Shown: piece by piece, positions 1-32,000 of the stretch
How the letters are laid out: each line of letters begins with the position of its first letter
Numbering within the stretch: position 1 is the first letter of the stretch
Assembly (NCBI RefSeq): GCF_014695975.1
Contig: NZ_JACJPI010000082.1
Coordinates: forward strand, 56,568 to 88,567
Length of the DNA: 32,000 nt
Reading direction: 5' to 3'
Origin: Leptolyngbya sp. FACHB-321
Lineage (GTDB): Bacteria; Cyanobacteriota; Cyanobacteriia; Leptolyngbyales; Leptolyngbyaceae
Position numbers and translations under genes: made by a program
Notes under the pieces: generated by a model
Database searches by the model: none
The model's input: only the letters and a program-made list of their open reading frames with translations
Told to the model about the DNA's origin: nothing

Positions 1-2
1 AT

Positions 3-860
3 CTGAGAAAAGAGTTTCCCAATGTCAAAGGCTTCTCACGCTCTAACCTGTCATATATGAAGGCTTTTGCTGAAGCTTATCCAGATGATGCAATTGTCCA
101 GCGCAGCGTTGGACAATTACCTTGGCGGTATAACATCGCTCTGATTGATAAGCTTAAAACTCAGGAACAACGCCTTTGGTACGCCGAGAAAACAGTGGAG
201 AATGGCTGGAGTCGGGACATTCTTGTCTATCAAATCGAAAGCAATCTGTTTCAACGGCAAGGGGGAGCCATTACCAACTTTGACCGTACTTTACCCCAAG
301 CACAATCTGACTTAGCTAAGCAGTTAGTCAAAGATCCTTATAGTTTTGAGTTTCTCCCATTACAAGAGAATGCCCAAGAACGAGAACTTGAGCAGTCGCT
401 AGTTACGCATATTCGTGACTTTCTGATGGAATTAGGAGTTGGGTTTTCTTTTGTCGGTAGCCAGTATTACCTTGAGGTTGACGGGGAAGCTTACTATCTG
501 GACTTGCTCTTTTACCACCTTAAGTTGCGCTGTTTCATCGTCATTGACTTAAAAATGGGCGAGTTTCAACCCGAGTACTCTGGCAAAATGAATTTCTATG
601 TCTCAGCAGTAGACGATCTGCTACGGCACTCGACTGACAATCCAACGATTGGGCTGATCCTCTGCAAGTCCAAGAGCAAGACAAAAGCAGAGTACGCCCT
701 ACGCAACCTGAATACCCCAATAGCTGTAACAACTCACCGATTACCAAAGTCACTCAAAGAGAATCTGCCAACAGTGGAGCAGTTAGAGATAGAGATGAAT
801 GCTGCCATTTCTGAACTAGCAGGGCAAGCCAAGCCGAAGTCGGACACAGCCGACAAGTAG
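3..860 (+). CDS. PD-(D/E)XK nuclease, YhcG/DUF1016-like; 5' end cut by the window edge
   Basis: The frame is open from nt 3 (LRKEFPNVKGFSRSNLSYMKAFAEAYPDD...), so the ATG at 57 is probably internal. A helical N-terminal part is followed by a nuclease core ...YYLDLLFYHLKLRCFIVIDLKMGEF... (D...IDLK type motif). This fits my memory of the DUF1016 family. Stop TAG 858-860. Confidence 0.8.
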   Translation: MRKEFPNVKGFSRSNLSYMKAFAEAYPDDAIVQRSVGQLPWRYNIALIDKLKTQEQRLWYAEKTVENGWSRDILVYQIESNLFQRQGGAITNFDRTLPQAQSDLAKQLVKDPYSFEFLPLQENAQERELEQSLVTHIRDFLMELGVGFSFVGSQYYLEVDGEAYYLDLLFYHLKLRCFIVIDLKMGEFQPEYSGKMNFYVSAVDDLLRHSTDNPTIGLILCKSKSKTKAEYALRNLNTPIAVTTHRLPKSLKENLPTVEQLEIEMNAAISELAGQAKPKSDTADK

Positions 861-919
861 AACACAGTTAAGTTCCAACGGCGATCATAGCGAGATGTCA
901 ATCATGTGCCAGTTGAGAG

Positions 920-947
920 TGTCAAACAAACGGTCGTTTGATTGACA
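920..947. promoter_or_regulatory. 28-bp near-perfect palindrome (12+4+12), candidate res/crossover site of the adjacent serine recombinase; alternatively the terminator hairpin of the upstream gene
   Basis: tgtcaaacaaac-ggtc-gtttgattgaca has one A/A mismatch. Further TGTCAAT-type half-sites occur at about 896 and 1013, all within 200 bp upstream of the recombinase start. Resolvase res subsites are TGTC-initiated 12-bp inverted half-sites, and site I is 28 bp. A short T run (gtttt) follows, so a terminator is also possible. Confidence 0.35.
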
Positions 948-1090
948 GTTTTCACCTCTTACCCGAAACAACCCAAAAGCTCACTTTCAGGTTGACCGGA
1001 GTGTAAATTAACTTGTCAATGAATCTATGTATCAGAATCACTCAGTTTTAATGAGTTCTGAGACAATAACAGTACCTTAGAACTTCCTTT

Positions 1091-1660
1091 ATGCTCATTG
1101 GGTACGAACGGGTCTCGACCGACGACCAAAACATGGCGTTGCAACATGATGCGCTACAAGCCGTAGGATGCGAAAAAATTTTCGCTGACAAGATGAGTGG
1201 TGCGAAAGCTGATCGCCCTGGGTTAAAAGAAGCCCTTGAGTTTGCCAGGCAGGGAGACACGCTCGTGGTCTGGCGACTTGATCGCTTAGGGCGCTCGCTC
1301 AAAGACTTGATGGCTCTAATCGAGGGGTTGGAGCAGCGCCACATTGGCTTTCGCTCGTTGCAGGAAAGTATTGATACCACGAGTAGCGGCGGTAAGTTAA
1401 TCTTTCACATGTTTGGAGCATTGGCAGAGTTTGAGCGCAACTTGATACAGGAGCGCACACAGGCTGGCTTGCAAGCGGCGAGAGCCCGGGGACGGAAAGG
1501 TGGACGGCAGCCCAAGCTCACATCGCAGCAAATTGACGTTGGACGAGCGTTGGCAACCGATCCAAAGCGCTCTGTGACTTCAATTTGTGCACATTTAGGT
1601 ATTAGCCGCCCGACGTACTACCGCTACATTGCTCCAACAGTTGTGTTGCAAAAATGGTAG
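1091..1660 (+). CDS. serine recombinase (resolvase/invertase family)
   Basis: MLIGYERVSTDDQ (catalytic Ser), ...DTLVVWRLDRLGRSLKDL..., ...LIFHMFGALAEFERNLIQERTQAGL..., and a C-terminal HTH SVTSICAHLGISRPTYYRYI. At 189 aa it has the typical size. Confidence 0.93.
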   Translation: MLIGYERVSTDDQNMALQHDALQAVGCEKIFADKMSGAKADRPGLKEALEFARQGDTLVVWRLDRLGRSLKDLMALIEGLEQRHIGFRSLQESIDTTSSGGKLIFHMFGALAEFERNLIQERTQAGLQAARARGRKGGRQPKLTSQQIDVGRALATDPKRSVTSICAHLGISRPTYYRYIAPTVVLQKW

Positions 1661-1822
1661 GGTGAGGAGACTTATTTCCTCTGACCTCAATCTAAATAAC
1701 AGCGCCATCCCTGTTTCAGTGGAGACATGGCTTGCCAGAGCTGCTCGTGCTGCCTGTGCGGTGGTACTGTCGCTAGCCTTTAAGCGACCGGGCTCTAAAA
1801 CTGCTCAAGCAGAGAGAGTGTA

Positions 1823-2950
1823 ATGATGAATTCTACTAGTGCTGTCCTTCTCGAGTTTGACTCCCAACTGAACCAGCTCAGCAAGGGCAAAAAACTCCAC
1901 GATGGGTTATCAGTCGTGGTGCAAATTGGTCCGACGCTTTGGGTGGCAAACGATGAAACAATCAGCGTAGAGCGCCTTTCTCGTCAAGAAGCTGCTGATG
2001 GCAATTGCAAGTATGGCGATCACAAACAGTTCGCGCTGCAGGACTATCTTCAGCTTCCCGTCCCGCCTTCTGGCTCCAAGGATGGGAAAAAGATTGAAGA
2101 GGCAGACATAGAAGGGCTTGCTTACGACAGTGGCTATCTTTGGTTGGTCGGTTCCCACAGCCTGAAACGTAGCAAACCAGATCCAGAAGACTCGAGCGCT
2201 AAAAGCATCAAGCACTTAGCAAAGGTGAGTCGCGACGGTAACCGCTTTCTGCTAGCGCGTATCCCTGTAGCCGAAGAAACCTACACCTTAGAGAAGGCGG
2301 TGAAGCAGAACGGCAAGCAGCTAACGGCTGCTCAGTTACACGGCAAGCAAACCGGCAACGCTTTAACCACTGCCTTGGCAAAAGACAAACACTTGCAGTC
2401 CTTCTTAGCGATTCCCGGTAAGGATAATGGCTTTGACATTGAAGGACTGGCTGTTTTAGGAAACCGCATCTTCCTTGGACTGCGGGGTCCTGTACTACGG
2501 GGTTGGGCGGTCATGCTTGAACTAGAGGTTGAGGAAAAGAGTCCCTCAAGCTTAAAGCTGAGGAAGATTGGGACCGGTAAGCGACCCTACCGAAAGCATT
2601 TCCTTAACTTAAACGGACTCGGCATCCGTGACTTGTGCGTCCAAGAGGCGGACCTACTGATTCTGGCCGGTCCAACGATGGACCTTGATGGCCCTGTGAT
2701 GCTCTTCAGGTGGTCAGGGGGTACCCAACCAAGCGGGGAAAGTCTGGTTGATGGTGATGCGTTGGACACCATCATGAACATTCCACGCGGACAAGGTCAG
2801 GAGCAACGGCAAGACCATGCAGAGGGTATGACCCTCTTCGGCCCAAACGGCAGCGATACTTGCTCCCTCCTTGTCGTCTACGACTCTGCGTCTGCAAGTC
2901 GTCAAGTCGGGACTAGCGGCGTTAAGGCCGATGTCTTTGCGTTGCTTTGA
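1823..2950 (+). CDS. hypothetical protein, possibly DUF3616-family (beta-rich)
   Basis: A 375-aa ORF with coding-like composition. Repeated ...IEGLA... motifs (ADIEGLAYDSGYLWLVGSHS; GFDIEGLAVLGNRIFLGLRGP) recall DUF3616 proteins. The family call is from memory only. Confidence 0.7.
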   Translation: MMNSTSAVLLEFDSQLNQLSKGKKLHDGLSVVVQIGPTLWVANDETISVERLSRQEAADGNCKYGDHKQFALQDYLQLPVPPSGSKDGKKIEEADIEGLAYDSGYLWLVGSHSLKRSKPDPEDSSAKSIKHLAKVSRDGNRFLLARIPVAEETYTLEKAVKQNGKQLTAAQLHGKQTGNALTTALAKDKHLQSFLAIPGKDNGFDIEGLAVLGNRIFLGLRGPVLRGWAVMLELEVEEKSPSSLKLRKIGTGKRPYRKHFLNLNGLGIRDLCVQEADLLILAGPTMDLDGPVMLFRWSGGTQPSGESLVDGDALDTIMNIPRGQGQEQRQDHAEGMTLFGPNGSDTCSLLVVYDSASASRQVGTSGVKADVFALL

Positions 2951-3392
2951 TCTTTCGATCAGAATAGGCTGCAAAGCTAGACAAGCCAGTCTTCTAGCCG
3001 CCCTCCCAACCATTAACTTTTTTGTAATAGTTAATGAGTAGGAGAGGGAACAAGAGGCGAGCGTCGGGTTGTGCACTGGCACTATGCAAAAGCGGCCGTT
3101 TTTTAACACCCCTTCCAGATCAGAAACAACCGCTGATATCCTGATCGCCGAGGTTGAGGTATTCAAGGAGCCGGAATGAGACTTCCGCCAAGATGCCATC
3201 GGTACCCCTGCGATCAACAGGGTGGAGAATAGCGGGTCAGCACGATCCGTGCTGACCGAACCGCAGCTGCGACTCGACAGTGAACTCACCTCACAAACAA
3301 CCTCTTGACGGTCGGTGTGCCTTGGCATTGTTCAGGCTAACAGCGATTCGCTCTTCCCACAGTAGGTTGGATTGAGCTTTATTGCTTTAGCT

Positions 3393-3854
3393 TTAAGAGT
3401 TAATGGCAAAAATAATACAAACAGCAATGCTCAGAGTGGCATAACTTATTGAATTTATCAGTACGACACATAAGAGTAAACGTTGAAGATGAAATTTTTG
3501 TTGGTAACCCCTTAAGACAATAAATTCAATCCCAATACTTAAAAAATAGGCAATAGAAAAGCCTGCGATCAGGACGGGAAAGAAGTATGCATTTCCATCT
3601 ACTACTCCTGAAGGGTAAAGAGCCTCTATAAAGATGAGGGGGGCTGTGAGTAAAGATCCGGCAATTGAGGACCAAACATTTGCCCAAATAACGAGTAGAA
3701 AAGCTCTTAAGCAAGAGACTTTCTGAAAGACTTTGAAGACAGTGATTTCTGCTAACAATACTGGAATTTCCACAGGTGTTAACGGAACAATTTCTCCCGT
3801 CCATAAAGGTGGAAATATAATATTGGCAAGAGTATATGAGCTTTCAATCCACAT
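3393..3854 (-). CDS. small polytopic membrane protein, unknown function
   Basis: A 153-aa ORF with 4-5 hydrophobic segments (…LLVIWANVWSSIAGSLL…, …FFPVLIAGFSIAYFLSIGIEFIVL…, …LLLCVVLINSISYATLSIAVCIIFAI). It sits in a markedly AT-rich stretch. Confidence 0.55.
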   Translation of the reverse strand: MWIESSYTLANIIFPPLWTGEIVPLTPVEIPVLLAEITVFKVFQKVSCLRAFLLVIWANVWSSIAGSLLTAPLIFIEALYPSGVVDGNAYFFPVLIAGFSIAYFLSIGIEFIVLRGYQQKFHLQRLLLCVVLINSISYATLSIAVCIIFAINS

Positions 3855-4043
3855 AGCGCTTATTTTTTGGGCGAACTAAGCCAAGATTACAGCATAGAAA
3901 TTGTGTTCTATAGCAGGAATGAGTATGTAACTTTACTGTTAGGATTTAAGCCATCTGACGATTCCGTTCACCCGCCACTAGTAACTTCTTGGGCTCAGCC
4001 AAACTAACTTTAAGCAGTCAGTGTGCAACGGACTTGTTAGACC

Positions 4044-4901
4044 TTAATCTTGCAGAAACGACACGATCGCTTGTCTTCCCTCCTCAAGCGCTTTGCTGAA
4101 TCGAATAGATCCCCAAAAGTAATGCCCTGCCATTGTTTTCTTTCCCCACACTGCTTCACCAATACAAACATCTTCTTGCGCAGATCTGAGCTTCAAAACG
4201 ACGCAGTCACTTCCGATGTAGTTACGACCTAATCTTTTGACATTATGAATTGCTCTAATCTTTGAAATCGGAAATTCAATAGTTTTGGATGTTAGTAGAC
4301 CCTGTTGAGTGACGCGAACCGAATCTCTCGTCTTATCGAACTCACATCGATAAATGCGTTGATTGACCAGACGTTGATAGGCAATTACGAACATGACGAT
4401 TGAAAACATAAACCAGAAACCATTGCTGACTGGTTCATTTAAGTGCAACCAGGCTACTGACCGAATTTGTACCGAGGTTTGAGTCGGATCGTTCAGAAAT
4501 CTTTGAATTTTAGTAGTAGCAGAGTCGGCGACAGTTGACGGACGGTTGACTAACCAAATTTCACCGCTCTGTGTTTCTACAACCGTTATATGGGTAGAGC
4601 TGCCCCCGTTCGATTTTCCACGGCGAAAACCACCGCTAGACTCATCTCTAATACCTTTGATGCTAATGGGTTGTTCAATCCGCCAATTGCCCAGCATATG
4701 TCGGATAACTTTGCATTGCCTTAAAGCTCCGTCACGTCGGCAGCTTATCTCTGGCGTAATTGTGGCAGTTAACATCGACACTACACCAAGGAGTAAGAAA
4801 CAACCGATCGCGAGCCGTTCGCCCGTTTGACGCTGTTGCGTAACGAGGTGAGTCGTAGTTTGCTTCAAAATCCTCATAGCCAATGTTAGTCTTTCACCCA
4901 C
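4044..4901 (-). CDS. membrane protein built from two copies of a TM helix + beta-rich module; unknown function
   Basis: A 285-aa ORF (GTG 4901; alternative ATG 4877). TM helices are LAIGCFLLLGVVSMLTATI and GFWFMFSIVMFVIAYQRLV. Each is followed by a similar roughly 100-aa segment ending ...IQRFLND / ...IVSFLQD. Confidence 0.55.
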   Translation of the reverse strand: MGERLTLAMRILKQTTTHLVTQQRQTGERLAIGCFLLLGVVSMLTATITPEISCRRDGALRQCKVIRHMLGNWRIEQPISIKGIRDESSGGFRRGKSNGGSSTHITVVETQSGEIWLVNRPSTVADSATTKIQRFLNDPTQTSVQIRSVAWLHLNEPVSNGFWFMFSIVMFVIAYQRLVNQRIYRCEFDKTRDSVRVTQQGLLTSKTIEFPISKIRAIHNVKRLGRNYIGSDCVVLKLRSAQEDVCIGEAVWGKKTMAGHYFWGSIRFSKALEEGRQAIVSFLQD

Positions 4902-4927
4902 GAACTTCCACGCAGCAGGAGTCTAAC

Positions 4928-4998
4928 GATGAATAGACGGAAGGTTTCTGCCTAAGATCTCAAATCAGATGAATAGGCGGCAAGTTTCTGCCGATCTC
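4928..4998. repeat. two imperfect 31-34-bp direct repeats in a divergent intergenic region
   Basis: gatgaatagacggaaggtttctgcctaagatctc (4928-4961) versus gatgaatagg cggcaagtttctgccgatctc (4968-4998). Confidence 0.6.
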
Positions 4999-5011
4999 TC
5001 CTAGCTTACTG

Positions 5012-5048
5012 GACTAGAACTGACCTCAAGCACCGTTCAGTTCTAGTC
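5012..5048. other. 12-bp perfect inverted repeat (hairpin), 13-nt loop
   Basis: gactagaactga (5012-5023) pairs with tcagttctagtc (5037-5048). Confidence 0.6.
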
Positions 5049-5407
5049 TGCAACACCGATGCTCTCGTGCCTGTAGGCTCCGATGCACAAGCTAGGATGC
5101 CGCTGCTGTCGTTGGTTAGCTGCGGGTGGCAGCAACGGGGCAGAGAGGGGGGAAAGGTAAAAGGCGATGAAGTAAGGGTTTGAGGGCTTGTGTCAGTTTG
5201 CAGCTGGCTTGGAGTAGGAAGAGTGATCGCATGGTTAGCCAAGCTTATGAATGGGCTTCTAGAAGCTGCCTCTTTTCTAGCCCTACGATACAGGTGAACG
5301 CCAAACCGTCTTAAATTGAGCCATTCGCGAGACCGCTGCGGCAATGGGGCACTAACAAGCAAAATTTTCTCTGGTATAACTAAAATCAACGCTCAGGAGT
5401 AGAAATC

Positions 5408-5794
5408 ATGGATCCAATGACACTCATTTTGACGGCGCTGGTTGCAGGGACAGCTAAAGCAGCGGGCGATGCGGCTCCAGATGCCTACAAAGGGTTGAAA
5501 GCACTGATTCAGAAGAAGTTTGCCAGTCAACCCAAACCAGAAGCGGACAAGGCAGCGATGGTACTGGAAGAACATGAGAAAGACCCAGAAACCTATGAGG
5601 CGGCGCTGAAGAAAAAGTTGACGGAGGCCGAGGTGGACAAAGATGCTGCAGTGGTTGAGAAGGCTCAAGAATTGCTGCAGGTTTTAGACCCCCAAGGGAC
5701 AGCAAGTGGTACCTACAATACAACCGTTGCAGGCGATGTCTACGGTGTGGCGGGTCGAAACGAAGGCACTGTGAATCAAACGTTCAACAAGTAA
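5408..5794 (+). CDS. small helical Bell/HeLo-like protein with a C-terminal amyloid-signalling-type motif (module 1)
   Basis: AGGAG lies 9 nt upstream of the ATG. The N-terminal hydrophobic helix is MDPMTLILTALVAGTAKAAG, the middle is charged and helical (…EHEKDPETYEAALKKKLTEAEVDKDAAVVEKAQELL…), and the tail is …DVYGVAGRNEGTVNQTFNK. The tail is repeated at the N-terminus of the next gene. Confidence 0.75.
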   Translation: MDPMTLILTALVAGTAKAAGDAAPDAYKGLKALIQKKFASQPKPEADKAAMVLEEHEKDPETYEAALKKKLTEAEVDKDAAVVEKAQELLQVLDPQGTASGTYNTTVAGDVYGVAGRNEGTVNQTFNK

Positions 5795-5807
5795 CTGGGT
5801 AAAGAGA

Positions 5808-8800
5808 GTGGGTATGTCAGATGAGGGTGCGGCAAACAGCGTTCACGCCAAGGATGTCTATGGTGTGGCTGGAGACAACCGAGGAACGATTATTCAAAAT
5901 TTCGTTTCTCAGGAAGCTGAAGTTAAGATTCAAAGTCGCCCACTCATCAAAGGTTCTCCTTACCTGGGGTTGGAAAAATTTGCACCGGACGATAAAGATA
6001 AGTTTTTTGGGCGAGAGCAATGGATTACTGCTTTAAGCCATGCTCTCTTAGCCGAAAACCACAATGTCTTGCTCCTACTCGGTGCCTCTGGCAGTGGTAA
6101 ATCATCGCTGATTGGAGCCGGACTCATTCCTAAGCTGAAAGATGATTGGGGTGCCTTTAAGAATCTGACGTTTGTCCCCGATGAGAACCCCTTTCAGTCT
6201 CTGCATAGCTGCTTGAGTAGTTTGTATGGGCAAGCCAAGGCGAAGATTGCGCAACCAGACGCTCAAATGCATAAGGCAGGGACGCTGGTGCGAGTAGTGG
6301 AAGCGCTGAAGCAGGAGCAGCAGTGGCTGATTTTTATTGATCAGTTTGAAGAGCTCTTTACTAGAACCCCGGAAACTGAACGTCATCGGTTTGTGAGGGA
6401 GCTGGTGCAACTGATTCAAGCCTCTCAGCAGGACAACTCGCTCAAAATTGTGCTGACGATGCGGGCTGACTTTCTAGATCGGTTGAGTCCTTATCCAGCG
6501 CTGGGCTTGCTTCATGATCGCCGTAGTCGGATGCTGACGGATATGAGCGATGGCGAGTTAACGCTAGCGATCAAGGAGCCTGCAGCGCGGAATGGCGTTG
6601 TGTTTGAGCCAGGCTTGATCGAGGCGATCATCGCTGATTACAGGGCAGGAGCAGGTTCGCTGCCCCTGTTGCAATACACGCTGGATTTGCTGTGGCAAAA
6701 CGACGATGTGAGTGATCGCGTCCTCAATCGGCAAACCTATGAAAACCTTGGCGGGGTCACAGGCGCACTGCAAACGCAAGCAAACAAAATCTATGGAGAA
6801 CTGGATGAAAAACAGCAAGAGGCCGTTAAAAAAATCTTTTTTGAATTAATCGACTTAGCCAATGATCAGCCCGTGAGCCGACGCACCCCTAAAGCGCTCT
6901 TTTGCGATGGAGGAACGCAACAAACTGTTCTGGAAACACTGATTGAGAAACGCTTGCTGGTCAGCCGTGGGGAAGGGCAGCAAGCCACCATTGAGGTCGC
7001 TCATGAGGCTTTGCTGAGAACCTGGGAAGTGTTGCAACAATTGATTCAAGACCGGAAAGACATCATTATCTTGAGAGGTCAATTGATTGCTGACGCGAAG
7101 CTGTGGCGGGCACGACGGGCAGAGAGTGAGCAAACAGCCAGGGGCGATCTCTGGAGCGGGTGGAAGCTCGATCGAGTGCTGGATTTGCAAACAAAACAAG
7201 TGCTGGATCGCCTCGACCCAGACATTCAAGCCTTTGTCGAAGCTAGCCATACCTGGCGCGATCATCAGGCGCAAAAAGATCGTCAAATCGCCCGCCGCAT
7301 TACTGTAGGCAGCAGCATCTTTGCTGGCTTGATGGCAACGGCAGCCATCTTCTCTGCCATTCAGGCAAGACAGGCAGAGATTGAGCAAATTCAAACGTTC
7401 GTGGCACTTTCAACGGCGAAACTTGCCAACGATCAAACTTTAGAAGCAGGTATTGAAAGTATCCGGGCTGGAAAAGCGCTGCAACGATCATTCTGGCAGC
7501 AGTCCTTCTGGTCAGCATTTTTGCCCGATTCTCGACTGCGGCTGCCCGTCTTAAGACAATTACAACAGATGGCCAATACTGGGCAAGAGCGGCAGCGCCT
7601 CGAAGGCCATCAAGGGCTTGTCTCTAGAGTGTTGTTCAGCCCTGATGGCCAGCAACTCGCTACCAGTGGATACGACGGCACCGCACGCCTGTGGGACACC
7701 AACGGCAAGCCACTCGCCACCCTCCAAGGTCATCAAGGGCCTGTCCTTAACGTGGTGTTCAGCCCCGATGGTAAGCAACTCGCTACCAGTGGAGTTGACG
7801 GCACCGCACGCCTGTGGGACACCAACGGCAAGCCACTCGCTACCCTCCAAGGTCATCAAGGGTTTGTCTCTAGCGTGGTGTTCAGCCCCGATGGTCAGCA
7901 ACTCGCTACCAGTGGATACGACGGCACCGCACGCCTGTGGGACACCAACGGCCAGCCACTCGCTACTCTCAAAGGCCATCAAGGGCGTGTCTCTAGCGTG
8001 GTGTTCAGCCCCGATGGTCAGCAACTCGCTACCAGTGGCGACGACGGCACCGCACGCCTGTGGGACACCAACGGCAAGCCCATCGCTGCCCTCAAAGCTC
8101 ATCAAGGGTTTGTCTCTAGCGTCGTGTTCAGCCCCGATGGTCAGCAACTTGCTACCAGTGGCGAAGACGGCACCACACGCCTGTGGGACACCAACGGCCA
8201 GCCCATCGCTACCCTCCAAGGCCATCAAGGGACTGTCTGGAGCGTGGTGTTCAGCCCCGATGGTCAGCAACTCGCTACCAGTGGAGCTGACGGCACCGCA
8301 CGCCTGTGGGACACCAACGGCCAGCCCATCGCTACCCTCCAAGGCCATCAAGGGCTTGTCGATAGCGTGGTGTTCAGCCCCGATGGCCAGCAACTCGCTA
8401 CCCATGGCGAAGACGGCACCACACGCCTGTGGAACACCAACGGCCAGCCTATCGCTGCCCTCAAAGGCCAGCAAGGGCGTGTCTCTAGCGTGGTGTTCAG
8501 CCCCGATGGTCAGCAACTCGCTACCCATGGCGAAGACGGCACACCACGCCTGTGGGACACCAACGGCCAGCCTATCGCTGCCCTCAAAGGCCATCAAGGG
8601 CGTGTCTCTAGCGTGTTGTTCAGCCCCGATGGCCAGCAACTCGCTACCAGTGGCGAAGACGGCACCGCACGCCTGTGGGACACCAACGGCAAGCCCATTG
8701 CTACCCTCAAAGGCCATCAAGGGCGTGTCTCTAGCGTGTTGTTCAGCCCCGATGGCCAGCAACTCGCTACCAGTGGCGAAGACGGCACCGCACGCCTGTG

Positions 8801-9050
8801 GGACACCAACGGCAAGCCCATTGCTACCCTCCAAGGCCATCAAGGGCTTGTCGATAGCGTGGTGTTCAGCCCCGATGGTCAGCAACTCGCTACCCATGGC
8901 GAAGACGGCACACCACGCCTGTGGCAAGTAGGGGCAATCGATGAGCTGCTCTCAAAAGAATGTGATTGGGTGCGAGATTATCTGAAAAATAGCCCCAATG
9001 TTGCCGAGGGCGATCGGCATCTTTGCGATGGTATTGGTAGCCAAAAGTAA
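5808..9050 (+). CDS. NLR-like STAND NTPase (nSTAND/NACHT-type P-loop) - TM helix - 11 WD40 repeats (module 1)
   Basis: Start is GTG 5808 or ATG 5814. The N-terminal motif is DVYGVAGDNRGTIIQNF. Leader SPYLGLEKFAPDDKDKFFGRE; Walker A LLLLGASGSGKSSL; Walker B LIFIDQFEELFT. A hydrophobic helix ITVGSSIFAGLMATAAIFSAI precedes eleven 41-aa WD40 units (GHQG.V..V.FSPDGQQLAT.G.DGTARLWDTNG.P.A.L.). Confidence 0.92.
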   Translation: MGMSDEGAANSVHAKDVYGVAGDNRGTIIQNFVSQEAEVKIQSRPLIKGSPYLGLEKFAPDDKDKFFGREQWITALSHALLAENHNVLLLLGASGSGKSSLIGAGLIPKLKDDWGAFKNLTFVPDENPFQSLHSCLSSLYGQAKAKIAQPDAQMHKAGTLVRVVEALKQEQQWLIFIDQFEELFTRTPETERHRFVRELVQLIQASQQDNSLKIVLTMRADFLDRLSPYPALGLLHDRRSRMLTDMSDGELTLAIKEPAARNGVVFEPGLIEAIIADYRAGAGSLPLLQYTLDLLWQNDDVSDRVLNRQTYENLGGVTGALQTQANKIYGELDEKQQEAVKKIFFELIDLANDQPVSRRTPKALFCDGGTQQTVLETLIEKRLLVSRGEGQQATIEVAHEALLRTWEVLQQLIQDRKDIIILRGQLIADAKLWRARRAESEQTARGDLWSGWKLDRVLDLQTKQVLDRLDPDIQAFVEASHTWRDHQAQKDRQIARRITVGSSIFAGLMATAAIFSAIQARQAEIEQIQTFVALSTAKLANDQTLEAGIESIRAGKALQRSFWQQSFWSAFLPDSRLRLPVLRQLQQMANTGQERQRLEGHQGLVSRVLFSPDGQQLATSGYDGTARLWDTNGKPLATLQGHQGPVLNVVFSPDGKQLATSGVDGTARLWDTNGKPLATLQGHQGFVSSVVFSPDGQQLATSGYDGTARLWDTNGQPLATLKGHQGRVSSVVFSPDGQQLATSGDDGTARLWDTNGKPIAALKAHQGFVSSVVFSPDGQQLATSGEDGTTRLWDTNGQPIATLQGHQGTVWSVVFSPDGQQLATSGADGTARLWDTNGQPIATLQGHQGLVDSVVFSPDGQQLATHGEDGTTRLWNTNGQPIAALKGQQGRVSSVVFSPDGQQLATHGEDGTPRLWDTNGQPIAALKGHQGRVSSVLFSPDGQQLATSGEDGTARLWDTNGKPIATLKGHQGRVSSVLFSPDGQQLATSGEDGTARLWDTNGKPIATLQGHQGLVDSVVFSPDGQQLATHGEDGTPRLWQVGAIDELLSKECDWVRDYLKNSPNVAEGDRHLCDGIGSQK
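7605..8930 (+). repeat. 11 tandem 123-bp coding repeats (WD40 units), near-identical at the DNA level
   Basis: Unit starts fall at 7605 + n*123. Units 9 (8589-8711) and 10 (8712-8834) differ at a single nucleotide by my reading. Confidence 0.92.
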
Positions 9051-9310
9051 CAATTGTCAGGGGCCAATTGTTAGGGGTCAGTTGATGGGAGCAATGAGGG
9101 CGATCTGTGTGGGGAAGTAAGTGTGATCATCCAGATGTCAAAGCCGCATACTGCTGTCACCTGAAGGGTGTGTAGATCAAAGCAAGACTAGAGGGAGTGA
9201 TCGCGTTGGTTAGTTGCAACCCGGAGCAACGGTGCCACGAAGGCATCGGGGATGCAGCCGCTGAAAACAGGCAAAAGCGCCTCTGTACTACCCTCTTTCC
9301 ACCAAAAAGT

Positions 9311-9328
9311 AGTCCAGGTTTAGTCCAG
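9311..9328. repeat. left copy of an 18-bp inverted repeat pair
   Basis: agtccaggtttagtccag. The reverse complement of 10488-10505 is agtccagctttagtccaa (16/18 match). Each copy is itself AGTCCA-N5-AGTCCA. Confidence 0.7.
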
Positions 9329-9545
9329 AGCCACTAGTACACCCTCAAAAGCGGTTGCGGTACGACCACTCGCAGTCCGCTCCCGGTGCCTCATTGTCTC
9401 TTGGTCGAGACAGCCTAACAGCCACAGGCGATCGCCGCGCTGCTGCGGCTTCAGCACCCTTCTCGACGCCCTGCCCTGGCACCACTTGCCCGCTGGCAAG
9501 TTATATAATTGCCTCTGGTAGCCGCTGCGCTTCAAGGGGACCGAC

Positions 9546-9908
9546 ATGGAAGCACCAAACCGACCCAACAACGCTGATCCGCTGCTGTTTCGCTACGTCG
9601 CTACGGCTGAAGAGAGCAACCAACCCTCGATTACCGTGGTGCTCAGTGTTCAGGGCGCACTCATCGGCGGGCAGATCATCAGCGCGGCGCTTTATGCTGA
9701 GGCGCTGAAACCTGGCGCTAACGTCAAAGACGCTGCCACGGTGTTTGCGCTGCTGCAGCAAGACATCCTCGCCGAAAGAGGACGGTACATTCACCTGCAA
9801 AACCCTTGGGTTGTTTCGGTTGCGGGTCAGATTCCCTTTAATCCTGGGACCGTTTGGCGGTGCCGATTAGACGCGGTCGACGGCTTCTTCTTCGGACCAG
9901 TCCGGTAG
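9546..9908 (+). CDS. hypothetical protein, GvpU-like
   Basis: AAGGGGA lies 6 nt upstream of the ATG. …ITVVLSVQGALIGGQIISAALYAEAL… and …YIHLQNPWVV…VWRCRLDAVDGFFFG resemble the GvpU pattern as I remember it (…ISLNVNGAVISGTMIS…, FIHLKN…FWRGKIAEVDGFFLG). No other gas-vesicle genes are present. Confidence 0.55.
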   Translation: MEAPNRPNNADPLLFRYVATAEESNQPSITVVLSVQGALIGGQIISAALYAEALKPGANVKDAATVFALLQQDILAERGRYIHLQNPWVVSVAGQIPFNPGTVWRCRLDAVDGFFFGPVR

Positions 9909-10243
9909 AGACCGGTTGAGCCTGCCAGGGCTCACACTGGCACCAGTGCTTAGGCAGACGAGCGCTTGGGGGGTGCGTTGTGATCCGTCAAGCCAGACGA
10001 AGTGAGTGCCGCGGCCTTGCGTCCAGCGGGAAGCTGAAGCTCAGCGTTGAGTCGTTTGAGCTTCAAACCCCAAGCGACTCCAGTGATCACTGCACTTCCG
10101 CCTACGGTTTGCCGTGAGATCAGTAGCGTAAGCTGCTCGATGCCTACTGCCCTTTAACGAATGGGTGTCATCTGCTACTTCTCAAACGTCCTCTTACCTT
10201 GCATGTGAGACAGAATCTAAAGCGGGAGGAAAAGGAGTTGGAC

Positions 10244-10471
10244 ATGAATTTATCGCCGGTCTACGAGCAATGGAAAGCTGAAACTTTAGAAGCAGGTGAG
10301 CGACGCGCCACTGAAGGGCTACTAGTGGCACGGTTTGGTCCACTCGATGAAGTGCTGACCCAGATTGTGCCAAACCTAGTAGCCTTGCCTCCCGTTGATC
10401 GGGCACGACTCATCCTCAACCTGTCCCGCACTGAACTCATCGAACAGTTCGAGCACAAACTGTCACATTGA
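10244..10471 (+). CDS. DUF4351-like small protein (C-terminal module of Rpn-family PD-(D/E)XK transposase-like proteins)
   Basis: GGAGGAAAAGGAG lies upstream of ATG 10244. MNLSPVYEQWKAETLEAGERRATEGLLVARFGPLDEVLTQIV…LSRTELIEQF fits the LSP.Y..W..ET…RFG…L pattern. The listed TTG 10199 start is less likely. Confidence 0.55.
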   Translation: MNLSPVYEQWKAETLEAGERRATEGLLVARFGPLDEVLTQIVPNLVALPPVDRARLILNLSRTELIEQFEHKLSH

Positions 10472-10487
10472 GTGCTTCAGACCAGAG

Positions 10488-10505
10488 TTGGACTAAAGCT
10501 GGACT
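10488..10505. repeat. right copy of the 18-bp inverted repeat pair
   Basis: ttggactaaagctggact, inverted relative to 9311-9328. It lies 17 bp after the DUF4351 stop. Confidence 0.7.
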
Positions 10506-10707
10506 GATTTAACCGTTTCTCAACCTTGAGCGATCACTGAAAGCCTGATGCTTCCGTGGGGCAACTGGCACACTCCCAACGGTAGCATCGCACTTTGAGG
10601 CGGGGTGTTTGCGATCAGGAGCAACATACCCAAAGACTCCTTGCGCGGTACACGCCATGCCTTCCCAGTCTGGAGACTGGTCGGGCGAGACAAAACCAGC
10701 TTCCTAT

Positions 10708-10737
10708 TTGGCATTGCTTAGAGAAGCTTCGTAGAAT
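10708..10737 (+). promoter_or_regulatory. candidate sigma70-type promoter for Bell-like ORF 2
   Basis: TTGGCA (10708-10713), 18-nt spacer, TAGAAT (10732-10737), about 40 nt upstream of ATG 10776. Called by pattern only. Confidence 0.3.
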
Positions 10738-10775
10738 AATGGGGCTTAGAACTGCCCTTTCCCAACCAAACTGCT

Positions 10776-11210
10776 ATGGAACCGCTCTCAACTGCCGCTA
10801 TTGCTGTAGCTACGCTCATCCTCAAGAAAGCCTTGGAAAAGACTGGCGAAAAGCTAGGCGAGGCGGTTAGTCATCAGGCAGCAGAGCTATTGCAGCTGAT
10901 TCAACGGAAAAACTTACCCCAGAGCAAAGCCATTGCCCAAGCAGACCAGCCGATCGACGCGGGACGAGCTGTACTGGAACTGGACACCGCTACGAAAAGT
11001 GACCCAGAACTTGCACAAAGCGTGGCAAACTTAGCGGGAGCGGTGCAAGCCGAGCCCGCCTTAGCAGCGGCCATGCCTGCTTATGCGGCGGCTTTACAAA
11101 CAGCCCCACCATCAACCACTCAGAACTTTGGCAAACTGGCTGAAAGCCTGCCAGCCCTAAAGAACGTGTTTCAGGGCAATACCTTCAATGCCCCAGTGAC
11201 GTTCAACTGA
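10776..11210 (+). CDS. small helical Bell/HeLo-like protein (module 2), ends at an in-frame TGA
   Basis: MEPLSTAAIAVATLILKKALEKTGEKLGE…, helical and Ala-rich, with tail …TTQNFGKLAESLPALKNVFQGNTFNAPVTFN. It is a clear paralogue of ORF 13395-13769 (MEPLSFTAAAIATLVFSETFKEVGKTLGK…NVYNAPVTI…). Confidence 0.72.
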   Translation: MEPLSTAAIAVATLILKKALEKTGEKLGEAVSHQAAELLQLIQRKNLPQSKAIAQADQPIDAGRAVLELDTATKSDPELAQSVANLAGAVQAEPALAAAMPAYAAALQTAPPSTTQNFGKLAESLPALKNVFQGNTFNAPVTFN

Positions 11211-11309
11211 CTGGAGTCGCCCGTACAGGCACGGGTCAAGTCACCCCCCCTCACACGACAGGAATATCAGAATCGTCAAGCCCTGCTGACCAAGGTAAAA
11301 AACTTTTGG

Positions 11310-13091
11310 GTGAAGGGGGTGCTCGAACAGTCGCTCCATGAGCAGGTGCTTATGACATTGGGACTCGAAGAGAGACCCGCAGCCGTTGCACGTCCCTGGA
11401 ATTTGTTGCTGGAGACAGGTGGACAAGCGCCAAGAACACTACCGGCTGGCACAACCGTTGTCTCTCTCTTTGACCAAATTGGCACTGGTCGCACTTTACT
11501 GATTCTGGGGGAACCCGGTTCAGGCAAAACCATTGCCCTACTCCAACTAGCGCGTGACCTCATCGCTCGTGCTGAACAGGAGGTTGAGCATCTCATCCCT
11601 GTTGTGCTCAACCTCTCTACCTGGGCACCCAATCGGCGTAAGGGACAGGCAGCAGCGTTGCTGCCCCTGAATGCTTGGCTCGTGGAGGAGTTAAGCAGTA
11701 AATACCAGGTGCCCAAGCAAGTGGGTGAAACCTGGATCAAACGGCAACAACTCCTGCTGCTGCTTGACGGCTTGGACGAAGTACGAGCAGAACTTCGTAA
11801 TGCTTGCGTTGACGCCCTCAATGCTTTTCAACAAGAGAACTCGGCAGAAATGGTAGTCTGTTGCCGCCGCCAGGAGTATGAGTTGCTTCATAGTCGCTTG
11901 CGTTGCCAGACGGCTCTTTACCTTCAAGCTTTGACACTCCAGCAAAGCCAGTCCTACCTCAACCAGTTGACCGCTGACTTAACCGGGTTGAAGCGCTTAT
12001 TGACGACTGACGCAGCACTGCAAGCACTCGCGCAGTCTCCCCTATGGCTCAATATCATGGTGCTGGCCTATCAAGGTGTGGCGCTGACCGACCGACCTGA
12101 GACGCAGGCGATCGAAGCGAAGCAGCAACAACTCTTCAATACTTACATCAGGCGTATGCTTACACATAGGGGGCAGGCTATGCCGTACTCGCCCTTCCGC
12201 ACACTGGGCTGGTTAATCTGGTTAGCGCAACAAATGGTACGGGAGTCTCAGACCGTCTTTCTCCTTGAGACCATGCAGCCGCTTTGGTTACAACAGGGTA
12301 GGGCGAAGCATTTCTATCGCGTGGGCACCCTGTTGTTTGTTGGGCTGTTTGTTGGGCTGTTTGTTGGGCTGTTTCTTGGGCTGATTTTTGGGCTGTTTGC
12401 TGGGCTAGTTGGTGGGCTGTCTTTTGGATTGATTGCTGGGTTGGTTGCTGTGTCATCTGGGGAAAAAATTGAACCTGTTGAGAAACTGACATGGTCATGG
12501 AAAAAGGCTAGAGAGGAGCTGCCTAGGGGGCTGCTTTTTGGGCTAGGTGGTTTGCTAGTTGGTTGGCTAGTTGGTTTGCTGGCTGGTTTGCTAGTTGGCT
12601 TGCTGGTTGGGGGGCTGTCGGTCACTAAAATCGAGGTAACAACAAAACCAAATCAAGGTATGTGGAACTCAGCAAAAAACGCTGTACTTGCTGGGCTAGT
12701 TGTTGGGCTGTTTGTTGGGCTGTTTCTTGGGCTGATTTTTGGGCTGTTTGCTGGGCCGATTTTTGGGCCGATTTTTGGGCTGTCTAATGTGTTTGTTGGG
12801 CTGTTTCTTGGGCTGTTTGTTGGGCTGTTTCTTGGGCTGTTTGTTGGGCTGATTTTTGGGCTGTTTGTTGGGCTGAACTATGGCGGTAGAGTTTGTATCC
12901 AGCATTTCACCTTGCGCCTCATTCTTTGTCGGCACGGGTACATGCCCTGGAACTATGCTCGTTTTCTCGACAAAGCAGTCGAACACCTTTTCCTGCAAAA
13001 AGTTGGCGGTGGCTATATTTTCATCCATCGGCTGTTGCTGGAACACTTTGCCGCTATGACCGACGAGCAGGTCAGAGAACTTCTCAACTGA
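11310..13091 (+). CDS. NACHT-family STAND NTPase with a C-terminal Gly/Leu-rich polytopic membrane region (module 2). Listed from GTG 11310, but the conserved leader extends in frame back to 11211
   Basis: Walker A LLILGEPGSGKTIALLQLA; Walker B LLLLLDGLDEV; …VVCCRRQEY…. The C-terminus has about 6 hydrophobic segments of (GLxx)n, then …GGGYIFIHRLLLEHFAAM. The upstream in-frame codons 11211-11309 encode LESPVQARVKSPPLTRQEYQNRQALLTKVKNFW, typical of pre-NACHT leaders, with no ATG/GTG/TTG. Confidence 0.85.
   Translation: MKGVLEQSLHEQVLMTLGLEERPAAVARPWNLLLETGGQAPRTLPAGTTVVSLFDQIGTGRTLLILGEPGSGKTIALLQLARDLIARAEQEVEHLIPVVLNLSTWAPNRRKGQAAALLPLNAWLVEELSSKYQVPKQVGETWIKRQQLLLLLDGLDEVRAELRNACVDALNAFQQENSAEMVVCCRRQEYELLHSRLRCQTALYLQALTLQQSQSYLNQLTADLTGLKRLLTTDAALQALAQSPLWLNIMVLAYQGVALTDRPETQAIEAKQQQLFNTYIRRMLTHRGQAMPYSPFRTLGWLIWLAQQMVRESQTVFLLETMQPLWLQQGRAKHFYRVGTLLFVGLFVGLFVGLFLGLIFGLFAGLVGGLSFGLIAGLVAVSSGEKIEPVEKLTWSWKKAREELPRGLLFGLGGLLVGWLVGLLAGLLVGLLVGGLSVTKIEVTTKPNQGMWNSAKNAVLAGLVVGLFVGLFLGLIFGLFAGPIFGPIFGLSNVFVGLFLGLFVGLFLGLFVGLIFGLFVGLNYGGRVCIQHFTLRLILCRHGYMPWNYARFLDKAVEHLFLQKVGGGYIFIHRLLLEHFAAMTDEQVRELLN
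12334..12876 (+). repeat. three blocks of 12-nt-periodic coding repeats (gggctgtttgtt-like; GLFV/GLFL/GLIF)
   Basis: gttgggctgtttgttgggctgtttcttgggctgatttttgggctgtttgctgggc occurs almost identically near 12340-12400 and 12700-12760. Confidence 0.85.
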
Positions 13092-13302
13092 CTGAGCTAA
13101 TGTGCAAGACACGGCTCTGAGCGTCTTCGTCAACCGCAGACCAAGCGCTTTCCTTGATCGGCCACTGGTTGGCACAATTGCGCCGTAAGCAGCGCTCCTG
13201 CTTCTGAGCCTCGCTGCGATCGATGCTCTCAAACTCAACTTGGTTAAAGCTTTCCAGCTCATCTTGCACTTTTTGTCGTATGCCAGCTTCACGCCTGCTC
13301 AA
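13084..13302 (-). CDS. doubtful small ORF (72 aa), possibly a DUF29-like fragment
   Basis: TTG start, convergent with the NACHT gene and overlapping its stop by 8 nt. …QDELESFNQVEFESIDRSEAQKQERCLRR… weakly recalls the DUF29 …NLIEEIESLGRSEKR… motif. A decayed paralogous copy lies at 16441-16520. Confidence 0.25.
   Translation of the reverse strand: MSRREAGIRQKVQDELESFNQVEFESIDRSEAQKQERCLRRNCANQWPIKESAWSAVDEDAQSRVLHISSVS
13204..13281 (-). repeat. about 80-bp repeat, copy A (inverted relative to copy B)
   Basis: The reverse complement atacgacaaaaagtgcaagatgagctggaaagctttaaccaagttgagtttgagagcatcgatcgcagcgaggctcag is roughly four-fifths identical by eye to 16441-16520. Confidence 0.7.
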
Positions 13303-13394
13303 AGCGGGTCGTGTTCTTTCTCAAATCTGCTGTTTTGCGGAACCACTGACATTCTTGGAGTAGAAAGAAGCAGTCTCTACTTGGAGTACTGCTA

Positions 13395-13769
13395 ATGGAA
13401 CCGCTCTCATTCACTGCCGCCGCGATCGCAACCCTCGTTTTTAGTGAAACGTTCAAGGAAGTTGGCAAAACGTTAGGGAAAGGCACCCTGGAGACGGGTG
13501 GAAAACTCGCTACTTTGCTGTGGAAAAAGCGACCAGGGGCGGCCAAAGCGCTGCAAGCTGGGGAAGCAGCGCCGGAATATAAGGACGCGATCGTCGAAGT
13601 AGAAACCTTAGCTGTAAACGATGCCGAAATTCAGGAGGCAATCGCGGCAGTGGTGCAAGCCTTGCAAGCTCAGCCGCAGGGACAGCAGATCGTCAATTCC
13701 TTCGTGCAGAAAGCAGCGAATGTGTATAACGCTCCGGTGACAATCGAGAAGCAAGACATTAACTTTTGA
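13395..13769 (+). CDS. small helical Bell/HeLo-like protein (module 3), ends at an in-frame TGA
   Basis: MEPLSFTAAAIATLVFSETFKEVGKTLGKGTLE…, helical, with tail …QQIVNSFVQKAANVYNAPVTIEKQDINF. It is a paralogue of ORF 10776-11210. Confidence 0.72.
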   Translation: MEPLSFTAAAIATLVFSETFKEVGKTLGKGTLETGGKLATLLWKKRPGAAKALQAGEAAPEYKDAIVEVETLAVNDAEIQEAIAAVVQALQAQPQGQQIVNSFVQKAANVYNAPVTIEKQDINF

Positions 13770-13853
13770 CTGCCGTCGTCGGCTTCCGGCTCCGACCAAG
13801 TAACGCCGTTCTATGACATTCCCTATCGGTCGTCTGCAAACTTTGTCGGACGG

Positions 13854-16427
13854 GTGGATGAATTGGCGCGACTGCATGAGCTTTTGCAAGCGTCTGAAGG
13901 AGCCGTGATTTCAGCCGTGGCCGGCATGGGTGGCCTAGGTAAGACGCAGCTGGCGGTGCAGTATGCAAAGCGAAACCAGGCGAGCTATCCGGGGGGTATC
14001 GCTTGGTTCAATGGCCGCACTGGAGATCTGGCGACTCAGCTCGTCTTGAAAGCAGAATTTGCTCTACATTTACCAGGCTTACAGGCAGCGAAAGAGCGCA
14101 TCACGGAAGCGGAAGCGCTAGCGCAGTGGTGTTGGCAGCATTGGCAGCCTGATGGCCTGACGCTGATCGTGCTCGATGATGTGATGCACTGGGCGGAGTG
14201 CCGCTCGTTCCTCCCGAAAGCCGATCGCTTTCGAGTGTTGGTGACGACGCGCTTGCAAGCTCTCTTACCCAATTTTCCCACTATCACGCTAGAGGTGCTG
14301 CATCCCAACGAGGCGCGATCGCTGCTGGCCTCTTTAGAGAAATTTGGACGCGTTGCCCAAGACCCTGGGCTTGCCGATCAGCTATGTGCGGGGTTGGGCT
14401 ATTTGCCGCTGGGAATCGAGTTGGTCGGCTGCTATCTGGCGAGTGATCGCTATAAAACGCTCTCTCAAGTGTGGGCTGCATTGCAGGCCAATGGGATGCA
14501 AGATTCGGCGCTGGAACGATCGCCTGACTATGAAATGACAGCCGAGCGAGGCGTCAAGGCGGCGTTTGCTTTGACCTGGGAAACGCTGTCAGCAGAGGCG
14601 CGACGAGTGGCACGCTTGCTGAGTTATTTTGCGCTCGATTGGATTGCGTGGGACTGGGCGGAATGGATAATGCAGTGCGTAGAGGGAGAGACGTATCAGT
14701 TGGGGGCACTGAAGGCACAGTTAGAGAACGCCTCACTGGTGCAGATTGAATGGGAGCGGTTGGGCTGGTGTCGTCTGCATCCCCTCGTGCAGCAGTTTTT
14801 GCGGGATGAAGAAAGAATCGACGTTGAGACGACAGGAGATGATGCTTTACGAGCGGCGTTTGTGGCAGAGATGATCGAGATCGCGAGTCAGCTGCCAGAT
14901 AACCCAACGACAAAGGAGCTTGAAGGGTTCGGAGTGGTGCGATCCCATGTCCAAGAAGTCGCCAAGCGCTTTCTTTGGCCTCAAGCCGATGCTGACTTCG
15001 ATTGGATCTACAACGGACTTGCCCGCTTTTATCAAGGACAAGCCCTATTTAAGGAGGCAGAAGCTCAGTATGCAGAGTGTTTGGCGCTAACGCAACAACT
15101 GTTTCAGGGCGACCACCCCACTGTGGCACGCAGTTTCAACAACTTGGCAGGACTCTACGACTCACAAGGACGGCTGAGTGAAGCCGAACCCTTGTATGTG
15201 CAAGCCTTAGCGATGACGAAACGGCTGTTTGAGAGCGACCACCCTGATTTAGCACGCAGTCTTAACAACTTGGCCTACCTCTACAACGCACAAGGACGGC
15301 CGAGTGAAGCCGAACCCTTGTATGTGCAAGCCTTAGCGATGACGAAACGGCTGTTTCAGGACGACCACCCCACTGTGGCAACTAGTTTCAACAACCTGGC
15401 ATTGCTCTACAAGGCACAGGGACGGCTAAGTGAGGCCGAACCCTTGTCTGTGCAAGCCTTGGCGATGATGCAACGGCTGTTTCAGGGCGACCACCCTGAT
15501 GTGGCAACCAATCTCAACAACTTGGCAGGAGTCTACAAAGCACAGGGACGGCTAAGTGAGACCGAACCCTTGTCTATGCAAGCCTTGGCAATGAGGCAAC
15601 GACTGTTTCAGGGCGACCACCCCGATGTGGCAATCGGTCTCAACAACTTGGCATCTCTCTACTATTCACAAGGACGGCTGAGTGAAGCCGAACCCTTGTA
15701 TGTGCAAGCCTTGGCGATGACGAAACGGCTGTTTCAAGGCGACCACCCCGATGTGGCAACCAATCTCAACAACTTGGCCTATCTCTATAAGGCACAAGGA
15801 CGGCTGAGTGAAGCCGAACCCTTGTATGTGCAAGCCTTGGCGATGACGAAACGGCTGTTTCAAGGCGACCACCCTGATTTAGCACGCAGTCTCAACAACT
15901 TGGCAGGAGTCTACAACGCACAAGGACAGCTGAGTGAAGCCGAACCCTTGTATGTGCAAGCCTTGGCGATGACGAAACGGCTGTTTCAGGGCGACCACCC
16001 CACTGTGGCAACCAATCTCCACAACTTGGCAGCGCTCTACAACGCACAAGGACGGCTGAGTGAAGCCGAACCCTTGTATGTGCAAGCCTTGGCGATGACG
16101 AAACGGCTGTTTCAAGGCGACCACCCCACTGTGGCAACCAATCTCCACAACTTGGCAGCGCTCTACGGCGCACGAGGACGGCTGAGTGAAGCTGAACCCT
16201 TGTATGCACAGGCTTTGGCGATGTTTGAGAGAACATCAGGCAGCCATCATCCCAACACTCAAATGGTGCGAAAAAATCTAGAGACTACCCGTCAGCAGAT
16301 GGGGCTGCCCATCCGCAGCCTTCACGAGACCAAGCTACCCACCCACGCCAATTCATCGCTCTTTCAAATCGTGCAAGCAATTCGCCGCTTCATTCGCTCC
16401 CTTCTGCGCCGCTTAGGATGGCTTTAG
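13854..16427 (+). CDS. NB-ARC-type STAND NTPase with 9-10 TPR repeats (module 3). Listed from GTG 13854, but the conserved leader extends in frame back to 13770
   Basis: P-loop AVAGMGGLGKTQLA; LTLIVLDDV; RVLVTTR; GYLPLGIELVG (GLPLA-like). Nine 42-aa TPR units follow (LFQGDHP.VA..LNNLA.LY.AQGRLSEAEPLYVQALAMTKR). Upstream in-frame codons 13770-13853 encode LPSSASGSDQVTPFYDIPYRSSANFVGR with no ATG/GTG/TTG. Confidence 0.9.
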   Translation: MDELARLHELLQASEGAVISAVAGMGGLGKTQLAVQYAKRNQASYPGGIAWFNGRTGDLATQLVLKAEFALHLPGLQAAKERITEAEALAQWCWQHWQPDGLTLIVLDDVMHWAECRSFLPKADRFRVLVTTRLQALLPNFPTITLEVLHPNEARSLLASLEKFGRVAQDPGLADQLCAGLGYLPLGIELVGCYLASDRYKTLSQVWAALQANGMQDSALERSPDYEMTAERGVKAAFALTWETLSAEARRVARLLSYFALDWIAWDWAEWIMQCVEGETYQLGALKAQLENASLVQIEWERLGWCRLHPLVQQFLRDEERIDVETTGDDALRAAFVAEMIEIASQLPDNPTTKELEGFGVVRSHVQEVAKRFLWPQADADFDWIYNGLARFYQGQALFKEAEAQYAECLALTQQLFQGDHPTVARSFNNLAGLYDSQGRLSEAEPLYVQALAMTKRLFESDHPDLARSLNNLAYLYNAQGRPSEAEPLYVQALAMTKRLFQDDHPTVATSFNNLALLYKAQGRLSEAEPLSVQALAMMQRLFQGDHPDVATNLNNLAGVYKAQGRLSETEPLSMQALAMRQRLFQGDHPDVAIGLNNLASLYYSQGRLSEAEPLYVQALAMTKRLFQGDHPDVATNLNNLAYLYKAQGRLSEAEPLYVQALAMTKRLFQGDHPDLARSLNNLAGVYNAQGQLSEAEPLYVQALAMTKRLFQGDHPTVATNLHNLAALYNAQGRLSEAEPLYVQALAMTKRLFQGDHPTVATNLHNLAALYGARGRLSEAEPLYAQALAMFERTSGSHHPNTQMVRKNLETTRQQMGLPIRSLHETKLPTHANSSLFQIVQAIRRFIRSLLRRLGWL
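15099..16232 (+). repeat. 9 tandem 126-bp coding repeats (TPR units)
   Basis: Unit starts fall at 15099 + n*126. Long stretches are identical between units (e.g. ...ggacggctgagtgaagccgaacccttgtatgtgcaagccttggcgatgacgaaacggctgtttca...). Confidence 0.9.
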
Positions 16428-16440
16428 GGCTGCGCTGATC

Positions 16441-16520
16441 ATACGATCAAAAAAGTGCAAGACGAGCTGAAAAGCCTGATTCAAATTGAGTTTGAGAGAA
16501 GCGATCAAAGCGAGGCTTAG
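16441..16520 (+). repeat. about 80-bp repeat, copy B (decayed)
   Basis: atacgatcaaaaaagtgcaagacgagctgaaaagcctgattcaaattgagtttgagagaagcgatcaaagcgaggcttag begins 14 nt after the NB-ARC-TPR stop. It has TAG where copy A reads CAG. Confidence 0.7.
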
Positions 16521-16935
16521 AATCAAGACTTTTGCAGGGTGAGCAACTAAACACAAAGAAAGTGAGCCTTAGCAGAAATGATTGCATTGACTTCATTTTG
16601 ATGAAACGGCTCACTTTTACACGCATCATTGCTATGAACTTGACAAGCGTATGAGGGTATCCATTTAGACTCAGTATTTGCTAGTTGATAGAGCGGCTGC
16701 TTTTACCCCTTCCACTTCAGAATAGGCGTTCAGAGCAGTTTTAGAACAATCTAATCGCTTGGAAAGTCTGGTATAAAAGTGTTACAACGTTTCAAGCTTT
16801 ACCAAAACTATTGTTCTATTATTTTAGAACAACTAATAGAATGTCTTAGTTAAATAAAGTGGCTAGAAGCCTTTATTAGCAAGCATTAAAAAGTCATATT
16901 TTTCGCAATCTTATCAATTACATAGCTCAAGGAGT

Positions 16936-18901
16936 TCACTTTGTCGTAGGAAGTAGGCTCTGCACCATCTCTCTGGTCTGATCATCTAAGAAGGCAATGT
17001 ACAAGCGTTTAGTCGCCCTAGTCATGAGAATGCGGTAGACATTGAGTAAGAACGGCACGATCGCCACATCATCGAGCTGAGAAAGTTGAGGATCAACATT
17101 GTCATAGTGAGGGTAGCCACCACGCTGGCCGGGTCTTGTCTGCGTGCGTAGTGGGTTGCCGACCCAACGCGCTTCACGCCAGAGAAGGTCACGTGACCAA
17201 AGTAAGCAGACGGTTGGCAGATCAAAACCTTGGGCCGTGTAGACAGAGCCAAAACTTTGTGCGCCCGAAGGGGCTGTAGCCCAAAACTCGCCTCTGGCAA
17301 GGCCCTTGGCCAGACGCCCAGGTTTTCCTTTCTTCGGCGCTTCCCAGGGATAGGCAATGACGTCTGGAATGATCACCTCGTCGACCAGAGAACCATCTGC
17401 GTGGGGTTTTTGGGCCCAGTCCCAACACCATCCTGTCAGCAGCCGCGACTGATTGGGGAACTGTGCCTCCCAGTCTTCGTGGATTTTTACCAAGTCAGCC
17501 GGGCTAGCAACCACCTCACACTCGAAGGCTCCTACATCGCCAAGTGGCTGCAGAGTCGGCTGGGGTGAAGCAAAGAGCTCATCAACCCAGTGCAGAAATT
17601 CGAGTGAGCCTGCGAGTCGGTGCTGCGCTTCTAATTGGTAATGGCATACCGTAGCGTGCTCTTGAGCAGCAGCTGTCTGAATGTCAGCAATCTGGTTGGC
17701 CTCTTTCGGTTGAATAATCTGCCTCTCGTCGATGAAAAAGATACTGACTTTGGCAGCTCTAATAATTTCGCGCACGATGGGCAGTGACGCATCTAGCGCC
17801 GCACGTGTCTTGTACTGTCGTTGACCAGAGGCCCAATCAATGGCAGCGATGCCATCCATTCTGTGAGCTTCATCGATCAAAACGACGTCACAGGCATTTT
17901 GAGGTCGATATCTAAAGCGATCAGTGTAGGAAATAAGAGGCTGAAGATGATTGCCCAACTCCTTTTGCACAGACGTCTTCATTGCAGCTGACTTGACGAC
18001 ATAGGTTGGACGTCGATTCTCTTCAAGGATTGCAGCCAAAGACTGCAGCGCAATGGCCGTCTTCCCCGATCCAGGTCCGCCTGAAACAACGATCACGGCT
18101 TTTGCTTAGTCTCTGACCGCACTGATGAGTGCGCGACGGATGCCATCGTAGACGAGGTACTGCTCGGGAATCAGTGGGAACTTGTCACGACCGTTGATGA
18201 CGGCCACTGCAAATTCGATAAATTGCCTGCTGGGTCGGATTGCACTGGAGACAAAACGGTCGTAAACCACTTGTCCATCGCCTCGTTTGAGCTCTCGGCT
18301 CAGTGTGCGCGCATAGCTCGATTTCAGGTGCGCCAATGGTCGGCGCTCTCTCCTGTAGCGACGAGTATTGGCCGCCTCGCAGGCTACTGATCGCAGGCTC
18401 AGGCAGACTAAACAGGACAGCGTAGGCACTACAGCTGAGAGCAGCGCGGTGATGACTGTGGCAAGACTCAACCCAATAACGCAAACGCTCCACAAAGAGA
18501 GCGGCTTGCAAGGATGGGTGAAGAATCTCGGTAATCCTAGAGCCATAGACATTGGCACGAACAAAGTCGGGTGAGTCTTCGACAACCTCAAAACTGCTCC
18601 ACTGCTTTAACTCTAGAACGATGAGGCGTTGTGTGCCAGCAGCATCAACGCCAAAGAGGACAACATCCGCGCGGCAGCGCGCGATTGGTTCAAGCAATTC
18701 TAAGACAATCATGGCCTCTGGATGGACATGCTTGACCAAACGCGCTATGTGCGGTGCGTTGGCACTCCAAGAGTATTGTTCCGACTTGCCAAACCCAAAC
18801 CCGGCCGTGCGCGCGCCCTCTTCCATCAAACGCTGCAAGCTGCCAGTCCTGACATCATTCAGAAAGGTGCTTACGGTCGCTGCATAAGCGCACTTGGTCA
18901 T
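16936..18901 (-). pseudogene. DUF2075-type (nuclease-like N-domain + P-loop helicase-like) gene, disrupted by a frameshift and an in-frame stop
   Basis: The N-terminal part (frame of 18185-18901) reads …RADVVLFGVD…LIVLELKQWS…HPSLQA…. Homology then continues in another frame (…RGDGQVVYDRFVSSAIRPSRQF…FPLIPEQYLVYD…) after a shift near 18310-18340. That frame reads …AVRD-TAA(18106-18108)-AKAV-IVVSGGPGSGKTAIAL…, straight into ORF 16936-18096 (…VVLIDEAHR…). A sequencing error cannot be excluded. Confidence 0.65.
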
Positions 18902-19111
18902 GGTCTTGCCTCAAGCAGTGAGTGTTTGACTGGGTTGGTTCTGTTTAAACAGTGCCCAGTCAGCAGAGAAACTCTCAAGGTTTTCATCAAGAGGGCGATC
19001 CTGCCGCAATCAGACCAGAAACAATGCCTTGATCTTCGTAGAGGATGTTAGACCGAAACCCTACTTTGAACAGCACTTTACTTTGAAATCTGGCGTTCCC
19101 ATAGCCAGCCA

Positions 19112-21655
19112 GTGCCCGTTGCCTGTTGGCCCAACTGGGTGCAGGGGCATCCTAACTGGAAGCCCAGTGGCCTAGAGGAGCATCATCACTTGGATTTTAT
19201 TGTCATTGACACAGAGGGCAGCCCCGCACTGCGTGAGCTGGCCGTGCTCGACAGCCAAGGGCAACTCCTCTACGAAGCCTTTGTAGCAGAGCATCCAGCC
19301 CATGCTAATAGCTACCGTCCCCTGAAACCGCTGCGAGCGATTGTGCAAGACATCACTCGTCTAGCACGGAACAAGTCGGTCGTCTGCCATTACGCCCAGC
19401 ATGATCTAGACGTGCTGCAGGGCAGTTTTCGCCAAGCTAATATGCCTTGGATCAGATTCAAGACTCTCTGTACCTGGGAACTGGCCAAGCAACACTTGCC
19501 GCCCTTTGAGAGTTACTCGTTAGCACACCTCAGCCAGTGTCTGCAGCTACAAGTCAACGGCAGGCGCTTCAACGCCGAGCAAGCGCATACCGCCCACTAC
19601 GATGCGGCCTTTACCCATCAGCTTTACTTAACCATCCTGGAGCACCAACAAAGGAGAGCCTTGCCCACGCCATCACCACACACACCCAATCCCTACAGCA
19701 GCAGCCGGGTGGATAACCCCTTTCAAGACCACCTGGACCTGCAGGCGGTGTATCAAGCTGAATTTGCCCTCCTGAAAGCAGCCTTAGGTGATGTCAAGGC
19801 TGACCCCAATCAGCAAAGCAAAGGCGCGGTCATACTGGGAGCTGCTGGCTCCGGTAAAACCCACCTGATCATGCGTCTGGCTAAAGAGCTGCTCCGCACT
19901 AATCGCCTGTTGTTTATCCGCCAACCCAACAATGCAACGGCGGTACTGCACCACACCTACTCACGCATCTTAGAGTCATTAGCGGAGCCCGTGGCCGGTA
20001 GTGATCGCACTCAATTGGAACTGCTCCTAGCCAACAGCTTCGTCAACATTCTCAGTTCACTGGAGCAAGTGACGGGGACACAGAAAGGGCGGGAAATTCT
20101 GGCCGCGTTTCAGGAGAATAGCTTGCAGCTTTACAGCCGCTCTGGCACGGAAGAGACGCAACGGCATCGGGCCCGGTGGGAGTATATTGAACGCCATATT
20201 ACGGAGTGGTGGGGTCGACATTACACCGCCGCTGGCGATGCCGTCACCATCCTCAGGGGCATCATCAAGTTTTGCAGCTACAGCGACCCCCACAAAAAAG
20301 ACCTGGTACGGCGCTGGCTCGCCGCTTCAGAACTGGAGACGGCGGAAGCAGAGAGTATTGGGTTAGAGAACTGGCAAGAGGACATGAGCCGGGAAGAGTT
20401 TGCTCTGGCTGCCATCACCGTCTTTGGTCGCTTATCCACCCTCGATGAACCACTCATCATCGTGTTCGATCAGCTCGAGAGCTTGGGACTGCCACACAAC
20501 ACCCTGATCCTGGAGAGCTTTGGTGCAGCCGTGAAAGAGTTGTTGACCCATGTGCCCCACAGCCTCATCATCCTGAACCTGTTTCCAGAGCGGTGGGAGC
20601 AGTTCCAAAGCTGCTTTGATGGCTCGGTCGTCGATCGCGTGTCCGATTACATTGTCCCGCTGGAGCGTCCCAGTGCCGCCCAGCTCGAAGCACTGCTCAG
20701 CTTGAGAGCCCAAGCGGTAGGACTGGAGTGGCAGACCCTCTTCACGCCCTCGGCACGCGCCAGCATCCTGAGTCAGCCCTCCATCCGCGCGGTGCTGAAG
20801 CAGGCTGGTGCTTACTTCCACGCGCGCGTCCACAACACCCCGCTACCCCGACCGACGGACGCAGCCACACCGCTGGCCGAGCGCTCGGTGACGGCACGCC
20901 TGCACCAACTGGAGCAAGTCATGGCTCAGATGGTGAGTCTCCTGCAGCCCTACTGGAGCAGCCTATCGCCAAGCGACCTACCGTCTAGCCGTGCAGAGGT
21001 GGCACCCCTCGGTCTGAGCCCGCCGGACGCCGAGTCCTTACCACCTGACCTAGACACTACCAGCGCCCCAGTGTCAGTCGCAGCTGTAGTCGCGGACTAT
21101 TTGAGCCAAAAGCGGCTGGCACTCGCGGCAGACTACACGCGACCCACGATCATTCAGGATGCCAATGAAATTGGTAAACTAGCGGCGATCGCTGCGGCGT
21201 TTCAGTTACATCAAGCCTTAGAGTTCGAGCCCTTGCGTGTCGGCAGAAGCAAGCTACCCGAGCACTTACGGATTCGAACCGCGCAACAGGAGTTTGTCAT
21301 TGGCTTCCTGAACGCCAGTGGTACGACTTTCACAGCGAGAATCAAAAATTTTAACCAGCTTGTGGCGCTGCATCCAGAGATAAAGTTTACCTTGCTCCGG
21401 GATGGGCGCGAACCCAAGCTTACGGGTGCTGTCGGTTTGGCAGAGATTGAAAAGCTGCAGCATAGTCCAAACGGTCAGTTTCAGGTGATGACACCAGACG
21501 ACCGCATCAGTTTTGAACTCATCTACAACTGTATTATCGATATTCAAGAACAGGACTTAGAGGTGGCGCTCGCGCTGGCGCTGCCGCTCCTGCTAGACTC
21601 CTTGAGTGACTACTGGCTCATGGCGGCCTTGCGTGGTCAGCCCTTGCACGCGTGA
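19112..21655 (+). CDS. DEDDh (DnaQ-like) 3'-5' exonuclease fused to a P-loop NTPase and a large uncharacterised C-terminal region
   Basis: ExoI DFIVIDTEG; ExoII VVCHYAQHDLDVL; ExoIII AHTAHYDAAF (H-x4-D). Walker A GAAGSGKT (19838-19861); a Walker B-like LIIVFDQLE lies about 200 aa later. About 390 aa follow with no motif I recognise. The start is uncertain (GTG 19112 or TTG 19190). Confidence 0.85.
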   Translation: MPVACWPNWVQGHPNWKPSGLEEHHHLDFIVIDTEGSPALRELAVLDSQGQLLYEAFVAEHPAHANSYRPLKPLRAIVQDITRLARNKSVVCHYAQHDLDVLQGSFRQANMPWIRFKTLCTWELAKQHLPPFESYSLAHLSQCLQLQVNGRRFNAEQAHTAHYDAAFTHQLYLTILEHQQRRALPTPSPHTPNPYSSSRVDNPFQDHLDLQAVYQAEFALLKAALGDVKADPNQQSKGAVILGAAGSGKTHLIMRLAKELLRTNRLLFIRQPNNATAVLHHTYSRILESLAEPVAGSDRTQLELLLANSFVNILSSLEQVTGTQKGREILAAFQENSLQLYSRSGTEETQRHRARWEYIERHITEWWGRHYTAAGDAVTILRGIIKFCSYSDPHKKDLVRRWLAASELETAEAESIGLENWQEDMSREEFALAAITVFGRLSTLDEPLIIVFDQLESLGLPHNTLILESFGAAVKELLTHVPHSLIILNLFPERWEQFQSCFDGSVVDRVSDYIVPLERPSAAQLEALLSLRAQAVGLEWQTLFTPSARASILSQPSIRAVLKQAGAYFHARVHNTPLPRPTDAATPLAERSVTARLHQLEQVMAQMVSLLQPYWSSLSPSDLPSSRAEVAPLGLSPPDAESLPPDLDTTSAPVSVAAVVADYLSQKRLALAADYTRPTIIQDANEIGKLAAIAAAFQLHQALEFEPLRVGRSKLPEHLRIRTAQQEFVIGFLNASGTTFTARIKNFNQLVALHPEIKFTLLRDGREPKLTGAVGLAEIEKLQHSPNGQFQVMTPDDRISFELIYNCIIDIQEQDLEVALALALPLLLDSLSDYWLMAALRGQPLHA

Positions 21656-21891
21656 ATACACACCGGCGGTCTACACTCTTGAGCACTACCCGCTCGGCAG
21701 CAACCTGTCAAACTACAACCGCTATAGCCTTGTTTGACCCTGGTCTGGTAGTGGCGCTCCCGCTTGCTGACTTAAGCCACCCAGCCTCAAGTAAGGTACC
21801 GGCGGCAGGGTAAGCCCAGCACTTGACTGGCTGATGTGCCCGCCGGTGTGTTAGCCGCTAGAATTTGTGTACTACTGACACACACGCGACC

Positions 21892-22308
21892 ATGCGCTTT
21901 CAGGACTTACAACAGCAACACCAACAGCTGACCGCTGCGATTGTGCAGCTGCAGTCTGTTAGCGAGTCGAGTGCATCCTTGTCACCCGCCGCGTCTGACT
22001 ACACCCCAGCGGCGATCGCCCATGGTCAACAGCTCCAAGCCTTAGAGCAAGAGCGGCAGCAGGTTGCTGCGGCTTTAGTGCACATCACCACTTTGGCCCG
22101 GCAGCATGGGCTCCTCCTACCGCCACAGAAGTCCCATGACTGTGCGGTGCAGCACTCCAGCGACTCGAATGAGTGGTACACCCTCCCTTACTGGGTAGAC
22201 CAAGCCCGCGAGTTAATGGGCGGGATTGACCTTGACCCTGCCTCGAGTGTCGAAGCCCAGTCCTGGATTCAAGCTCAAACCTATTACACGCCAGCTGTTG
22301 TACATTAA
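21892..22308 (+). pseudogene. 5' fragment of a phage-type DNA N6-adenine methyltransferase gene, truncated by the transposon end
   Basis: …SNEWYTLPYWVDQARELMGGIDLDPASSVEAQSWIQAQTYYT (22165-22290) matches the N-terminal signature of Dam-type phage methyltransferases as I recall it (EWYTP…G.IDLDPAS…YYT). The NPPY catalytic part is missing. The ORF runs into TGTACA at 22299 and stops at 22306-22308. Confidence 0.5.
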
Positions 22309-22503
22309 AGAATTAAACGACACTTTAAAGAATTAGCTTCCCTTTCTCCCAGAGAGACTCAGAAGGCGTATAATCCCTACTCTACAGCAGTTTCACGCCT
22401 CTCAACGCCTTTTATTTTCTTTAAGCAATTCTTAAATCAAAATACTTCCTTTTCCTTTCAGAGCTTGCTAAAGTGCTTTAAAGCAAATTGCTTCCCTTTT
22501 AGC
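22299..22503 (+). repeat. putative TnsB-binding repeats of the transposon end
   Basis: tgtACATTAAAGAATTAAAC (22299-), cACTTTAAAGAATTAGCTTCCCTTT (22321-), inverted ttctttaagcaattcttaaat (22418-), and tgCTTTAAAGCAAATTGCTTCCCTTT (22474-). Confidence 0.5.
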
Positions 22504-22518
22504 AAGCGAAGGAGTGTC

Positions 22519-24564
22519 ATGACGGCTCAACCAGAGGAAGATGAGAAAATGCCTGAGTCGTCAGGTTTAGAGGCTCAGAAGGAAACACAAGAGCACTCTC
22601 CCCTGCTATTGAACGACATATCACCAGAACTGCAACGGAAGATTGATCTGATTGATGCGGTGACTCAGGCTTCTGATAAGAAAGCGCGCCGGGAGGCGAT
22701 CGATAGGGCAGCCAAGGAGCTAGGAAGAACACCCCGCAGAATTCGGACGCTGGTGCAGCGTGTCGAGAGCGGTGAAGGACCAGCCGTGCTGGCAGTGGGT
22801 CGCAAAGACAAGGGGCAGTTTCGCATCCCAGAGCATTGGTTCAAGTTTGTTATTGCTACCTACGAATGGGGGCAGAAACAAGGTTCCCGGATGAATAAGA
22901 ATCAGGTTCACAAGAAGCTGAAAACATTAGCAACCCAAGGGGAGAGGCTACGCGATAAGAACTATAGAAAGCAATTCATGGGTCATCGCAAAGTACGTGA
23001 GGACTTAGTTGCAGGCAACTGCCCGTCCCATGTCACTGTCTCTAAAGTCATTGACTTTTACCTTAAGGGGAAGAACAAGAACGTTCGTCACCCGGGCTCT
23101 CCGGCTGAAGGACAAATCATCCAGACGACTGAAGGCATTCTGGAGCTTGGATACAGTAATCAAATCTGGCAGTGTGACCATACCAAGCTGGATATTCTAC
23201 TGGTCGATGAGAAGGGTGACACGATATTAGAACTTGACGATGCGGGCGAAGAGGTTTGGGGACGCCCTTACCTGACGCTGATCGCAGACAGCTACTCAGG
23301 GTGTATCGTGGGGTTTTACCTTGGGTTAGAACCCGCAGGCTCCCATGAAGTGGGTCTTGCCCTACGCCATGCAATGCTGCCCAAACAGTACGGACCAGAG
23401 TACGAACTGGAGACTAAGGAGATTGCTTTTGGTAAACCAGAGTACTGGCTGACCGATCGCGCTAAGGAGTTCAAATCAAAGCATCTTCAACTGATCTCGA
23501 TGCAGGCAAGTTTTAAGCGACGATTACGAGCTTTTCCTCAAGCGGGTGGCTTGATCGAAACAATCTTTGACACCTTGAACAAAGAATTGCTATCACTACT
23601 GCCAGGTTACACAGGATCTAATGTTAAGGAACGCCCTAAAGATGCAGAAAAGCACGCTTGCATCACGCTCAAAGAACTTGAGAAGCGTTTAGTAAGATAC
23701 TTCTTCGATAATTACAACTGGAGCAAATACCCTAGAGTCGAACACCAAAAGCGCCATGAACGTTGGCGTTCTATGCTGCTAGCAGAACCAGAGGTTTTAG
23801 ACGAGCGGAGTCTGGATGTCTGCTTGATGAAGGTTGCTCACCGTAAGGTTGAAAAGTACGGCAGCGTTGAGTTTGCGCGGCTGATCTATCAGGGTGACTG
23901 TTTGATTCCCTATCAAGGAGAGGAAATTTCTCTTCGGTATGACGAACGGAACATCACTGCGCTTTTGGCTTACACTCGCCCCGTTGACGGACAGCCGGGT
24001 CAGTATATTGGTGCTGCTTATGCTCGTGATTTACAGCAAGACCAGATTTCGCTGGAGGAACTGCGCTGGTACAAGCGGGAGCTCTGTAAGCGAGGTGTTG
24101 AGGTTAATCACGATTCGATCGTTGCTGAACGGTTGGGACTGTATGAATTCATTGATGAGAAGCGTCAGTCCAAGCGGCAGCGTCGCAAGCAGGCGAACCA
24201 GGAGCATCAGCAGCAGACGAACACTTCCAAAGTGGTTGAACTTTTCCCTCAGAATCAGTCGGTTGAGACGCATCCAGACCCTCAACCCGGTTCTGAAGCT
24301 TTTGCCAGCCAGTCCCAAGCTGGCAATACAACGAACTCTACTTCGCTATCGCAGTCGCTTCCTGAGCCGTCGTCCTTGGTTAACGTTCCAGATAGTACGG
24401 TTGAAAACCAGGCAGGTGCTGAAGCTATCTCCGAGTCAATTGTTGATCAGGTCTCAAGGTCTGACGAAGCCTCCGATGAATCTTCTTTATCTAATGCTGT
24501 AGACTTTTCCTATGAACCAGTCGTTGCTTACGATTGGGATCAACTTCTTGCGGATAACTGGTAA
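22519..24564 (+). CDS. tnsB: Tn7-like transposase TnsB (DDE/rve, Mu-type)
   Basis: GAAGGAG lies upstream of ATG 22519 (the listed TTG 22465 is less likely). The DDE triad is IWQCDHTKLD, YWLTDRAKEF, and 34 aa later GGLIETIF. The C-terminal tail …VAYDWDQLLADNW resembles TnsC-interaction hooks. Confidence 0.9.
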   Translation: MTAQPEEDEKMPESSGLEAQKETQEHSPLLLNDISPELQRKIDLIDAVTQASDKKARREAIDRAAKELGRTPRRIRTLVQRVESGEGPAVLAVGRKDKGQFRIPEHWFKFVIATYEWGQKQGSRMNKNQVHKKLKTLATQGERLRDKNYRKQFMGHRKVREDLVAGNCPSHVTVSKVIDFYLKGKNKNVRHPGSPAEGQIIQTTEGILELGYSNQIWQCDHTKLDILLVDEKGDTILELDDAGEEVWGRPYLTLIADSYSGCIVGFYLGLEPAGSHEVGLALRHAMLPKQYGPEYELETKEIAFGKPEYWLTDRAKEFKSKHLQLISMQASFKRRLRAFPQAGGLIETIFDTLNKELLSLLPGYTGSNVKERPKDAEKHACITLKELEKRLVRYFFDNYNWSKYPRVEHQKRHERWRSMLLAEPEVLDERSLDVCLMKVAHRKVEKYGSVEFARLIYQGDCLIPYQGEEISLRYDERNITALLAYTRPVDGQPGQYIGAAYARDLQQDQISLEELRWYKRELCKRGVEVNHDSIVAERLGLYEFIDEKRQSKRQRRKQANQEHQQQTNTSKVVELFPQNQSVETHPDPQPGSEAFASQSQAGNTTNSTSLSQSLPEPSSLVNVPDSTVENQAGAEAISESIVDQVSRSDEASDESSLSNAVDFSYEPVVAYDWDQLLADNW

Positions 24565-24570
24565 CTGGAA

Positions 24571-25506
24571 ATGGCTCAACCTCACCCCATCCCACAACCA
24601 AATGAGCGATCGCAACCAGTCCCTAGCCAATACCCAGCCAACCTCGCGCCTCCCCAGCCTATTGAGGCAGTGCCCCAGCGATCGCCCGAGTTACAGGTTG
24701 AAGTTGACCGCATTCGTGACAGTGAAACTTACACAGCCGTTGCTCGTGACCAACTCCTGTTCGACTGGCTGTCTTCGCAGCGAGAATCACGTGCCAGTGG
24801 CTTTGTCTTTGGAGTGAATTTTGGAGATTTGAGGAAATCTTGCCAATTTTATCAGATGCAATACGTGCGGAAACGGGGAAACCTATTCCTGACTCCCATG
24901 CCAGTGCTCTACACTGACGTTGAACAGTACGGTTCCCCGACTGACCTTTTTATTAGCATCACTCAGGCAGCAGGGAACCCCTTCGCAGGCATGGGATCGT
25001 TACGGGATTTGAGAAAACAAGCGATCGGTACGCTGAACAAATTTCAAACGAGAACTCTGATTATTGGTTATGCAGAAGCTTTGTCTGTTGAGGCGCTCAA
25101 AGAACTTGTAAAAATGAGGCGAGATCTAAAAATTTCGATTATTCTTGCTGGTTCTATGTCCTTATTTGAGTTCTTTGACCAACTTGATAAGCAGCGTGGT
25201 CAAAAATACAAGGAGATTAGGAACGCCTTTCTTGATTGCTGCCAATATCAGCGGTTCGAGCAGAACCAAATAGAGACAATGCTCGAAAGATGGGAACTTC
25301 AAGTCTTAGGCTCCTGGTCTAAGCAGCTTAATTTGAAGGCGATTCCTGGCGTTCCTAACTTCCTCTATACCCGTTGTGGAGGGCAGGCTGAACCTTTGTA
25401 TGAGATGCTACGCCAAATAGCAATTCAAGCGTTAGACGAACCGCTACAAATCAGCACAGCCACCCTCACAAAGCTATTCATATCGAAGCGAGTAGCAGGC
25501 ACATAA
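24571..25506 (+). CDS. tnsC: TnsC/TniB-like AAA+ protein with degenerate Walker A and Walker B motifs
   Basis: It sits between tnsB and tniQ. …LFDWLSSQRESRASGFVFGVNFGDLRKSC…MPVLYTDVEQYGSPTDLF…TRTLIIGYAEAL…ISIILAGS… aligns with ShCAST TnsC as I remember it. However, there is no GxxxxGK[ST] and no hhhhDE anywhere in the 311 aa. Confidence 0.8.
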   Translation: MAQPHPIPQPNERSQPVPSQYPANLAPPQPIEAVPQRSPELQVEVDRIRDSETYTAVARDQLLFDWLSSQRESRASGFVFGVNFGDLRKSCQFYQMQYVRKRGNLFLTPMPVLYTDVEQYGSPTDLFISITQAAGNPFAGMGSLRDLRKQAIGTLNKFQTRTLIIGYAEALSVEALKELVKMRRDLKISIILAGSMSLFEFFDQLDKQRGQKYKEIRNAFLDCCQYQRFEQNQIETMLERWELQVLGSWSKQLNLKAIPGVPNFLYTRCGGQAEPLYEMLRQIAIQALDEPLQISTATLTKLFISKRVAGT

Positions 25507-25567
25507 GCAGCCAGCTTGCTGTGGAGGGCTATGTTTTTCTACAACCTGTAGATTTGAAGGGCAAAGT

Positions 25568-26086
25568 ATGTCTAACGAGACAGACGAAGGATTTGAGTTA
25601 CCACGCTGGTGTCCAGACCCCTTGGAAGGCGAGAGTATCGCCAGCTATCTCGTGCGGTTTCGATCGCAAGAAGTTAGTGCTATGTCTACCATCGGTAGTC
25701 TAAGCAGAGAGCTACGACTGGGTACGGCTTTAGGGCGCTGGGAAAAGTTTCGCTTCAATCCCTTTCCCAGCGTTCAAGAAATTGAGCTATTTTGTAACCG
25801 TCTTGGTCTGGAGGTGGAAAAACTAATTCCAACCTTTCCATCTAAAGAACAAAAAATGAAGCTGGAACCAATTCGGTTGTGCGCTTCTTGCTATGCAGAT
25901 GCCCCTTATCACAGATTAGAATGGCAGTTTAAAGCAATAGCAGGCTGTCATAGACACCAAGTACGTTTGCTTCACAAATGTCCATCTTGTGAGAGACTAT
26001 TCTCGATTCCAGAATTAATTACTGAAGAGAAATGCAAGTGTGGGATGTATTTTCGGAGAATGTCCAGACACCAGAAGCGTTTCTAA
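25568..26086 (+). CDS. tniQ: short TniQ (172 aa), CAST V-K-type
   Basis: …PLEGESIASYLVRFRSQ…GRWEKFRFNPFPSVQEIE…EPIRLCASCYADAPYHRLEWQFKAIAGCHRHQVRLLHKCPSCERLF…. It has a zinc-ribbon Cys/His pattern and lacks the long TnsD-like C-terminal DNA-binding part. Confidence 0.88.
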   Translation: MSNETDEGFELPRWCPDPLEGESIASYLVRFRSQEVSAMSTIGSLSRELRLGTALGRWEKFRFNPFPSVQEIELFCNRLGLEVEKLIPTFPSKEQKMKLEPIRLCASCYADAPYHRLEWQFKAIAGCHRHQVRLLHKCPSCERLFSIPELITEEKCKCGMYFRRMSRHQKRF

Positions 26087-26123
26087 AGAAAGGTTTTCTT
26101 TTTAAGAATATATTACTTTACCT

Positions 26124-26330
26124 TGTACTAAAAGCTGAATGTTATTACACCTAATTGAGTAGCAGTTCAAAGCTAAATTCACTTCAAGGTGCGATCGTCA
26201 TAAGCTCAAACTGTTAATGAAATGCTCAGGATGTGAGCAGCCATTTCCAATTCCTTCATTTTGGCTAGAAGGAAAATTCCAAAACAAAAAATGCGGTATG
26301 CAAGAATGGCGAAGCACCAGAAGTCCGTAC
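26124..26330 (+). pseudogene. decayed 3' fragment of a second tniQ
   Basis: In-frame reading gives CTKS*MLLHLIE*QFKAKFTSRCDRHKLKLLMKCSGCEQPFPIPSFWLEGKFQNKKCGMQEW…, with stops TGA 26136 and TAG 26160 (where TniQ has Trp). It parallels …CYA…YHRLEWQFKAIAGCHRHQVRLLHKCPSCERLFSIPEL… and is closer still to ShCAST CDRHQLKILAKCPNCQAPFKMPALWEDG (from memory). Confidence 0.6.
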
Positions 26331-26467
26331 TCTATTAAGGCATACAACGTTCAATTATTTATTCGCTTATCGTTCACACACATTCAGATAGCTTTCCTTT
26401 TTTAAGGAAGGAGGGCAATCGCTCCGCCTATCCCTTCAGTACTTCCAGTAGTTTGGGCTTCGTGACA

Positions 26468-26650
26468 TGTACAGTGACTTTTTATGTGTTGTGGAGACAC
26501 ATTAGTGTCGTTAAAGCAGCAAGCCAAACCAAGCTAGCTTTAGGTGAAAAAGCCAGCTTGGCAATCCTGATGACTTAAGGCGGTCACTGAGCAAACTCTC
26601 TCTGTTGCAGGAATTGCAGAGAGTTTGCTCAGTGACACAAATTTGTCTCG
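26468..26650 (+). mobile_element. second Tn7-like terminal sequence, ShCAST-like (TGTACA + GTGAC…TGTC-type repeats), in the same orientation as the 22299 end
   Basis: TGTACA 26468-26473. S1 GTGACTTTTTATGTGTTGT (26474-26492); S2 GGAGACACATTAGTGTCGTT (26493-26512, dyad GACAC-ATTA-GTGTC); S3 GTGACACAAATTTGTCTCG (26632-26650). Compare the ShCAST end TGTACAGTGACAAATTATCTGTCGT as I remember it. Confidence 0.5.
26583..26636 (+). other. 19-bp perfect inverted repeat (long hairpin or operator), 16-nt loop
   Basis: gtcactgagcaaactctct (26583-26601) pairs with agagagtttgctcagtgac (26618-26636). It ends 14 nt before ATG 26651 and has no T tract. Confidence 0.7.
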
Positions 26651-27067
26651 ATGTCATTTATTTTGGTACTGGGCGCGGAAGCCCAGCAGTTTTTTACCGC
26701 TCAGGCACAGCAAGGGTCAGTTAGTCTCGTCAGCACAGATGTCGTGGCACCAGAGGAAGCCGAACAACCTTTGAGTGAGGAAGCAGTGATGCCAGGTGGG
26801 TTTGGACGAGCGCAACCGCAACGCCAAGGTAGTAAGACTGCTTTGCAGGAAATCCGGTCACTAAGTGTTGTGTCTCAACAGCCAGTGCAGGAACCTGATG
26901 TTGATCGGACAATGCAGGCAGAAGTGGCAGCGTTCTTTGCCCAGTACCAGCAAGAGTATCCAGAAGAATTGGCTCTCGCGTGGTCGGCTGGTGTTTATAA
27001 CCCGTTGGCAACGGTCGATTTACTAGCAGTGGGTGCTCGCTTTCTGGAGCCAGAAGAGGAAGACTAG
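26651..27067 (+). CDS. hypothetical acidic protein
   Basis: A 138-aa ORF with no motif I recognise. It is Gln/Glu-rich, and its coding status is only moderately supported. Confidence 0.45.
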   Translation: MSFILVLGAEAQQFFTAQAQQGSVSLVSTDVVAPEEAEQPLSEEAVMPGGFGRAQPQRQGSKTALQEIRSLSVVSQQPVQEPDVDRTMQAEVAAFFAQYQQEYPEELALAWSAGVYNPLATVDLLAVGARFLEPEEED

Positions 27068-27208
27068 CTGGCTTTAGCACGTATGGTGAGCTGGCTCTTA
27101 GTCGAGGATGAACTGGATGCCATTTTATTTCACAGCGCCACCACCAGACTTTGCGTTGGAACAAGCTGACTGGTATGTGCGACCAGATTTGACGACGTTT
27201 CTACGTTT

Positions 27209-27424
27209 TTGGAGTCACCCGTGTTGTTGCGTGCGGTGGTGCAGCAGTATCCCATGACTGAAGCGAGCCTTCGAGCGGCGATCGACCAGAAAGTTACGGC
27301 GTTAGGTTGGCAACCAGGGCAACTGGAGCAGTTCATCCAGGAGTGCTTTGAGCAGCCAGAAAAGGCTTTGAAGACAAGCGACTGGTCACTCTTGCTGTTT
27401 GAGTTGCAGTTTCAGGCAGACTGA
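27209..27424 (+). CDS. hypothetical protein; possibly the 3' part of a frameshifted 102-aa gene starting at ATG 27117
   Basis: The listed ORF starts at TTG 27209, inside a T5 run (27206-27210). The frame from ATG 27117 encodes MPFYFTAPPPDFALEQADWYVRPDLTTFLRF and would join it with a -1 shift in the T run. Confidence 0.45.
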   Translation: MESPVLLRAVVQQYPMTEASLRAAIDQKVTALGWQPGQLEQFIQECFEQPEKALKTSDWSLLLFELQFQAD

Positions 27425-27439
27425 GACGGCACTCACATA

Positions 27440-27475
27440 GGCAGGCAATCCTCTTTTGAAATCAAAAGGTCTGCC
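27440..27475 (+). terminator. weak candidate terminator hairpin
   Basis: GGCAG…CTCTTTTGaaaTCAAAAGg…CTGCC lies 16 nt after stop 27422-27424. It has no clear T tract. Confidence 0.25.
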
Positions 27476-27598
27476 GCCCGTATAGCTCTTTAGGGCTGAG
27501 TCGGGATTATTTAGCACCTAATCCAAGTTGGTTGAAGTTTATGGCTTGATGGGCACACTGAGGCAGATGCTAATCAAACTTTACCTAGATAAAATCTC

Positions 27599-30217
27599 AT
27601 GATTGTGAGTGCCTCTTCTTCTAGTTCCTCATCTACAGCAGTTGATATTTTATCTAAACTGCTGAACCAGCCGCTTCAAGAGCAGGCAGTGAAGCCGTTA
27701 GCAGTTTATCTGGGTGCACTAGCTGCTGTACTAGTTGGTGTTGCCCATGCTGATAGTCAGGTTACCGAAGAAGAGAAGCAACGACTGGGGAAGATTTTAA
27801 CCCAGTTTATGCCGTCGGGCAGTGCGTTGCACAACGTGGCGCGATCGCTGGTGCAAGGTGTGCATGCTAGCAAAATTTATGCGAAGCCAGCAGAATTAGC
27901 AACGCTAACGACTTTATTGACTGAATCCGAAAAGCTGTTGCTGATTATGTTGGGCTACGAGATGGCAACTGCCGACAGCGACCTAAACCCTAAAGAACAG
28001 AAATATCTCCGCATTATTGCTCAGCATTTACAGCTGAAGGAGGAATGGATCGTGGCGCTGGAGGCAGCTTTGGTACACCAGCAAATGAGCGCTGCTCTAA
28101 GTGAAGTACGCTATTTGCTTGATCCAGCTAGATTTCAAGCGCTTGATCCAGTGTTTGCGAAAGCTGCCAACCAGATGCTGCTACGACTGCCCGAAAGTGC
28201 TAAGTCTCATCAGACAGGCGTGCAAGTCGGTTACGAAACCTTAGCAAGTTTTCAAGCCCAAAGGCAACAGTTAGATCGTTTTTGCGGTGAGCTTTGGCAA
28301 ACGATGTCAGAGTGCAACGATCGCGCTCCATTACCTCAGCATTTAACAACTGGTCTGCAAAAGATCTCTCAAAGGCTACAATCCCAAAAGTTTCGTGTCG
28401 CTGTAGTGGGCGAATTTAGTCAAGGAAAATCGACGTTGCTGAACGCTCTGTTAGGAGAAGAAATTCAGCCGACGCGAGTGATTCCGTGCAGTGGCAGCAT
28501 TACCGTACTGCGGTACGGTGAGCAAAAGCGAGTGCTTTGTCGCTATCGCAATGGGCAAGAAGAAAGCATTCCTTTGGGTGATTACCAGGCTAGAGCGTCC
28601 ATTCCTGACGATGTCGCTCTGGGCAATCGAGAAGCGGCACTCACTTCTGATGTTTTAGAAATTGTGTATGAGCATCCTGGCTTGGCGCTCTGTCGGCATG
28701 GGGTTGAGTTGATTGATTCACCTGGCTTAAACGAGCATCCTGAGCGTACCCGCATCACCAACCAGCTGTTAGAAAACGTGGATGCGGTCATCTTTTTAGT
28801 AAATGCTTCACGTCCCATGACTCAGGGGGAACGGGAGCTACTACACAGCTTAAGGTTGAAACTAAATGGAGAGCAGGTCGATCAACCTGCTAATAATCTT
28901 TTTGTGTTGGTGAATTTTATGGATTTGCTGCGGCGTGAGCATGATCGCCAGCAGGTGCGGCAGTTAATTGAAAATTGCGTTTTCGGCGACAGCCCAATCC
29001 TTGAAAACTCAAAGCAACTCCACTTTATTTCCGCTCAGGCGGCTCTAGAGGCAATCACCGATGGCGATGACCAAAACGATTATTTGCAGACTTTTCGAAG
29101 TTTTACGCAGGTCTTGGAAACATTTCTTACACGAGAGCGAGGTGCACTCGTTAATCAACGCTGCCAAGCTGATCTGCATCGTGTGATACAGGCACTAACG
29201 TTGCAACTGAACCAAGCAGAAGAAACTATGGTTGGCAAAGTTGCCTTCTCAAAGACTGCTCAGCAGGACATTCTAAGCAAAATTGGTGAAGCTAGCGGCT
29301 ACCTAGCTAATTTGCAAACCCTCATAGAAGAGACCAGTGATCAGAAGCGGGCTGCGGTGCAGCGCCTTAAAATCAACCAGTACTTGGAGAACTGTATTGG
29401 TCAGAAAGCTGCCTCCTGGTGCTCTGAGCAGCGTGAGAAAAGCAAGGTGATTACAGAATTTGGTGATAAGTTCCAATCGGCTTTGTCAGATGCCATTGGC
29501 GAATGGACGCAAAACACTGTCATTCAAGAAACGCTCACAGCCACGCTCAAAACAATTGACTCCAACATCCACAGTAAAATTTACCAGTTCCAAAAGAGTG
29601 CAGAAGCGATCGATCAGGGAACAGGTTCGCAACTTGCTGCCCAATTGAATTTAAGCCTCAATCAAGTGGCTCCCCAGTTTAAGTTCAACGCAGCAGTTGG
29701 CTCAGACAATTGGGATGCTGCCTGGGATATTGGCATTGGGAGTATTAGTGGGTTAGGTGGAGGTGGCTTACTGGCTGGCGGTGCGGCGCTTGCCGTCAGT
29801 AGTGTTGCCTTCTTTCCGCTAGTGCTAACAGGTGGCGCAATTATCGGTATCGCTGCTGCCGGGGCAGCTTTGGGCACAGCCATTGGGGGTGTCATCGGCT
29901 TTTTCACACCGCCTGACCAAGAAGCGATCAGGCAAGCAGTGGTTAAAGAAGGGTTCCAGCAGTTTTATGCCCAGGATGGCACCGGGCAACTAATGCGTTC
30001 GCTCGATGTCTTAGTCAAAAGTTTGTTCGATCAAAGACTGGTAACCATCCAAACTGTCACTCGCCAATATATGGCTCTACTCAATGCGTTGTTAATTGAT
30101 TCACAAACCGCACACACCTTGACCTTGGCTGAAACTGCCGCAGAACAGCAGTGGTATCAAGAACAGCACAGTAAGTTAGTCACTTTTCAGTCTCGGCTCG
30201 ATGCTTTGTTGGCTTAA
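27599..30217 (+). CDS. TerB-like domain fused to a dynamin-family GTPase with a C-terminal Gly/Ala-rich membrane hairpin
   Basis: TerB-like halves: …VGVAHADSQVTEEEKQRLGKIL… and …EMATADSDLNPKEQKYLRIIAQHL…. GTPase G1 FRVAVVGEFSQGKSTLLNALLG (28409-), G3 ELIDSPGLNEH, then VLVNFMD. Hydrophobic region GIGSISGLGGGGLLAGGAALAVSSVAFFPLVLTGGAIIGIAAAGAALGTAIGGVIGFF (about 29725-29900). Confidence 0.85.
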   Translation: MIVSASSSSSSSTAVDILSKLLNQPLQEQAVKPLAVYLGALAAVLVGVAHADSQVTEEEKQRLGKILTQFMPSGSALHNVARSLVQGVHASKIYAKPAELATLTTLLTESEKLLLIMLGYEMATADSDLNPKEQKYLRIIAQHLQLKEEWIVALEAALVHQQMSAALSEVRYLLDPARFQALDPVFAKAANQMLLRLPESAKSHQTGVQVGYETLASFQAQRQQLDRFCGELWQTMSECNDRAPLPQHLTTGLQKISQRLQSQKFRVAVVGEFSQGKSTLLNALLGEEIQPTRVIPCSGSITVLRYGEQKRVLCRYRNGQEESIPLGDYQARASIPDDVALGNREAALTSDVLEIVYEHPGLALCRHGVELIDSPGLNEHPERTRITNQLLENVDAVIFLVNASRPMTQGERELLHSLRLKLNGEQVDQPANNLFVLVNFMDLLRREHDRQQVRQLIENCVFGDSPILENSKQLHFISAQAALEAITDGDDQNDYLQTFRSFTQVLETFLTRERGALVNQRCQADLHRVIQALTLQLNQAEETMVGKVAFSKTAQQDILSKIGEASGYLANLQTLIEETSDQKRAAVQRLKINQYLENCIGQKAASWCSEQREKSKVITEFGDKFQSALSDAIGEWTQNTVIQETLTATLKTIDSNIHSKIYQFQKSAEAIDQGTGSQLAAQLNLSLNQVAPQFKFNAAVGSDNWDAAWDIGIGSISGLGGGGLLAGGAALAVSSVAFFPLVLTGGAIIGIAAAGAALGTAIGGVIGFFTPPDQEAIRQAVVKEGFQQFYAQDGTGQLMRSLDVLVKSLFDQRLVTIQTVTRQYMALLNALLIDSQTAHTLTLAETAAEQQWYQEQHSKLVTFQSRLDALLA

Positions 30218-30265
30218 ACCTTACAGTTGTTCAGTTTTTGCCTAACACTTAACCACTACACGAGT

Positions 30266-31534
30266 ATGCTTTTTCAATTTTCCACAGAGATTCAACGAAG
30301 GCTTGCTACAGGTGAGCTTGTTCAGGTGCTTTCTAAAAACGGTGTGCCTTTAAGTCTGGTACGAGACGCGGTAACAGGTCAATTCAAAGGACAAGCGATC
30401 GGCGTTACAGGACTAAACCCATTCACAGCCATGCCTGGTTTGATCATCGATGGTTGGAATGCTTATCAAGGCGGTAAAATCCTCGATCAAGGTCGTCAGA
30501 CCCTTCAGGCAGTGAATGCCCTCGCGCAAGCTGTCAATCTTCTGCAAGCAACCACTGCGGTGATTGGTGTTGGCGTTGCAGCAACGGCTGCGCTTGCCGC
30601 CGTGAATCTCTATCAGACACTAAAACTCCGTCAAGAAGTTGCATCCCTGCGCTTAGAGGTCAAAGATGGCTTTATTGAACTGAAGCAGGCATTACGTGCT
30701 CAAGGGCTAGAGCTTATTGCTCACATTGACCGTGTCGCTGAAGACGTTGAATTTCGCCATCATCGCACGATTCTTGCACAAGCTTATGGGCTATTCAATC
30801 AAGCGCTCGTGCGTCTGCAAGCAGCGATCACAGTGCAAGATTTAGCGCTTCGTCATGCTGACATCACCTCAGTTCGTGACATGCTGTTTCAAGCTTTAGC
30901 AGATTACGATAACCCTCAATTACTAAAAAATATTAATGCAGCCGCTTATATTCGTCGCCGCGAGTGCGTGTGGGCAATTCAACAGGCAATTGCCTTCACC
31001 TATCAACTACAAGGTCAACCAAGCAGTGTCAGCCATCAATTGCAGACGCTCTGTACTACTATTCGCAATGATTCCCTTGCCGCTGTTGACCAGATCAGCT
31101 CTCAAGCTGAACTTGATTTTCTCTTTCCTGAAATTGTCCGCATCCATGATCACGACTTGCAAGTCCTCAACCTCTGGCAAACACAAAGTGACTGGGTCGC
31201 AACGCTACAGCCAGATGAAAAAAGTCTTTTGCAGCACTCGGAACTCAACCCAATTGATCTAAAAATGCCTAGCACAGACTCTTGGTTAGACGTGCCTTCA
31301 GAGCAGACTCTCTACGAAGAACTTCAGCTAAAGTCAAACAATGTGACTCTGTGCAATCAGCTTCGGTTGATGATGTCTCCAAATATGCGCTTAGAGTATG
31401 CCTCTACGATTAGTCAACAAGCACAAAGCAGTGGGCTAAAAGCTTTAACTATGGATAATTTGGAGGCGGCTTCAGCTTATACGATCGCCAATCTTCATCA
31501 CTACTTCCAAATTGAGGAAGGGGCATTGAAATAG
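30266..31534 (+). CDS. hypothetical single-pass membrane / helical protein, likely co-transcribed with the dynamin gene
   Basis: ATG 30266 lies 48 nt after the dynamin stop (the listed TTG 30227 is less likely). MLFQFSTEIQRRLATGELVQVLSKNGVPLSLVRDAVTGQFKGQAIG…, TM LQATTAVIGVGVAATAALAAVNLY, then about 300 aa that look helical. Confidence 0.75.
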   Translation: MLFQFSTEIQRRLATGELVQVLSKNGVPLSLVRDAVTGQFKGQAIGVTGLNPFTAMPGLIIDGWNAYQGGKILDQGRQTLQAVNALAQAVNLLQATTAVIGVGVAATAALAAVNLYQTLKLRQEVASLRLEVKDGFIELKQALRAQGLELIAHIDRVAEDVEFRHHRTILAQAYGLFNQALVRLQAAITVQDLALRHADITSVRDMLFQALADYDNPQLLKNINAAAYIRRRECVWAIQQAIAFTYQLQGQPSSVSHQLQTLCTTIRNDSLAAVDQISSQAELDFLFPEIVRIHDHDLQVLNLWQTQSDWVATLQPDEKSLLQHSELNPIDLKMPSTDSWLDVPSEQTLYEELQLKSNNVTLCNQLRLMMSPNMRLEYASTISQQAQSSGLKALTMDNLEAASAYTIANLHHYFQIEEGALK

Positions 31535-31897
31535 CCCCTCTTCATCCCGGTGTTCCCGTAGCGATCAAACCATAAAAGGACTTGGCTGAGCTGCCTTCAG
31601 CTACCTGAATCATTGAGTCTTCGGCTAGAGTATTAACTTTCTGTAGCAAGAAATCATTGCCAAGCAAGATTACTGTTGCATCATCTAGCCGTCTTAAAGC
31701 CATTAGGCACTCATAGTGGAAGCTGCATCCCCAGTTTTGGCTGTAGTTCAAAAGCTATGGGAATGCCTAGTTGCCTTGTTACCAGCCCCTGACAATTTAG
31801 GTGCAGTCAATTAAGCTTTCGCAAGCAATCATGGGCACTCTGGAAACGGCAAGCGTCCTCTTGCCAAAATTCCAGACCCAAAACTCACAGCAGCAGT

Positions 31898-32000
31898 ATG
31901 TCTAATTTCGACTCGACCAAAAAACGCCTCGCTGATCTGCTACGTGACATTGTTTCCGGCAAAATCCAACTGCCCGACTTTCAACGAGGATGGGTCTGGA
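31898..32000 (+). CDS. DUF262 (GmrSD/ParB-like nuclease superfamily) protein; 5' end only, runs off the window
   Basis: MSNFDSTKKRLADLLRDIVSGKIQLPDFQRGWVW. The …IP/LPDFQRG.VW motif is the DUF262 N-terminal signature. Confidence 0.6.
   Translation, partial: MSNFDSTKKRLADLLRDIVSGKIQLPDFQRGWVW

Follow-up and report, generated by a model that had tools for sequence, protein, structure and literature searches.

Systems in which a small helical effector and an adjacent NLR share a short motif are known from fungi and from bacteria. In the Bell/BASS/NLR pairs described in bacteria, the motif that ends the effector recurs at the N-terminus of an NLR whose gene lies no more than 5 kb away and is usually collinear with that of the effector; 91% of the published Bell/NLR pairs are collinear, most of them within 10 bp of each other (Dyrka et al., bioRxiv 10.1101/2020.01.06.895854). 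[quoted passage not shown] Prion and fibril formation has been shown for BASS1 and BASS3. Bell, Hell and Bab proteins have a conserved N-terminal region and an arrangement given as "four helices cupping helix 1", the D2A and G11 mutations abolish Bab activity, and the Bab/Agp pair of E. coli provides experimental proof for such a pair as an abortive-infection defence (bioRxiv 10.1101/2024.11.07.622273).

Here we analyse a gene pair in a 32,000-nt stretch of Leptolyngbya DNA (hereafter the window), formed by a small gene at 5408-5794 and a large one at 5814-9050. We consider it probable that the two make up a Bell/BASS-class NLR/effector module of two components, acting by the four-step mechanism proposed below, and with it a bacterial counterpart of the fungal HET-S/NWD2 system. 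The pair resembles those of Dyrka et al. (bioRxiv 10.1101/2020.01.06.895854) in its effector of the ~120-140 aa class, which begins with a hydrophobic helix and has five helices in the AF2 prediction, in a G/N/Q/V-rich C-terminal motif of ~20-25 aa repeated at the N-terminus of an adjacent collinear NLR of the WD40/TPR kind, in its filamentous cyanobacterial host, and in the homology of its effector to a protein of the Bell set. It differs in that their screen took NACHT and NB-ARC neighbours only, whereas the NOD here is nSTAND1.

With HET-S/NWD2 of Podospora anserina (PMC4344463), the locus has in common the adjacent-gene layout, in which the N-terminal motif of a WD40 NLR is the C-terminal motif of a pore-forming (here putatively so) helical effector, and the near-identical WD40 repeats with few hypervariable positions. 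Unlike HET-S, which has two motif pseudo-repeats, the effector in the window has one copy, and we found no sequence homology to the HRAM motif or to the HeLo effector. The NOD of NWD2 is a NACHT domain, whereas that of the window receptor is nSTAND1. The likeness to Bab/Agp (BASS11; bioRxiv 10.1101/2024.11.07.622273) lies in a small Bell-like helical killer with a "MEPIS"-type N-terminus and a C-terminal amyloid motif, whose activation would come from a matching motif at the N-terminus of the adjacent sensor, as happens in Bab/Agp during phage infection; the four glycines of the window motif also follow one another at intervals of 3-4 residues, like those of the four-strand model of BASS11 proposed there. 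[quoted passage not shown]

A motif shared by two adjacent genes

On translation, the ORF at 5408-5794 ends in ...GTYNTTVAG-DVYGVAGRNEGTVNQTF-NK and the STAND ORF downstream begins with MSDEGAANSVHAK-DVYGVAGDNRGTIIQNF-VS. The effector-side copy, DVYGVAGRNEGTVNQTF (5735-5785, plus strand; residues 110-126), and the receptor-side copy, DVYGVAGDNRGTIIQNF (5853-5903, plus strand; residues 14-30), are identical at 12 of 17 residues and alike over 26 aligned residues, the likeness reaching back to nt 5708 on the effector side, and they score 63.8 and 64.0 bits, respectively, with the type-A motif HMM. The earlier note had placed the same 17-aa motif at the end of the small ORF and at the start of the STAND-WD40 gene, and had described the DNA of the two copies as alike; its coordinates and its count of identities are right, and the copies agree at 36 of 51 nt. 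When the last 35 aa of the effector were aligned with the first 70 aa of the receptor, the BLOSUM62 local score was 73, against a mean of 20.4 (sd 3.9, maximum 43) for 5000 shuffles (z = 13.6), which excludes chance as the source of the likeness. The pattern [DEN][VIL][YFH]G[VIL][AGS]G is not found again when the window is translated in all six frames.

Eight of the 15 mismatches between the two copies at the DNA level fall at third codon positions, and the 10 differing codons divide into 5 synonymous and 5 non-synonymous changes; it is the protein motif that is conserved, and the copies are no fresh DNA duplication. Pooled, the copies contain V7, G7, T5, A4, N4 and D3 among their residues, with one K and neither P nor L, in keeping with the composition and length of BASS motifs (rich in Q/N/G/V/I, poor in K/P/L, ~25 aa).

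The effector gene

The gene at 5408-5794 (plus strand, TAA stop) encodes a protein of 128 aa, which its reading frame, homologues, hhalign comparison and AF2 model describe as a helical domain with putative membrane targeting followed by a C-terminal signalling motif. Its hydrophobic N-terminal helix MDPMTLILTALVAGTAKAAG (5408-5467, plus strand) is a "MEPIS"-type region that starts M-D-P-M-T-L-I-L-T-A-L-V-A-G (MDP/MEP type) and in which D2 and G14 are conserved in homologue alignments: among 22 aligned sequences P3, A10, L11 and G14 never vary and the second residue is always D or E, and the same four residues are still invariant among 116. We found 310 close homologues and 2,839 cluster representatives (E<=1e-3). 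The effector-family profile (A2) aligns over its full length with Ktedonobacter EFH84761.1 (locus L060; hhalign 99.8%, E 3.7e-28), which appears together with its neighbour EFH84762.1 among the Bell/NLR motif pairs of Table S2 of Dyrka et al. (bioRxiv 10.1101/2020.01.06.895854). This match to the listed Bell side of a pair places the effector family within Bell, homology being judged via a Table S2 member and the Bell set of Dyrka et al. having been seeded from Saccharothrix ONI86675.1. The length of the protein (within ~120-140 aa), its hydrophobic N-terminal helix and its acidic position 2 are those of Bell proteins, and actinobacterial homologues (L061, L062) have BASS3 tails. On this sequence homology, the 128-aa protein is a Bell-type domain.

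In the AF2 model the protein forms five helices (residues 3-17, 23-39, 45-58, 60-73 and 80-93) with pLDDT of about 90 over residues 30-90, in agreement with the earlier description of an all-helical small protein with a hydrophobic N-terminal helix. The predicted helices also fit the published account of Bell as five-helical and that of "four helices cupping helix 1". From residue 94 to the C-terminus there is no secondary structure, pLDDT falling below 50 over residues 97-121; the motif is coil and not beta in the monomer, as is expected for a templated fold, although the model is uninformative on this point. A Foldseek comparison of the model with the PDB returned no similar fold (best E 3.2) and a search of PDB sequences with the effector profile no match below E 0.45, so that no link to the structures of Babybell, HeLo or MLKL emerges from either. 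Local searches of Pfam and NCBIfam with the small protein gave no match, PF20701.3 "HetE-N" reaching E 0.025 on a single homologue; the precomputed label of most homologues is PF20701.5 "HetE-N" and not a Bell-named model. None of the three small proteins of the window is covered by a PADLOC model.

The receptor gene

The gene at 5814-9050 (plus strand; 1078 aa from ATG 5814) encodes, in order, the motif, an nSTAND1 NTPase and WD40 repeats as assigned by Pfam (nSTAND1 PF20703, E 2.7e-102; WD40, E 3e-138), that is, the central STAND NTPase and following repeat sensor domain of an NLR-like protein. The NTPase, or NOD, lies at 5958-7121 (plus strand; residues 51-438 of the GTG-started translation) and includes the Walker A sequence GASGSGKSS. 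NACHT and NB-ARC are absent among the best 25 of the 70 Pfam families listed for the receptor; the earlier designation of the neighbouring gene as STAND-WD40 is borne out, and its assignment to the NLRs holds as regards the STAND NTPase, with the qualification that the NOD is Pfam nSTAND1 and neither NACHT nor NB-ARC. The 11 tandem WD40 repeats (7587-8939, plus strand), each of exactly 41 aa (123 nt), are a candidate ligand sensor. TRF reports 10.8 copies with 91% matches, the mean pairwise nucleotide identity of the repeats is 0.87, and they differ from one another mainly at repeat positions 11, 13, 14, 29 and 33. The sole PADLOC match in the receptor, HEAT-ARM_XIII, falls in this repeat region and not in the nSTAND1 NTPase.

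Translation would start at GTG 5808 or, more likely, at ATG 5814, which is supported by homologues at two related loci (L001, L002) and is preceded by a 19-nt spacer (5795-5813, plus strand) with the purine-rich sequence AAAGAGAG. The distance of 14 nt between the genes given earlier is therefore approximately right, the gap being 13 nt from GTG 5808 and 19 nt from ATG 5814. With collinear genes on the same strand, a 19-nt gap and 12 of 17 motif residues identical, the two copies are paired in the way generic to BASS motifs. Between the genes, a scan of the plus strand found no terminator-like site, and the effector and receptor genes are probably co-transcribed; scanning the surroundings of the pair for promoters and terminators yielded no further information.

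Motif types covary across related loci

We compared the two sides of the pair in 50 loci that have a family-1 effector and a large ORF downstream. The effector domain is constant across them (mean column identity 62-66%), its last ~25 aa fall into at least eight types, and the downstream STAND N-terminus bears the matching type. Present on both sides of the respective loci are DVYGVAG (window, L001, L002), DVFGVAGTNTGTVN (L003, L007, L011), INIGQGAKGIIGQ (L006, L009, L014, L043), GDVKGIVGD.SGG (L012, L047, L063), the BASS3-like KG.QVGD (many Nostoc loci), NFQGFYGENLG (L018), VQGLTQQNTG (L050, L056, L058) and VKYAATSGSGN (L053, L057). For the rare types, the cognate effector/receptor pair ranks 1-4 of 50, and the pairing is kept, with covariation, in about 48 of the 50 loci, which come from Leptolyngbyaceae, Pseudanabaena, Nostoc, Xenococcaceae, Ktedonobacter and Kribbellaceae. 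The earlier note had staked its reading on conservation of the motif pair in orthologous loci, and conserved it is, the two sides varying in concert from one motif type to the next.

At least eight "address" motifs are thus interchangeable on one nearly invariant Bell scaffold, each matched by its receptor, and these loci offer a natural panel for asking how sequence specificity insulates parallel, putatively amyloid signalling pathways. Several modules with different motifs coexist in some genomes, and also in the window.

A motif family beside the known BASS families

For comparison with known motifs we rebuilt profiles, distinct from the published ones, of the families with enough sequences in Table S2 of Dyrka et al., BASS1-4 and BASS6-9 (BASS5, BASS10 and BASS11 have too few or none). 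Against the rebuilt profiles the window motif scores at decoy level with one exception, and none recognises both sides. The exception, BASS6, gives 8.4 bits on the NLR side (decoy P ~1e-4) and 1.7 bits on the effector side. BASS3 stays at decoy level with 4.5 and -0.5 bits, compared with 18-39 bits for sister loci of the effector family. In the reverse test, the best score of the type-A profile among published BASS examples was 14.8 bits, against 48-64 for its members, and the words DVYGV, GVAG, GTVNQ, KGIVG and KGIIG are absent from Table S2. The proposal of the earlier note, a Bell-type effector/NLR motif pair, is supported by the Bell family, by the conserved and covarying motifs and by the STAND-WD40 partner; of the sequence checks that the note named, only a hit to a published BASS family falls away, none of the rebuilt BASS1-4 and BASS6-9 profiles providing one beyond the weak, one-sided likeness to BASS6.

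The GVAG-type motif, with the consensus G-D-V-[YFL]-G-V-A-G-x-N-x-G-T-[VI]-N, occurs in six pairs (window, L001, L002, L003, L007, L011), in each of which both sides score 48-64 bits with the type-A HMM; the next best score outside the cluster is 24.5 and the decoy maximum 12.3. The cluster thus contains more than the five pairs asked of a BASS family and stands apart from the other clusters, and 16 of the 116 closest effector homologues carry its motif. By these profile scores, the GVAG type is a distinct BASS-like motif family, apart from the rebuilt BASS1-4 and BASS6-9. A motif-only profile (A6) retrieved three fragments only from a set of 5.8 billion proteins, all of the DV[LI]GVAGTN subtype, because the motif is too short for a database of that size.

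As to RHIM/BASS3 (the RIPK1/RIPK3 necrosome; actinobacterial and cyanobacterial BASS3), sister loci bear G-[VI]-Q-[VI]-G-D-x-N-T-Q-T-N-T-F, with which the window motif agrees in length and frame in the family alignment (G-D-V-x-G ... T-x-x-x-T-F), but its V-A-G-[RD] replaces the [IV]-Q-[IV]-G core. The pair probably belongs to an already known kind of cell-suicide signalling system, and its GVAG tag family is undescribed. It adds a motif family beside the known BASS families (compared by profile with BASS1-4 and BASS6-9) and would widen amyloid-type NLR signalling in bacteria to nSTAND1, a class outside the reach of the founding genome screen.

Proposed mechanism and alternatives

Direct support for reading the pair as a Bell/BASS-class module is that the two genes share the motif, that the effector is homologous to Bell proteins, that the receptor consists of motif, nSTAND1 NTPase and WD40 repeats, and that the motif copies covary across loci. 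By analogy with characterised relatives, we infer amyloid folding, templating, membrane attack and a biological trigger. The nSTAND1-WD40 protein would act as the sensor, in which binding of a ligand to the WD40 propeller leads to NTP-dependent oligomerisation of the NOD. Oligomerisation would gather the N-terminal DVYGVAG..QNF segments into a cross-beta (amyloid-like) fold, which would in turn act as a template for the corresponding segment at the C-terminus of the 128-aa protein. Refolding of this tail might then free the hydrophobic first helix, buried among the five of the Bell domain, and the freed helix would insert into the membrane and kill the cell, whether as abortive infection or as another form of regulated cell death.

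Alternatively, the shared segment could bring the small protein to the activated receptor as a homotypic docking peptide, akin to "effector-associated domains" (EADs), with no amyloid or prion-like templating involved. Adaptor-type homotypic coupling has been proposed for nSTAND1 systems with EAD8, and a docking peptide would accord with the lack of predicted beta structure in the monomer and with a motif that lies outside the experimentally validated BASS families. However, EADs are folded domains rather than 20-aa tails, whereas this segment, ~20 aa long, disordered, G/N/Q/V-rich and without P or L, has the composition of a BASS motif, and close homologues of the effector domain bear a bona fide BASS3/RHIM-like motif, BASS3 being a family for which fibrils and prions have been shown. 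We regard docking without templating as unlikely.

Still less probable, in our judgement, is that the small protein is not the executioner and instead regulates the NLR as an inhibitor, a chaperone or an antitoxin-like partner, tethered to the resting receptor by the motif. Small upstream genes of defence operons are sometimes regulators. Yet the N-terminal hydrophobic helix and the acidic position 2, which are needed for killing by Bab, are shared with HeLo, HeLL, MLKL and CC-NLR domains, and the same domain is also found fused N-terminally in long proteins (880, 541 and 484 aa), which is the effector position. The receptor, moreover, consists of motif, NOD and WD40 repeats with no other effector domain, so that a module built on a regulator would lack an output. 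That the likeness is a functionless by-product of recent local duplication or gene conversion, to which the 17 of 21 identical nucleotides at the start of the copies might point, is effectively refuted by the 36 of 51 identities over the whole core with its five synonymous codon changes, and by a pairing kept in at least 48 loci, in which the motif type covaries.

Two further modules with an in-frame UGA

Two more Bell-like ORFs in the window are each joined in one frame to a STAND NTPase, in module 2 (10776-13091) with a UGA at 11208-11210 and in module 3 (13395-16427) with a UGA at 13767-13769. In both, the motif is encoded once and the NTPase downstream of the UGA has no motif of its own; in the first pair (5408-9050) the motif is present twice, in two genes. 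The UGA layout recurs in 36 non-redundant cyanobacterial loci, in all of which the stop is UGA and none of which has a sense codon in its place. The UGA is followed by C-U-R-S-A-G-Y-C-G and, after an 8-nt spacer, by a covarying hairpin whose stem begins at the 9th nt past the UGA and one of whose pairs splits CG 17 / UA 17 across loci; a possible pseudoknot lies downstream of the hairpin. In 33 of the 36 loci the first canonical in-frame start comes 17-75 codons past the UGA. Searches of Rfam with the UGA elements gave no match, either at the gathering threshold or at E<=10, and there is no tRNA in the window. Reassignment of UGA was rejected, as TGA terminates four ordinary long ORFs in the window.

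An in-frame UGA with a covarying hairpin, recurring in 36 loci, suggests programmed readthrough. We give even chances to the reading that the island uses two ways of equipping receptor and effector with one motif, duplication in the first pair and programmed UGA readthrough in modules 2 and 3. Readthrough would yield a majority of short Bell-motif effector and a minority of Bell-motif-NLR fusion, in which the seeding motif of the receptor would be literally the sequence of the effector; recoding would set the stoichiometry, as it does for retroviral gag-pol. We found no report in the literature of such UGA readthrough between an effector and an NLR. This side finding may outweigh the pair itself in importance: if true, the junction of UGA and hairpin would be a rare programmed stop-codon readthrough in bacterial chromosomal genes and would explain many of the NLR loci that cyanobacterial annotations show as "split" or "pseudogene-like". 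Single-sequence hhalign comparison of the small proteins of modules 2 and 3 with family 1 is insignificant (about 5%), and profile-profile comparison gives 69.6% (E 4e-5).

Shared motif and its covariation

The reading that one 17-residue motif ends the small ORF and opens the adjacent STAND gene is confirmed: the effector ORF (5408-5794, plus strand, 128 aa) ends in ...TVAGDVYGVAGRNEGTVNQTFNK, the receptor ORF 3' of it on the same strand has the N-terminus (V)GMSDEGAANSVHAKDVYGVAGDNRGTIIQNFVS, and the motif cores, at 5735-5785 in the effector and 5853-5903 in the receptor (both plus strand), have 12 of 17 residues in common. We placed the receptor start at ATG 5814, 19 nt past the effector TAA, because homologous loci begin the receptor at that ATG (MSDDG.., MSRSDED..). 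Local alignment of the last 35 aa of the effector with the first 70 aa of the receptor scores 73, against a shuffled mean of 20.4 (n=5000, sd 3.9, maximum 43). At the DNA level 36 of 51 nt are identical, and the codon differences comprise five synonymous and five non-synonymous changes; selection acts on the peptide, and the likeness is not that of a recent DNA copy.

Homologues of the effector (family 1) were then scanned at 64 loci, one genome per species, and each effector tail was compared with the N-terminus of the large ORF downstream. Across the family the helical domain is almost constant, whereas at least eight types can be told apart in the final ~25 aa. The motif pair is kept in orthologous loci, where the earlier note would have taken its absence as refutation: about 48 of 50 carry the same type on the downstream STAND N-terminus (tail/N-terminus examples are INIGQGAKGIIGQTVTGATI/INIGQGARGIIGQTVIGATI, GDVKGIVGEISGGEINQNI/GDVKGIIGDIKGGVVNQYI, NFQGFYGENLGTVHQTF/NFRGFYGENLGIVNQYI and VKYAATSGSGNASIS/SEYAATSATGNATIT), and for rare types the cognate pairs stand at rank 1-4 of 50. 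The downstream proteins are mostly nSTAND1-WD40, with a NACHT protein at locus L050 and an NB-ARC-TPR protein at L060, and a templating or homotypic code predicts matching by type whatever the NOD class. Such NOD-independent, type-specific matching rules out a duplication artefact as the origin of the likeness. Together with Bell homology, the covariation supports the proposal that this is probably an amyloid-signalling-type effector/NLR pair.

Several Bell/NLR modules with different motif types and a nearly unchanged effector domain can occur in one genome, as in Xenococcaceae MO_167.B27 (L018 and L044), Xenococcus MO_188.B8 (L041 and L056) and Nostoc 8277 bin 2 (L039 and L053); the three modules of the window likewise place motifs of different types in one genome. 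These arrangements would fit motifs that serve as insulating 'addresses' of parallel pathways. In Nostoc sp. CHAB 5715 (L026, 4947-7565) the family 1 effector ORF extends on for 872 aa and ends in the same C-terminal tail as the window WD40 receptor (...DRHLCDGIG.QK), apparently a direct Bell-NLR fusion without a stop, of the kind that recombination between the two motif copies would yield.

Effector and receptor proteins

The 128-aa effector has no match in local Pfam and NCBIfam. Its close homologues number 310, nearly all cyanobacterial and 120-130 aa, and at a cutoff of E<=1e-3 a profile search returned 2,839 cluster representatives, mostly stand-alone, with the domain N-terminal in a few longer proteins (385-880 aa). 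AlphaFold2, run on a 116-sequence alignment, predicts five helices (3-17, 23-39, 45-58, 60-73 and 80-93), no secondary structure from residue 94 to the C-terminus and pLDDT <50 at 97-121, a model that bears out the all-helical protein with a hydrophobic N-terminal helix expected beforehand. The N-terminus is an M-D/E-P-hydrophobic helix with an invariant G14; such an N-terminus is a signature of Bell, HeLo and related domains (Dyrka et al., bioRxiv 10.1101/2020.01.06.895854), later called the 'MEPIS' region, and Bab is inactive with D2 or G11 mutations (bioRxiv 10.1101/2024.11.07.622273). The homologous locus L060, from Ktedonobacter racemifer, is the pair EFH84761.1/EFH84762.1, which Table S2 of Dyrka et al. 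(bioRxiv 10.1101/2020.01.06.895854) lists as a Bell/NLR pair whose motif is unassigned; the motif strings that we extracted match those of Table S2 exactly on both sides, and the family 1 profile aligns end to end with EFH84761.1 (99.8% probability, E 3.7e-28). On a BASS3 (RHIM-like) profile rebuilt from Table S2 sequences, homologues from Actinobacteria and many from Nostoc and Calothrix have tails that reach 18-39 bits. This alignment and these BASS3-type tails mark the window effector, by homology, as a Bell-domain protein.

The receptor was correctly recognized as STAND-WD40: it is a STAND NTPase with Pfam nSTAND1 at residues 51-438 (E 2.7e-102) and eleven WD40 repeats C-terminal to it. 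The array (7587-8939, plus strand) holds 10.8 tandem copies with 91% DNA matches, each repeat exactly 41 aa (123 nt) and near-identical to the others (pairwise nt identity averages 0.87), and amino acid variation clusters at repeat positions 11, 13, 14, 29 and 33. Fungal NWD and HET-E receptors show internally well-conserved repeats with hypervariable sites, and the window array resembles them in both concerted evolution and hypervariable sites.

Motif family and proposed mechanism

The words DVYGV, GVAG, GTVNQ, KGIVG and KGIIG are absent from Table S2 of Dyrka et al.; nSTAND1 pairs are missing from the published set because that screen took NACHT and NB-ARC neighbours only (bioRxiv 10.1101/2020.01.06.895854). 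The BASS profile scan that the earlier note called for gave no assignment: on HMMs that we rebuilt from Table S2 for BASS1, 2, 3, 4, 6, 7, 8 and 9, distinct from the published profiles, the window motif scores at decoy level, the receptor side on BASS6 excepted (8.4 bits, P ~1e-4, 20,000 decoys; effector side 1.7 bits). A profile of the GVAG-type motif gives its twelve members 48-64 bits, against <=24.5 for other tails, <=14.8 for published BASS examples and <=12.3 for decoys. In the family alignment the motif matches BASS3-type tails in length and frame, without their [IV]Q[IV]G core. It occurs in six non-redundant pairs (the window and loci L001, L002, L003, L007 and L011), enough for a family as Dyrka et al. 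define one, with at least five pairs (bioRxiv 10.1101/2020.01.06.895854), and we regard it as an additional BASS-like family, judged against the rebuilt BASS1-4 and 6-9 profiles. The evidence supports a place for the pair in the Bell/BASS-NLR class, with an NOD of the nSTAND1 type and a motif family that is putatively new.

By analogy with HET-S/NWD2 (PMC4344463), BASS1 and BASS3, and Bab/Agp, we infer that a ligand would induce oligomerisation of the nSTAND1 receptor, that the motif would then nucleate and template the effector tail, and that helix 1 would be set free to damage the membrane. BASS1 and BASS3 behave as prions and form fibrils; in Bab/Agp, upon phage infection, the sensor N-terminal motif converts the killer C-terminal motif, with membrane relocalisation and then death, and HET-S/NWD2 parts are exchangeable into that system (bioRxiv 10.1101/2024.11.07.622273). 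The main rival, homotypic docking of the motifs without amyloid, we consider improbable.

A candidate readthrough junction in the neighbouring modules

The UGA-hairpin junction of the two neighbouring modules merits attention in its own right, and finds no mention in Dyrka et al. or the other literature searched. The small ORFs of module 2 (10776-11210) and module 3 (13395-13769) both open with MEPLS... and encode helical proteins whose short tail is disordered (AlphaFold2 was run on that of module 2); their family (family 2) aligns with family 1, profile against profile, at 69.6% probability (E 4e-5). The module 2 C-terminus, IKNVFQGNTFNAPVTFN, is nearly invariant within its family and looks BASS7-like. 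Each ORF ends in TGA (11208-11210 and 13767-13769), a codon that serves as a normal stop elsewhere in the window. A hairpin follows (11219-11236 and 13778-13796), and the frame continues into a STAND NTPase, which is NACHT with a hydrophobic repeat region in module 2 and NB-ARC with TPR in module 3. These NTPases have neither a motif copy of their own nor an early start codon, and their conserved N-terminal peptides lie upstream of any ATG, GTG or TTG. The C-terminal half of the module 2 NACHT protein (11310-13091) ends in long G/L/F/V repeat runs (GLFVGLFVGLFLGLIFGLFAG...). These resemble several transmembrane segments or hydrophobic sequence of low complexity rather than a TPR or WD40 sensor.

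Scanning metagenomes with family 2 gave 80 loci, 66 with enough sequence downstream; in 42 of the 66 the frame stays open past a single stop, reaching either >=150 codons or the end of the contig, and that stop is TGA in 41. The remaining loci have TAA or TAG, less often TGA (L098, L101, L112, L121), and where the receptor start is readable (L104, L105, L114, L123, L133) the receptor has its own start and motif copy, as in the canonical layout. Among non-redundant in-frame cyanobacterial loci the stop is TGA in 36/36, none having a sense codon in its place, and the first canonical in-frame start lies 17-75 codons past it in 33/36. The post-stop C-T-R-S-A-G-Y-C-G is kept beyond coding needs, with the +10/+11 'CG' in 36/36. 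After an 8-nt spacer comes a 5-bp hairpin, its first stem base being the 9th nt past UGA; for one stem pair, CG and UA occur in 17 sequences each. Overall, pairing holds in 97% of cells, compared with 87.6±1.1% when shuffled (0/500) and 8-45% in slid registers. A loop-downstream helix (81% paired, eight compensatory cells) suggests a pseudoknot, more weakly than the hairpin is supported. A covariance model recovers both window sites, which were in its training alignment, and among held-out family 2 loci most TGA-CTN junctions (except L078 and L149) and no canonical-layout junction; it has no match in 545 kb around family 1 loci, which show no TGA or in-frame enrichment (TAA 32, TAG 20, TGA 11). 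At L091 a second, 5'-truncated element opens the contig (1-21) upstream of the copy at 2906-2948, which suggests tandem modules of this type.

In E. coli termination is weakest at UGA-C, and in MuLV the gag-pol readthrough signal is a structure placed 8 nt downstream. For human genes, a UGA with CUAG after it is the known readthrough context (bioRxiv 10.64898/2026.07.14.738498). With these parallels, the UGA context and the hairpin lead us to favour programmed UGA readthrough, at about an even chance; it would yield a Bell-motif effector as the short product and a Bell-motif-NLR as the long one. Termination-reinitiation could use the ATG or GTG directly 3' of UGA in three loci, but CUA is unable to initiate. 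Selenocysteine insertion would suit the SECIS-like position of the hairpin, although the loci include no Cys-codon variants, Rfam has no match at the UGA elements and the linker context is implausible. Decaying fusions are at odds with conservation of both stop and element.

Genomic surroundings

The window looks like a defence and mobile-element island. Around the three STAND modules, the flanks (57-2950, 16936-21655 and 27599-31534) carry defence and mobile-element genes; the island includes a YhcG-type PDDEXK nuclease, a serine resolvase, DUF3616, a Schlafen-group-3/AbiO-like helicase, a DEDDh-exonuclease-STAND-like protein and a TerB-dynamin (LeoA/LeoBC-like) GTPase with a partner ORF. A Tn7-like transposition module (22465-26086) encodes Mu-transposase-C (TnsB-like), TniB/AAA (TnsC-like) and TniQ, with no Cas12k-like ORF seen downstream within the window. 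The closest genomic relatives are a Leptolyngbyaceae MAG, at 95% aa identity, and an uncultured cyanobacterium, at 90%.

Follow-up and report, generated by a model that had tools for sequence, protein, structure and literature searches.

We identified two gene modules within the window (the complete 32,000-nucleotide stretch of Leptolyngbya sp. FACHB-321 DNA analysed here) in which nothing but an in-frame UGA codon stands between a small effector ORF and the frame of a STAND NTPase, with a compact RNA element immediately downstream. We consider it probable, with a likelihood of about three in four, that these modules (modules 2 and 3) undergo programmed UGA readthrough, analogous to that of MuLV gag-pol or Qbeta A1, and that each would form one translational unit with a leaky stop. 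The junction itself had been pointed out in an earlier note on this stretch; the RNA structure and the wide spread of the arrangement are additions beyond that observation.

The effector ORF of module 2 (10776..11207, + strand, 144 aa) encodes a Bell-like helical domain and a C-terminal N/Q/G-rich motif (residues about 117-144, nt 11124-11207, +) ending in NFGKLAESLPALKNVFQGNTFNAPVTFN. Its end was confirmed in the sequence as the earlier note had given it, with ORF 10776-11210 closing on NAPVTFN-TGA; the junction (within 11199-11312) reads ...GTG ACG TTC AAC TGA CTG GAG TCG CCC..., from which the proposed readthrough codon is placed at 11208..11210 (+). This is followed by the 8-nt spacer CUGGAGUC (11211..11218, +; family consensus CUR NAN YC), and then by G 11219, which completes an invariant NCG codon and opens the first stem of the stem-loop S1 (11219..11236, +), with GCCCGU (11219-11224) paired to ACGGGU (11231-11236) around the loop ACAGGC. 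A candidate pseudoknot stem, S2 (11227..11251, +), is weak in this copy, with 3 bp between AGG (11227-11229) and CCU (11249-11251). Also as previously claimed, the 33 codons after the stop (11211..11309, +) continue the frame without a further stop and offer no ATG, GTG or TTG, the first of these being GTG 11310. They encode the start-less leader LESPVQARVKSPPLTRQEYQNRQALLTKVKNFW, of which codons 1 to ~13 overlap the RNA element, and from ~11244 (PLTRQEYQNRQALL...) onwards the sequence belongs to the conserved N-terminus of the NACHT module. The NACHT NTPase (11211..13091, +; Pfam NACHT, 7.6e-10) further contains a Gly-rich region of hydrophobic repeats and, at its C-terminus, a conserved domain; ribosomes could read its frame only by continuing from ORF2 or by starting at GTG 11310. 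The fused orthologue-type of this protein is P0149, at locus L003.

The junction is repeated in module 3, as had been observed, with TGACTGCCGTCG at 13767 and TGACTGGAGTCG identical at 10 of 12 positions. Here, the effector ORF (13395..13766, +, 124 aa) ends in NAPVTIEKQDINF and belongs to a second Bell-like subfamily, of about 25 homologues of 122-126 aa. The predicted recoding element (13767..13808, +) comprises the UGA (13767-13769), the spacer (13770-13777), an S1 of GUCGG (13778-13782) with CCGAC (13792-13796), and an S2 of CGGC (13787-13790) with GCCG (13805-13808); it was recognised as a CM match (E = 0.005), and the element was present in all six further loci of the subfamily (L082-L087). 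The downstream NB-ARC + TPR protein (13770..16427, +) is in frame with ORF3, with its first canonical start at GTG 13854, and the Pfam assignments (NACHT versus NB-ARC+TPR) agree with the earlier statement that the two NTPases come from different STAND clades. Module 1 (5408..9050, +) is a classical two-gene pair, and provides an internal control: the effector (5408-5794) stops at TAA (5792-5794), and a 13-nt spacer separates it from an nSTAND1-WD40 NLR gene (5808-9050) that has its own start at 5808/5814, in another frame than the effector, and that bears the motif a second time (DVYGVAG.N.GT..Q.F). A CM search of module 1 gave no match to the recoding element.

We investigated the conservation of this arrangement among independently fetched genome loci homologous to the ORF2 family, a comparison of orthologues that the earlier note had proposed. 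TGA was retained together with the same downstream element in 74 of 80 loci, and sense-codon fusions were rare: TCA replaces TGA in L003/P0149 and TGG replaces it in L081/P0001, both true fusions, with the RNA structure decayed in L003 and a frameshift further on in L081. In 69 of the 74 TGA loci the frame stayed open over 200 codons or more, or as far as the contig reached, and stops over the first 200 codons after TGA numbered 26 in frame 0, versus about 1014 in each other frame. Leaving aside loci with a start codon adjacent to the TGA, the nearest canonical start is found 17-114 codons further on.

The identity of the stop and its context are similarly constrained. The stop is TGA in 74/74 distinct genome junctions and in 142/142 pooled junctions, which span Nostocales, Microcystis and Leptolyngbya-like taxa; these counts do not represent independent events, because the loci are phylogenetically related. 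Position +4 is C in 69 of the 74 unselected genome junctions (93%), and in 137 of the 142 pooled junctions, of which the metagenome subset had been selected for +4C. Long ORFs in the same loci end in TAA (100), TGA (68, or 32%) or TAG (44), and C follows only 15% of these background TGA codons, versus the 93% found at the junction. Within the spacer, U at +5 is also conserved. The junction leucine codon is CTG (35), CTA (29), TTG (1) or CTC (1), and avoids TTA/TTG although TTA dominates other leucine columns; in a separate tally of the genome loci, the codon after the TGA is CUG in 36 and CUA in 27. The third codon after the UGA is invariantly NCG, being TCG in 61/61 cases, versus mixed serine codons elsewhere, and codon third positions show unusual conservation as far as +41. 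Judging from the recurrence of the same architecture in 142 distinct junctions of independent assemblies, the junction is not an assembly error, and the possibility raised earlier that the gene is freshly broken is ruled out by conservation across the family.

We additionally found that the leader is under purifying selection, with pN/pS values of 0.12-0.37 in the NLR groups; between module 2 of the window and L001, leader codons 18-28 gave a pS of 0.27 and a pN of 0. The module 2 leader is homologous to internal residues of six proteins (P0109, P0113, P0119, P0149, P0152 and P0218), and the NACHT proteins matching it internally bear fused kinase, peptidase or Bell N-termini. Thus, GTG 11310 lies inside a conserved module, and the conserved pre-NACHT leader proposed in the earlier note has its counterparts within single-ORF NACHT proteins.

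The RNA element was examined across the aligned loci. The hairpin S1 begins 8 nt 3' of the UGA and shows abundant compensatory changes: 98.4% of cells are paired, versus 12-34% in slid controls, double changes occur at 3/5 pairs (CG/UA/UG/GC exchanges), and a synonymous third position covaries with a nonsynonymous position. S1 was predicted independently by RNAalifold, and is also part of the MFE fold. For S2, we found 4.0 Watson-Crick bp versus 2.6 in shuffles, at a fixed offset of 8-9 nt. In relatives this stem has 4-6 bp and joins the 3' part of the loop to a C-rich tract 8-9 nt after S1, with arm pairs that include GAGA/UCUC, GCGGA/UCCGC, GAGCUU/AAGCUC, CGGC/GCCG and AGGGCA/UGCCCU; as GGGA/UCCC is common to most copies, controls by cross-pairing come to 3.5-3.9 bp. 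With this moderate support, S2 probably makes the element an H-type pseudoknot. The S1 loop is 5, 8 or 11 nt long and the total of loop and L3 is kept constant, so that the element stays in frame across the length variants. The stems are short (5-6 bp in S1, 3-6 bp in S2), and single-sequence folding energies were no better than those of shuffles (z +0.83 to -0.76). A search of Rfam 15 over 11100-13950 returned nothing at E<=10, SECIS families included. A metagenome scan by the RNA pattern alone yielded 81 matches, of which 78 follow an ORF and 70 precede a long ORF in the same frame. Many Bell-like subfamilies are represented upstream, along with TIR_2 and alpha/beta-hydrolase effectors.

The module 2 effector family gave 170 matches, mostly standalone proteins of about 138-152 aa. 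The effector begins with MEPLSTAAIAVATLIL... and displays several Bell traits, namely a small size (144 aa, or 124 aa in module 3, where ~120-140 aa is typical of the class), a hydrophobic N-terminal helix and an acidic residue at 2-3. A Pfam search with the module 2 effector returned no match; its AF2 model has five main helices (pTM 0.64, mean pLDDT 68) and a low-confidence C-terminus, which corresponds to a G/N/Q/V-rich motif of ~25 aa (...KLAE.IKNVFQGNTFNAPVTFN) that is found family-wide, with low pLDDT, and is putatively of amyloid type. The distance from the stop to the NLR frame is 0 nt, and the effector is collinear with a NACHT or NB-ARC+TPR partner (Pfam). We could not find a copy of the motif on the NLR side in 81 UGA loci, when the effector tail was compared by SW with the first 120 residues after the stop: the median score was 19 and the highest 28, with a null 95th percentile of 24. 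Scores of the element-free loci were 73 for module 1, 71 for L072 and 37 for L055, in agreement with the earlier remark that the module 2 NTPase, unlike that of module 1, has no motif copy of its own. These three TAA or other-frame loci lack the element and encode an NLR with its own motif copy, and the presence of the UGA element correlates perfectly with the missing NLR-side copy.

Translation of module 2 would start at ATG 10776 and yield the Bell-like domain with its C-terminal amyloid-type motif. Because the stop is strictly conserved, most ribosomes are expected to terminate at UGA 11208 and release a free effector of 144 aa. In a minority, a near-cognate tRNA, in all likelihood tRNA-Trp, would decode the UGA. 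Two features would promote this: the weak UGA-C(UR) context, and the hairpin or H-type pseudoknot, whose placement 8 nt downstream would set it at the mRNA entrance while the UGA is in the A site. UGA is known to be the leakiest stop, with UGA-C a weak context that is used in prfB, and cyanobacteria show an RF1>RF2 pattern (PMC5289835); readthrough is stimulated by UGA-CUA contexts and by 3' structures (PMC7026636), and in the MuLV signal a pseudoknot follows the stop after an 8-nt spacer (PMC4178896). Ribosomes that read through would pass a linker, L-x-S-[PS]-x-x-E-R-x-K-x-x-P, in frame into the STAND NTPase, producing a rare effector-motif-NLR fusion of 771 aa in module 2 and 1010 aa in module 3; the predicted junction-spanning peptide of the module 2 fusion is NVFQGNTFNAPVTFN-X-LESPVQAR. 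The fusion would give the sensor an N-terminal effector and motif, the latter being encoded as a second copy in classical Bell/NLR pairs. Oligomerisation of the sensor would cluster the motifs, which could in turn act as a template for the abundant free effector and activate it, with one motif sequence serving both partners and the efficiency of readthrough setting the sensor:effector ratio. The speculation in the earlier note that a leaky stop would yield both a free effector and an effector-motif-NLR fusion finds strong comparative support, from which we infer readthrough itself.

We considered whether all ribosomes might instead stop at the UGA and restart at the adjacent codon or at the first GTG/ATG, producing an NLR without effector or motif, with the downstream structure perhaps holding the ribosome. 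The intergenic distance of zero, which would place both genes on a single mRNA, is in keeping with such coupling, which in its stop/start form is frequent among prokaryotes (PMC6728339), and CTG is the commonest next codon (36/74). L053 and L068, which have the element, carry TTG or GTG after the TGA, and L021, which does not, carries ATG, so that some reinitiation could occur in these loci. However, a start codon at or near the stop is the hallmark of coupling, and ATG, GTG or TTG comes next in only 3 of 74 distinct TGA junctions; in 66 of the 142 distinct junctions the next codon is CUA, CCA, AAG, AUC, CUC or CAG, none of them a start. The frequency of such codons, and a structure that starts 8 nt downstream, also make unlikely the initiation at the adjacent CUG that the earlier note had listed as an option. 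A hairpin at this distance would hinder the placement of 30S or 70S ribosomes on a start site, the canonical starts lie 17-114 codons away within conserved domain sequence, and the resulting NLR would lack the N-terminal effector or motif that all fused and classical relatives possess. As reinitiation also leaves the requirement for UGA and +4C unexplained, we regard it as an unlikely account of the junction. It appears a little less likely still that the element acts mainly as a signal for RNA processing, stability or pausing, or as recombination DNA for module shuffling, with the in-frame layout being secondary. One element of ~45 nt does link many effector families to many STAND or TM partners, as a shuffling hotspot would, and conservation of third-codon positions through +41 is unusually high; yet compensatory changes indicate selection on RNA pairing rather than DNA identity, and this explanation gives no account of the invariant UGA/+4C, of the frame kept across loop-length variants, of a start-less leader under purifying selection, or of the anticorrelation with NLR motif copies. 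A role in recombination could in any case be compatible with readthrough.

Two further explanations appear very improbable. The loci might be former all-in-one effector-NLR genes inactivated by nonsense mutation, with only the small ORF expressed, given that true fusions are known (L003/P0149), that five loci (L006, L016, L019, L032 and L054) are clearly degraded further downstream, and that L081 has its later frameshift. Against this, the position and identity of the stop are identical in 142 distinct junctions, the downstream 200-1200 codons are open and under purifying selection, and the RNA structure shows covariation-type selection, a degree of conservation by which decay appears effectively refuted. 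Comparably remote is a dedicated decoding of UGA, by selenocysteine through a SECIS-like hairpin or by a suppressor tRNA, that would make the fusion the main or only product. A UGA with a conserved hairpin close behind it does resemble bacterial selenoprotein genes, and bacterial UGA codons can be read by variants of tRNA-Trp whose anticodon stem has 4 bp (PMC13092985). However, the Rfam search extended to the SECIS families without a match at E<=10, the structure appears to be a pseudoknot with a purine-rich loop, the sense relatives have Ser (TCA, L003/P0149) or Trp (TGG, L081) and no Cys homologue was found at the site, which lies in a disordered linker without a redox role; TGA ends 32% of the long ORFs at these loci and is thus a normal stop there, and we found no tRNA gene within the window.

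Programmed readthrough, the reading we prefer, has partial parallels in several known systems. MuLV gag-pol shares an in-frame stop between an abundant product and a rare fusion, an 8-nt spacer of conserved sequence and a compact two-stem pseudoknot (PMC4178896), and differs in that UAG is decoded as Gln by eukaryotic ribosomes with eRF1, whereas here UGA-C occurs in bacterial chromosomal genes with RF2; the stems described here are shorter, and L3 is 8-9 nt versus 18 nt in MuLV. In Qbeta coat/A1, a bacterial ribosome reads UGA (by tRNA-Trp, at about 5%) to give a minor extended protein that works with the major short form (PMC7026636); this is a phage gene for which the same review reports no downstream stimulatory structure, and the extension here is a STAND NTPase of 600-1200 aa. 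The prfB (RF2) gene, with CUU UGA C, similarly exploits the poor UGA-C termination context (PMC5289835), but the outcome there is a shift into the +1 frame, stimulated by an SD-like element upstream, whereas the downstream ORF here is in frame 0 and the +1 frame is full of stops. Bacterial selenoprotein genes share the in-frame UGA and a conserved coding-region hairpin within about 10 nt; the present loci differ in having no SECIS family match, a predicted pseudoknot fold and no Cys homologues, in a phylum reported to be without Sec decoding.

The Bell/BASS-NLR pairs of filamentous cyanobacteria (Dyrka et al. 2020, bioRxiv 10.1101/2020.01.06.895854) share a small helical effector with an N/Q/G-rich C-terminal motif, directly upstream of and collinear with NACHT or NB-ARC, with TIR2 and alpha/beta-hydrolase as alternative effectors. 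Module 1 of the window is a typical member of this class. In contrast to these pairs, the UGA loci are missing the second motif at the NLR N-terminus as well as a separate start for the NLR, and their ORFs are joined by the UGA and RNA structure. The text of that study is silent on stop codons and readthrough, and its screen would miss the UGA loci because motifs were required on both proteins. The predicted fusion has the same architecture as all-in-one NLRs with an N-terminal effector, of which the family has examples (L003/P0149), but would differ from them as a minority product, with the effector also released alone.

In the literature searched, we found no prior description of this arrangement, and no bacterial cellular gene with readthrough stimulated by RNA structure, Sec insertion aside. 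Structure-stimulated stop-codon readthrough has so far been a hallmark of eukaryotic viruses. We lean, somewhat beyond even odds, towards the broader view that UGA-CUR, the 8-nt spacer and the H-type pseudoknot form a dedicated cis-acting recoding module of cyanobacteria. For bacterial chromosomal genes it would be the first case of a readthrough signal programmed by RNA structure, and it would serve as a general connector of death or effector modules (Bell-like subfamilies, TIR, alpha/beta-hydrolase) to STAND/NLR sensors. One mRNA would then give many free effectors and few fusions, the fusion acting as an amyloid template on the sensor side with one motif for both partners, and the efficiency of readthrough would set, and could regulate, the sensor:effector ratio.

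If readthrough is borne out, its stimulation by RNA structure would apply to cellular genes of bacteria too, and a compact and portable signal of ~50 nt would be at hand for study on bacterial ribosomes with RF2. The arrangement would additionally constitute a third architecture for NLR/amyloid-type signalling, beside two-gene pairs and all-in-one fusions, in which a single motif copy solves the problems of motif matching and stoichiometry. Many cyanobacterial NLR-like genes would be mis-annotated, being called from internal codons without their effector domains, and because gene callers omit these domains, such systems would be undercounted by two-motif screens. Finally, the junction would offer a handle on the control of toxic effectors in bacterial NLR systems, through UGA->UAA alleles that give no fusion and UGA->UGG alleles that give only the fusion.

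The junction at 11199-11312 of the window reads GTG ACG TTC AAC TGA CTG GAG TCG CCC GTA... ORF2 (10776-11210), the Bell-like effector ORF of module 2, is 100% identical to H6F76_25335 and ends NAPVTFN-TGA. It is followed by a leader of 33 stop-free, in-frame codons (LESPVQARVKSPPLTRQEYQNRQALLTKVKNFW) without ATG, GTG or TTG, after which the frame reaches GTG 11310 and runs on to 13091, encoding a NACHT NTPase. The earlier note had described this junction, and its account proved exact when the sequence was re-read; its claim that module 3 repeats the arrangement also holds, as ORF3 (13395-13769, 100% identical to H6F76_25345) ends TGA CTG CCG TCG and its frame continues into an NB-ARC+TPR protein with a first canonical start only at GTG 13854. 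Module 1 serves as an internal control: its effector (5408-5794) ends in TAA, and after a 13-nt spacer its NLR (5808-9050) starts in another frame. A motif is common to the C-terminus of the effector (GDVYGVAGRNEGTVNQTFNK) and the N-terminus of the NLR (KDVYGVAGDNRGTIIQNFV), and the NLR consists of nSTAND1 and about 11 nearly identical WD40 repeats, the pair being of the classical two-gene Bell-like/NLR type.

The ORF2 family comprises about 170 detectable proteins, nearly all standalone, of 138-152 aa and ending ...NVFQGNTFNAPVTFN or variants. We fetched 80 genomic loci by protein patterns only, a choice blind to the stop codon and the downstream sequence; the loci counted are phylogenetically related. 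Comparison of these loci, a check that the earlier note had suggested, identified a small ORF ending in TGA and followed by the RNA element described below in 74 of the 80. In 69 of the 74, no stop interrupts the frame for 200-1200 codons or before the contig ends, and the first ATG, GTG or TTG of the element loci lies 17-114 codons past the TGA, with two exceptions (L053 and L068). Within 200 codons past the TGA there are 26 frame-0 stops, all in a few degraded copies, compared with ~1014 in each of the other frames. Long ORFs of the same loci end in TAA (100), TGA (68) or TAG (44), against TGA at 74/74 junctions, and C follows TGA in 15% of the background and 93% of the junctions. The pattern was repeated in 6/6 further loci of the ORF3 subfamily. 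Pooling all sets, including a metagenome subset that was found by RNA pattern, gave 142 distinct junction sequences, all with TGA; as so many distinct junctions have the same architecture, neither misassembly nor a nonsense mutation of recent date can account for it. The freshly broken gene considered in the earlier note is thus ruled out, and pseudogenisation more generally is excluded by the conservation of the junction.

Individual loci depart from this pattern. In L053 and L068, TTG or GTG replaces the CTG after an otherwise intact UGA element, single-base variants in which the +4C is lost and a possible adjacent start is gained. In L054 and L135 (Brasilonema angustatum MAG), the sequence TGA CTG TAG places a second in-frame stop one codon past the UGA, with the element intact and 537 in-frame codons beyond; either the copy is decaying or the junction carries a double stop.

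The leaders past the RNA element have pN/pS of 0.12-0.37 in four NLR groups, and that of the window differs from its closest relative (L001) with pS of 0.27 and pN of 0. Judged by these substitution ratios, the leader is under purifying selection. In NACHT proteins encoded by a single ORF, the window segment PLTRQEYQNRQALLTKVKNFWVKGVLEQSLH has its match among internal residues, directly upstream of which lie a trypsin-like peptidase (P0109) or protein kinases (P0152, P0218, P0283); other upstream parts are repeat motifs (P0113, P0119) and a Bell-like domain (P0149). Since the leader is homologous to internal NACHT residues, GTG 11310 encodes a conserved Val within the module, and a protein begun there would be truncated and devoid of any effector.

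The nucleotides past the stop are more conserved than the encoded peptide would demand. Codon 1 is CTG or CTA, with TTA and TTG nearly absent, yet TTA is the most frequent Leu codon in several other conserved columns; codon 3 is invariably NCG (TCG in 61/61), whereas another conserved Ser column mixes TCG, TCT, TCA and TCC. From the G of this NCG codon opens a stem of 5-6 bp, S1 (GYCYG ... CRGRY), around an 8-nt purine-rich loop, at 11219-11224 with 11231-11236 in module 2 and at 13778-13782 with 13792-13796 in module 3. Across 74 distinct sequences, 98.4% of S1 cells are paired, against 12-34% for structures shifted by 1-3 nt, and unguided RNAalifold predicted exactly this stem. The pair types vary (CG 50/UA 22/UG 2; CG 31/UA 25/UG 12/GC 2; GC 68/CG 4; GU 44/GC 29). 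One covarying pair joins a synonymous third position (CCY/TCY) with the second position of an Arg/Gln codon, and another couples Pro/Ser to Val-Ala/Thr five linker residues apart; neither has an evident explanation at the protein level. The stems are short. When six junctions were folded singly, their energies did not improve on those of dinucleotide shuffles, so that the case for structure rests on covariation and not on thermodynamics. An outer stem, UGACU/AGUCA, in the window MFE fold was rejected, as it is neither conserved nor compensated in the CCA, AAG and Microcystis L3 variants.

Bases on the 3' side of the S1 loop (GGGA and similar) complement a C-rich tract 8-9 nt past S1, across an A-rich stretch, L3 (AAAGUUAAA), and this second stem, S2, would with S1 form a probable H-type pseudoknot. 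The S2 arms include GAGA/UCUC, AGAGA/UCUCU, GCGGA/UCCGC, CGGA/UCCG, CAGGA/UCCUG, GAGCUU/AAGCUC, GGGAG/CUCCC, CGGGAU/AUCCCG and, in module 3 (13787-13790 with 13805-13808), CGGC/GCCG. They form a mean of 4.0 Watson-Crick pairs, against 2.6 with shuffled partners, and 4.03 against 2.59 in an independent metagenomic set for which S2 was not in the search pattern. S2 is less secure than S1, because cross-pairing between loci gives 3.5-3.9 and module 2 of the window has just AGG/CCU. Loops are of 5, 8 or 11 nt. One loop nucleotide is exchanged for one of L3 in the ORF3 subfamily, and these variants preserve the frame, as expected of a translated sequence. An Rfam scan of the junction region, SECIS families included, returned no match.

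A covariance model of the element matches only junctions, and misses module 1 and three loci that are TAA-ended or out of frame (L055, L072, L004), in which the NLR has its own start and its own motif copy (in L072, KIGLVVQGGTVNIENLNF in the effector and KIGLVVQGGKVTVHNLNV in the NLR). In the window and the locus flanks it found no further copies, except for a weak match (26 bits, E = 0.04) at L003:3644-3700, upstream of the fused Calothrix gene, possibly what is left of another junction element. The earlier note had observed that the module 2 NTPase, unlike that of module 1, has no motif copy of its own, and this extends to the family: an NLR-side copy occurs in 0/81 UGA loci (Smith-Waterman median 19, maximum 28, null 95th percentile 24), against scores of 73, 71 and 37 in classical pairs. 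Sense codons occupy the stop site in about 1-2% of loci. In L003 (Calothrix membranacea; cluster representative P0149) the codon is TCA, which makes the gene a genuine Bell-motif-linker-NACHT fusion, and the RNA structure has decayed; L081 (P0001) has TGG. These relatives indicate that the fusion is a viable protein. The rarity of such codons points to selection on the stop itself, and hence both products would matter. L081 (ENA ERZ1300041 NODE_3881), a relative of 75% identity, also has one S1 mismatch and a later NACHT frameshift; either it is a fused copy in decay, or its assembly is error-prone.

We propose that modules 2 and 3 use programmed UGA readthrough. UGA is the leakiest of the stop codons. 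The invariant UGA, +4C in CUR, 8-nt spacer, pseudoknot, start-less selected ORF and fused relatives together form a textbook signature of this process. UGA-C is a weak termination context, exploited in prfB, and cyanobacteria have an RF1>RF2 pattern (PMC5289835); in viruses and eukaryotes, readthrough is raised by a UGA-CUA context and by 3' structures, and on bacterial ribosomes a UGA that is read through at ~5% yields Qbeta A1 (PMC7026636). In MuLV gag-pol, a stop, 8-nt spacer and compact pseudoknot give 5-10% readthrough (PMC4178896), an order shared by the cyanobacterial junctions. Selenocysteine insertion aside, we found no bacterial precedent for structure-stimulated readthrough in the literature searched, which was mostly openly accessible. 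Most ribosomes would stop at the UGA and release the free effector, while a minority would read it and produce an effector-motif-NLR fusion, which would give the sensor the motif that has a copy of its own in classical pairs. A single motif copy would guarantee matching, and readthrough efficiency would set a low sensor:effector ratio. These two products are those of the leaky stop at 11208-11210 that the earlier note had offered as speculation; the model gains comparative support from the stop, its context, the RNA structure and the leader, from which we infer readthrough itself.

Termination-reinitiation at the UGA is disfavoured, as the codons after it include the non-starts CUA, CCA, AAG, AUC and CUC, the RNA structure sits at +11, and the product would be a truncated NLR without effector. 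Decoding of the UGA as selenocysteine is likewise disfavoured: this trait went undetected in Cyanobacteria (PMC1794560), Rfam gave no SECIS match, and relatives bear Ser or Trp, not Cys, at a site within a linker. ARAGORN identified no tRNA, and no suppressor, in the window. We rejected a prfB-like +1 frameshift at UUU-UGA-C, since it is frame 0 that encodes the NLR and about 1000 stops fall in frames +1 and +2, and consider translational bypassing (hopping) unlikely, as loop variants of 5, 8 and 11 nt keep the frame and frame 0 is open throughout. Readthrough may be accompanied by recombination at a hotspot or by another RNA function, but these would leave the stop identity, frame and covariation unexplained.

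A scan of metagenome contigs with the RNA pattern alone (TGACTRNANYCGYCYG-N8-CRGRYAAAGT) gave 81 matches; in 78 of them the ORF upstream reaches at least 100 aa or runs past the contig edge, and in 70 a long ORF follows in frame. The upstream ORFs, sorted by eye and Pfam, include many Bell-like subfamilies with differing N/Q/G-rich C-terminal motifs (AAQTQTIDQRNSTFNI, GVDNSPITIHYNTPPT, IQGNPVFHLGNTPPAG and others), and also TIR_2 (L119) and alpha/beta-hydrolases (L098, L134 and relatives), classes known as alternative effectors in BASS pairs. Downstream partners are NB-ARC-TPR, NACHT, other STAND proteins and TM proteins of about 220 aa. This variety of effectors and partners suggests that the element is a general effector-sensor connector in cyanobacteria.

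In the metagenome loci L119, L098, L134, L141, L121 and L151, the UGA element follows TIR_2 or alpha/beta-hydrolase ORFs and leads in frame into the next ORF. In L009, L012, L039, L041, L078 and L007, the extension is a protein of ~210-240 aa, not an NLR, with a TM helix, a conserved domain (...GIAIKYPDDWKPIEP) and a leader pN/pS of about 1.4. The NACHT ORF of the window has, at ~12300-12950, long hydrophobic Gly-rich repeats (GLFVGLFVGLFLGLIFGLFAGL...) in place of WD/TPR repeats, followed by a conserved C-terminal domain (...WNYARFLD...FLQKVGGGYIFIHRLLLEHFA), a layout also identified in relatives (P0149, P0152, P0218) with kinase, peptidase or Bell N-termini; such proteins may form a class of sensors embedded in the membrane.

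The window resembles a defence island, with conflict-system-like genes around the modules. A Tn7/Mu-like transposition module (22465-25506), made up of a 699-aa protein whose C-terminal domain is that of a Mu transposase, and then a TniB-like AAA ATPase, adjoins the NLR island. A serine resolvase lies at 1091-1660. The conflict-system-like genes encode a Schlafen-group-3-like helicase (16936-18096, minus strand), an 847-aa protein (19112-21655) with a weak nSTAND5/AAA_16 P-loop match and an N-terminal part resembling, by eye, a DnaQ-type exonuclease, and a TerB plus dynamin-family GTPase (27599-30217).

The effector fits the Bell-like description in its size, N-terminal hydrophobic helix and Glu at position 2, and has a C-terminal motif and NLR linkage; its AF2 model has five helices at moderate confidence (pTM 0.64, pLDDT 68). 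Modules 2 and 3 lack the NLR-side copy, and with it the paired motif that defines BASS gene pairs, and differ from all-in-one NLRs by the intervening stop. From their sequences, they would work like Bell/NLR systems while falling outside the two-gene class. Term searches of the Dyrka et al. preprint and of a 2024 preprint on amyloid signalling in antiphage defence showed that neither refers to stop codons, readthrough or in-frame junctions, and no description of the UGA junction was found in the literature searched, which covered few subscription-journal papers, so that an earlier account is possible. The junction would combine two established phenomena, NLR-effector signalling and readthrough aided by a 3' pseudoknot. 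If true, this would be the first such readthrough among bacterial cellular genes, and it is directly testable.

What the first reader, a model, noticed from the sequence alone, without database searches (positions are those of the whole stretch)
13758..13856. Second instance of the in-frame TGA-CTG junction, between Bell-like ORF 3 and the NB-ARC-TPR gene
ORF 13395-13769 ends …EKQDINF-TGA (13767-13769). The following 28 codons (13770-13853) are in frame and free of stops, with no ATG/GTG/TTG. They encode LPSSASGSDQVTPFYDIPYRSSANFVGR, which resembles the …P.R…FVGR…EL..L leader that precedes the P-loop in NB-ARC/TPR proteins. The first usable start is GTG 13854. In both modules a short GC hairpin begins 9-10 nt after the UGA (gtcgg…ccgac 13778-13796; cccgt…acggg 11220-11235). 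These are only 5-bp stems, so they may be chance. Module 1 has the homologous end acgttcaac-aag-TAA-CTGG (versus acgttcaac-TGA-CTGG in module 2), but its NLR is in another frame with its own start and its own motif copy. The three modules therefore look like split and unsplit states of one architecture.
Basis: partly seen in the sequence, partly recalled or inferred. Interest (0 to 1): 0.8.

Follow-up and report, generated by a model that had tools for sequence, protein, structure and literature searches.

The report
Leaky stop joins death-effector and sensor
In many cyanobacteria, a small "Bell-like" cell-death effector gene and the NLR-type immune sensor gene behind it are separated only by a conserved in-frame UGA stop codon with a fixed downstream signal, so some ribosomes most likely read through and make a fused effector-sensor protein, a kind of programmed recoding that is almost unknown in bacterial chromosomal genes.

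Summary
ORF 13395-13769 ends in UGA. Next come 28 in-frame sense codons with no ATG/GTG/TTG, then an NB-ARC/TPR gene.

It is not chance and not a pseudogene. I examined 79 related loci from at least five cyanobacterial orders, including both window junctions. In all of them the small ORF ends in UGA and the downstream ORF stays open in frame 0.
- In 58 of 58 UGA loci from the genome scan that carry an NB-ARC, the P-loop lies in frame 0.
- In 12 of 12 relatives that end in UAA/UAG, the NLR is in another frame. It has its own ATG and a longer N-terminal extension, which in most of them visibly repeats the effector's C-terminal motif.
- The UGA-type NLRs have no motif copy of their own.

The sequence after UGA is conserved at the nucleotide level: CUA/CUG, nAG, yCG. 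A 5-bp hairpin then starts exactly at +12 and shows compensatory changes. Synonymous change in the first 13 linker codons is about 6-fold suppressed. Linker codons 14-24 are under purifying selection (dN/dS 0.31) although no start codon precedes them.

Best reading: programmed UGA readthrough makes an abundant short Bell-motif effector and a rare Bell-motif-NLR fusion. No protein-level evidence exists. I found no prior report.

The parts
13395..13769 (+). Small Bell-like ORF 3 (124 aa), the short termination product. It has a helical domain (about residues 8-110) with a hydrophobic N-terminal helix after M-E-P, and a disordered C-terminal tail.
   Evidence: ORF and translation. One search found 24 orthologues of 122-126 aa, plus one of 134 aa with an N-terminal extension. 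In the 25-sequence alignment (which also holds a 171-aa relative) all end at the same residue. AlphaFold gives an all-helical model for residues 8-110 with residues 110-124 below pLDDT 50. No Pfam, NCBIfam or PADLOC hit.
13686..13766 (+). C-terminal amyloid-signalling-like motif QIVNSFVQKAANVYNAPVTIEKQDINF, placed immediately before the stop.
   Evidence: Conserved in orthologues. Relatives in two-gene loci carry comparable motifs that are repeated at the NLR N-terminus. Amyloid formation was not tested.
13767..13769 (+). In-frame UGA, the proposed readthrough (recoding) site.
   Evidence: In the genome scan, 65 of 77 intact relatives end in TGA. All 58 of those with an NB-ARC have it in frame 0. 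The TGA is never replaced by TAA, TAG or a sense codon in any in-frame locus.
13770..13777 (+). 3' context CUG CCG UC, the spacer between the stop and the hairpin. The family consensus is CUA mAG yC.
   Evidence: out of 59 loci: C at +4 in 58, U at +5 in 58, A at +6 in 55, G at +9 in 57, C at +11 in 59, and G at +12 (a 4-fold degenerate site) in 59. The next 4-fold site, +15, varies freely; among 52 ordinary TGA stops of long ORFs in the same loci, TGA-CTA occurs 0 times and TGA-CTG once.
13778..13796 (+). Short hairpin GUCGG-N9-CCGAC that starts at +12, leaving an 8-nt spacer after the UGA.
   Evidence: a hairpin of at least 5 bp starting exactly at +12 occurs in 46 of 57 unique junctions, against 5.7% of shuffled sequences; three of the five pairs show compensatory double changes, and the covariation score is 0.384 against 0.285 +/- 0.018 (0 of 500 shuffles reach it). 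The hairpin is thermodynamically weak.
13770..13853 (+). Linker of 28 start-less sense codons: 24 codons plus the conserved FVGR that opens the NB-ARC module.
   Evidence: Searches show peptide conservation (L.(S/P)SASGSD.VTP.Y.IPY...FVGR); codons 1-13 have dS 0.26 against about 1.5 in the flanks; codons 14-24 have dN/dS 0.31; no canonical start upstream of FVGR in the window, L001-L005, L089, L090, L092 or L093.
13854..16427 (+). NB-ARC/TPR STAND NTPase (NLR-like sensor), shown here as a gene caller would call it. The proposed long product runs 13395-16427 through the UGA. Walker A GMGGLGKT lies at 13923-13946, the NB-ARC domain at about 13863-14501, and the TPRs at about 15006-16370.
   Evidence: Pfam NB-ARC, TPR_12, TPR_10, NPHP3-type TPR. 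(ORF).
10776..11210 (+). Module 2 small Bell-like ORF (144 aa). It ends ...NTFNAPVTFN-UGA (11208-11210), followed by CUG GAG UCG.
   Evidence: the 120 homologues listed (of 166 found) are all 107-154 aa, so none is a fusion; 7 of 7 sampled homologous loci end in TGA, and 6 of 7 have an in-frame STAND NTPase.
11219..11236 (+). Module 2 hairpin GCCCGU-N6-ACGGGU. It also starts at +12.
11211..13091 (+). Module 2 NACHT NTPase ORF, in frame with the upstream UGA. The first canonical start is GTG 11310.
   Evidence: Pfam NACHT at residues 94-252 of the readthrough-numbered ORF.
5408..9050 (+). Module 1, used as the comparison. It is a classical two-gene pair: a Bell-like ORF 5408-5794 (ending TAA) and an nSTAND1/WD40 NLR 5808-9050 in another frame with its own N-terminal motif copy.
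   Evidence: Smith-Waterman score 73 between the Bell C-terminus and the NLR N-terminus.

Best explanation
Modules 3 (13395-16427) and 2 (10776-13091) are each a single recoded gene, not two genes.

Most ribosomes terminate at the UGA and release the short Bell-like protein with its C-terminal amyloid-type motif. This is the effector. A minority decode the UGA, probably with near-cognate tRNA-Trp, and continue in frame through a 24-28 codon linker into the STAND NTPase. The result is a long Bell-motif-NB-ARC-TPR (or NACHT) protein. This is the sensor.

Readthrough is programmed by three features: the choice of UGA, the 3' context CUA/CUG-nAG-yC, and a small hairpin that starts 8 nt after the stop. 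That spacing would place the hairpin at the mRNA entry site when UGA is in the A site.

Functionally, readthrough replaces the second motif copy that two-gene Bell/NLR pairs carry on the NLR. When the rare long isoform senses its ligand and oligomerises, its motifs would cluster and nucleate the amyloid fold. That fold would then template the abundant short isoform, whose helical domain attacks the membrane (abortive infection or regulated cell death). Readthrough would thus fix a low sensor-to-effector ratio from one mRNA.

Shown: conservation of the UGA, the frame, the context, the hairpin and the linker coding; and the absence of an independent start and of a second motif.
Inferred: that ribosomes actually read through, which amino acid is inserted, the efficiency, and the amyloid and cell-death steps. 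The last is inferred by analogy with Bell/BASS-NLR pairs and Bab/Agp.
For: 1. Frame and stop identity. In 80 genome loci encoding relatives of ORF 3, all 58 TGA-ending loci with an NB-ARC have the Walker A in frame 0, 49-62 codons downstream, with no intervening stop. All 12 TAA/TAG-ending loci have the NLR in frame +1 or +2 (Fisher p = 9e-14, not corrected for phylogeny). The same holds in 6 of 7 sampled loci of the module-2 family, in six more loci of the window clade (L088-L093, where L088 looks like a second copy of L001) and in three plasmid loci. In total there are 79 in-frame UGA loci, forming 15 clusters at 70% Bell identity.

2. Stop usage. Background stop usage in the same loci is TAA 52%, TAG 28%, TGA 19%. 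TGA-CTA occurs at 0 of 52 ordinary TGA stops.

3. Nucleotide-level signal. CTA follows the UGA in 53 of 59 loci and CTG in 4. G at +9 occurs in 57 of 59. G at +12, a 4-fold degenerate site, occurs in 59 of 59, although TCG and CCG are rare codons (16% and 13%). The next 4-fold site varies.

4. Hairpin at +12. It is present in 46 of 57 unique junctions against 5.7% of shuffles. The stem variants GCCCG/CGGGU, GCCUG/CAGGU, GUCCG/CGGAC, GUCUG/CAGAC, GCCCC/GGGGU and GUCGG/CCGAC include compensatory changes.

5. The linker is translated. In the Nostoc group, linker dN is 0.11 against 0.10 for the NB-ARC. In the window clade, codons 14-24 have dN/dS 0.31, while codons 1-13 have dS 0.26 against about 1.5 in the flanks. 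Linker lengths are 24, 25, 26 or 28 codons, so indels are multiples of three. The other two frames contain stops in nearly all sequences.

6. No conserved start. 20 of 70 NB-ARC loci lack any ATG/GTG/TTG between the UGA and F[VI]GR. Acaryochloris marina pREB4 and pREB5 lack any before the P-loop, and RefSeq resorts to an ATT start there. Gene callers choose arbitrary starts 16-40 codons downstream.

7. Functional logic. In two-gene relatives the NLR has a 42-70 aa region ahead of F[VI]GR, which in 8 of 13 loci clearly repeats the Bell motif (Smith-Waterman score 30-77; range 19-77). UGA-type NLRs have only the 24-28 aa linker and no motif copy (maximum score 20).

8. Known biology. UGA followed by CUA is a weak termination context in fungi and animals (PMC4207609). 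UGA is the stop most prone to readthrough in E. coli, by near-cognate tRNAs (PMC5373646). UGAC is the weakest E. coli termination signal (Poole et al. 1995, from my own knowledge).
Against: - There is no protein, ribosome-profiling or reporter evidence. Everything here is comparative.
- The hairpin is weak (-5 to -9 kcal/mol). It sits at a median 12th percentile against same-locus windows and is not significant in the window alone (z = 0.17). A 25-codon-linker subgroup lacks it at +12.
- The hairpin alignment used was limited to sequences with the 8-nt-loop register, which biases the paired fraction.
- A few loci depart from CUR (AAG, AUC, AUA, CCA, CAG).
- All Bell ORFs link up at 40% identity. 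The cassette may therefore have arisen once, and the counts measure retention rather than independent origins.
- Many Nostoc loci do have in-frame TTG or GTG codons 2-8 codons before FVGR. Additional independent initiation that makes a motif-less NLR cannot be excluded.
- Programmed readthrough of cellular genes is very rare in bacteria (PMC5373646).
Confidence: 0.75

Rival explanations
1. These are two separate genes. Ribosomes always stop at UGA. The NLR is then made by independent initiation or by termination-reinitiation, either at an internal GTG/TTG (here GTG 13854) or at a non-canonical codon. The shared frame is incidental.
For: This is how gene callers and RefSeq annotate the loci. 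Many Nostoc loci carry in-frame TTG or GTG codons 2-8 codons before FVGR. Two-gene Bell/NLR pairs are often tightly coupled (bioRxiv 10.1101/2020.01.06.895854).
Against: - This model does not need a shared frame, yet frame 0 holds in 58 of 58 loci, and the frame differs in 12 of 12 TAA/TAG loci.
- It does not explain why the stop is always UGA, with a conserved CUA-nAG-yCG context.
- It does not explain purifying selection on linker codons that have no start upstream of them.
- No start codon is conserved. In Acaryochloris there is none before the P-loop.
- The resulting NLR would lack any motif for communicating with the adjacent effector.
Confidence: 0.12
2. The UGA encodes selenocysteine, and the downstream hairpin is a bacterial SECIS element bound by SelB.
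For: There is an in-frame UGA with a conserved hairpin about 8-11 nt downstream, which superficially resembles the minimal E. coli SECIS spacing (the spacing is from my own knowledge).
Against: - The Sec-decoding trait (SelA/SelB) was not detected in Cyanobacteria in the 2006 comparative-genomic survey of bacterial genomes (PMC1794560).
- No homologue has Cys, or any other sense codon, at this position. Real selenoproteins almost always have Cys homologues.
- The site lies in an inter-domain linker, not in a redox centre.
- The window has no Rfam match and no tRNA-Sec.
- The hairpin is only 5 bp.
Confidence: 0.02
3. The loci are decaying pseudogenes of former all-in-one Bell-NLR genes that acquired a nonsense mutation, or the stop is a sequencing or assembly error.
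For: All-in-one Bell-NLR proteins do exist (P0290, 909 aa; bioRxiv 10.1101/2020.01.06.895854). NLR-like paralogues do decay: L028, L067 and L076 have truncated Bell ORFs.
Against: - The same stop at the same position appears in 79 independent assemblies, including complete genomes and plasmids.
- Both flanks are under purifying selection while synonymous sites are saturated (dS about 1.5).
- The downstream frame stays open for 400-1050 codons in most loci whose contig extends far enough.
- The stop is never TAA or TAG.
Confidence: 0.01
4. The UGA is decoded as sense with near-complete efficiency in this context, for example by a dedicated suppressor tRNA or an unusual tRNA-Trp. The locus would then be a plain all-in-one NLR, and the short product would be negligible.
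For: Bacterial tRNA-Trp(CCA) variants with 4-bp anticodon stems can read UGA (PMC13092985). The conservation data do not measure efficiency.
Against: - UGA is an ordinary stop for 19% of long ORFs in these same loci, so there is no genome-wide reassignment.
- A sense codon would serve that purpose, yet none is ever seen.
- An amyloid-type motif placed exactly at the C-terminus of the short product only makes sense if a free short form exists.
- The window encodes no tRNA.
Confidence: 0.08

Closest known systems
Bell-domain / BASS-motif + NLR two-gene amyloid signalling pairs in filamentous bacteria (Dyrka et al., bioRxiv 10.1101/2020.01.06.895854)
   Same: A small helical effector with a hydrophobic N-terminal helix and an acidic residue at position 2-3. 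A short C-terminal motif. An adjacent collinear NB-ARC/TPR or NACHT/WD STAND gene. Occurrence in cyanobacteria. Module 1 of the window, and the 12 TAA/TAG relatives, are this architecture exactly.
   Different: In modules 2 and 3 the NLR has no motif of its own and no conserved start. It is joined to the effector by an in-frame UGA with a conserved recoding-like signal. That paper looked for motif pairs in annotated proteins and does not mention stop codons or readthrough, so such loci would not have been counted as pairs.
E. coli Bab/Agp antiphage abortive-infection system (bioRxiv 10.1101/2024.11.07.622273) and fungal HET-S/NWD2
   Same: This is the proposed downstream logic. A sensor that carries an amyloid motif templates an effector with the same motif, and the effector's helical domain then damages the membrane.
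   Different: Those systems have two separately translated proteins, each with its own motif. Here both proteins would come from one ORF, and the sensor would carry the whole effector at its N-terminus. Sequence homology of ORF 3 to Bab was not detected.
Phage Qbeta coat/A1 readthrough of UGA (cited in PMC7026636; details from my own knowledge)
   Same: A bacterial ribosome reads through a UGA at low frequency. The result is an abundant short protein and a rare C-terminally extended one that co-assembles with it.
   Different: Qbeta is a phage gene. Here the case is a chromosomal or plasmid cellular gene family with a conserved 3' motif and hairpin, and an extension of 600-1000 residues.
Eukaryotic and viral UGA-CUA(G) readthrough contexts and 3' structure-stimulated readthrough (PMC4207609; MuLV gag-pol, alphaviruses)
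   Same: UGA followed by CUA, with UGA strongly preferred over UAG and UAA. An RNA structure lies about 8 nt downstream, as in MuLV and other viral cases (from my own knowledge).
   Different: Those cases act on eukaryotic ribosomes and eRF1. The same triplet context has not, to my knowledge, been described as a conserved bacterial signal. The bacterial element here extends to +12 and uses only a 5-bp hairpin.
All-in-one Bell-NLR proteins
   Same: The predicted long isoform has the same domain order: Bell, then the NTPase, then repeats. P0290 is a real example.
   Different: All-in-one genes have no stop and no free effector pool. Here the stop is invariant, and an amyloid-type motif sits just before it.

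Membership tests
Bell/BASS-NLR amyloid signalling gene pair | A small (<200 aa) helical effector with a hydrophobic N-terminal helix and an acidic residue at position 2-3 | tested here: met
   ORF 3 starts MEPLSFTAAAIATLVF. The AlphaFold model is all-helical over residues 8-110 (pLDDT 71, pTM 0.61).
Bell/BASS-NLR amyloid signalling gene pair | Sequence or structural homology to the Bell domain | tested here: inconclusive
   No Bell profile exists in Pfam, NCBIfam or PADLOC. Foldseek against the PDB and a profile search of PDB sequences gave nothing credible. The support is indirect: relatives of ORF 3 found by tblastn sit in canonical motif pairs.
Bell/BASS-NLR amyloid signalling gene pair | An adjacent, collinear STAND NTPase (NB-ARC or NACHT with TPR/WD repeats) | tested here: met
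   NB-ARC+TPR in module 3, NACHT in module 2, nSTAND1+WD40 in module 1.
Bell/BASS-NLR amyloid signalling gene pair | The effector's C-terminal motif is repeated at the N-terminus of the NLR protein | tested here: not met
   For modules 2 and 3 and 59 UGA loci, the Smith-Waterman score between the Bell C-terminus and the linker has a median of 13 and a maximum of 20. In two-gene loci the score is 19-77, and it is 73 for window module 1. The feature would be met only through the readthrough product.
Bell/BASS-NLR amyloid signalling gene pair | The motif forms amyloid and the NLR-side motif templates the effector-side motif | not testable with these tools
   This needs fibril, prion or cell-death assays.
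Programmed stop-codon readthrough (recoding) site | A conserved in-frame stop with a downstream zero-frame ORF under purifying selection and no independent start | tested here: met
Programmed stop-codon readthrough (recoding) site | A leaky stop identity and a conserved 3' context beyond what the coding requires | tested here: met
   The stop is UGA only. CUR follows in 57 of 59 loci. G at +12 is invariant at a 4-fold site. dS is suppressed about 6-fold in codons 1-13.
Programmed stop-codon readthrough (recoding) site | A stimulatory RNA structure a fixed short distance 3' of the stop | tested here: met
   A 5-bp hairpin at +12 occurs in 81% of unique junctions against 5.7% of shuffles, with compensatory changes. 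It is weak, and its stimulatory role is inferred.
Programmed stop-codon readthrough (recoding) site | The extended protein is actually produced | not testable with these tools
   No proteomic or ribosome-profiling data were accessible.
Selenoprotein gene (UGA + SECIS) | Sec machinery (SelA, SelB, tRNA-Sec) in the organism | not testable with these tools
   Only a 32-kb window was available, and it has no tRNA. [quoted passage not shown]
Selenoprotein gene (UGA + SECIS) | Cys-containing homologues at the UGA position and a recognisable SECIS | tested here: not met
   No fused or Cys homologue was found. No Rfam family matched.
All-in-one Bell-NLR gene | One uninterrupted ORF spanning the effector and the NTPase | tested here: not met
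   The UGA is present in all 79 loci, with no sense-codon variant. The only long homologue, P0290, lacks this linker.

The most novel reading that the evidence does not exclude
The level of readthrough is itself the alarm, not merely a fixed ratio. The in-frame UGA would guard translation termination. Anything an invader does that weakens RF2-dependent termination would raise synthesis of the long Bell-NLR isoform above the threshold for self-nucleation and trigger amyloid-driven cell death. Examples are phage-encoded UGA-suppressor tRNAs, stop-codon-recoded phages, release-factor inhibition or depletion, and ribosome stress. This would be an immune sensor that reads the fidelity of the genetic code. 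More modestly, the same evidence leaves open that this is the first widespread, evolutionarily conserved family of programmed stop-codon readthrough in bacterial cellular genes.
Probability: 0.1. Interest if true: 0.95.

Novelty: new variant of a known kind. Interest (0 to 1): 0.85.

Why it matters
1. Recoding. Conserved, programmed stop-codon readthrough of cellular genes is almost undocumented in bacteria. Known bacterial UGA recoding is mostly selenocysteine, phage Qbeta, or unprogrammed leakage. Here a compact signal (UGA-CUA-nAG-yC plus a hairpin at +12) is retained in dozens of species across at least five cyanobacterial orders. It resembles the UGA-CUA readthrough context of eukaryotes, which would point to a shared ribosomal weakness.

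2. Immunity. It adds a third architecture to NLR amyloid signalling, alongside two-gene pairs and all-in-one proteins: one ORF giving two isoforms, with the sensor-to-effector ratio set by termination efficiency.

3. Annotation. These NLRs are currently annotated with arbitrary internal starts, in Acaryochloris even an ATT. Surveys of motif pairs that rely on annotated proteins would miss them, so the number of amyloid-signalling NLRs in cyanobacteria is probably underestimated.

4. Tools. A portable cassette of about 35 nt that sets a fixed readthrough ratio would be useful in cyanobacterial synthetic biology.

Tried and rejected
- Pfam, NCBIfam and PADLOC gave no family for the small ORFs.
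- Foldseek of the ORF 3 model against the PDB, and a profile search of PDB sequences, gave no credible match. Bell or Bab homology therefore could not be shown.
- A junction-spanning profile, with W placed at the stop, was searched against 5.8 billion proteins and returned only 7 weak one-sided hits. No fused protein was found.
- The exhaustive profile search gave almost only proteins of 43-220 aa. There was one true all-in-one Bell-NACHT (P0290) that lacks the linker.
- The metagenome scan with ORF 3 returned a single locus, which looks like a second copy of L001.
- Rfam and ARAGORN found nothing in the window.
- Folding the window's own 60 nt gave no significant structure (z = 0.17). The hairpin is supported only by comparison across loci.
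- No promoter-like or terminator-like site lies between ORF 3 and the NB-ARC gene. A terminator-like hairpin lies upstream at 13293-13309.
- +1 frameshifting at UUU/UUC-UGA-C, as in prfB, was considered and rejected. The +1 frame is closed and the zero frame is open.
- Genome-wide UGA reassignment was rejected, because UGA ends 19% of long ORFs in the same loci.
- Nine literature searches, and term searches inside the key papers (Dyrka 2020, Ibarlosa 2024, Kaur 2020 and 2021, a 2026 STAND survey), found no mention of readthrough or in-frame stops in these systems.

Full report
**1. The observation**

The window comes from Leptolyngbya sp. FACHB-321. ORF 3 is 100% identical to H6F76_25345.

ORF 13395-13769 encodes 124 aa and ends ...EKQDINF-TGA. 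The next 28 codons (13770-13853) are in frame and contain no stop and no ATG/GTG/TTG. They read LPSSASGSDQVTPFYDIPYRSSANFVGR. The first possible start is GTG 13854, which opens an 857-codon ORF. Pfam identifies that ORF as NB-ARC followed by about ten TPR units.

Module 2 (10776-11210) ends NAPVTFN-TGA-CTG-GAG-TCG and is followed in frame by a NACHT ORF. Module 1 (5408-5794) ends in TAA, and its nSTAND1/WD40 gene is in another frame. Every coordinate in the finding is correct.

**2. Is the stop real and conserved?**

ORF 3 has 24 orthologues of 122-126 aa, plus one of 134 aa with an N-terminal extension, at 73-96% identity in Leptolyngbyaceae. In the 25-sequence alignment (which also holds a 171-aa relative) all end at the same residue.

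A profile of these proteins retrieved 80 loci from species-representative genomes: Nostocales, Leptolyngbyales, Oscillatoriales-type MAGs and Chroococcales. I read each junction mechanically. Of the 77 loci with an intact small ORF:
- 65 end in TGA and 12 end in TAA or TAG.
- In all 58 TGA loci that carry an NB-ARC, the Walker A (GMGG[VL]GKT) is in frame 0, 49-62 codons after the stop, with no intervening stop.
- The frame stays open for hundreds of codons (up to 1053).
- In all 12 TAA/TAG loci the NLR lies in frame +1 or +2.

The association is perfect (Fisher p = 9e-14), although the loci are related, so this is not a true probability.

Other sampled loci behave the same way:
- The six further loci of the window clade (L088-L093; L088 looks like a second copy of L001) are all TGA and in frame.
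- In the module-2 family, the 120 homologues listed (of 166 found) are all 107-154 aa. Seven of seven sampled loci end in TGA, and six have an in-frame STAND NTPase.
- Three annotated plasmid loci show the same arrangement: Acaryochloris marina pREB4 and pREB5, and a Nostoc sp. UHCC 0870 plasmid.

In total there are 79 in-frame UGA loci, forming 15 clusters at 70% Bell identity and 6 at 50%. No locus has a sense codon, TAA or TAG at this position while remaining in frame. Pseudogene decay and assembly error are therefore excluded.

**3. What distinguishes the UGA loci from the TAA/TAG loci?**

The TAA/TAG loci are the classical two-gene architecture of Dyrka et al. (bioRxiv 10.1101/2020.01.06.895854). 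The NLR starts with its own ATG, often right after the effector's stop. It carries a 42-70 aa region ahead of F[VI]GR, which in 8 of 13 loci clearly repeats the effector's C-terminal motif (Smith-Waterman score 30-77). Examples:
- L057: LAEKIGVVNQGTVVNQQN against VVEKIGVVNQGTVENQQN.
- Window module 1: GDVYGVAGRNEGTVNQTF against KDVYGVAGDNRGTIIQNF.

Across all 13 two-gene loci the Smith-Waterman scores are 19-77.

The UGA loci have only a 24-28 codon linker between the stop and the conserved F[VI]GR..EL that opens the NB-ARC module. Nothing in that linker resembles the motif (median score 13, maximum 20).

If the NLR of a UGA locus were translated on its own, it would have no motif with which to signal to the effector next to it. 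Read through the UGA, it carries the whole effector and the motif at its N-terminus.

**4. A nucleotide-level signal follows the stop**

In 59 NB-ARC-type junctions, the codon after UGA is CTA in 53 and CTG in 4. Then comes mAG (G at +9 in 57 of 59), then yCG (C at +11 and G at +12 in 59 of 59).

Position +12 is a four-fold degenerate site of Ser/Pro codons, and TCG and CCG are rare in these genomes (16% and 13%). CTA makes up only 12% of Leu codons. The next four-fold site, +15, varies freely (G 6, T 26, C 27).

Among 52 ordinary TGA stops of long ORFs in the same loci, CTA follows 0 times and CTG once. TGA accounts for only 19% of stops.

The invariant G at +12 is the first base of a 5-bp hairpin:
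- A hairpin of at least 5 bp starting exactly there occurs in 46 of 57 unique junctions, against 5.7% of shuffled sequences.
- The stem appears as GCCCG/CGGGU, GCCUG/CAGGU, GCCUG/CGGGC, GUCCG/CGGAC, GUCUG/CAGAC, GCCCC/GGGGU and, in the window clade, GUCGG/CCGAC.
- On 41 sequences in the common register, three of the five pairs show double compensatory changes. The covariation score is 0.384 against 0.285 +/- 0.018, and none of 500 shuffles reaches it. Sliding the partner strand by one column drops pairing from 99.5% to 38-39%.

Caveats on the hairpin:
- Those 41 sequences were chosen for their register.
- The hairpin is weak, at -5 to -9 kcal/mol and a median 12th percentile against local background.
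- It is not significant in the window alone (z = 0.17).
- One subgroup, with a 25-codon linker, uses a different small structure that starts at +9.

An 8-nt spacer would place the stem at the mRNA entrance when UGA is in the A site. This matches the geometry of known readthrough and frameshift stimulators, and is my inference.

**5. The linker is translated in frame 0**

In the Nostoc group, linker dN (0.11) equals that of the first 40 NB-ARC codons (0.10). Linker dS is 0.21 against 0.71.

In the window's own clade (10 sequences):

| Region | dN | dS | dN/dS |
|---|---|---|---|
| Bell helices | 0.18 | 1.52 | 0.12 |
| Linker codons 1-13 | 0.19 | 0.26 | 0.72 |
| Linker codons 14-24 | 0.27 | 0.88 | 0.31 |
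| NB-ARC codons 25-64 | 0.36 | 1.46 | 0.25 |

The first roughly 40 nt after the UGA are therefore constrained as RNA, and the rest of the linker is constrained as protein.

Linker lengths differ only by whole codons (24, 25, 26 or 28). Frames +1 and +2 contain stops in nearly every sequence.

No start codon is conserved:
- 20 of 70 NB-ARC loci, including the window and all its clade, have no ATG/GTG/TTG between UGA and F[VI]GR.
- The two Acaryochloris loci have none before the P-loop, and RefSeq had to assign an ATT start there.
- Where TTG or GTG does occur, it is an incidental Leu or Val codon 2-8 codons before FVGR.

No promoter-like or terminator-like site lies in the linker.

In L091 the same effector, the same UGA and the same first 13 linker codons are followed by a NACHT instead of an NB-ARC. 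In L039, L061 and L066 they are followed by a TM/Pro-rich or PPC-domain ORF. The cassette therefore behaves as a module.

**6. Mechanism**

The best-supported reading is programmed UGA readthrough. Termination gives the short effector (helical domain plus C-terminal motif). Occasional decoding of UGA, most simply by near-cognate tRNA-Trp, gives effector-motif-linker-NLR.

Three points from the literature fit this:
- UGA is the stop most prone to readthrough in E. coli, by near-cognate tRNAs (PMC5373646).
- UGA followed by C is the weakest E. coli termination signal (Poole et al. 1995, from my own knowledge).
- UGA-CUA alone is sufficient for readthrough in fungi and animals (PMC4207609).

The function is inferred by analogy with Bell/BASS-NLR pairs and with the experimentally studied E. 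coli Bab/Agp system. Ligand-induced oligomerisation of the rare long isoform would cluster its motifs and nucleate the amyloid fold. That fold would recruit the abundant short isoform, whose helical domain attacks the membrane. Readthrough would hard-wire a low sensor-to-effector ratio.

None of this was shown at the protein level.

**7. Rival explanations**

- **Independent initiation or termination-reinitiation.** This cannot explain the invariant frame, the exclusive use of UGA, the conserved context, or selection on start-less codons. It may still occur in addition to readthrough in some Nostoc loci.
- **Selenocysteine.** This is very unlikely. [quoted passage not shown] No Cys homologue exists. 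No Rfam SECIS or tRNA was found. The site is in a linker.
- **Genome-wide UGA reassignment.** This is excluded by ordinary UGA stops in the same loci.
- **+1 frameshifting of the prfB type.** This is excluded because the +1 frame is closed.

**8. Comparison with what is known, and novelty**

As a system, this is a Bell-like effector with a STAND NLR, which is a known kind. Homology to the Bell domain itself could not be demonstrated. There is no profile in Pfam, NCBIfam or PADLOC, and neither Foldseek nor a PDB profile search gave a hit. Membership rests on architecture, on the predicted helical fold, and on relatives that sit in canonical pairs.

The defining "motif on both proteins" feature is not met by the annotated proteins. 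It would be met only through the readthrough product.

As a recoding event, it resembles Qbeta A1 and eukaryotic or viral UGA-CUA readthrough with a 3' structure. I found no description of a conserved cellular bacterial counterpart. None of the key papers on these systems mentions readthrough or in-frame stops, and the other searches found nothing. The library is not exhaustive.

I rate it a new variant of a known kind, of high interest, with confidence 0.75 in the readthrough model.

**9. Limits**

- All evidence is comparative.
- The loci are related, since all Bell ORFs link at 40% identity. The numbers therefore show long retention under selection, not many independent inventions.
- The locus set was seeded with two peptide patterns from ORF 3 relatives. 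The 84% share of UGA-type loci (65 of 77) is not an unbiased frequency.

Noticed in passing
window 57-860, 1823-2950, 16936-18096(-), 19112-21655, 22465-25506, 27599-30217: The window looks like a defence or mobile island. It holds a YhcG-type PDDEXK nuclease, DUF3616, a Schlafen-like helicase, a fourth STAND NTPase (nSTAND5/AAA_16 with a DEDDh-like N-terminus by PADLOC), Tn7-like Mu-transposase_C and TniB genes, and a TerB+dynamin-family GTPase.
   Followed up: partly
window 11160-11207 and 13719-13766: The C-terminal motifs of modules 2 and 3 share the core N-A-P-V-T (FQGNTFNAPVTFN against ANVYNAPVTIEKQDINF). The two adjacent modules might cross-seed each other.
   Followed up: no
L091:3001-5481 (Leptolyngbya, JACJRM010000006.1): This locus has the same effector family, UGA, hairpin and first 13 linker codons as window module 3, but a NACHT instead of an NB-ARC downstream. 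That suggests recombination just 3' of the cassette.
   Followed up: partly
L039:315-1700; L061:4001-5125; L066:4001-5125: The same TGA-CTR cassette is followed in frame by a transmembrane helix plus a Pro-rich region or a PPC (pre-peptidase C-terminal) domain rather than an NTPase. The recoding module is therefore not restricted to NLRs.
   Followed up: partly
L094:1075-3488 and L096:1075-3215 (Acaryochloris marina MBIC11017 pREB5 and pREB4): RefSeq annotates the NB-ARC/TPR genes AM1_RS35320 and AM1_RS33650 with an ATT start 16 codons after the UGA (seen directly in pREB5; pREB4 has the same coordinates). No ATG/GTG/TTG exists before the P-loop. This is a clean test case in a sequenced model strain.
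   Followed up: yes
L085:3501-4253 (Coleofasciculus sp. S288): This variant junction reads TGA-ATG. The following in-frame ORF of 99 codons has its own ATG right after the stop and no recognisable domain. CHASE2 and CHAT genes lie nearby.
   Followed up: no
L028, L067, L076 (match starts at 4001): The Bell-like ORF is cut short by a premature TAA or TAG at 67-84 codons. These are probably decayed copies, and they show what real pseudogenisation looks like in this family.
   Followed up: no
L023, L029, L031, L036-L038, L040, L045, L047, L048, L062 (junctions): A subgroup with a 25-codon linker lacks the +12 hairpin. Instead it has GUCG-CCC-CAAG-GGG-AAU-CGAU starting at +9, and its context TGA-CTA-AAG-TCG is fully invariant.
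   Followed up: partly
P0290 (909 aa protein from the representative library): This is a genuine all-in-one Bell-NACHT protein with a motif-like Gly/Asn/Gln-rich stretch between the domains but without the LxSP linker. It is the only full effector-NTPase fusion among the 150 listed cluster representatives (one other, P0224, is 364 aa).
   Followed up: partly
window 13293-13309: A terminator-like hairpin with a T-run sits between the end of module 2 and the start of ORF 3. Module 3 may therefore be its own transcription unit.
   Followed up: no

Follow-up and report, generated by a model that had tools for sequence, protein, structure and literature searches.

A lineage of V-K-type TnsC proteins lacking the Walker motifs, and a probable nucleotide-independent TnsC in Leptolyngbya

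Introduction

A TnsC protein encoded by a Tn7-like transposon in a 32,000-nucleotide stretch of Leptolyngbya sp. FACHB-321 DNA (hereafter the window) lacks the ATPase site of its characterized homologs, and we put at about 60% the probability that it is a functional pseudo-ATPase in which the AAA+ fold has been kept and the nucleotide switch given up lineage-wide. The broader claim, that a whole V-K-family lineage including Cas12k CASTs carries out target capture and transposase activation without binding or hydrolyzing nucleotide, is one for which we see roughly even odds. Taken together, sequence, predicted fold and comparative genomics indicate that these Walker-less elements probably work without an ATP switch.

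In Tn7, Mu and the CRISPR-guided transposons, TnsC is seen as a switch, powered by ATP, by which recognition of a target leads to activation of the transposase. The distance at which ShCAST inserts is set by ATP-dependent TnsC filamentation, which is also what drives insertion at off-target sites. A sequence-only reading of the window had offered three interpretations of the missing motifs: an element crippled but not yet decayed, complementation in trans, or a nucleotide-independent TnsC. The last is now the best supported of the three, while the first is contradicted by loss of the motifs across the lineage and by purifying selection on tnsC comparable to that on tnsB and tniQ. What had been taken as the trait of one element is in fact the trait of an entire lineage.

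Loss of the ATPase Site

The tnsC gene (24571..25506, + strand) is an unbroken ORF encoding a full-length, 311-residue homolog of ShCAST TnsC (ShTnsC). In a phmmer search against the PDB, residues 39-293 align with ShTnsC residues 19-261 (E=2.3e-12; 7m99/8rdu), and the alignment is free of gaps across both Walker motifs. At Walker A, 'VFGVNFGDLRKSC' is aligned to ShTnsC 'VVGESRTGKTVAC', with GVNFGDLR opposite the P-loop GESRTGKT and G65, K66 and T67 of ShTnsC replaced by D86, L87 and R88. At Walker B, 'TLIIGYAEAL' stands opposite 'MLIIDEADRL' (IIGYAE versus IIDEAD), and D144 and E145 are replaced by G166 and Y167. Sensor-1 (D174, here M196) and the arginine finger (R189, here A219) are gone as well. 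In ShTnsC these residues form Walker A (K66/T67), Walker B (D144/E145), sensor-1 (D174) and the arginine finger (R189), and ATP binding is required for filaments (bioRxiv 10.1101/2021.07.06.451292). On these substitutions, the window TnsC has presumably lost the ability to bind ATP.

A regular-expression scan of the whole protein found no GxxxxGK[ST], no 'GK' and no hhhDE; with the ungapped alignment, this bears out the earlier observation that both Walker motifs have been lost from an intact ORF. The sensor-1 and arginine finger losses are additional to those that the earlier reading listed. A shifted P-loop was considered and rejected on the ungapped alignment, the anchoring residues C91 and Y94 and the lack of any GK; these two flanking residues fix the register, which is common to 29 homologs. 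Pfam families AAA_22 and TniB both match above their cut-offs, and both matches begin downstream of the P-loop (from profile positions 21 and 67, respectively). No NCBIfam family matched the window TnsB, TnsC or TniQ.

An AF2 model of the window TnsC (mean pLDDT 85.4, pTM 0.79) is predicted to retain the AAA+ α/β core and helical lid. The top Foldseek matches to this model are all TnsC and MuB proteins, the best being ShTnsC (7m99/7plh); for 7m99 the TM-score normalized to the target is 0.84 at 25% identity. An N-terminal extension of 38 residues, rich in Pro and Gln, is disordered in the model. Alignment and structure modeling, which had been proposed as a check on the original observation, confirm the motif loss and predict a TnsC fold.

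The Element in the Window

The window covers the left end of the element and stops 5.9 kb past tniQ. The left end, LE1 (22299..22500, +), has the terminal sequence TGTACATTAAAGAATTAAACGACAC, starting TGTACA, followed by CTTTAAAG(A/C)AATT-type repeats at 22303-22334, 22419-22430 and 22472-22495 that are putative TnsB binding sites. The LE1 terminus also lies upstream of tnsB in L001, L007, L012, L018/L019 and L020, and in the copies from Anabaena variabilis it makes up the inverted terminal repeats flanked by 5-bp target duplications. The DNA next to this terminus is unrelated between the window, L001 and L007. In the window LE1 interrupts a protein-coding ORF (21865-22308), which may be 'Dam-like'; this ORF had no Pfam or PADLOC match, and an NPPY methyltransferase motif, sought as its remainder, is absent from the window. 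The insertion is not beside a tRNA, none being found in the window, and relatives lie at unrelated sites. Rfam searches of the window likewise matched no family.

The adjacent tnsB (22519..24564, +) encodes a DDE transposase of the ShCAST type. Its reading frame is open from a TTG at 22465, and the ATG at 22519 gives a protein of 681 residues, as in orthologs. It matches ShTnsB (7svw; phmmer, E=9.5e-102) and the Pfam family Mu-transpos_C, and the D/D/E positions of the alignment (WQCDHT, TDRAKEF, GGLIETIF) are present, in agreement with the catalytic triad recognized earlier. At the C-terminus, where a hook was reported at the same time, a motif, (D/N)WxQxxxxxW, is conserved lineage-wide (YDWDQLLADNW in the window); the tail has no match in the PDB, but its position and conservation suggest that it corresponds to the hook of ShTnsB. 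The short V-K-type tniQ (25568..26086, +; 172 residues; Pfam TniQ) was rightly called intact, with a phmmer match to ShTniQ at E=1.4e-36. Neither the ORF list nor Pfam gave a TnsA-like ORF within the window, between LE1 and tnsB or downstream, and the element has a V-K-type TnsB, TnsC and short TniQ set without TnsA.

Beyond tniQ lies the 3' remnant of a second tniQ (26148..26321, +), encoding a zinc-finger C-terminus with 45% identity to TniQ residues 115-167 (tblastn) and falling inside a segment conserved with L007. An internal ShCAST-like transposon end, 'TGTACAGTGACTTTTTATGTGTTGTGGAGACACATTAGTGTCGT' (26468..26520, +), has the orientation of LE1, is shared with L007/L008 and lacks a partner end in the window; it could represent a relic or a TnsB site internal to the element. 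A hairpin at 26583..26636, a perfect 19-nt inverted repeat whose loop is the reverse complement of the L007 loop, lies near the limit of the conserved region, which runs a few tens of bases further before the cargo diverges. The presumed cargo (26651..31534, +) comprises ORFs of 138 and 71 residues, a gene for a TerB and dynamin-like GTPase protein (27599-30217; Pfam TerB, Dynamin_N) and its 435-residue partner (30227-31534), with weak PADLOC matches to LeoA/LeoBC. Cargo was different in every element compared.

No right end was found up to position 32000, nor in L001, L004 or L007, by searches for the LE1 terminus (≤3 mismatches) and the internal repeat (≤4), by inverted-repeat detection and by a loose TGTACA+TTTAA scan. 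A tblastn search with a Cas12k query from the lineage had no match in the window, and V-K ...TTGAAAG CRISPR repeats were absent up to position 32000, although the L020 positive control did score. Activity of the window's own element is accordingly putative, as the window contains neither a right end nor a target duplication for it.

Could this copy be an immobile or non-autonomous relic of a possibly functional family, rearranged or lacking a usable right end, and so unable to move at all or able to do so only when another element assists? We regard this as unlikely, albeit the strongest of the alternatives. Across the 9.7 kb between LE1 and the last position of the window, neither a right end nor a target duplication was found, and cas12k and a CRISPR array were absent as well; the tniQ remnant and foreign-type end point to past rearrangement inside the element, and decayed copies do exist, as in L014/L015, where the tnsB of a related element is broken by an IS66 element. 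However, tnsB, tnsC, tniQ and LE1 are all intact in the window, and dN/dS against L007 is 0.12-0.30 at dS 0.07-0.35. The insertion site also differs from those of relatives that are 91 and 77% identical. The internal remnant is shared with L007 and so predates their split, rather than marking recent damage, and since cas12k lies up to 8 kb past tniQ in relatives, the right part may lie beyond the window.

A Walker-Less TnsC Lineage

Motif loss extends to all 29 full-length relatives of the window TnsC, which reach down to 27% identity. The Walker A Lys position never holds Lys (18 L, 5 I, 5 V, 1 T) and the Walker B Glu position never holds Glu (0/29 for each); the sensor-1 Asp is missing from 28 members and the arginine finger from all 29. 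Canonical V-K TnsCs recovered by the same search kept all four nucleotide-site elements. In a crude neighbor-joining tree, the Walker-less proteins form one cluster adjoining the canonical V-K TnsCs, and this cluster takes in both the Cas12k-linked Walker-less TnsCs and the window TnsC. Its sister group has GK[ST] and lacks the Glu and arginine finger, a distribution that suggests stepwise loss of the ATPase site. The survey contained two such grades, a KN.Y group and the no-Lys lineage. A profile search of contigs gave two loci, a Halomicronema MAG and a 1.9-kb Kovacikia fragment (95% identity).

The tnsC gene is under purifying selection at a level like that of its neighbors, with dN/dS of 0.18-0.23; the corresponding pairs gave 0.14-0.30 for tnsB and 0.12-0.18 for tniQ. 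The homolog survey and dN/dS analysis envisaged in the earlier reading have in this way yielded a clade of 29 relatives with the same loss and a constrained tnsC. Relative to ShCAST, TnsC has diverged far more (0.20 bits per aligned residue) than TnsB (0.63) or TniQ (0.84), which fits release from the constraint of a nucleotide site followed by re-adaptation. In the sub-lineage to which the window TnsC belongs, conservation is stronger across the former P-loop (61% pairwise identity) than over the full protein (51%).

This conservation is also what might be expected if TnsC used a nucleotide or another phosphate ligand at a non-canonical site, the switch being rewired and not abolished. The former P-loop is conserved inside sub-lineages, as DL[RQ]K[AS]C in the window's and as SAKGSG[VIL]SDSC in a 'DD' group, and the latter keeps the Walker B Asp and has Asp where Glu would be. 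Candidates for the lost Lys are R88/K89 or, in other members, Lys or Arg at P-loop positions 3-4. In other enzyme families, the WNK kinases among them, the catalytic lysine has moved to a new position. The R88-K89 pair directly follows the lost Lys position and is conserved within the window's sub-lineage; it could in principle contact a ligand, and this counts against a nucleotide-independent TnsC. Yet the lineage has no basic residue at any consistent position, and its losses also take in the Mg-binding Asp, sensor-1 and the arginine finger that acts in trans. The Lys position is hydrophobic (L/I/V) in 28 of the 29, and the Asp that replaces the Gly of 'GK' in the window's sub-lineage should repel phosphate. 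We consider a rewired site improbable, slightly more so than an immobile copy.

Mobility of Related Elements

Evidence for recent mobility comes from A. variabilis ATCC 29413, in which plasmids A and C carry two copies of a tnsB and tnsC element that are 100% identical over 4,005 bp. Both have inverted terminal repeats, and their 5-bp target duplications differ (TCAAC and CCAGG). Two identical copies with different target duplications indicate that this element transposed recently. Its TnsC (WP_011316413.1) is 42% identical to that of the window and shows the same motif losses. The 4-kb element codes only for TnsB, the Walker-less TnsC and one unrelated protein of 180 residues, and this TnsC is the only V-K-type TnsC on either plasmid.

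Cas12k is present in three no-Lys elements, those of CCT1, G. verrucosa PCC 7822 and L022; in the last, cas12k lies ~8 kb after tniQ. The G. verrucosa CAST measures 6.8 kb, and its plasmid carries a canonical V-K TnsC in addition to the Walker-less one (WP_013335054.1). No 5-bp target duplication was seen for this element, which was left out of the evidence for mobility.

The G. verrucosa plasmid lends some credence to a further possibility, that the Walker-less TnsC has become a regulator, for instance by capping or blocking assembly as a decoy or inhibitor, and that transposition proceeds through a canonical TnsC in trans. Catalytically dead paralogs often become regulators. A canonical TnsC elsewhere in the Leptolyngbya genome, for which this plasmid is the precedent, would likewise weigh against the nucleotide-independent reading. 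We think a change of role the least likely of the surviving alternatives. The Walker-less gene occupies the canonical tnsC slot and is the sole tnsC of its element. Gene order tnsB-tnsC-tniQ is common to 12 related elements, the 4-kb A. variabilis element lacking tniQ; the Walker-less tnsC is strictly linked to tnsB in 13 distinct elements, and no second TnsC occurs within 10 kb of any of the 13 examined. Complementation in trans leaves both this linkage and the conservation of tnsC unexplained. TnsB and its C-terminal tail, moreover, co-vary with the Walker-less lineage, and the recently duplicated A. variabilis element has no other V-K-type TnsC on its two plasmids to draw upon. Simple decay of one copy is ruled out by the lineage-wide loss and the dN/dS values.

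A Proposed Nucleotide-Independent TnsC

If the nucleotide-independent reading is correct, how might such a TnsC work? It would bind target DNA and oligomerize through protein-protein and protein-DNA contacts alone, with constitutive assembly in place of the AAA+ 'molecular switch'. The former phosphate pocket would be plugged by the conserved hydrophobic residue at the Lys position (L/I/V) and, in the window's sub-lineage, would also hold an Asp at the Gly preceding it. TnsC would then connect TniQ, and Cas12k where present, with TnsB, whose conserved C-terminal tail would be the point of contact. We infer this mode of oligomerization and the adaptor role. The steps that depend on ATP hydrolysis in ShCAST and Tn7, namely TnsB-driven trimming of filaments and TnsC-based target immunity, would be absent or accomplished otherwise, and a nucleotide-free mode would need compensating changes, a point against this reading.

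The δ and δ' subunits of clamp loaders keep the AAA+ fold with a degenerate P-loop and serve as structural or adaptor subunits in hetero-oligomers with active ATPase partners. By analogy they illustrate how the window TnsC may work. Unlike δ and δ', however, the pseudo-ATPase here is the sole AAA+ protein of its element.

Relation to Known Systems

ShCAST provides the nearest comparison. ShTnsC (7m99/7plh) is the closest solved homolog of the window TnsC by both sequence and predicted structure, the gene order tnsB-tnsC-tniQ without tnsA is the same, TnsB and TniQ are close homologs, and the left end also starts TGTACA. The two TnsC proteins nevertheless share only 25% identity, the window protein has its N-terminal extension, and it differs at each of the six nucleotide-site residues K66/T67, D144/E145, D174 and R189 (here L, R, G, Y, M and A). 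The end repeats differ too: those of the window are of the TTTAAAGAATTA type and not GTGACNNATTANNTGTCGT, which we take to be the ShCAST consensus.

The suggestion that a nucleotide-independent TnsC would be new was overstated, because Hsieh and Peters (2024; Annu Rev Biochem, PMC11406308, section 2.5) already note that several V-K CAST TnsCs lack canonical Walker motifs, some being without the Walker B Glu and some without a typical Walker A, and say that such proteins "may not even bind ATP". The window TnsC is an instance of the same phenomenon: it is of V-K type, its Walker A is atypical and the catalytic Glu is missing. Both grades (KN.Y and no-Lys) were recovered here. The window TnsC is an extreme case, from which the P-loop Gly and the two acidic residues of Walker B have also gone, and unlike the V-K CASTs of that review it has no Cas12k or CRISPR array seen within the window. 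The review gives the matter one sentence, with no data, list or mechanism. To this we add the joint loss of sensor-1 and arginine finger, the purifying selection and the recently duplicated 4-kb relative that lacks Cas12k and TniQ. In the literature searched, PMC11406308 alone mentions Walker-less TnsCs, and no characterization of a Walker-less or ATP-independent TnsC was found.

A precedent for the mobility of relatives lacking Cas12k is the RNA-independent 'BCQ' pathway of ShCAST, in which TnsB, TnsC and TniQ transpose without Cas12k into sites set by the binding of TnsC to DNA (George et al., PMC10370016); the window TnsC differs in having no ATP site. Tn5469 and Tn5541 (Kahn and Schaefer, 1995; Schaefer and Kahn, 1998) are described, as cited in PMC9881144 and PMC11406308, as compact members of the Tn7 family from cyanobacteria that have a single TniQ or lack it, little or no cargo and no dedicated attachment site. 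The insertion of the window element in an ORF resembles this pattern, as does the 4-kb element of A. variabilis. PMC9881144 places Tn5469 and Tn5541 in the TnsA-TnsB fusion branch, whereas TnsB here is of V-K type and TnsA is lacking.

Implications

Should the nucleotide-independent reading hold, the AAA+ 'molecular switch', which is considered a universal feature of target selection and immunity of the Tn7/Mu type, would prove dispensable, and the lineage would illustrate ways of bypassing target immunity and filament trimming. Natural ATP-free CASTs might escape the runaway TnsC filamentation that lies behind off-target insertion by ShCAST, and simpler, perhaps more specific genome-insertion tools could become possible. 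On its own, the window is of modest value, adding one more member to a group already mentioned in the literature. With a conserved lineage from which every nucleotide-site residue has gone and in which at least one member has moved recently, however, it becomes testable what the TnsC ATPase is needed for. Small natural systems for this purpose are the 4-kb tnsB and tnsC element of A. variabilis, the 6.8-kb G. verrucosa CAST and the CCT1 CAST.

A TnsC Without the Classical Nucleotide-Site Motifs

In the window, tnsB (open from 22465, probable ATG at 22519, end at 24564), tnsC (311 aa; 24571-25506) and tniQ (25568-26086) form one contiguous plus-strand module. The 311-aa protein is a full-length homolog of TnsC from the Scytonema hofmannii type V-K CAST (ShTnsC of ShCAST), its sole match in a phmmer search of all PDB chains (7m99/8rdu, E=2.3e-12), with residues 39-293 aligned on ShTnsC 19-261. 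At the Walker A site VVGESRTGKTVAC of ShTnsC is aligned with VFGVNFGDLRKSC, and at Walker B MLIIDEADRL with TLIIGYAEAL. A pattern scan of the entire protein gave no occurrence of GxxxxGK[ST], “GK” or hhhDE, and in Pfam the matches to AAA_22 and TniB start downstream of the P-loop part of each profile. Key residues of ShTnsC are E145 (Walker B), D174 (sensor-1), R189 (arginine finger) and Q185 (bioRxiv 10.1101/2021.07.06.451292); the window protein has M196 at sensor-1 and A219 at the arginine finger. With Walker A and Walker B replaced as well, all four classical nucleotide-site elements are gone, and the sequence-only reading, which had noted the loss of Walker A and B in an intact ORF, is confirmed and was if anything understated.

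In ShCAST, by contrast, experiments show that filament formation requires ATP binding, and mutation of key binding or hydrolysis residues substantially reduces or abolishes transposition (bioRxiv 10.1101/2021.07.06.451292). ATP-dependent TnsC filaments on AT-rich DNA also drive its RNA-independent TnsB-TnsC-TniQ pathway (PMC10370016). In type V-K, I-F3 and I-D systems and in an archaeal element, transposition is lost or strongly impaired when Walker B is mutated, but Tn7 becomes hyperactive.

A Lineage of Walker-Less TnsC Proteins

Each of five relatives from a word-indexed search (41-95% identity) shows these losses. Among 1.84 billion cluster representatives, a profile search gave 88 proteins at E<=1e-3, of which the full-length ones were aligned with ShTnsC; a second profile search and two plasmid-borne proteins widened the set to 29 full-length proteins, 27-91% identical to the window TnsC. 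The Walker A lysine (K66) is replaced by Leu (18), Ile (5), Val (5) or Thr (1), the Walker B glutamate (E145) and the arginine finger (R189) are retained in none of the 29, and the sensor-1 aspartate (D174) in one. All four residues are kept in canonical V-K TnsCs from the same search. The 29 group together in a neighbor-joining tree, next to a sister group that retains GK[ST] but carries Asn or His in place of the glutamate and lacks the arginine finger. From these sequences the loss looks stepwise, and the sub-lineage of the window is the most derived, with the Walker B Asp and P-loop Gly replaced too.

The survey recovers a clade with the same loss, and the expectation that a nucleotide-independent TnsC would be new was overstated: this is a lineage trait, and V-K TnsCs that lack canonical Walker motifs and might not bind ATP have been remarked on in passing (Hsieh and Peters, 2024; PMC11406308). 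No paper listing, analyzing or testing them was found in the literature searched. To this group the window's element adds a new and extreme member.

Mobility, Selection and Fold

The clearest sign of activity in the lineage is seen in Anabaena (Trichormus) variabilis ATCC 29413, where plasmids A and C carry a 100% identical 4,005-bp element encoding only TnsB, a Walker-less TnsC (42% identity to that of the window; AVSCADLRKAC and LIIGNAHYL at the motif sites) and a reverse-oriented 180-aa protein; neither TniQ nor Cas12k is present in it. Its edges are inverted repeats of the type found at LE1, the left end of the window's transposon, and the 5-bp duplications flanking it differ (TCAAC and CCAGG), a hallmark of recent transposition in the Tn7 family. 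At both sites, N-terminal paralogs (44-55% identity) of the 180-aa protein are encoded immediately beyond the right end (plasmid A, locus L018: 21022-21564, paralog 22436-22681; plasmid C, locus L019: 4984-5526, paralog 5876-6034), which hints at insertion beside related genes or at relics of earlier copies.

Could the window copy nonetheless be a relic of an active family? Nei-Gojobori dN/dS against the 91% (metagenomic L007) and 77% (L. ohadii) identical orthologs is 0.18-0.23 for tnsC, indicating purifying selection, with 0.14-0.30 for tnsB and 0.12-0.18 for tniQ. Simple decay of tnsC is rejected by this constraint and by the same losses throughout the lineage, and we give a relic only a small chance.

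The AlphaFold2 model (19-sequence alignment; mean pLDDT 85.4, pTM 0.79) is confident, with the β1-loop-helix arrangement in place and the N-terminal 38 residues disordered. Its best Foldseek matches are ShTnsC filament protomers (target-normalized TM-score 0.84, 25% identity), then other TnsCs and MuB. Within the window's sub-lineage, conservation of the former P-loop equals or exceeds that of the remaining TnsC sequence (61% versus 51% pairwise identity); that it forms a rewired, non-canonical nucleotide site is doubtful. TnsC has diverged from ShCAST far more than its partners, at about 0.20 bits per aligned residue versus 0.63 for TnsB and 0.84 for TniQ.

Association With Cas12k

Cas12k is linked to three members of the lineage. 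It is adjacent in filamentous cyanobacterium CCT1 (E=6e-103 against ShCas12k), and in metagenomic locus L022 it comes behind cargo, some 8 kb downstream of tniQ. Gloeothece verrucosa PCC 7822 plasmid Cy782202 (NC_014534.1; locus L020, 12745-19574) bears a compact 6.8-kb V-K CAST with a Walker-less TnsC, inverted LE1-type ends near-perfect over 44 bp, cas12k annotated as two overlapping CDS (possible frameshift) and a CRISPR array of two repeats plus one truncated; no obvious 5-bp duplication was seen at its ends. The same plasmid also bears a canonical V-K TnsC (record positions 13125-13901), as a regulatory role for the Walker-less protein, with canonical TnsC supplied in trans, might lead one to expect. 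No second TnsC occurs within 10 kb of any of the 13 elements, and A. variabilis plasmids A and C encode no V-K-type TnsC besides the Walker-less one; such a regulatory role is improbable.

Up to position 32000 the window holds no cas12k, V-K repeats, tRNA or right end. Its element runs past the window edge and is seen from the left end only; given the distance in L022, their absence from the window is no evidence that the element lacks cas12k, repeats or a right end. About 90-130 bp beyond the L. ohadii left end, a sequence (L001 7595-7633, minus; GGTTCA...ATTATTGAAAG) resembles a V-K CRISPR repeat, perhaps by coincidence or as a leftover of a neighboring element.

A Putative Pseudo-ATPase

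At a probability of roughly 60%, the most likely explanation is that the window TnsC is a functional pseudo-ATPase. Such a protein would be kept as a structural adaptor and, without a nucleotide, would bind DNA, oligomerize and recruit TnsB, with a hydrophobic residue occupying the former phosphate site and TnsB offering its conserved C-terminal (D/N)WxQxxxxxW tail as a possible handle. Putative consequences are the absence of TnsB-driven filament trimming and of hydrolysis-based target immunity. The nucleotide-independent option of the sequence-only reading is the best supported. The joint loss of four motifs, purifying selection and a newly duplicated 4-kb tnsB-tnsC element with target duplications make a well-defined experimental lead, but no new type of system has been discovered; absence of ATP binding is a prediction from sequence.

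Ends, Cargo and Surroundings

LE1 lies at 22299 (TGTACATTAAAGAATTAAACGACAC, then CTTTAAAGAATT-type repeats) and interrupts an ORF (21865-22308) whose terminal ...EWYTLPYWVDQARELMGGIDLDPASS... is reminiscent of how Dam methyltransferases of the phage type begin; this ORF has no Pfam or PADLOC match, and an NPPY-type remainder is absent from the entire window. L. ohadii and L007 have this same terminus upstream of tnsB, in unrelated flanks. In the “DD” sub-lineage, which keeps the Walker B Asp with Asp in place of Glu, three loci have a tyrosine recombinase upstream of tnsB (L016 5737-6750, L021 793-1683, L022 4358-5248), and L021, L022 and L023 have conserved small ORFs of 103, 202, 53 and about 238 aa there. 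V-K CASTs are not known to have a recombinase for cointegrate resolution.

Just downstream of tniQ are the 3′ remnant of a second tniQ (26148-26321; 45% identical to TniQ residues 115-167) and a ShCAST-like transposon end oriented as LE1 (26468-26520; TGTACAGTGAC...GTGTCGT), without a partner in the window. Both are kept in L007/L008, two assemblies of the 91%-identical relative, and could be left over from an older element, nested or in tandem, or else mark a TnsB site inside the present one. A perfect 19-21 nt inverted repeat (26583-26636; L007 4342-4397) sits near the end of the shared sequence, where cargo diverges; its loops are reverse complements in the two elements, as though an inversion had taken place between the arms. 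In L008 (JGI), a ~75-bp tandem duplication (3340-3700) disrupts tniQ and is absent from L007 (ENA), being either an assembly artefact or real heterogeneity.

Cargo 3′ of tniQ differs in each element: P450 and nitroreductase in L. ohadii, type I restriction-modification in L004, CBASS and GmrSD in L007, BREX-like and further defense genes in others. The presumed cargo of the window (27599-31534), possibly defensive, comprises an 872-aa TerB-dynamin-like GTPase fusion with weak PADLOC LeoA/LeoBC (Eleos-like) matches and a 435-aa protein without family match.

The left flank (5808-21655) forms an island in which STAND-type NTPases and nucleic-acid enzymes abound: nSTAND1-WD40 (5808-9050), NACHT (11310-13091), NB-ARC-TPR (13854-16427), a minus-strand Schlafen-like helicase (16936-18096), whose N-terminus may have become detached as the 238-aa ORF that precedes it, and a fusion of a DEDDh exonuclease with an AAA_16 ATPase (19112-21655). 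The related elements of L. ohadii and L004 are likewise flanked by nSTAND1 genes.
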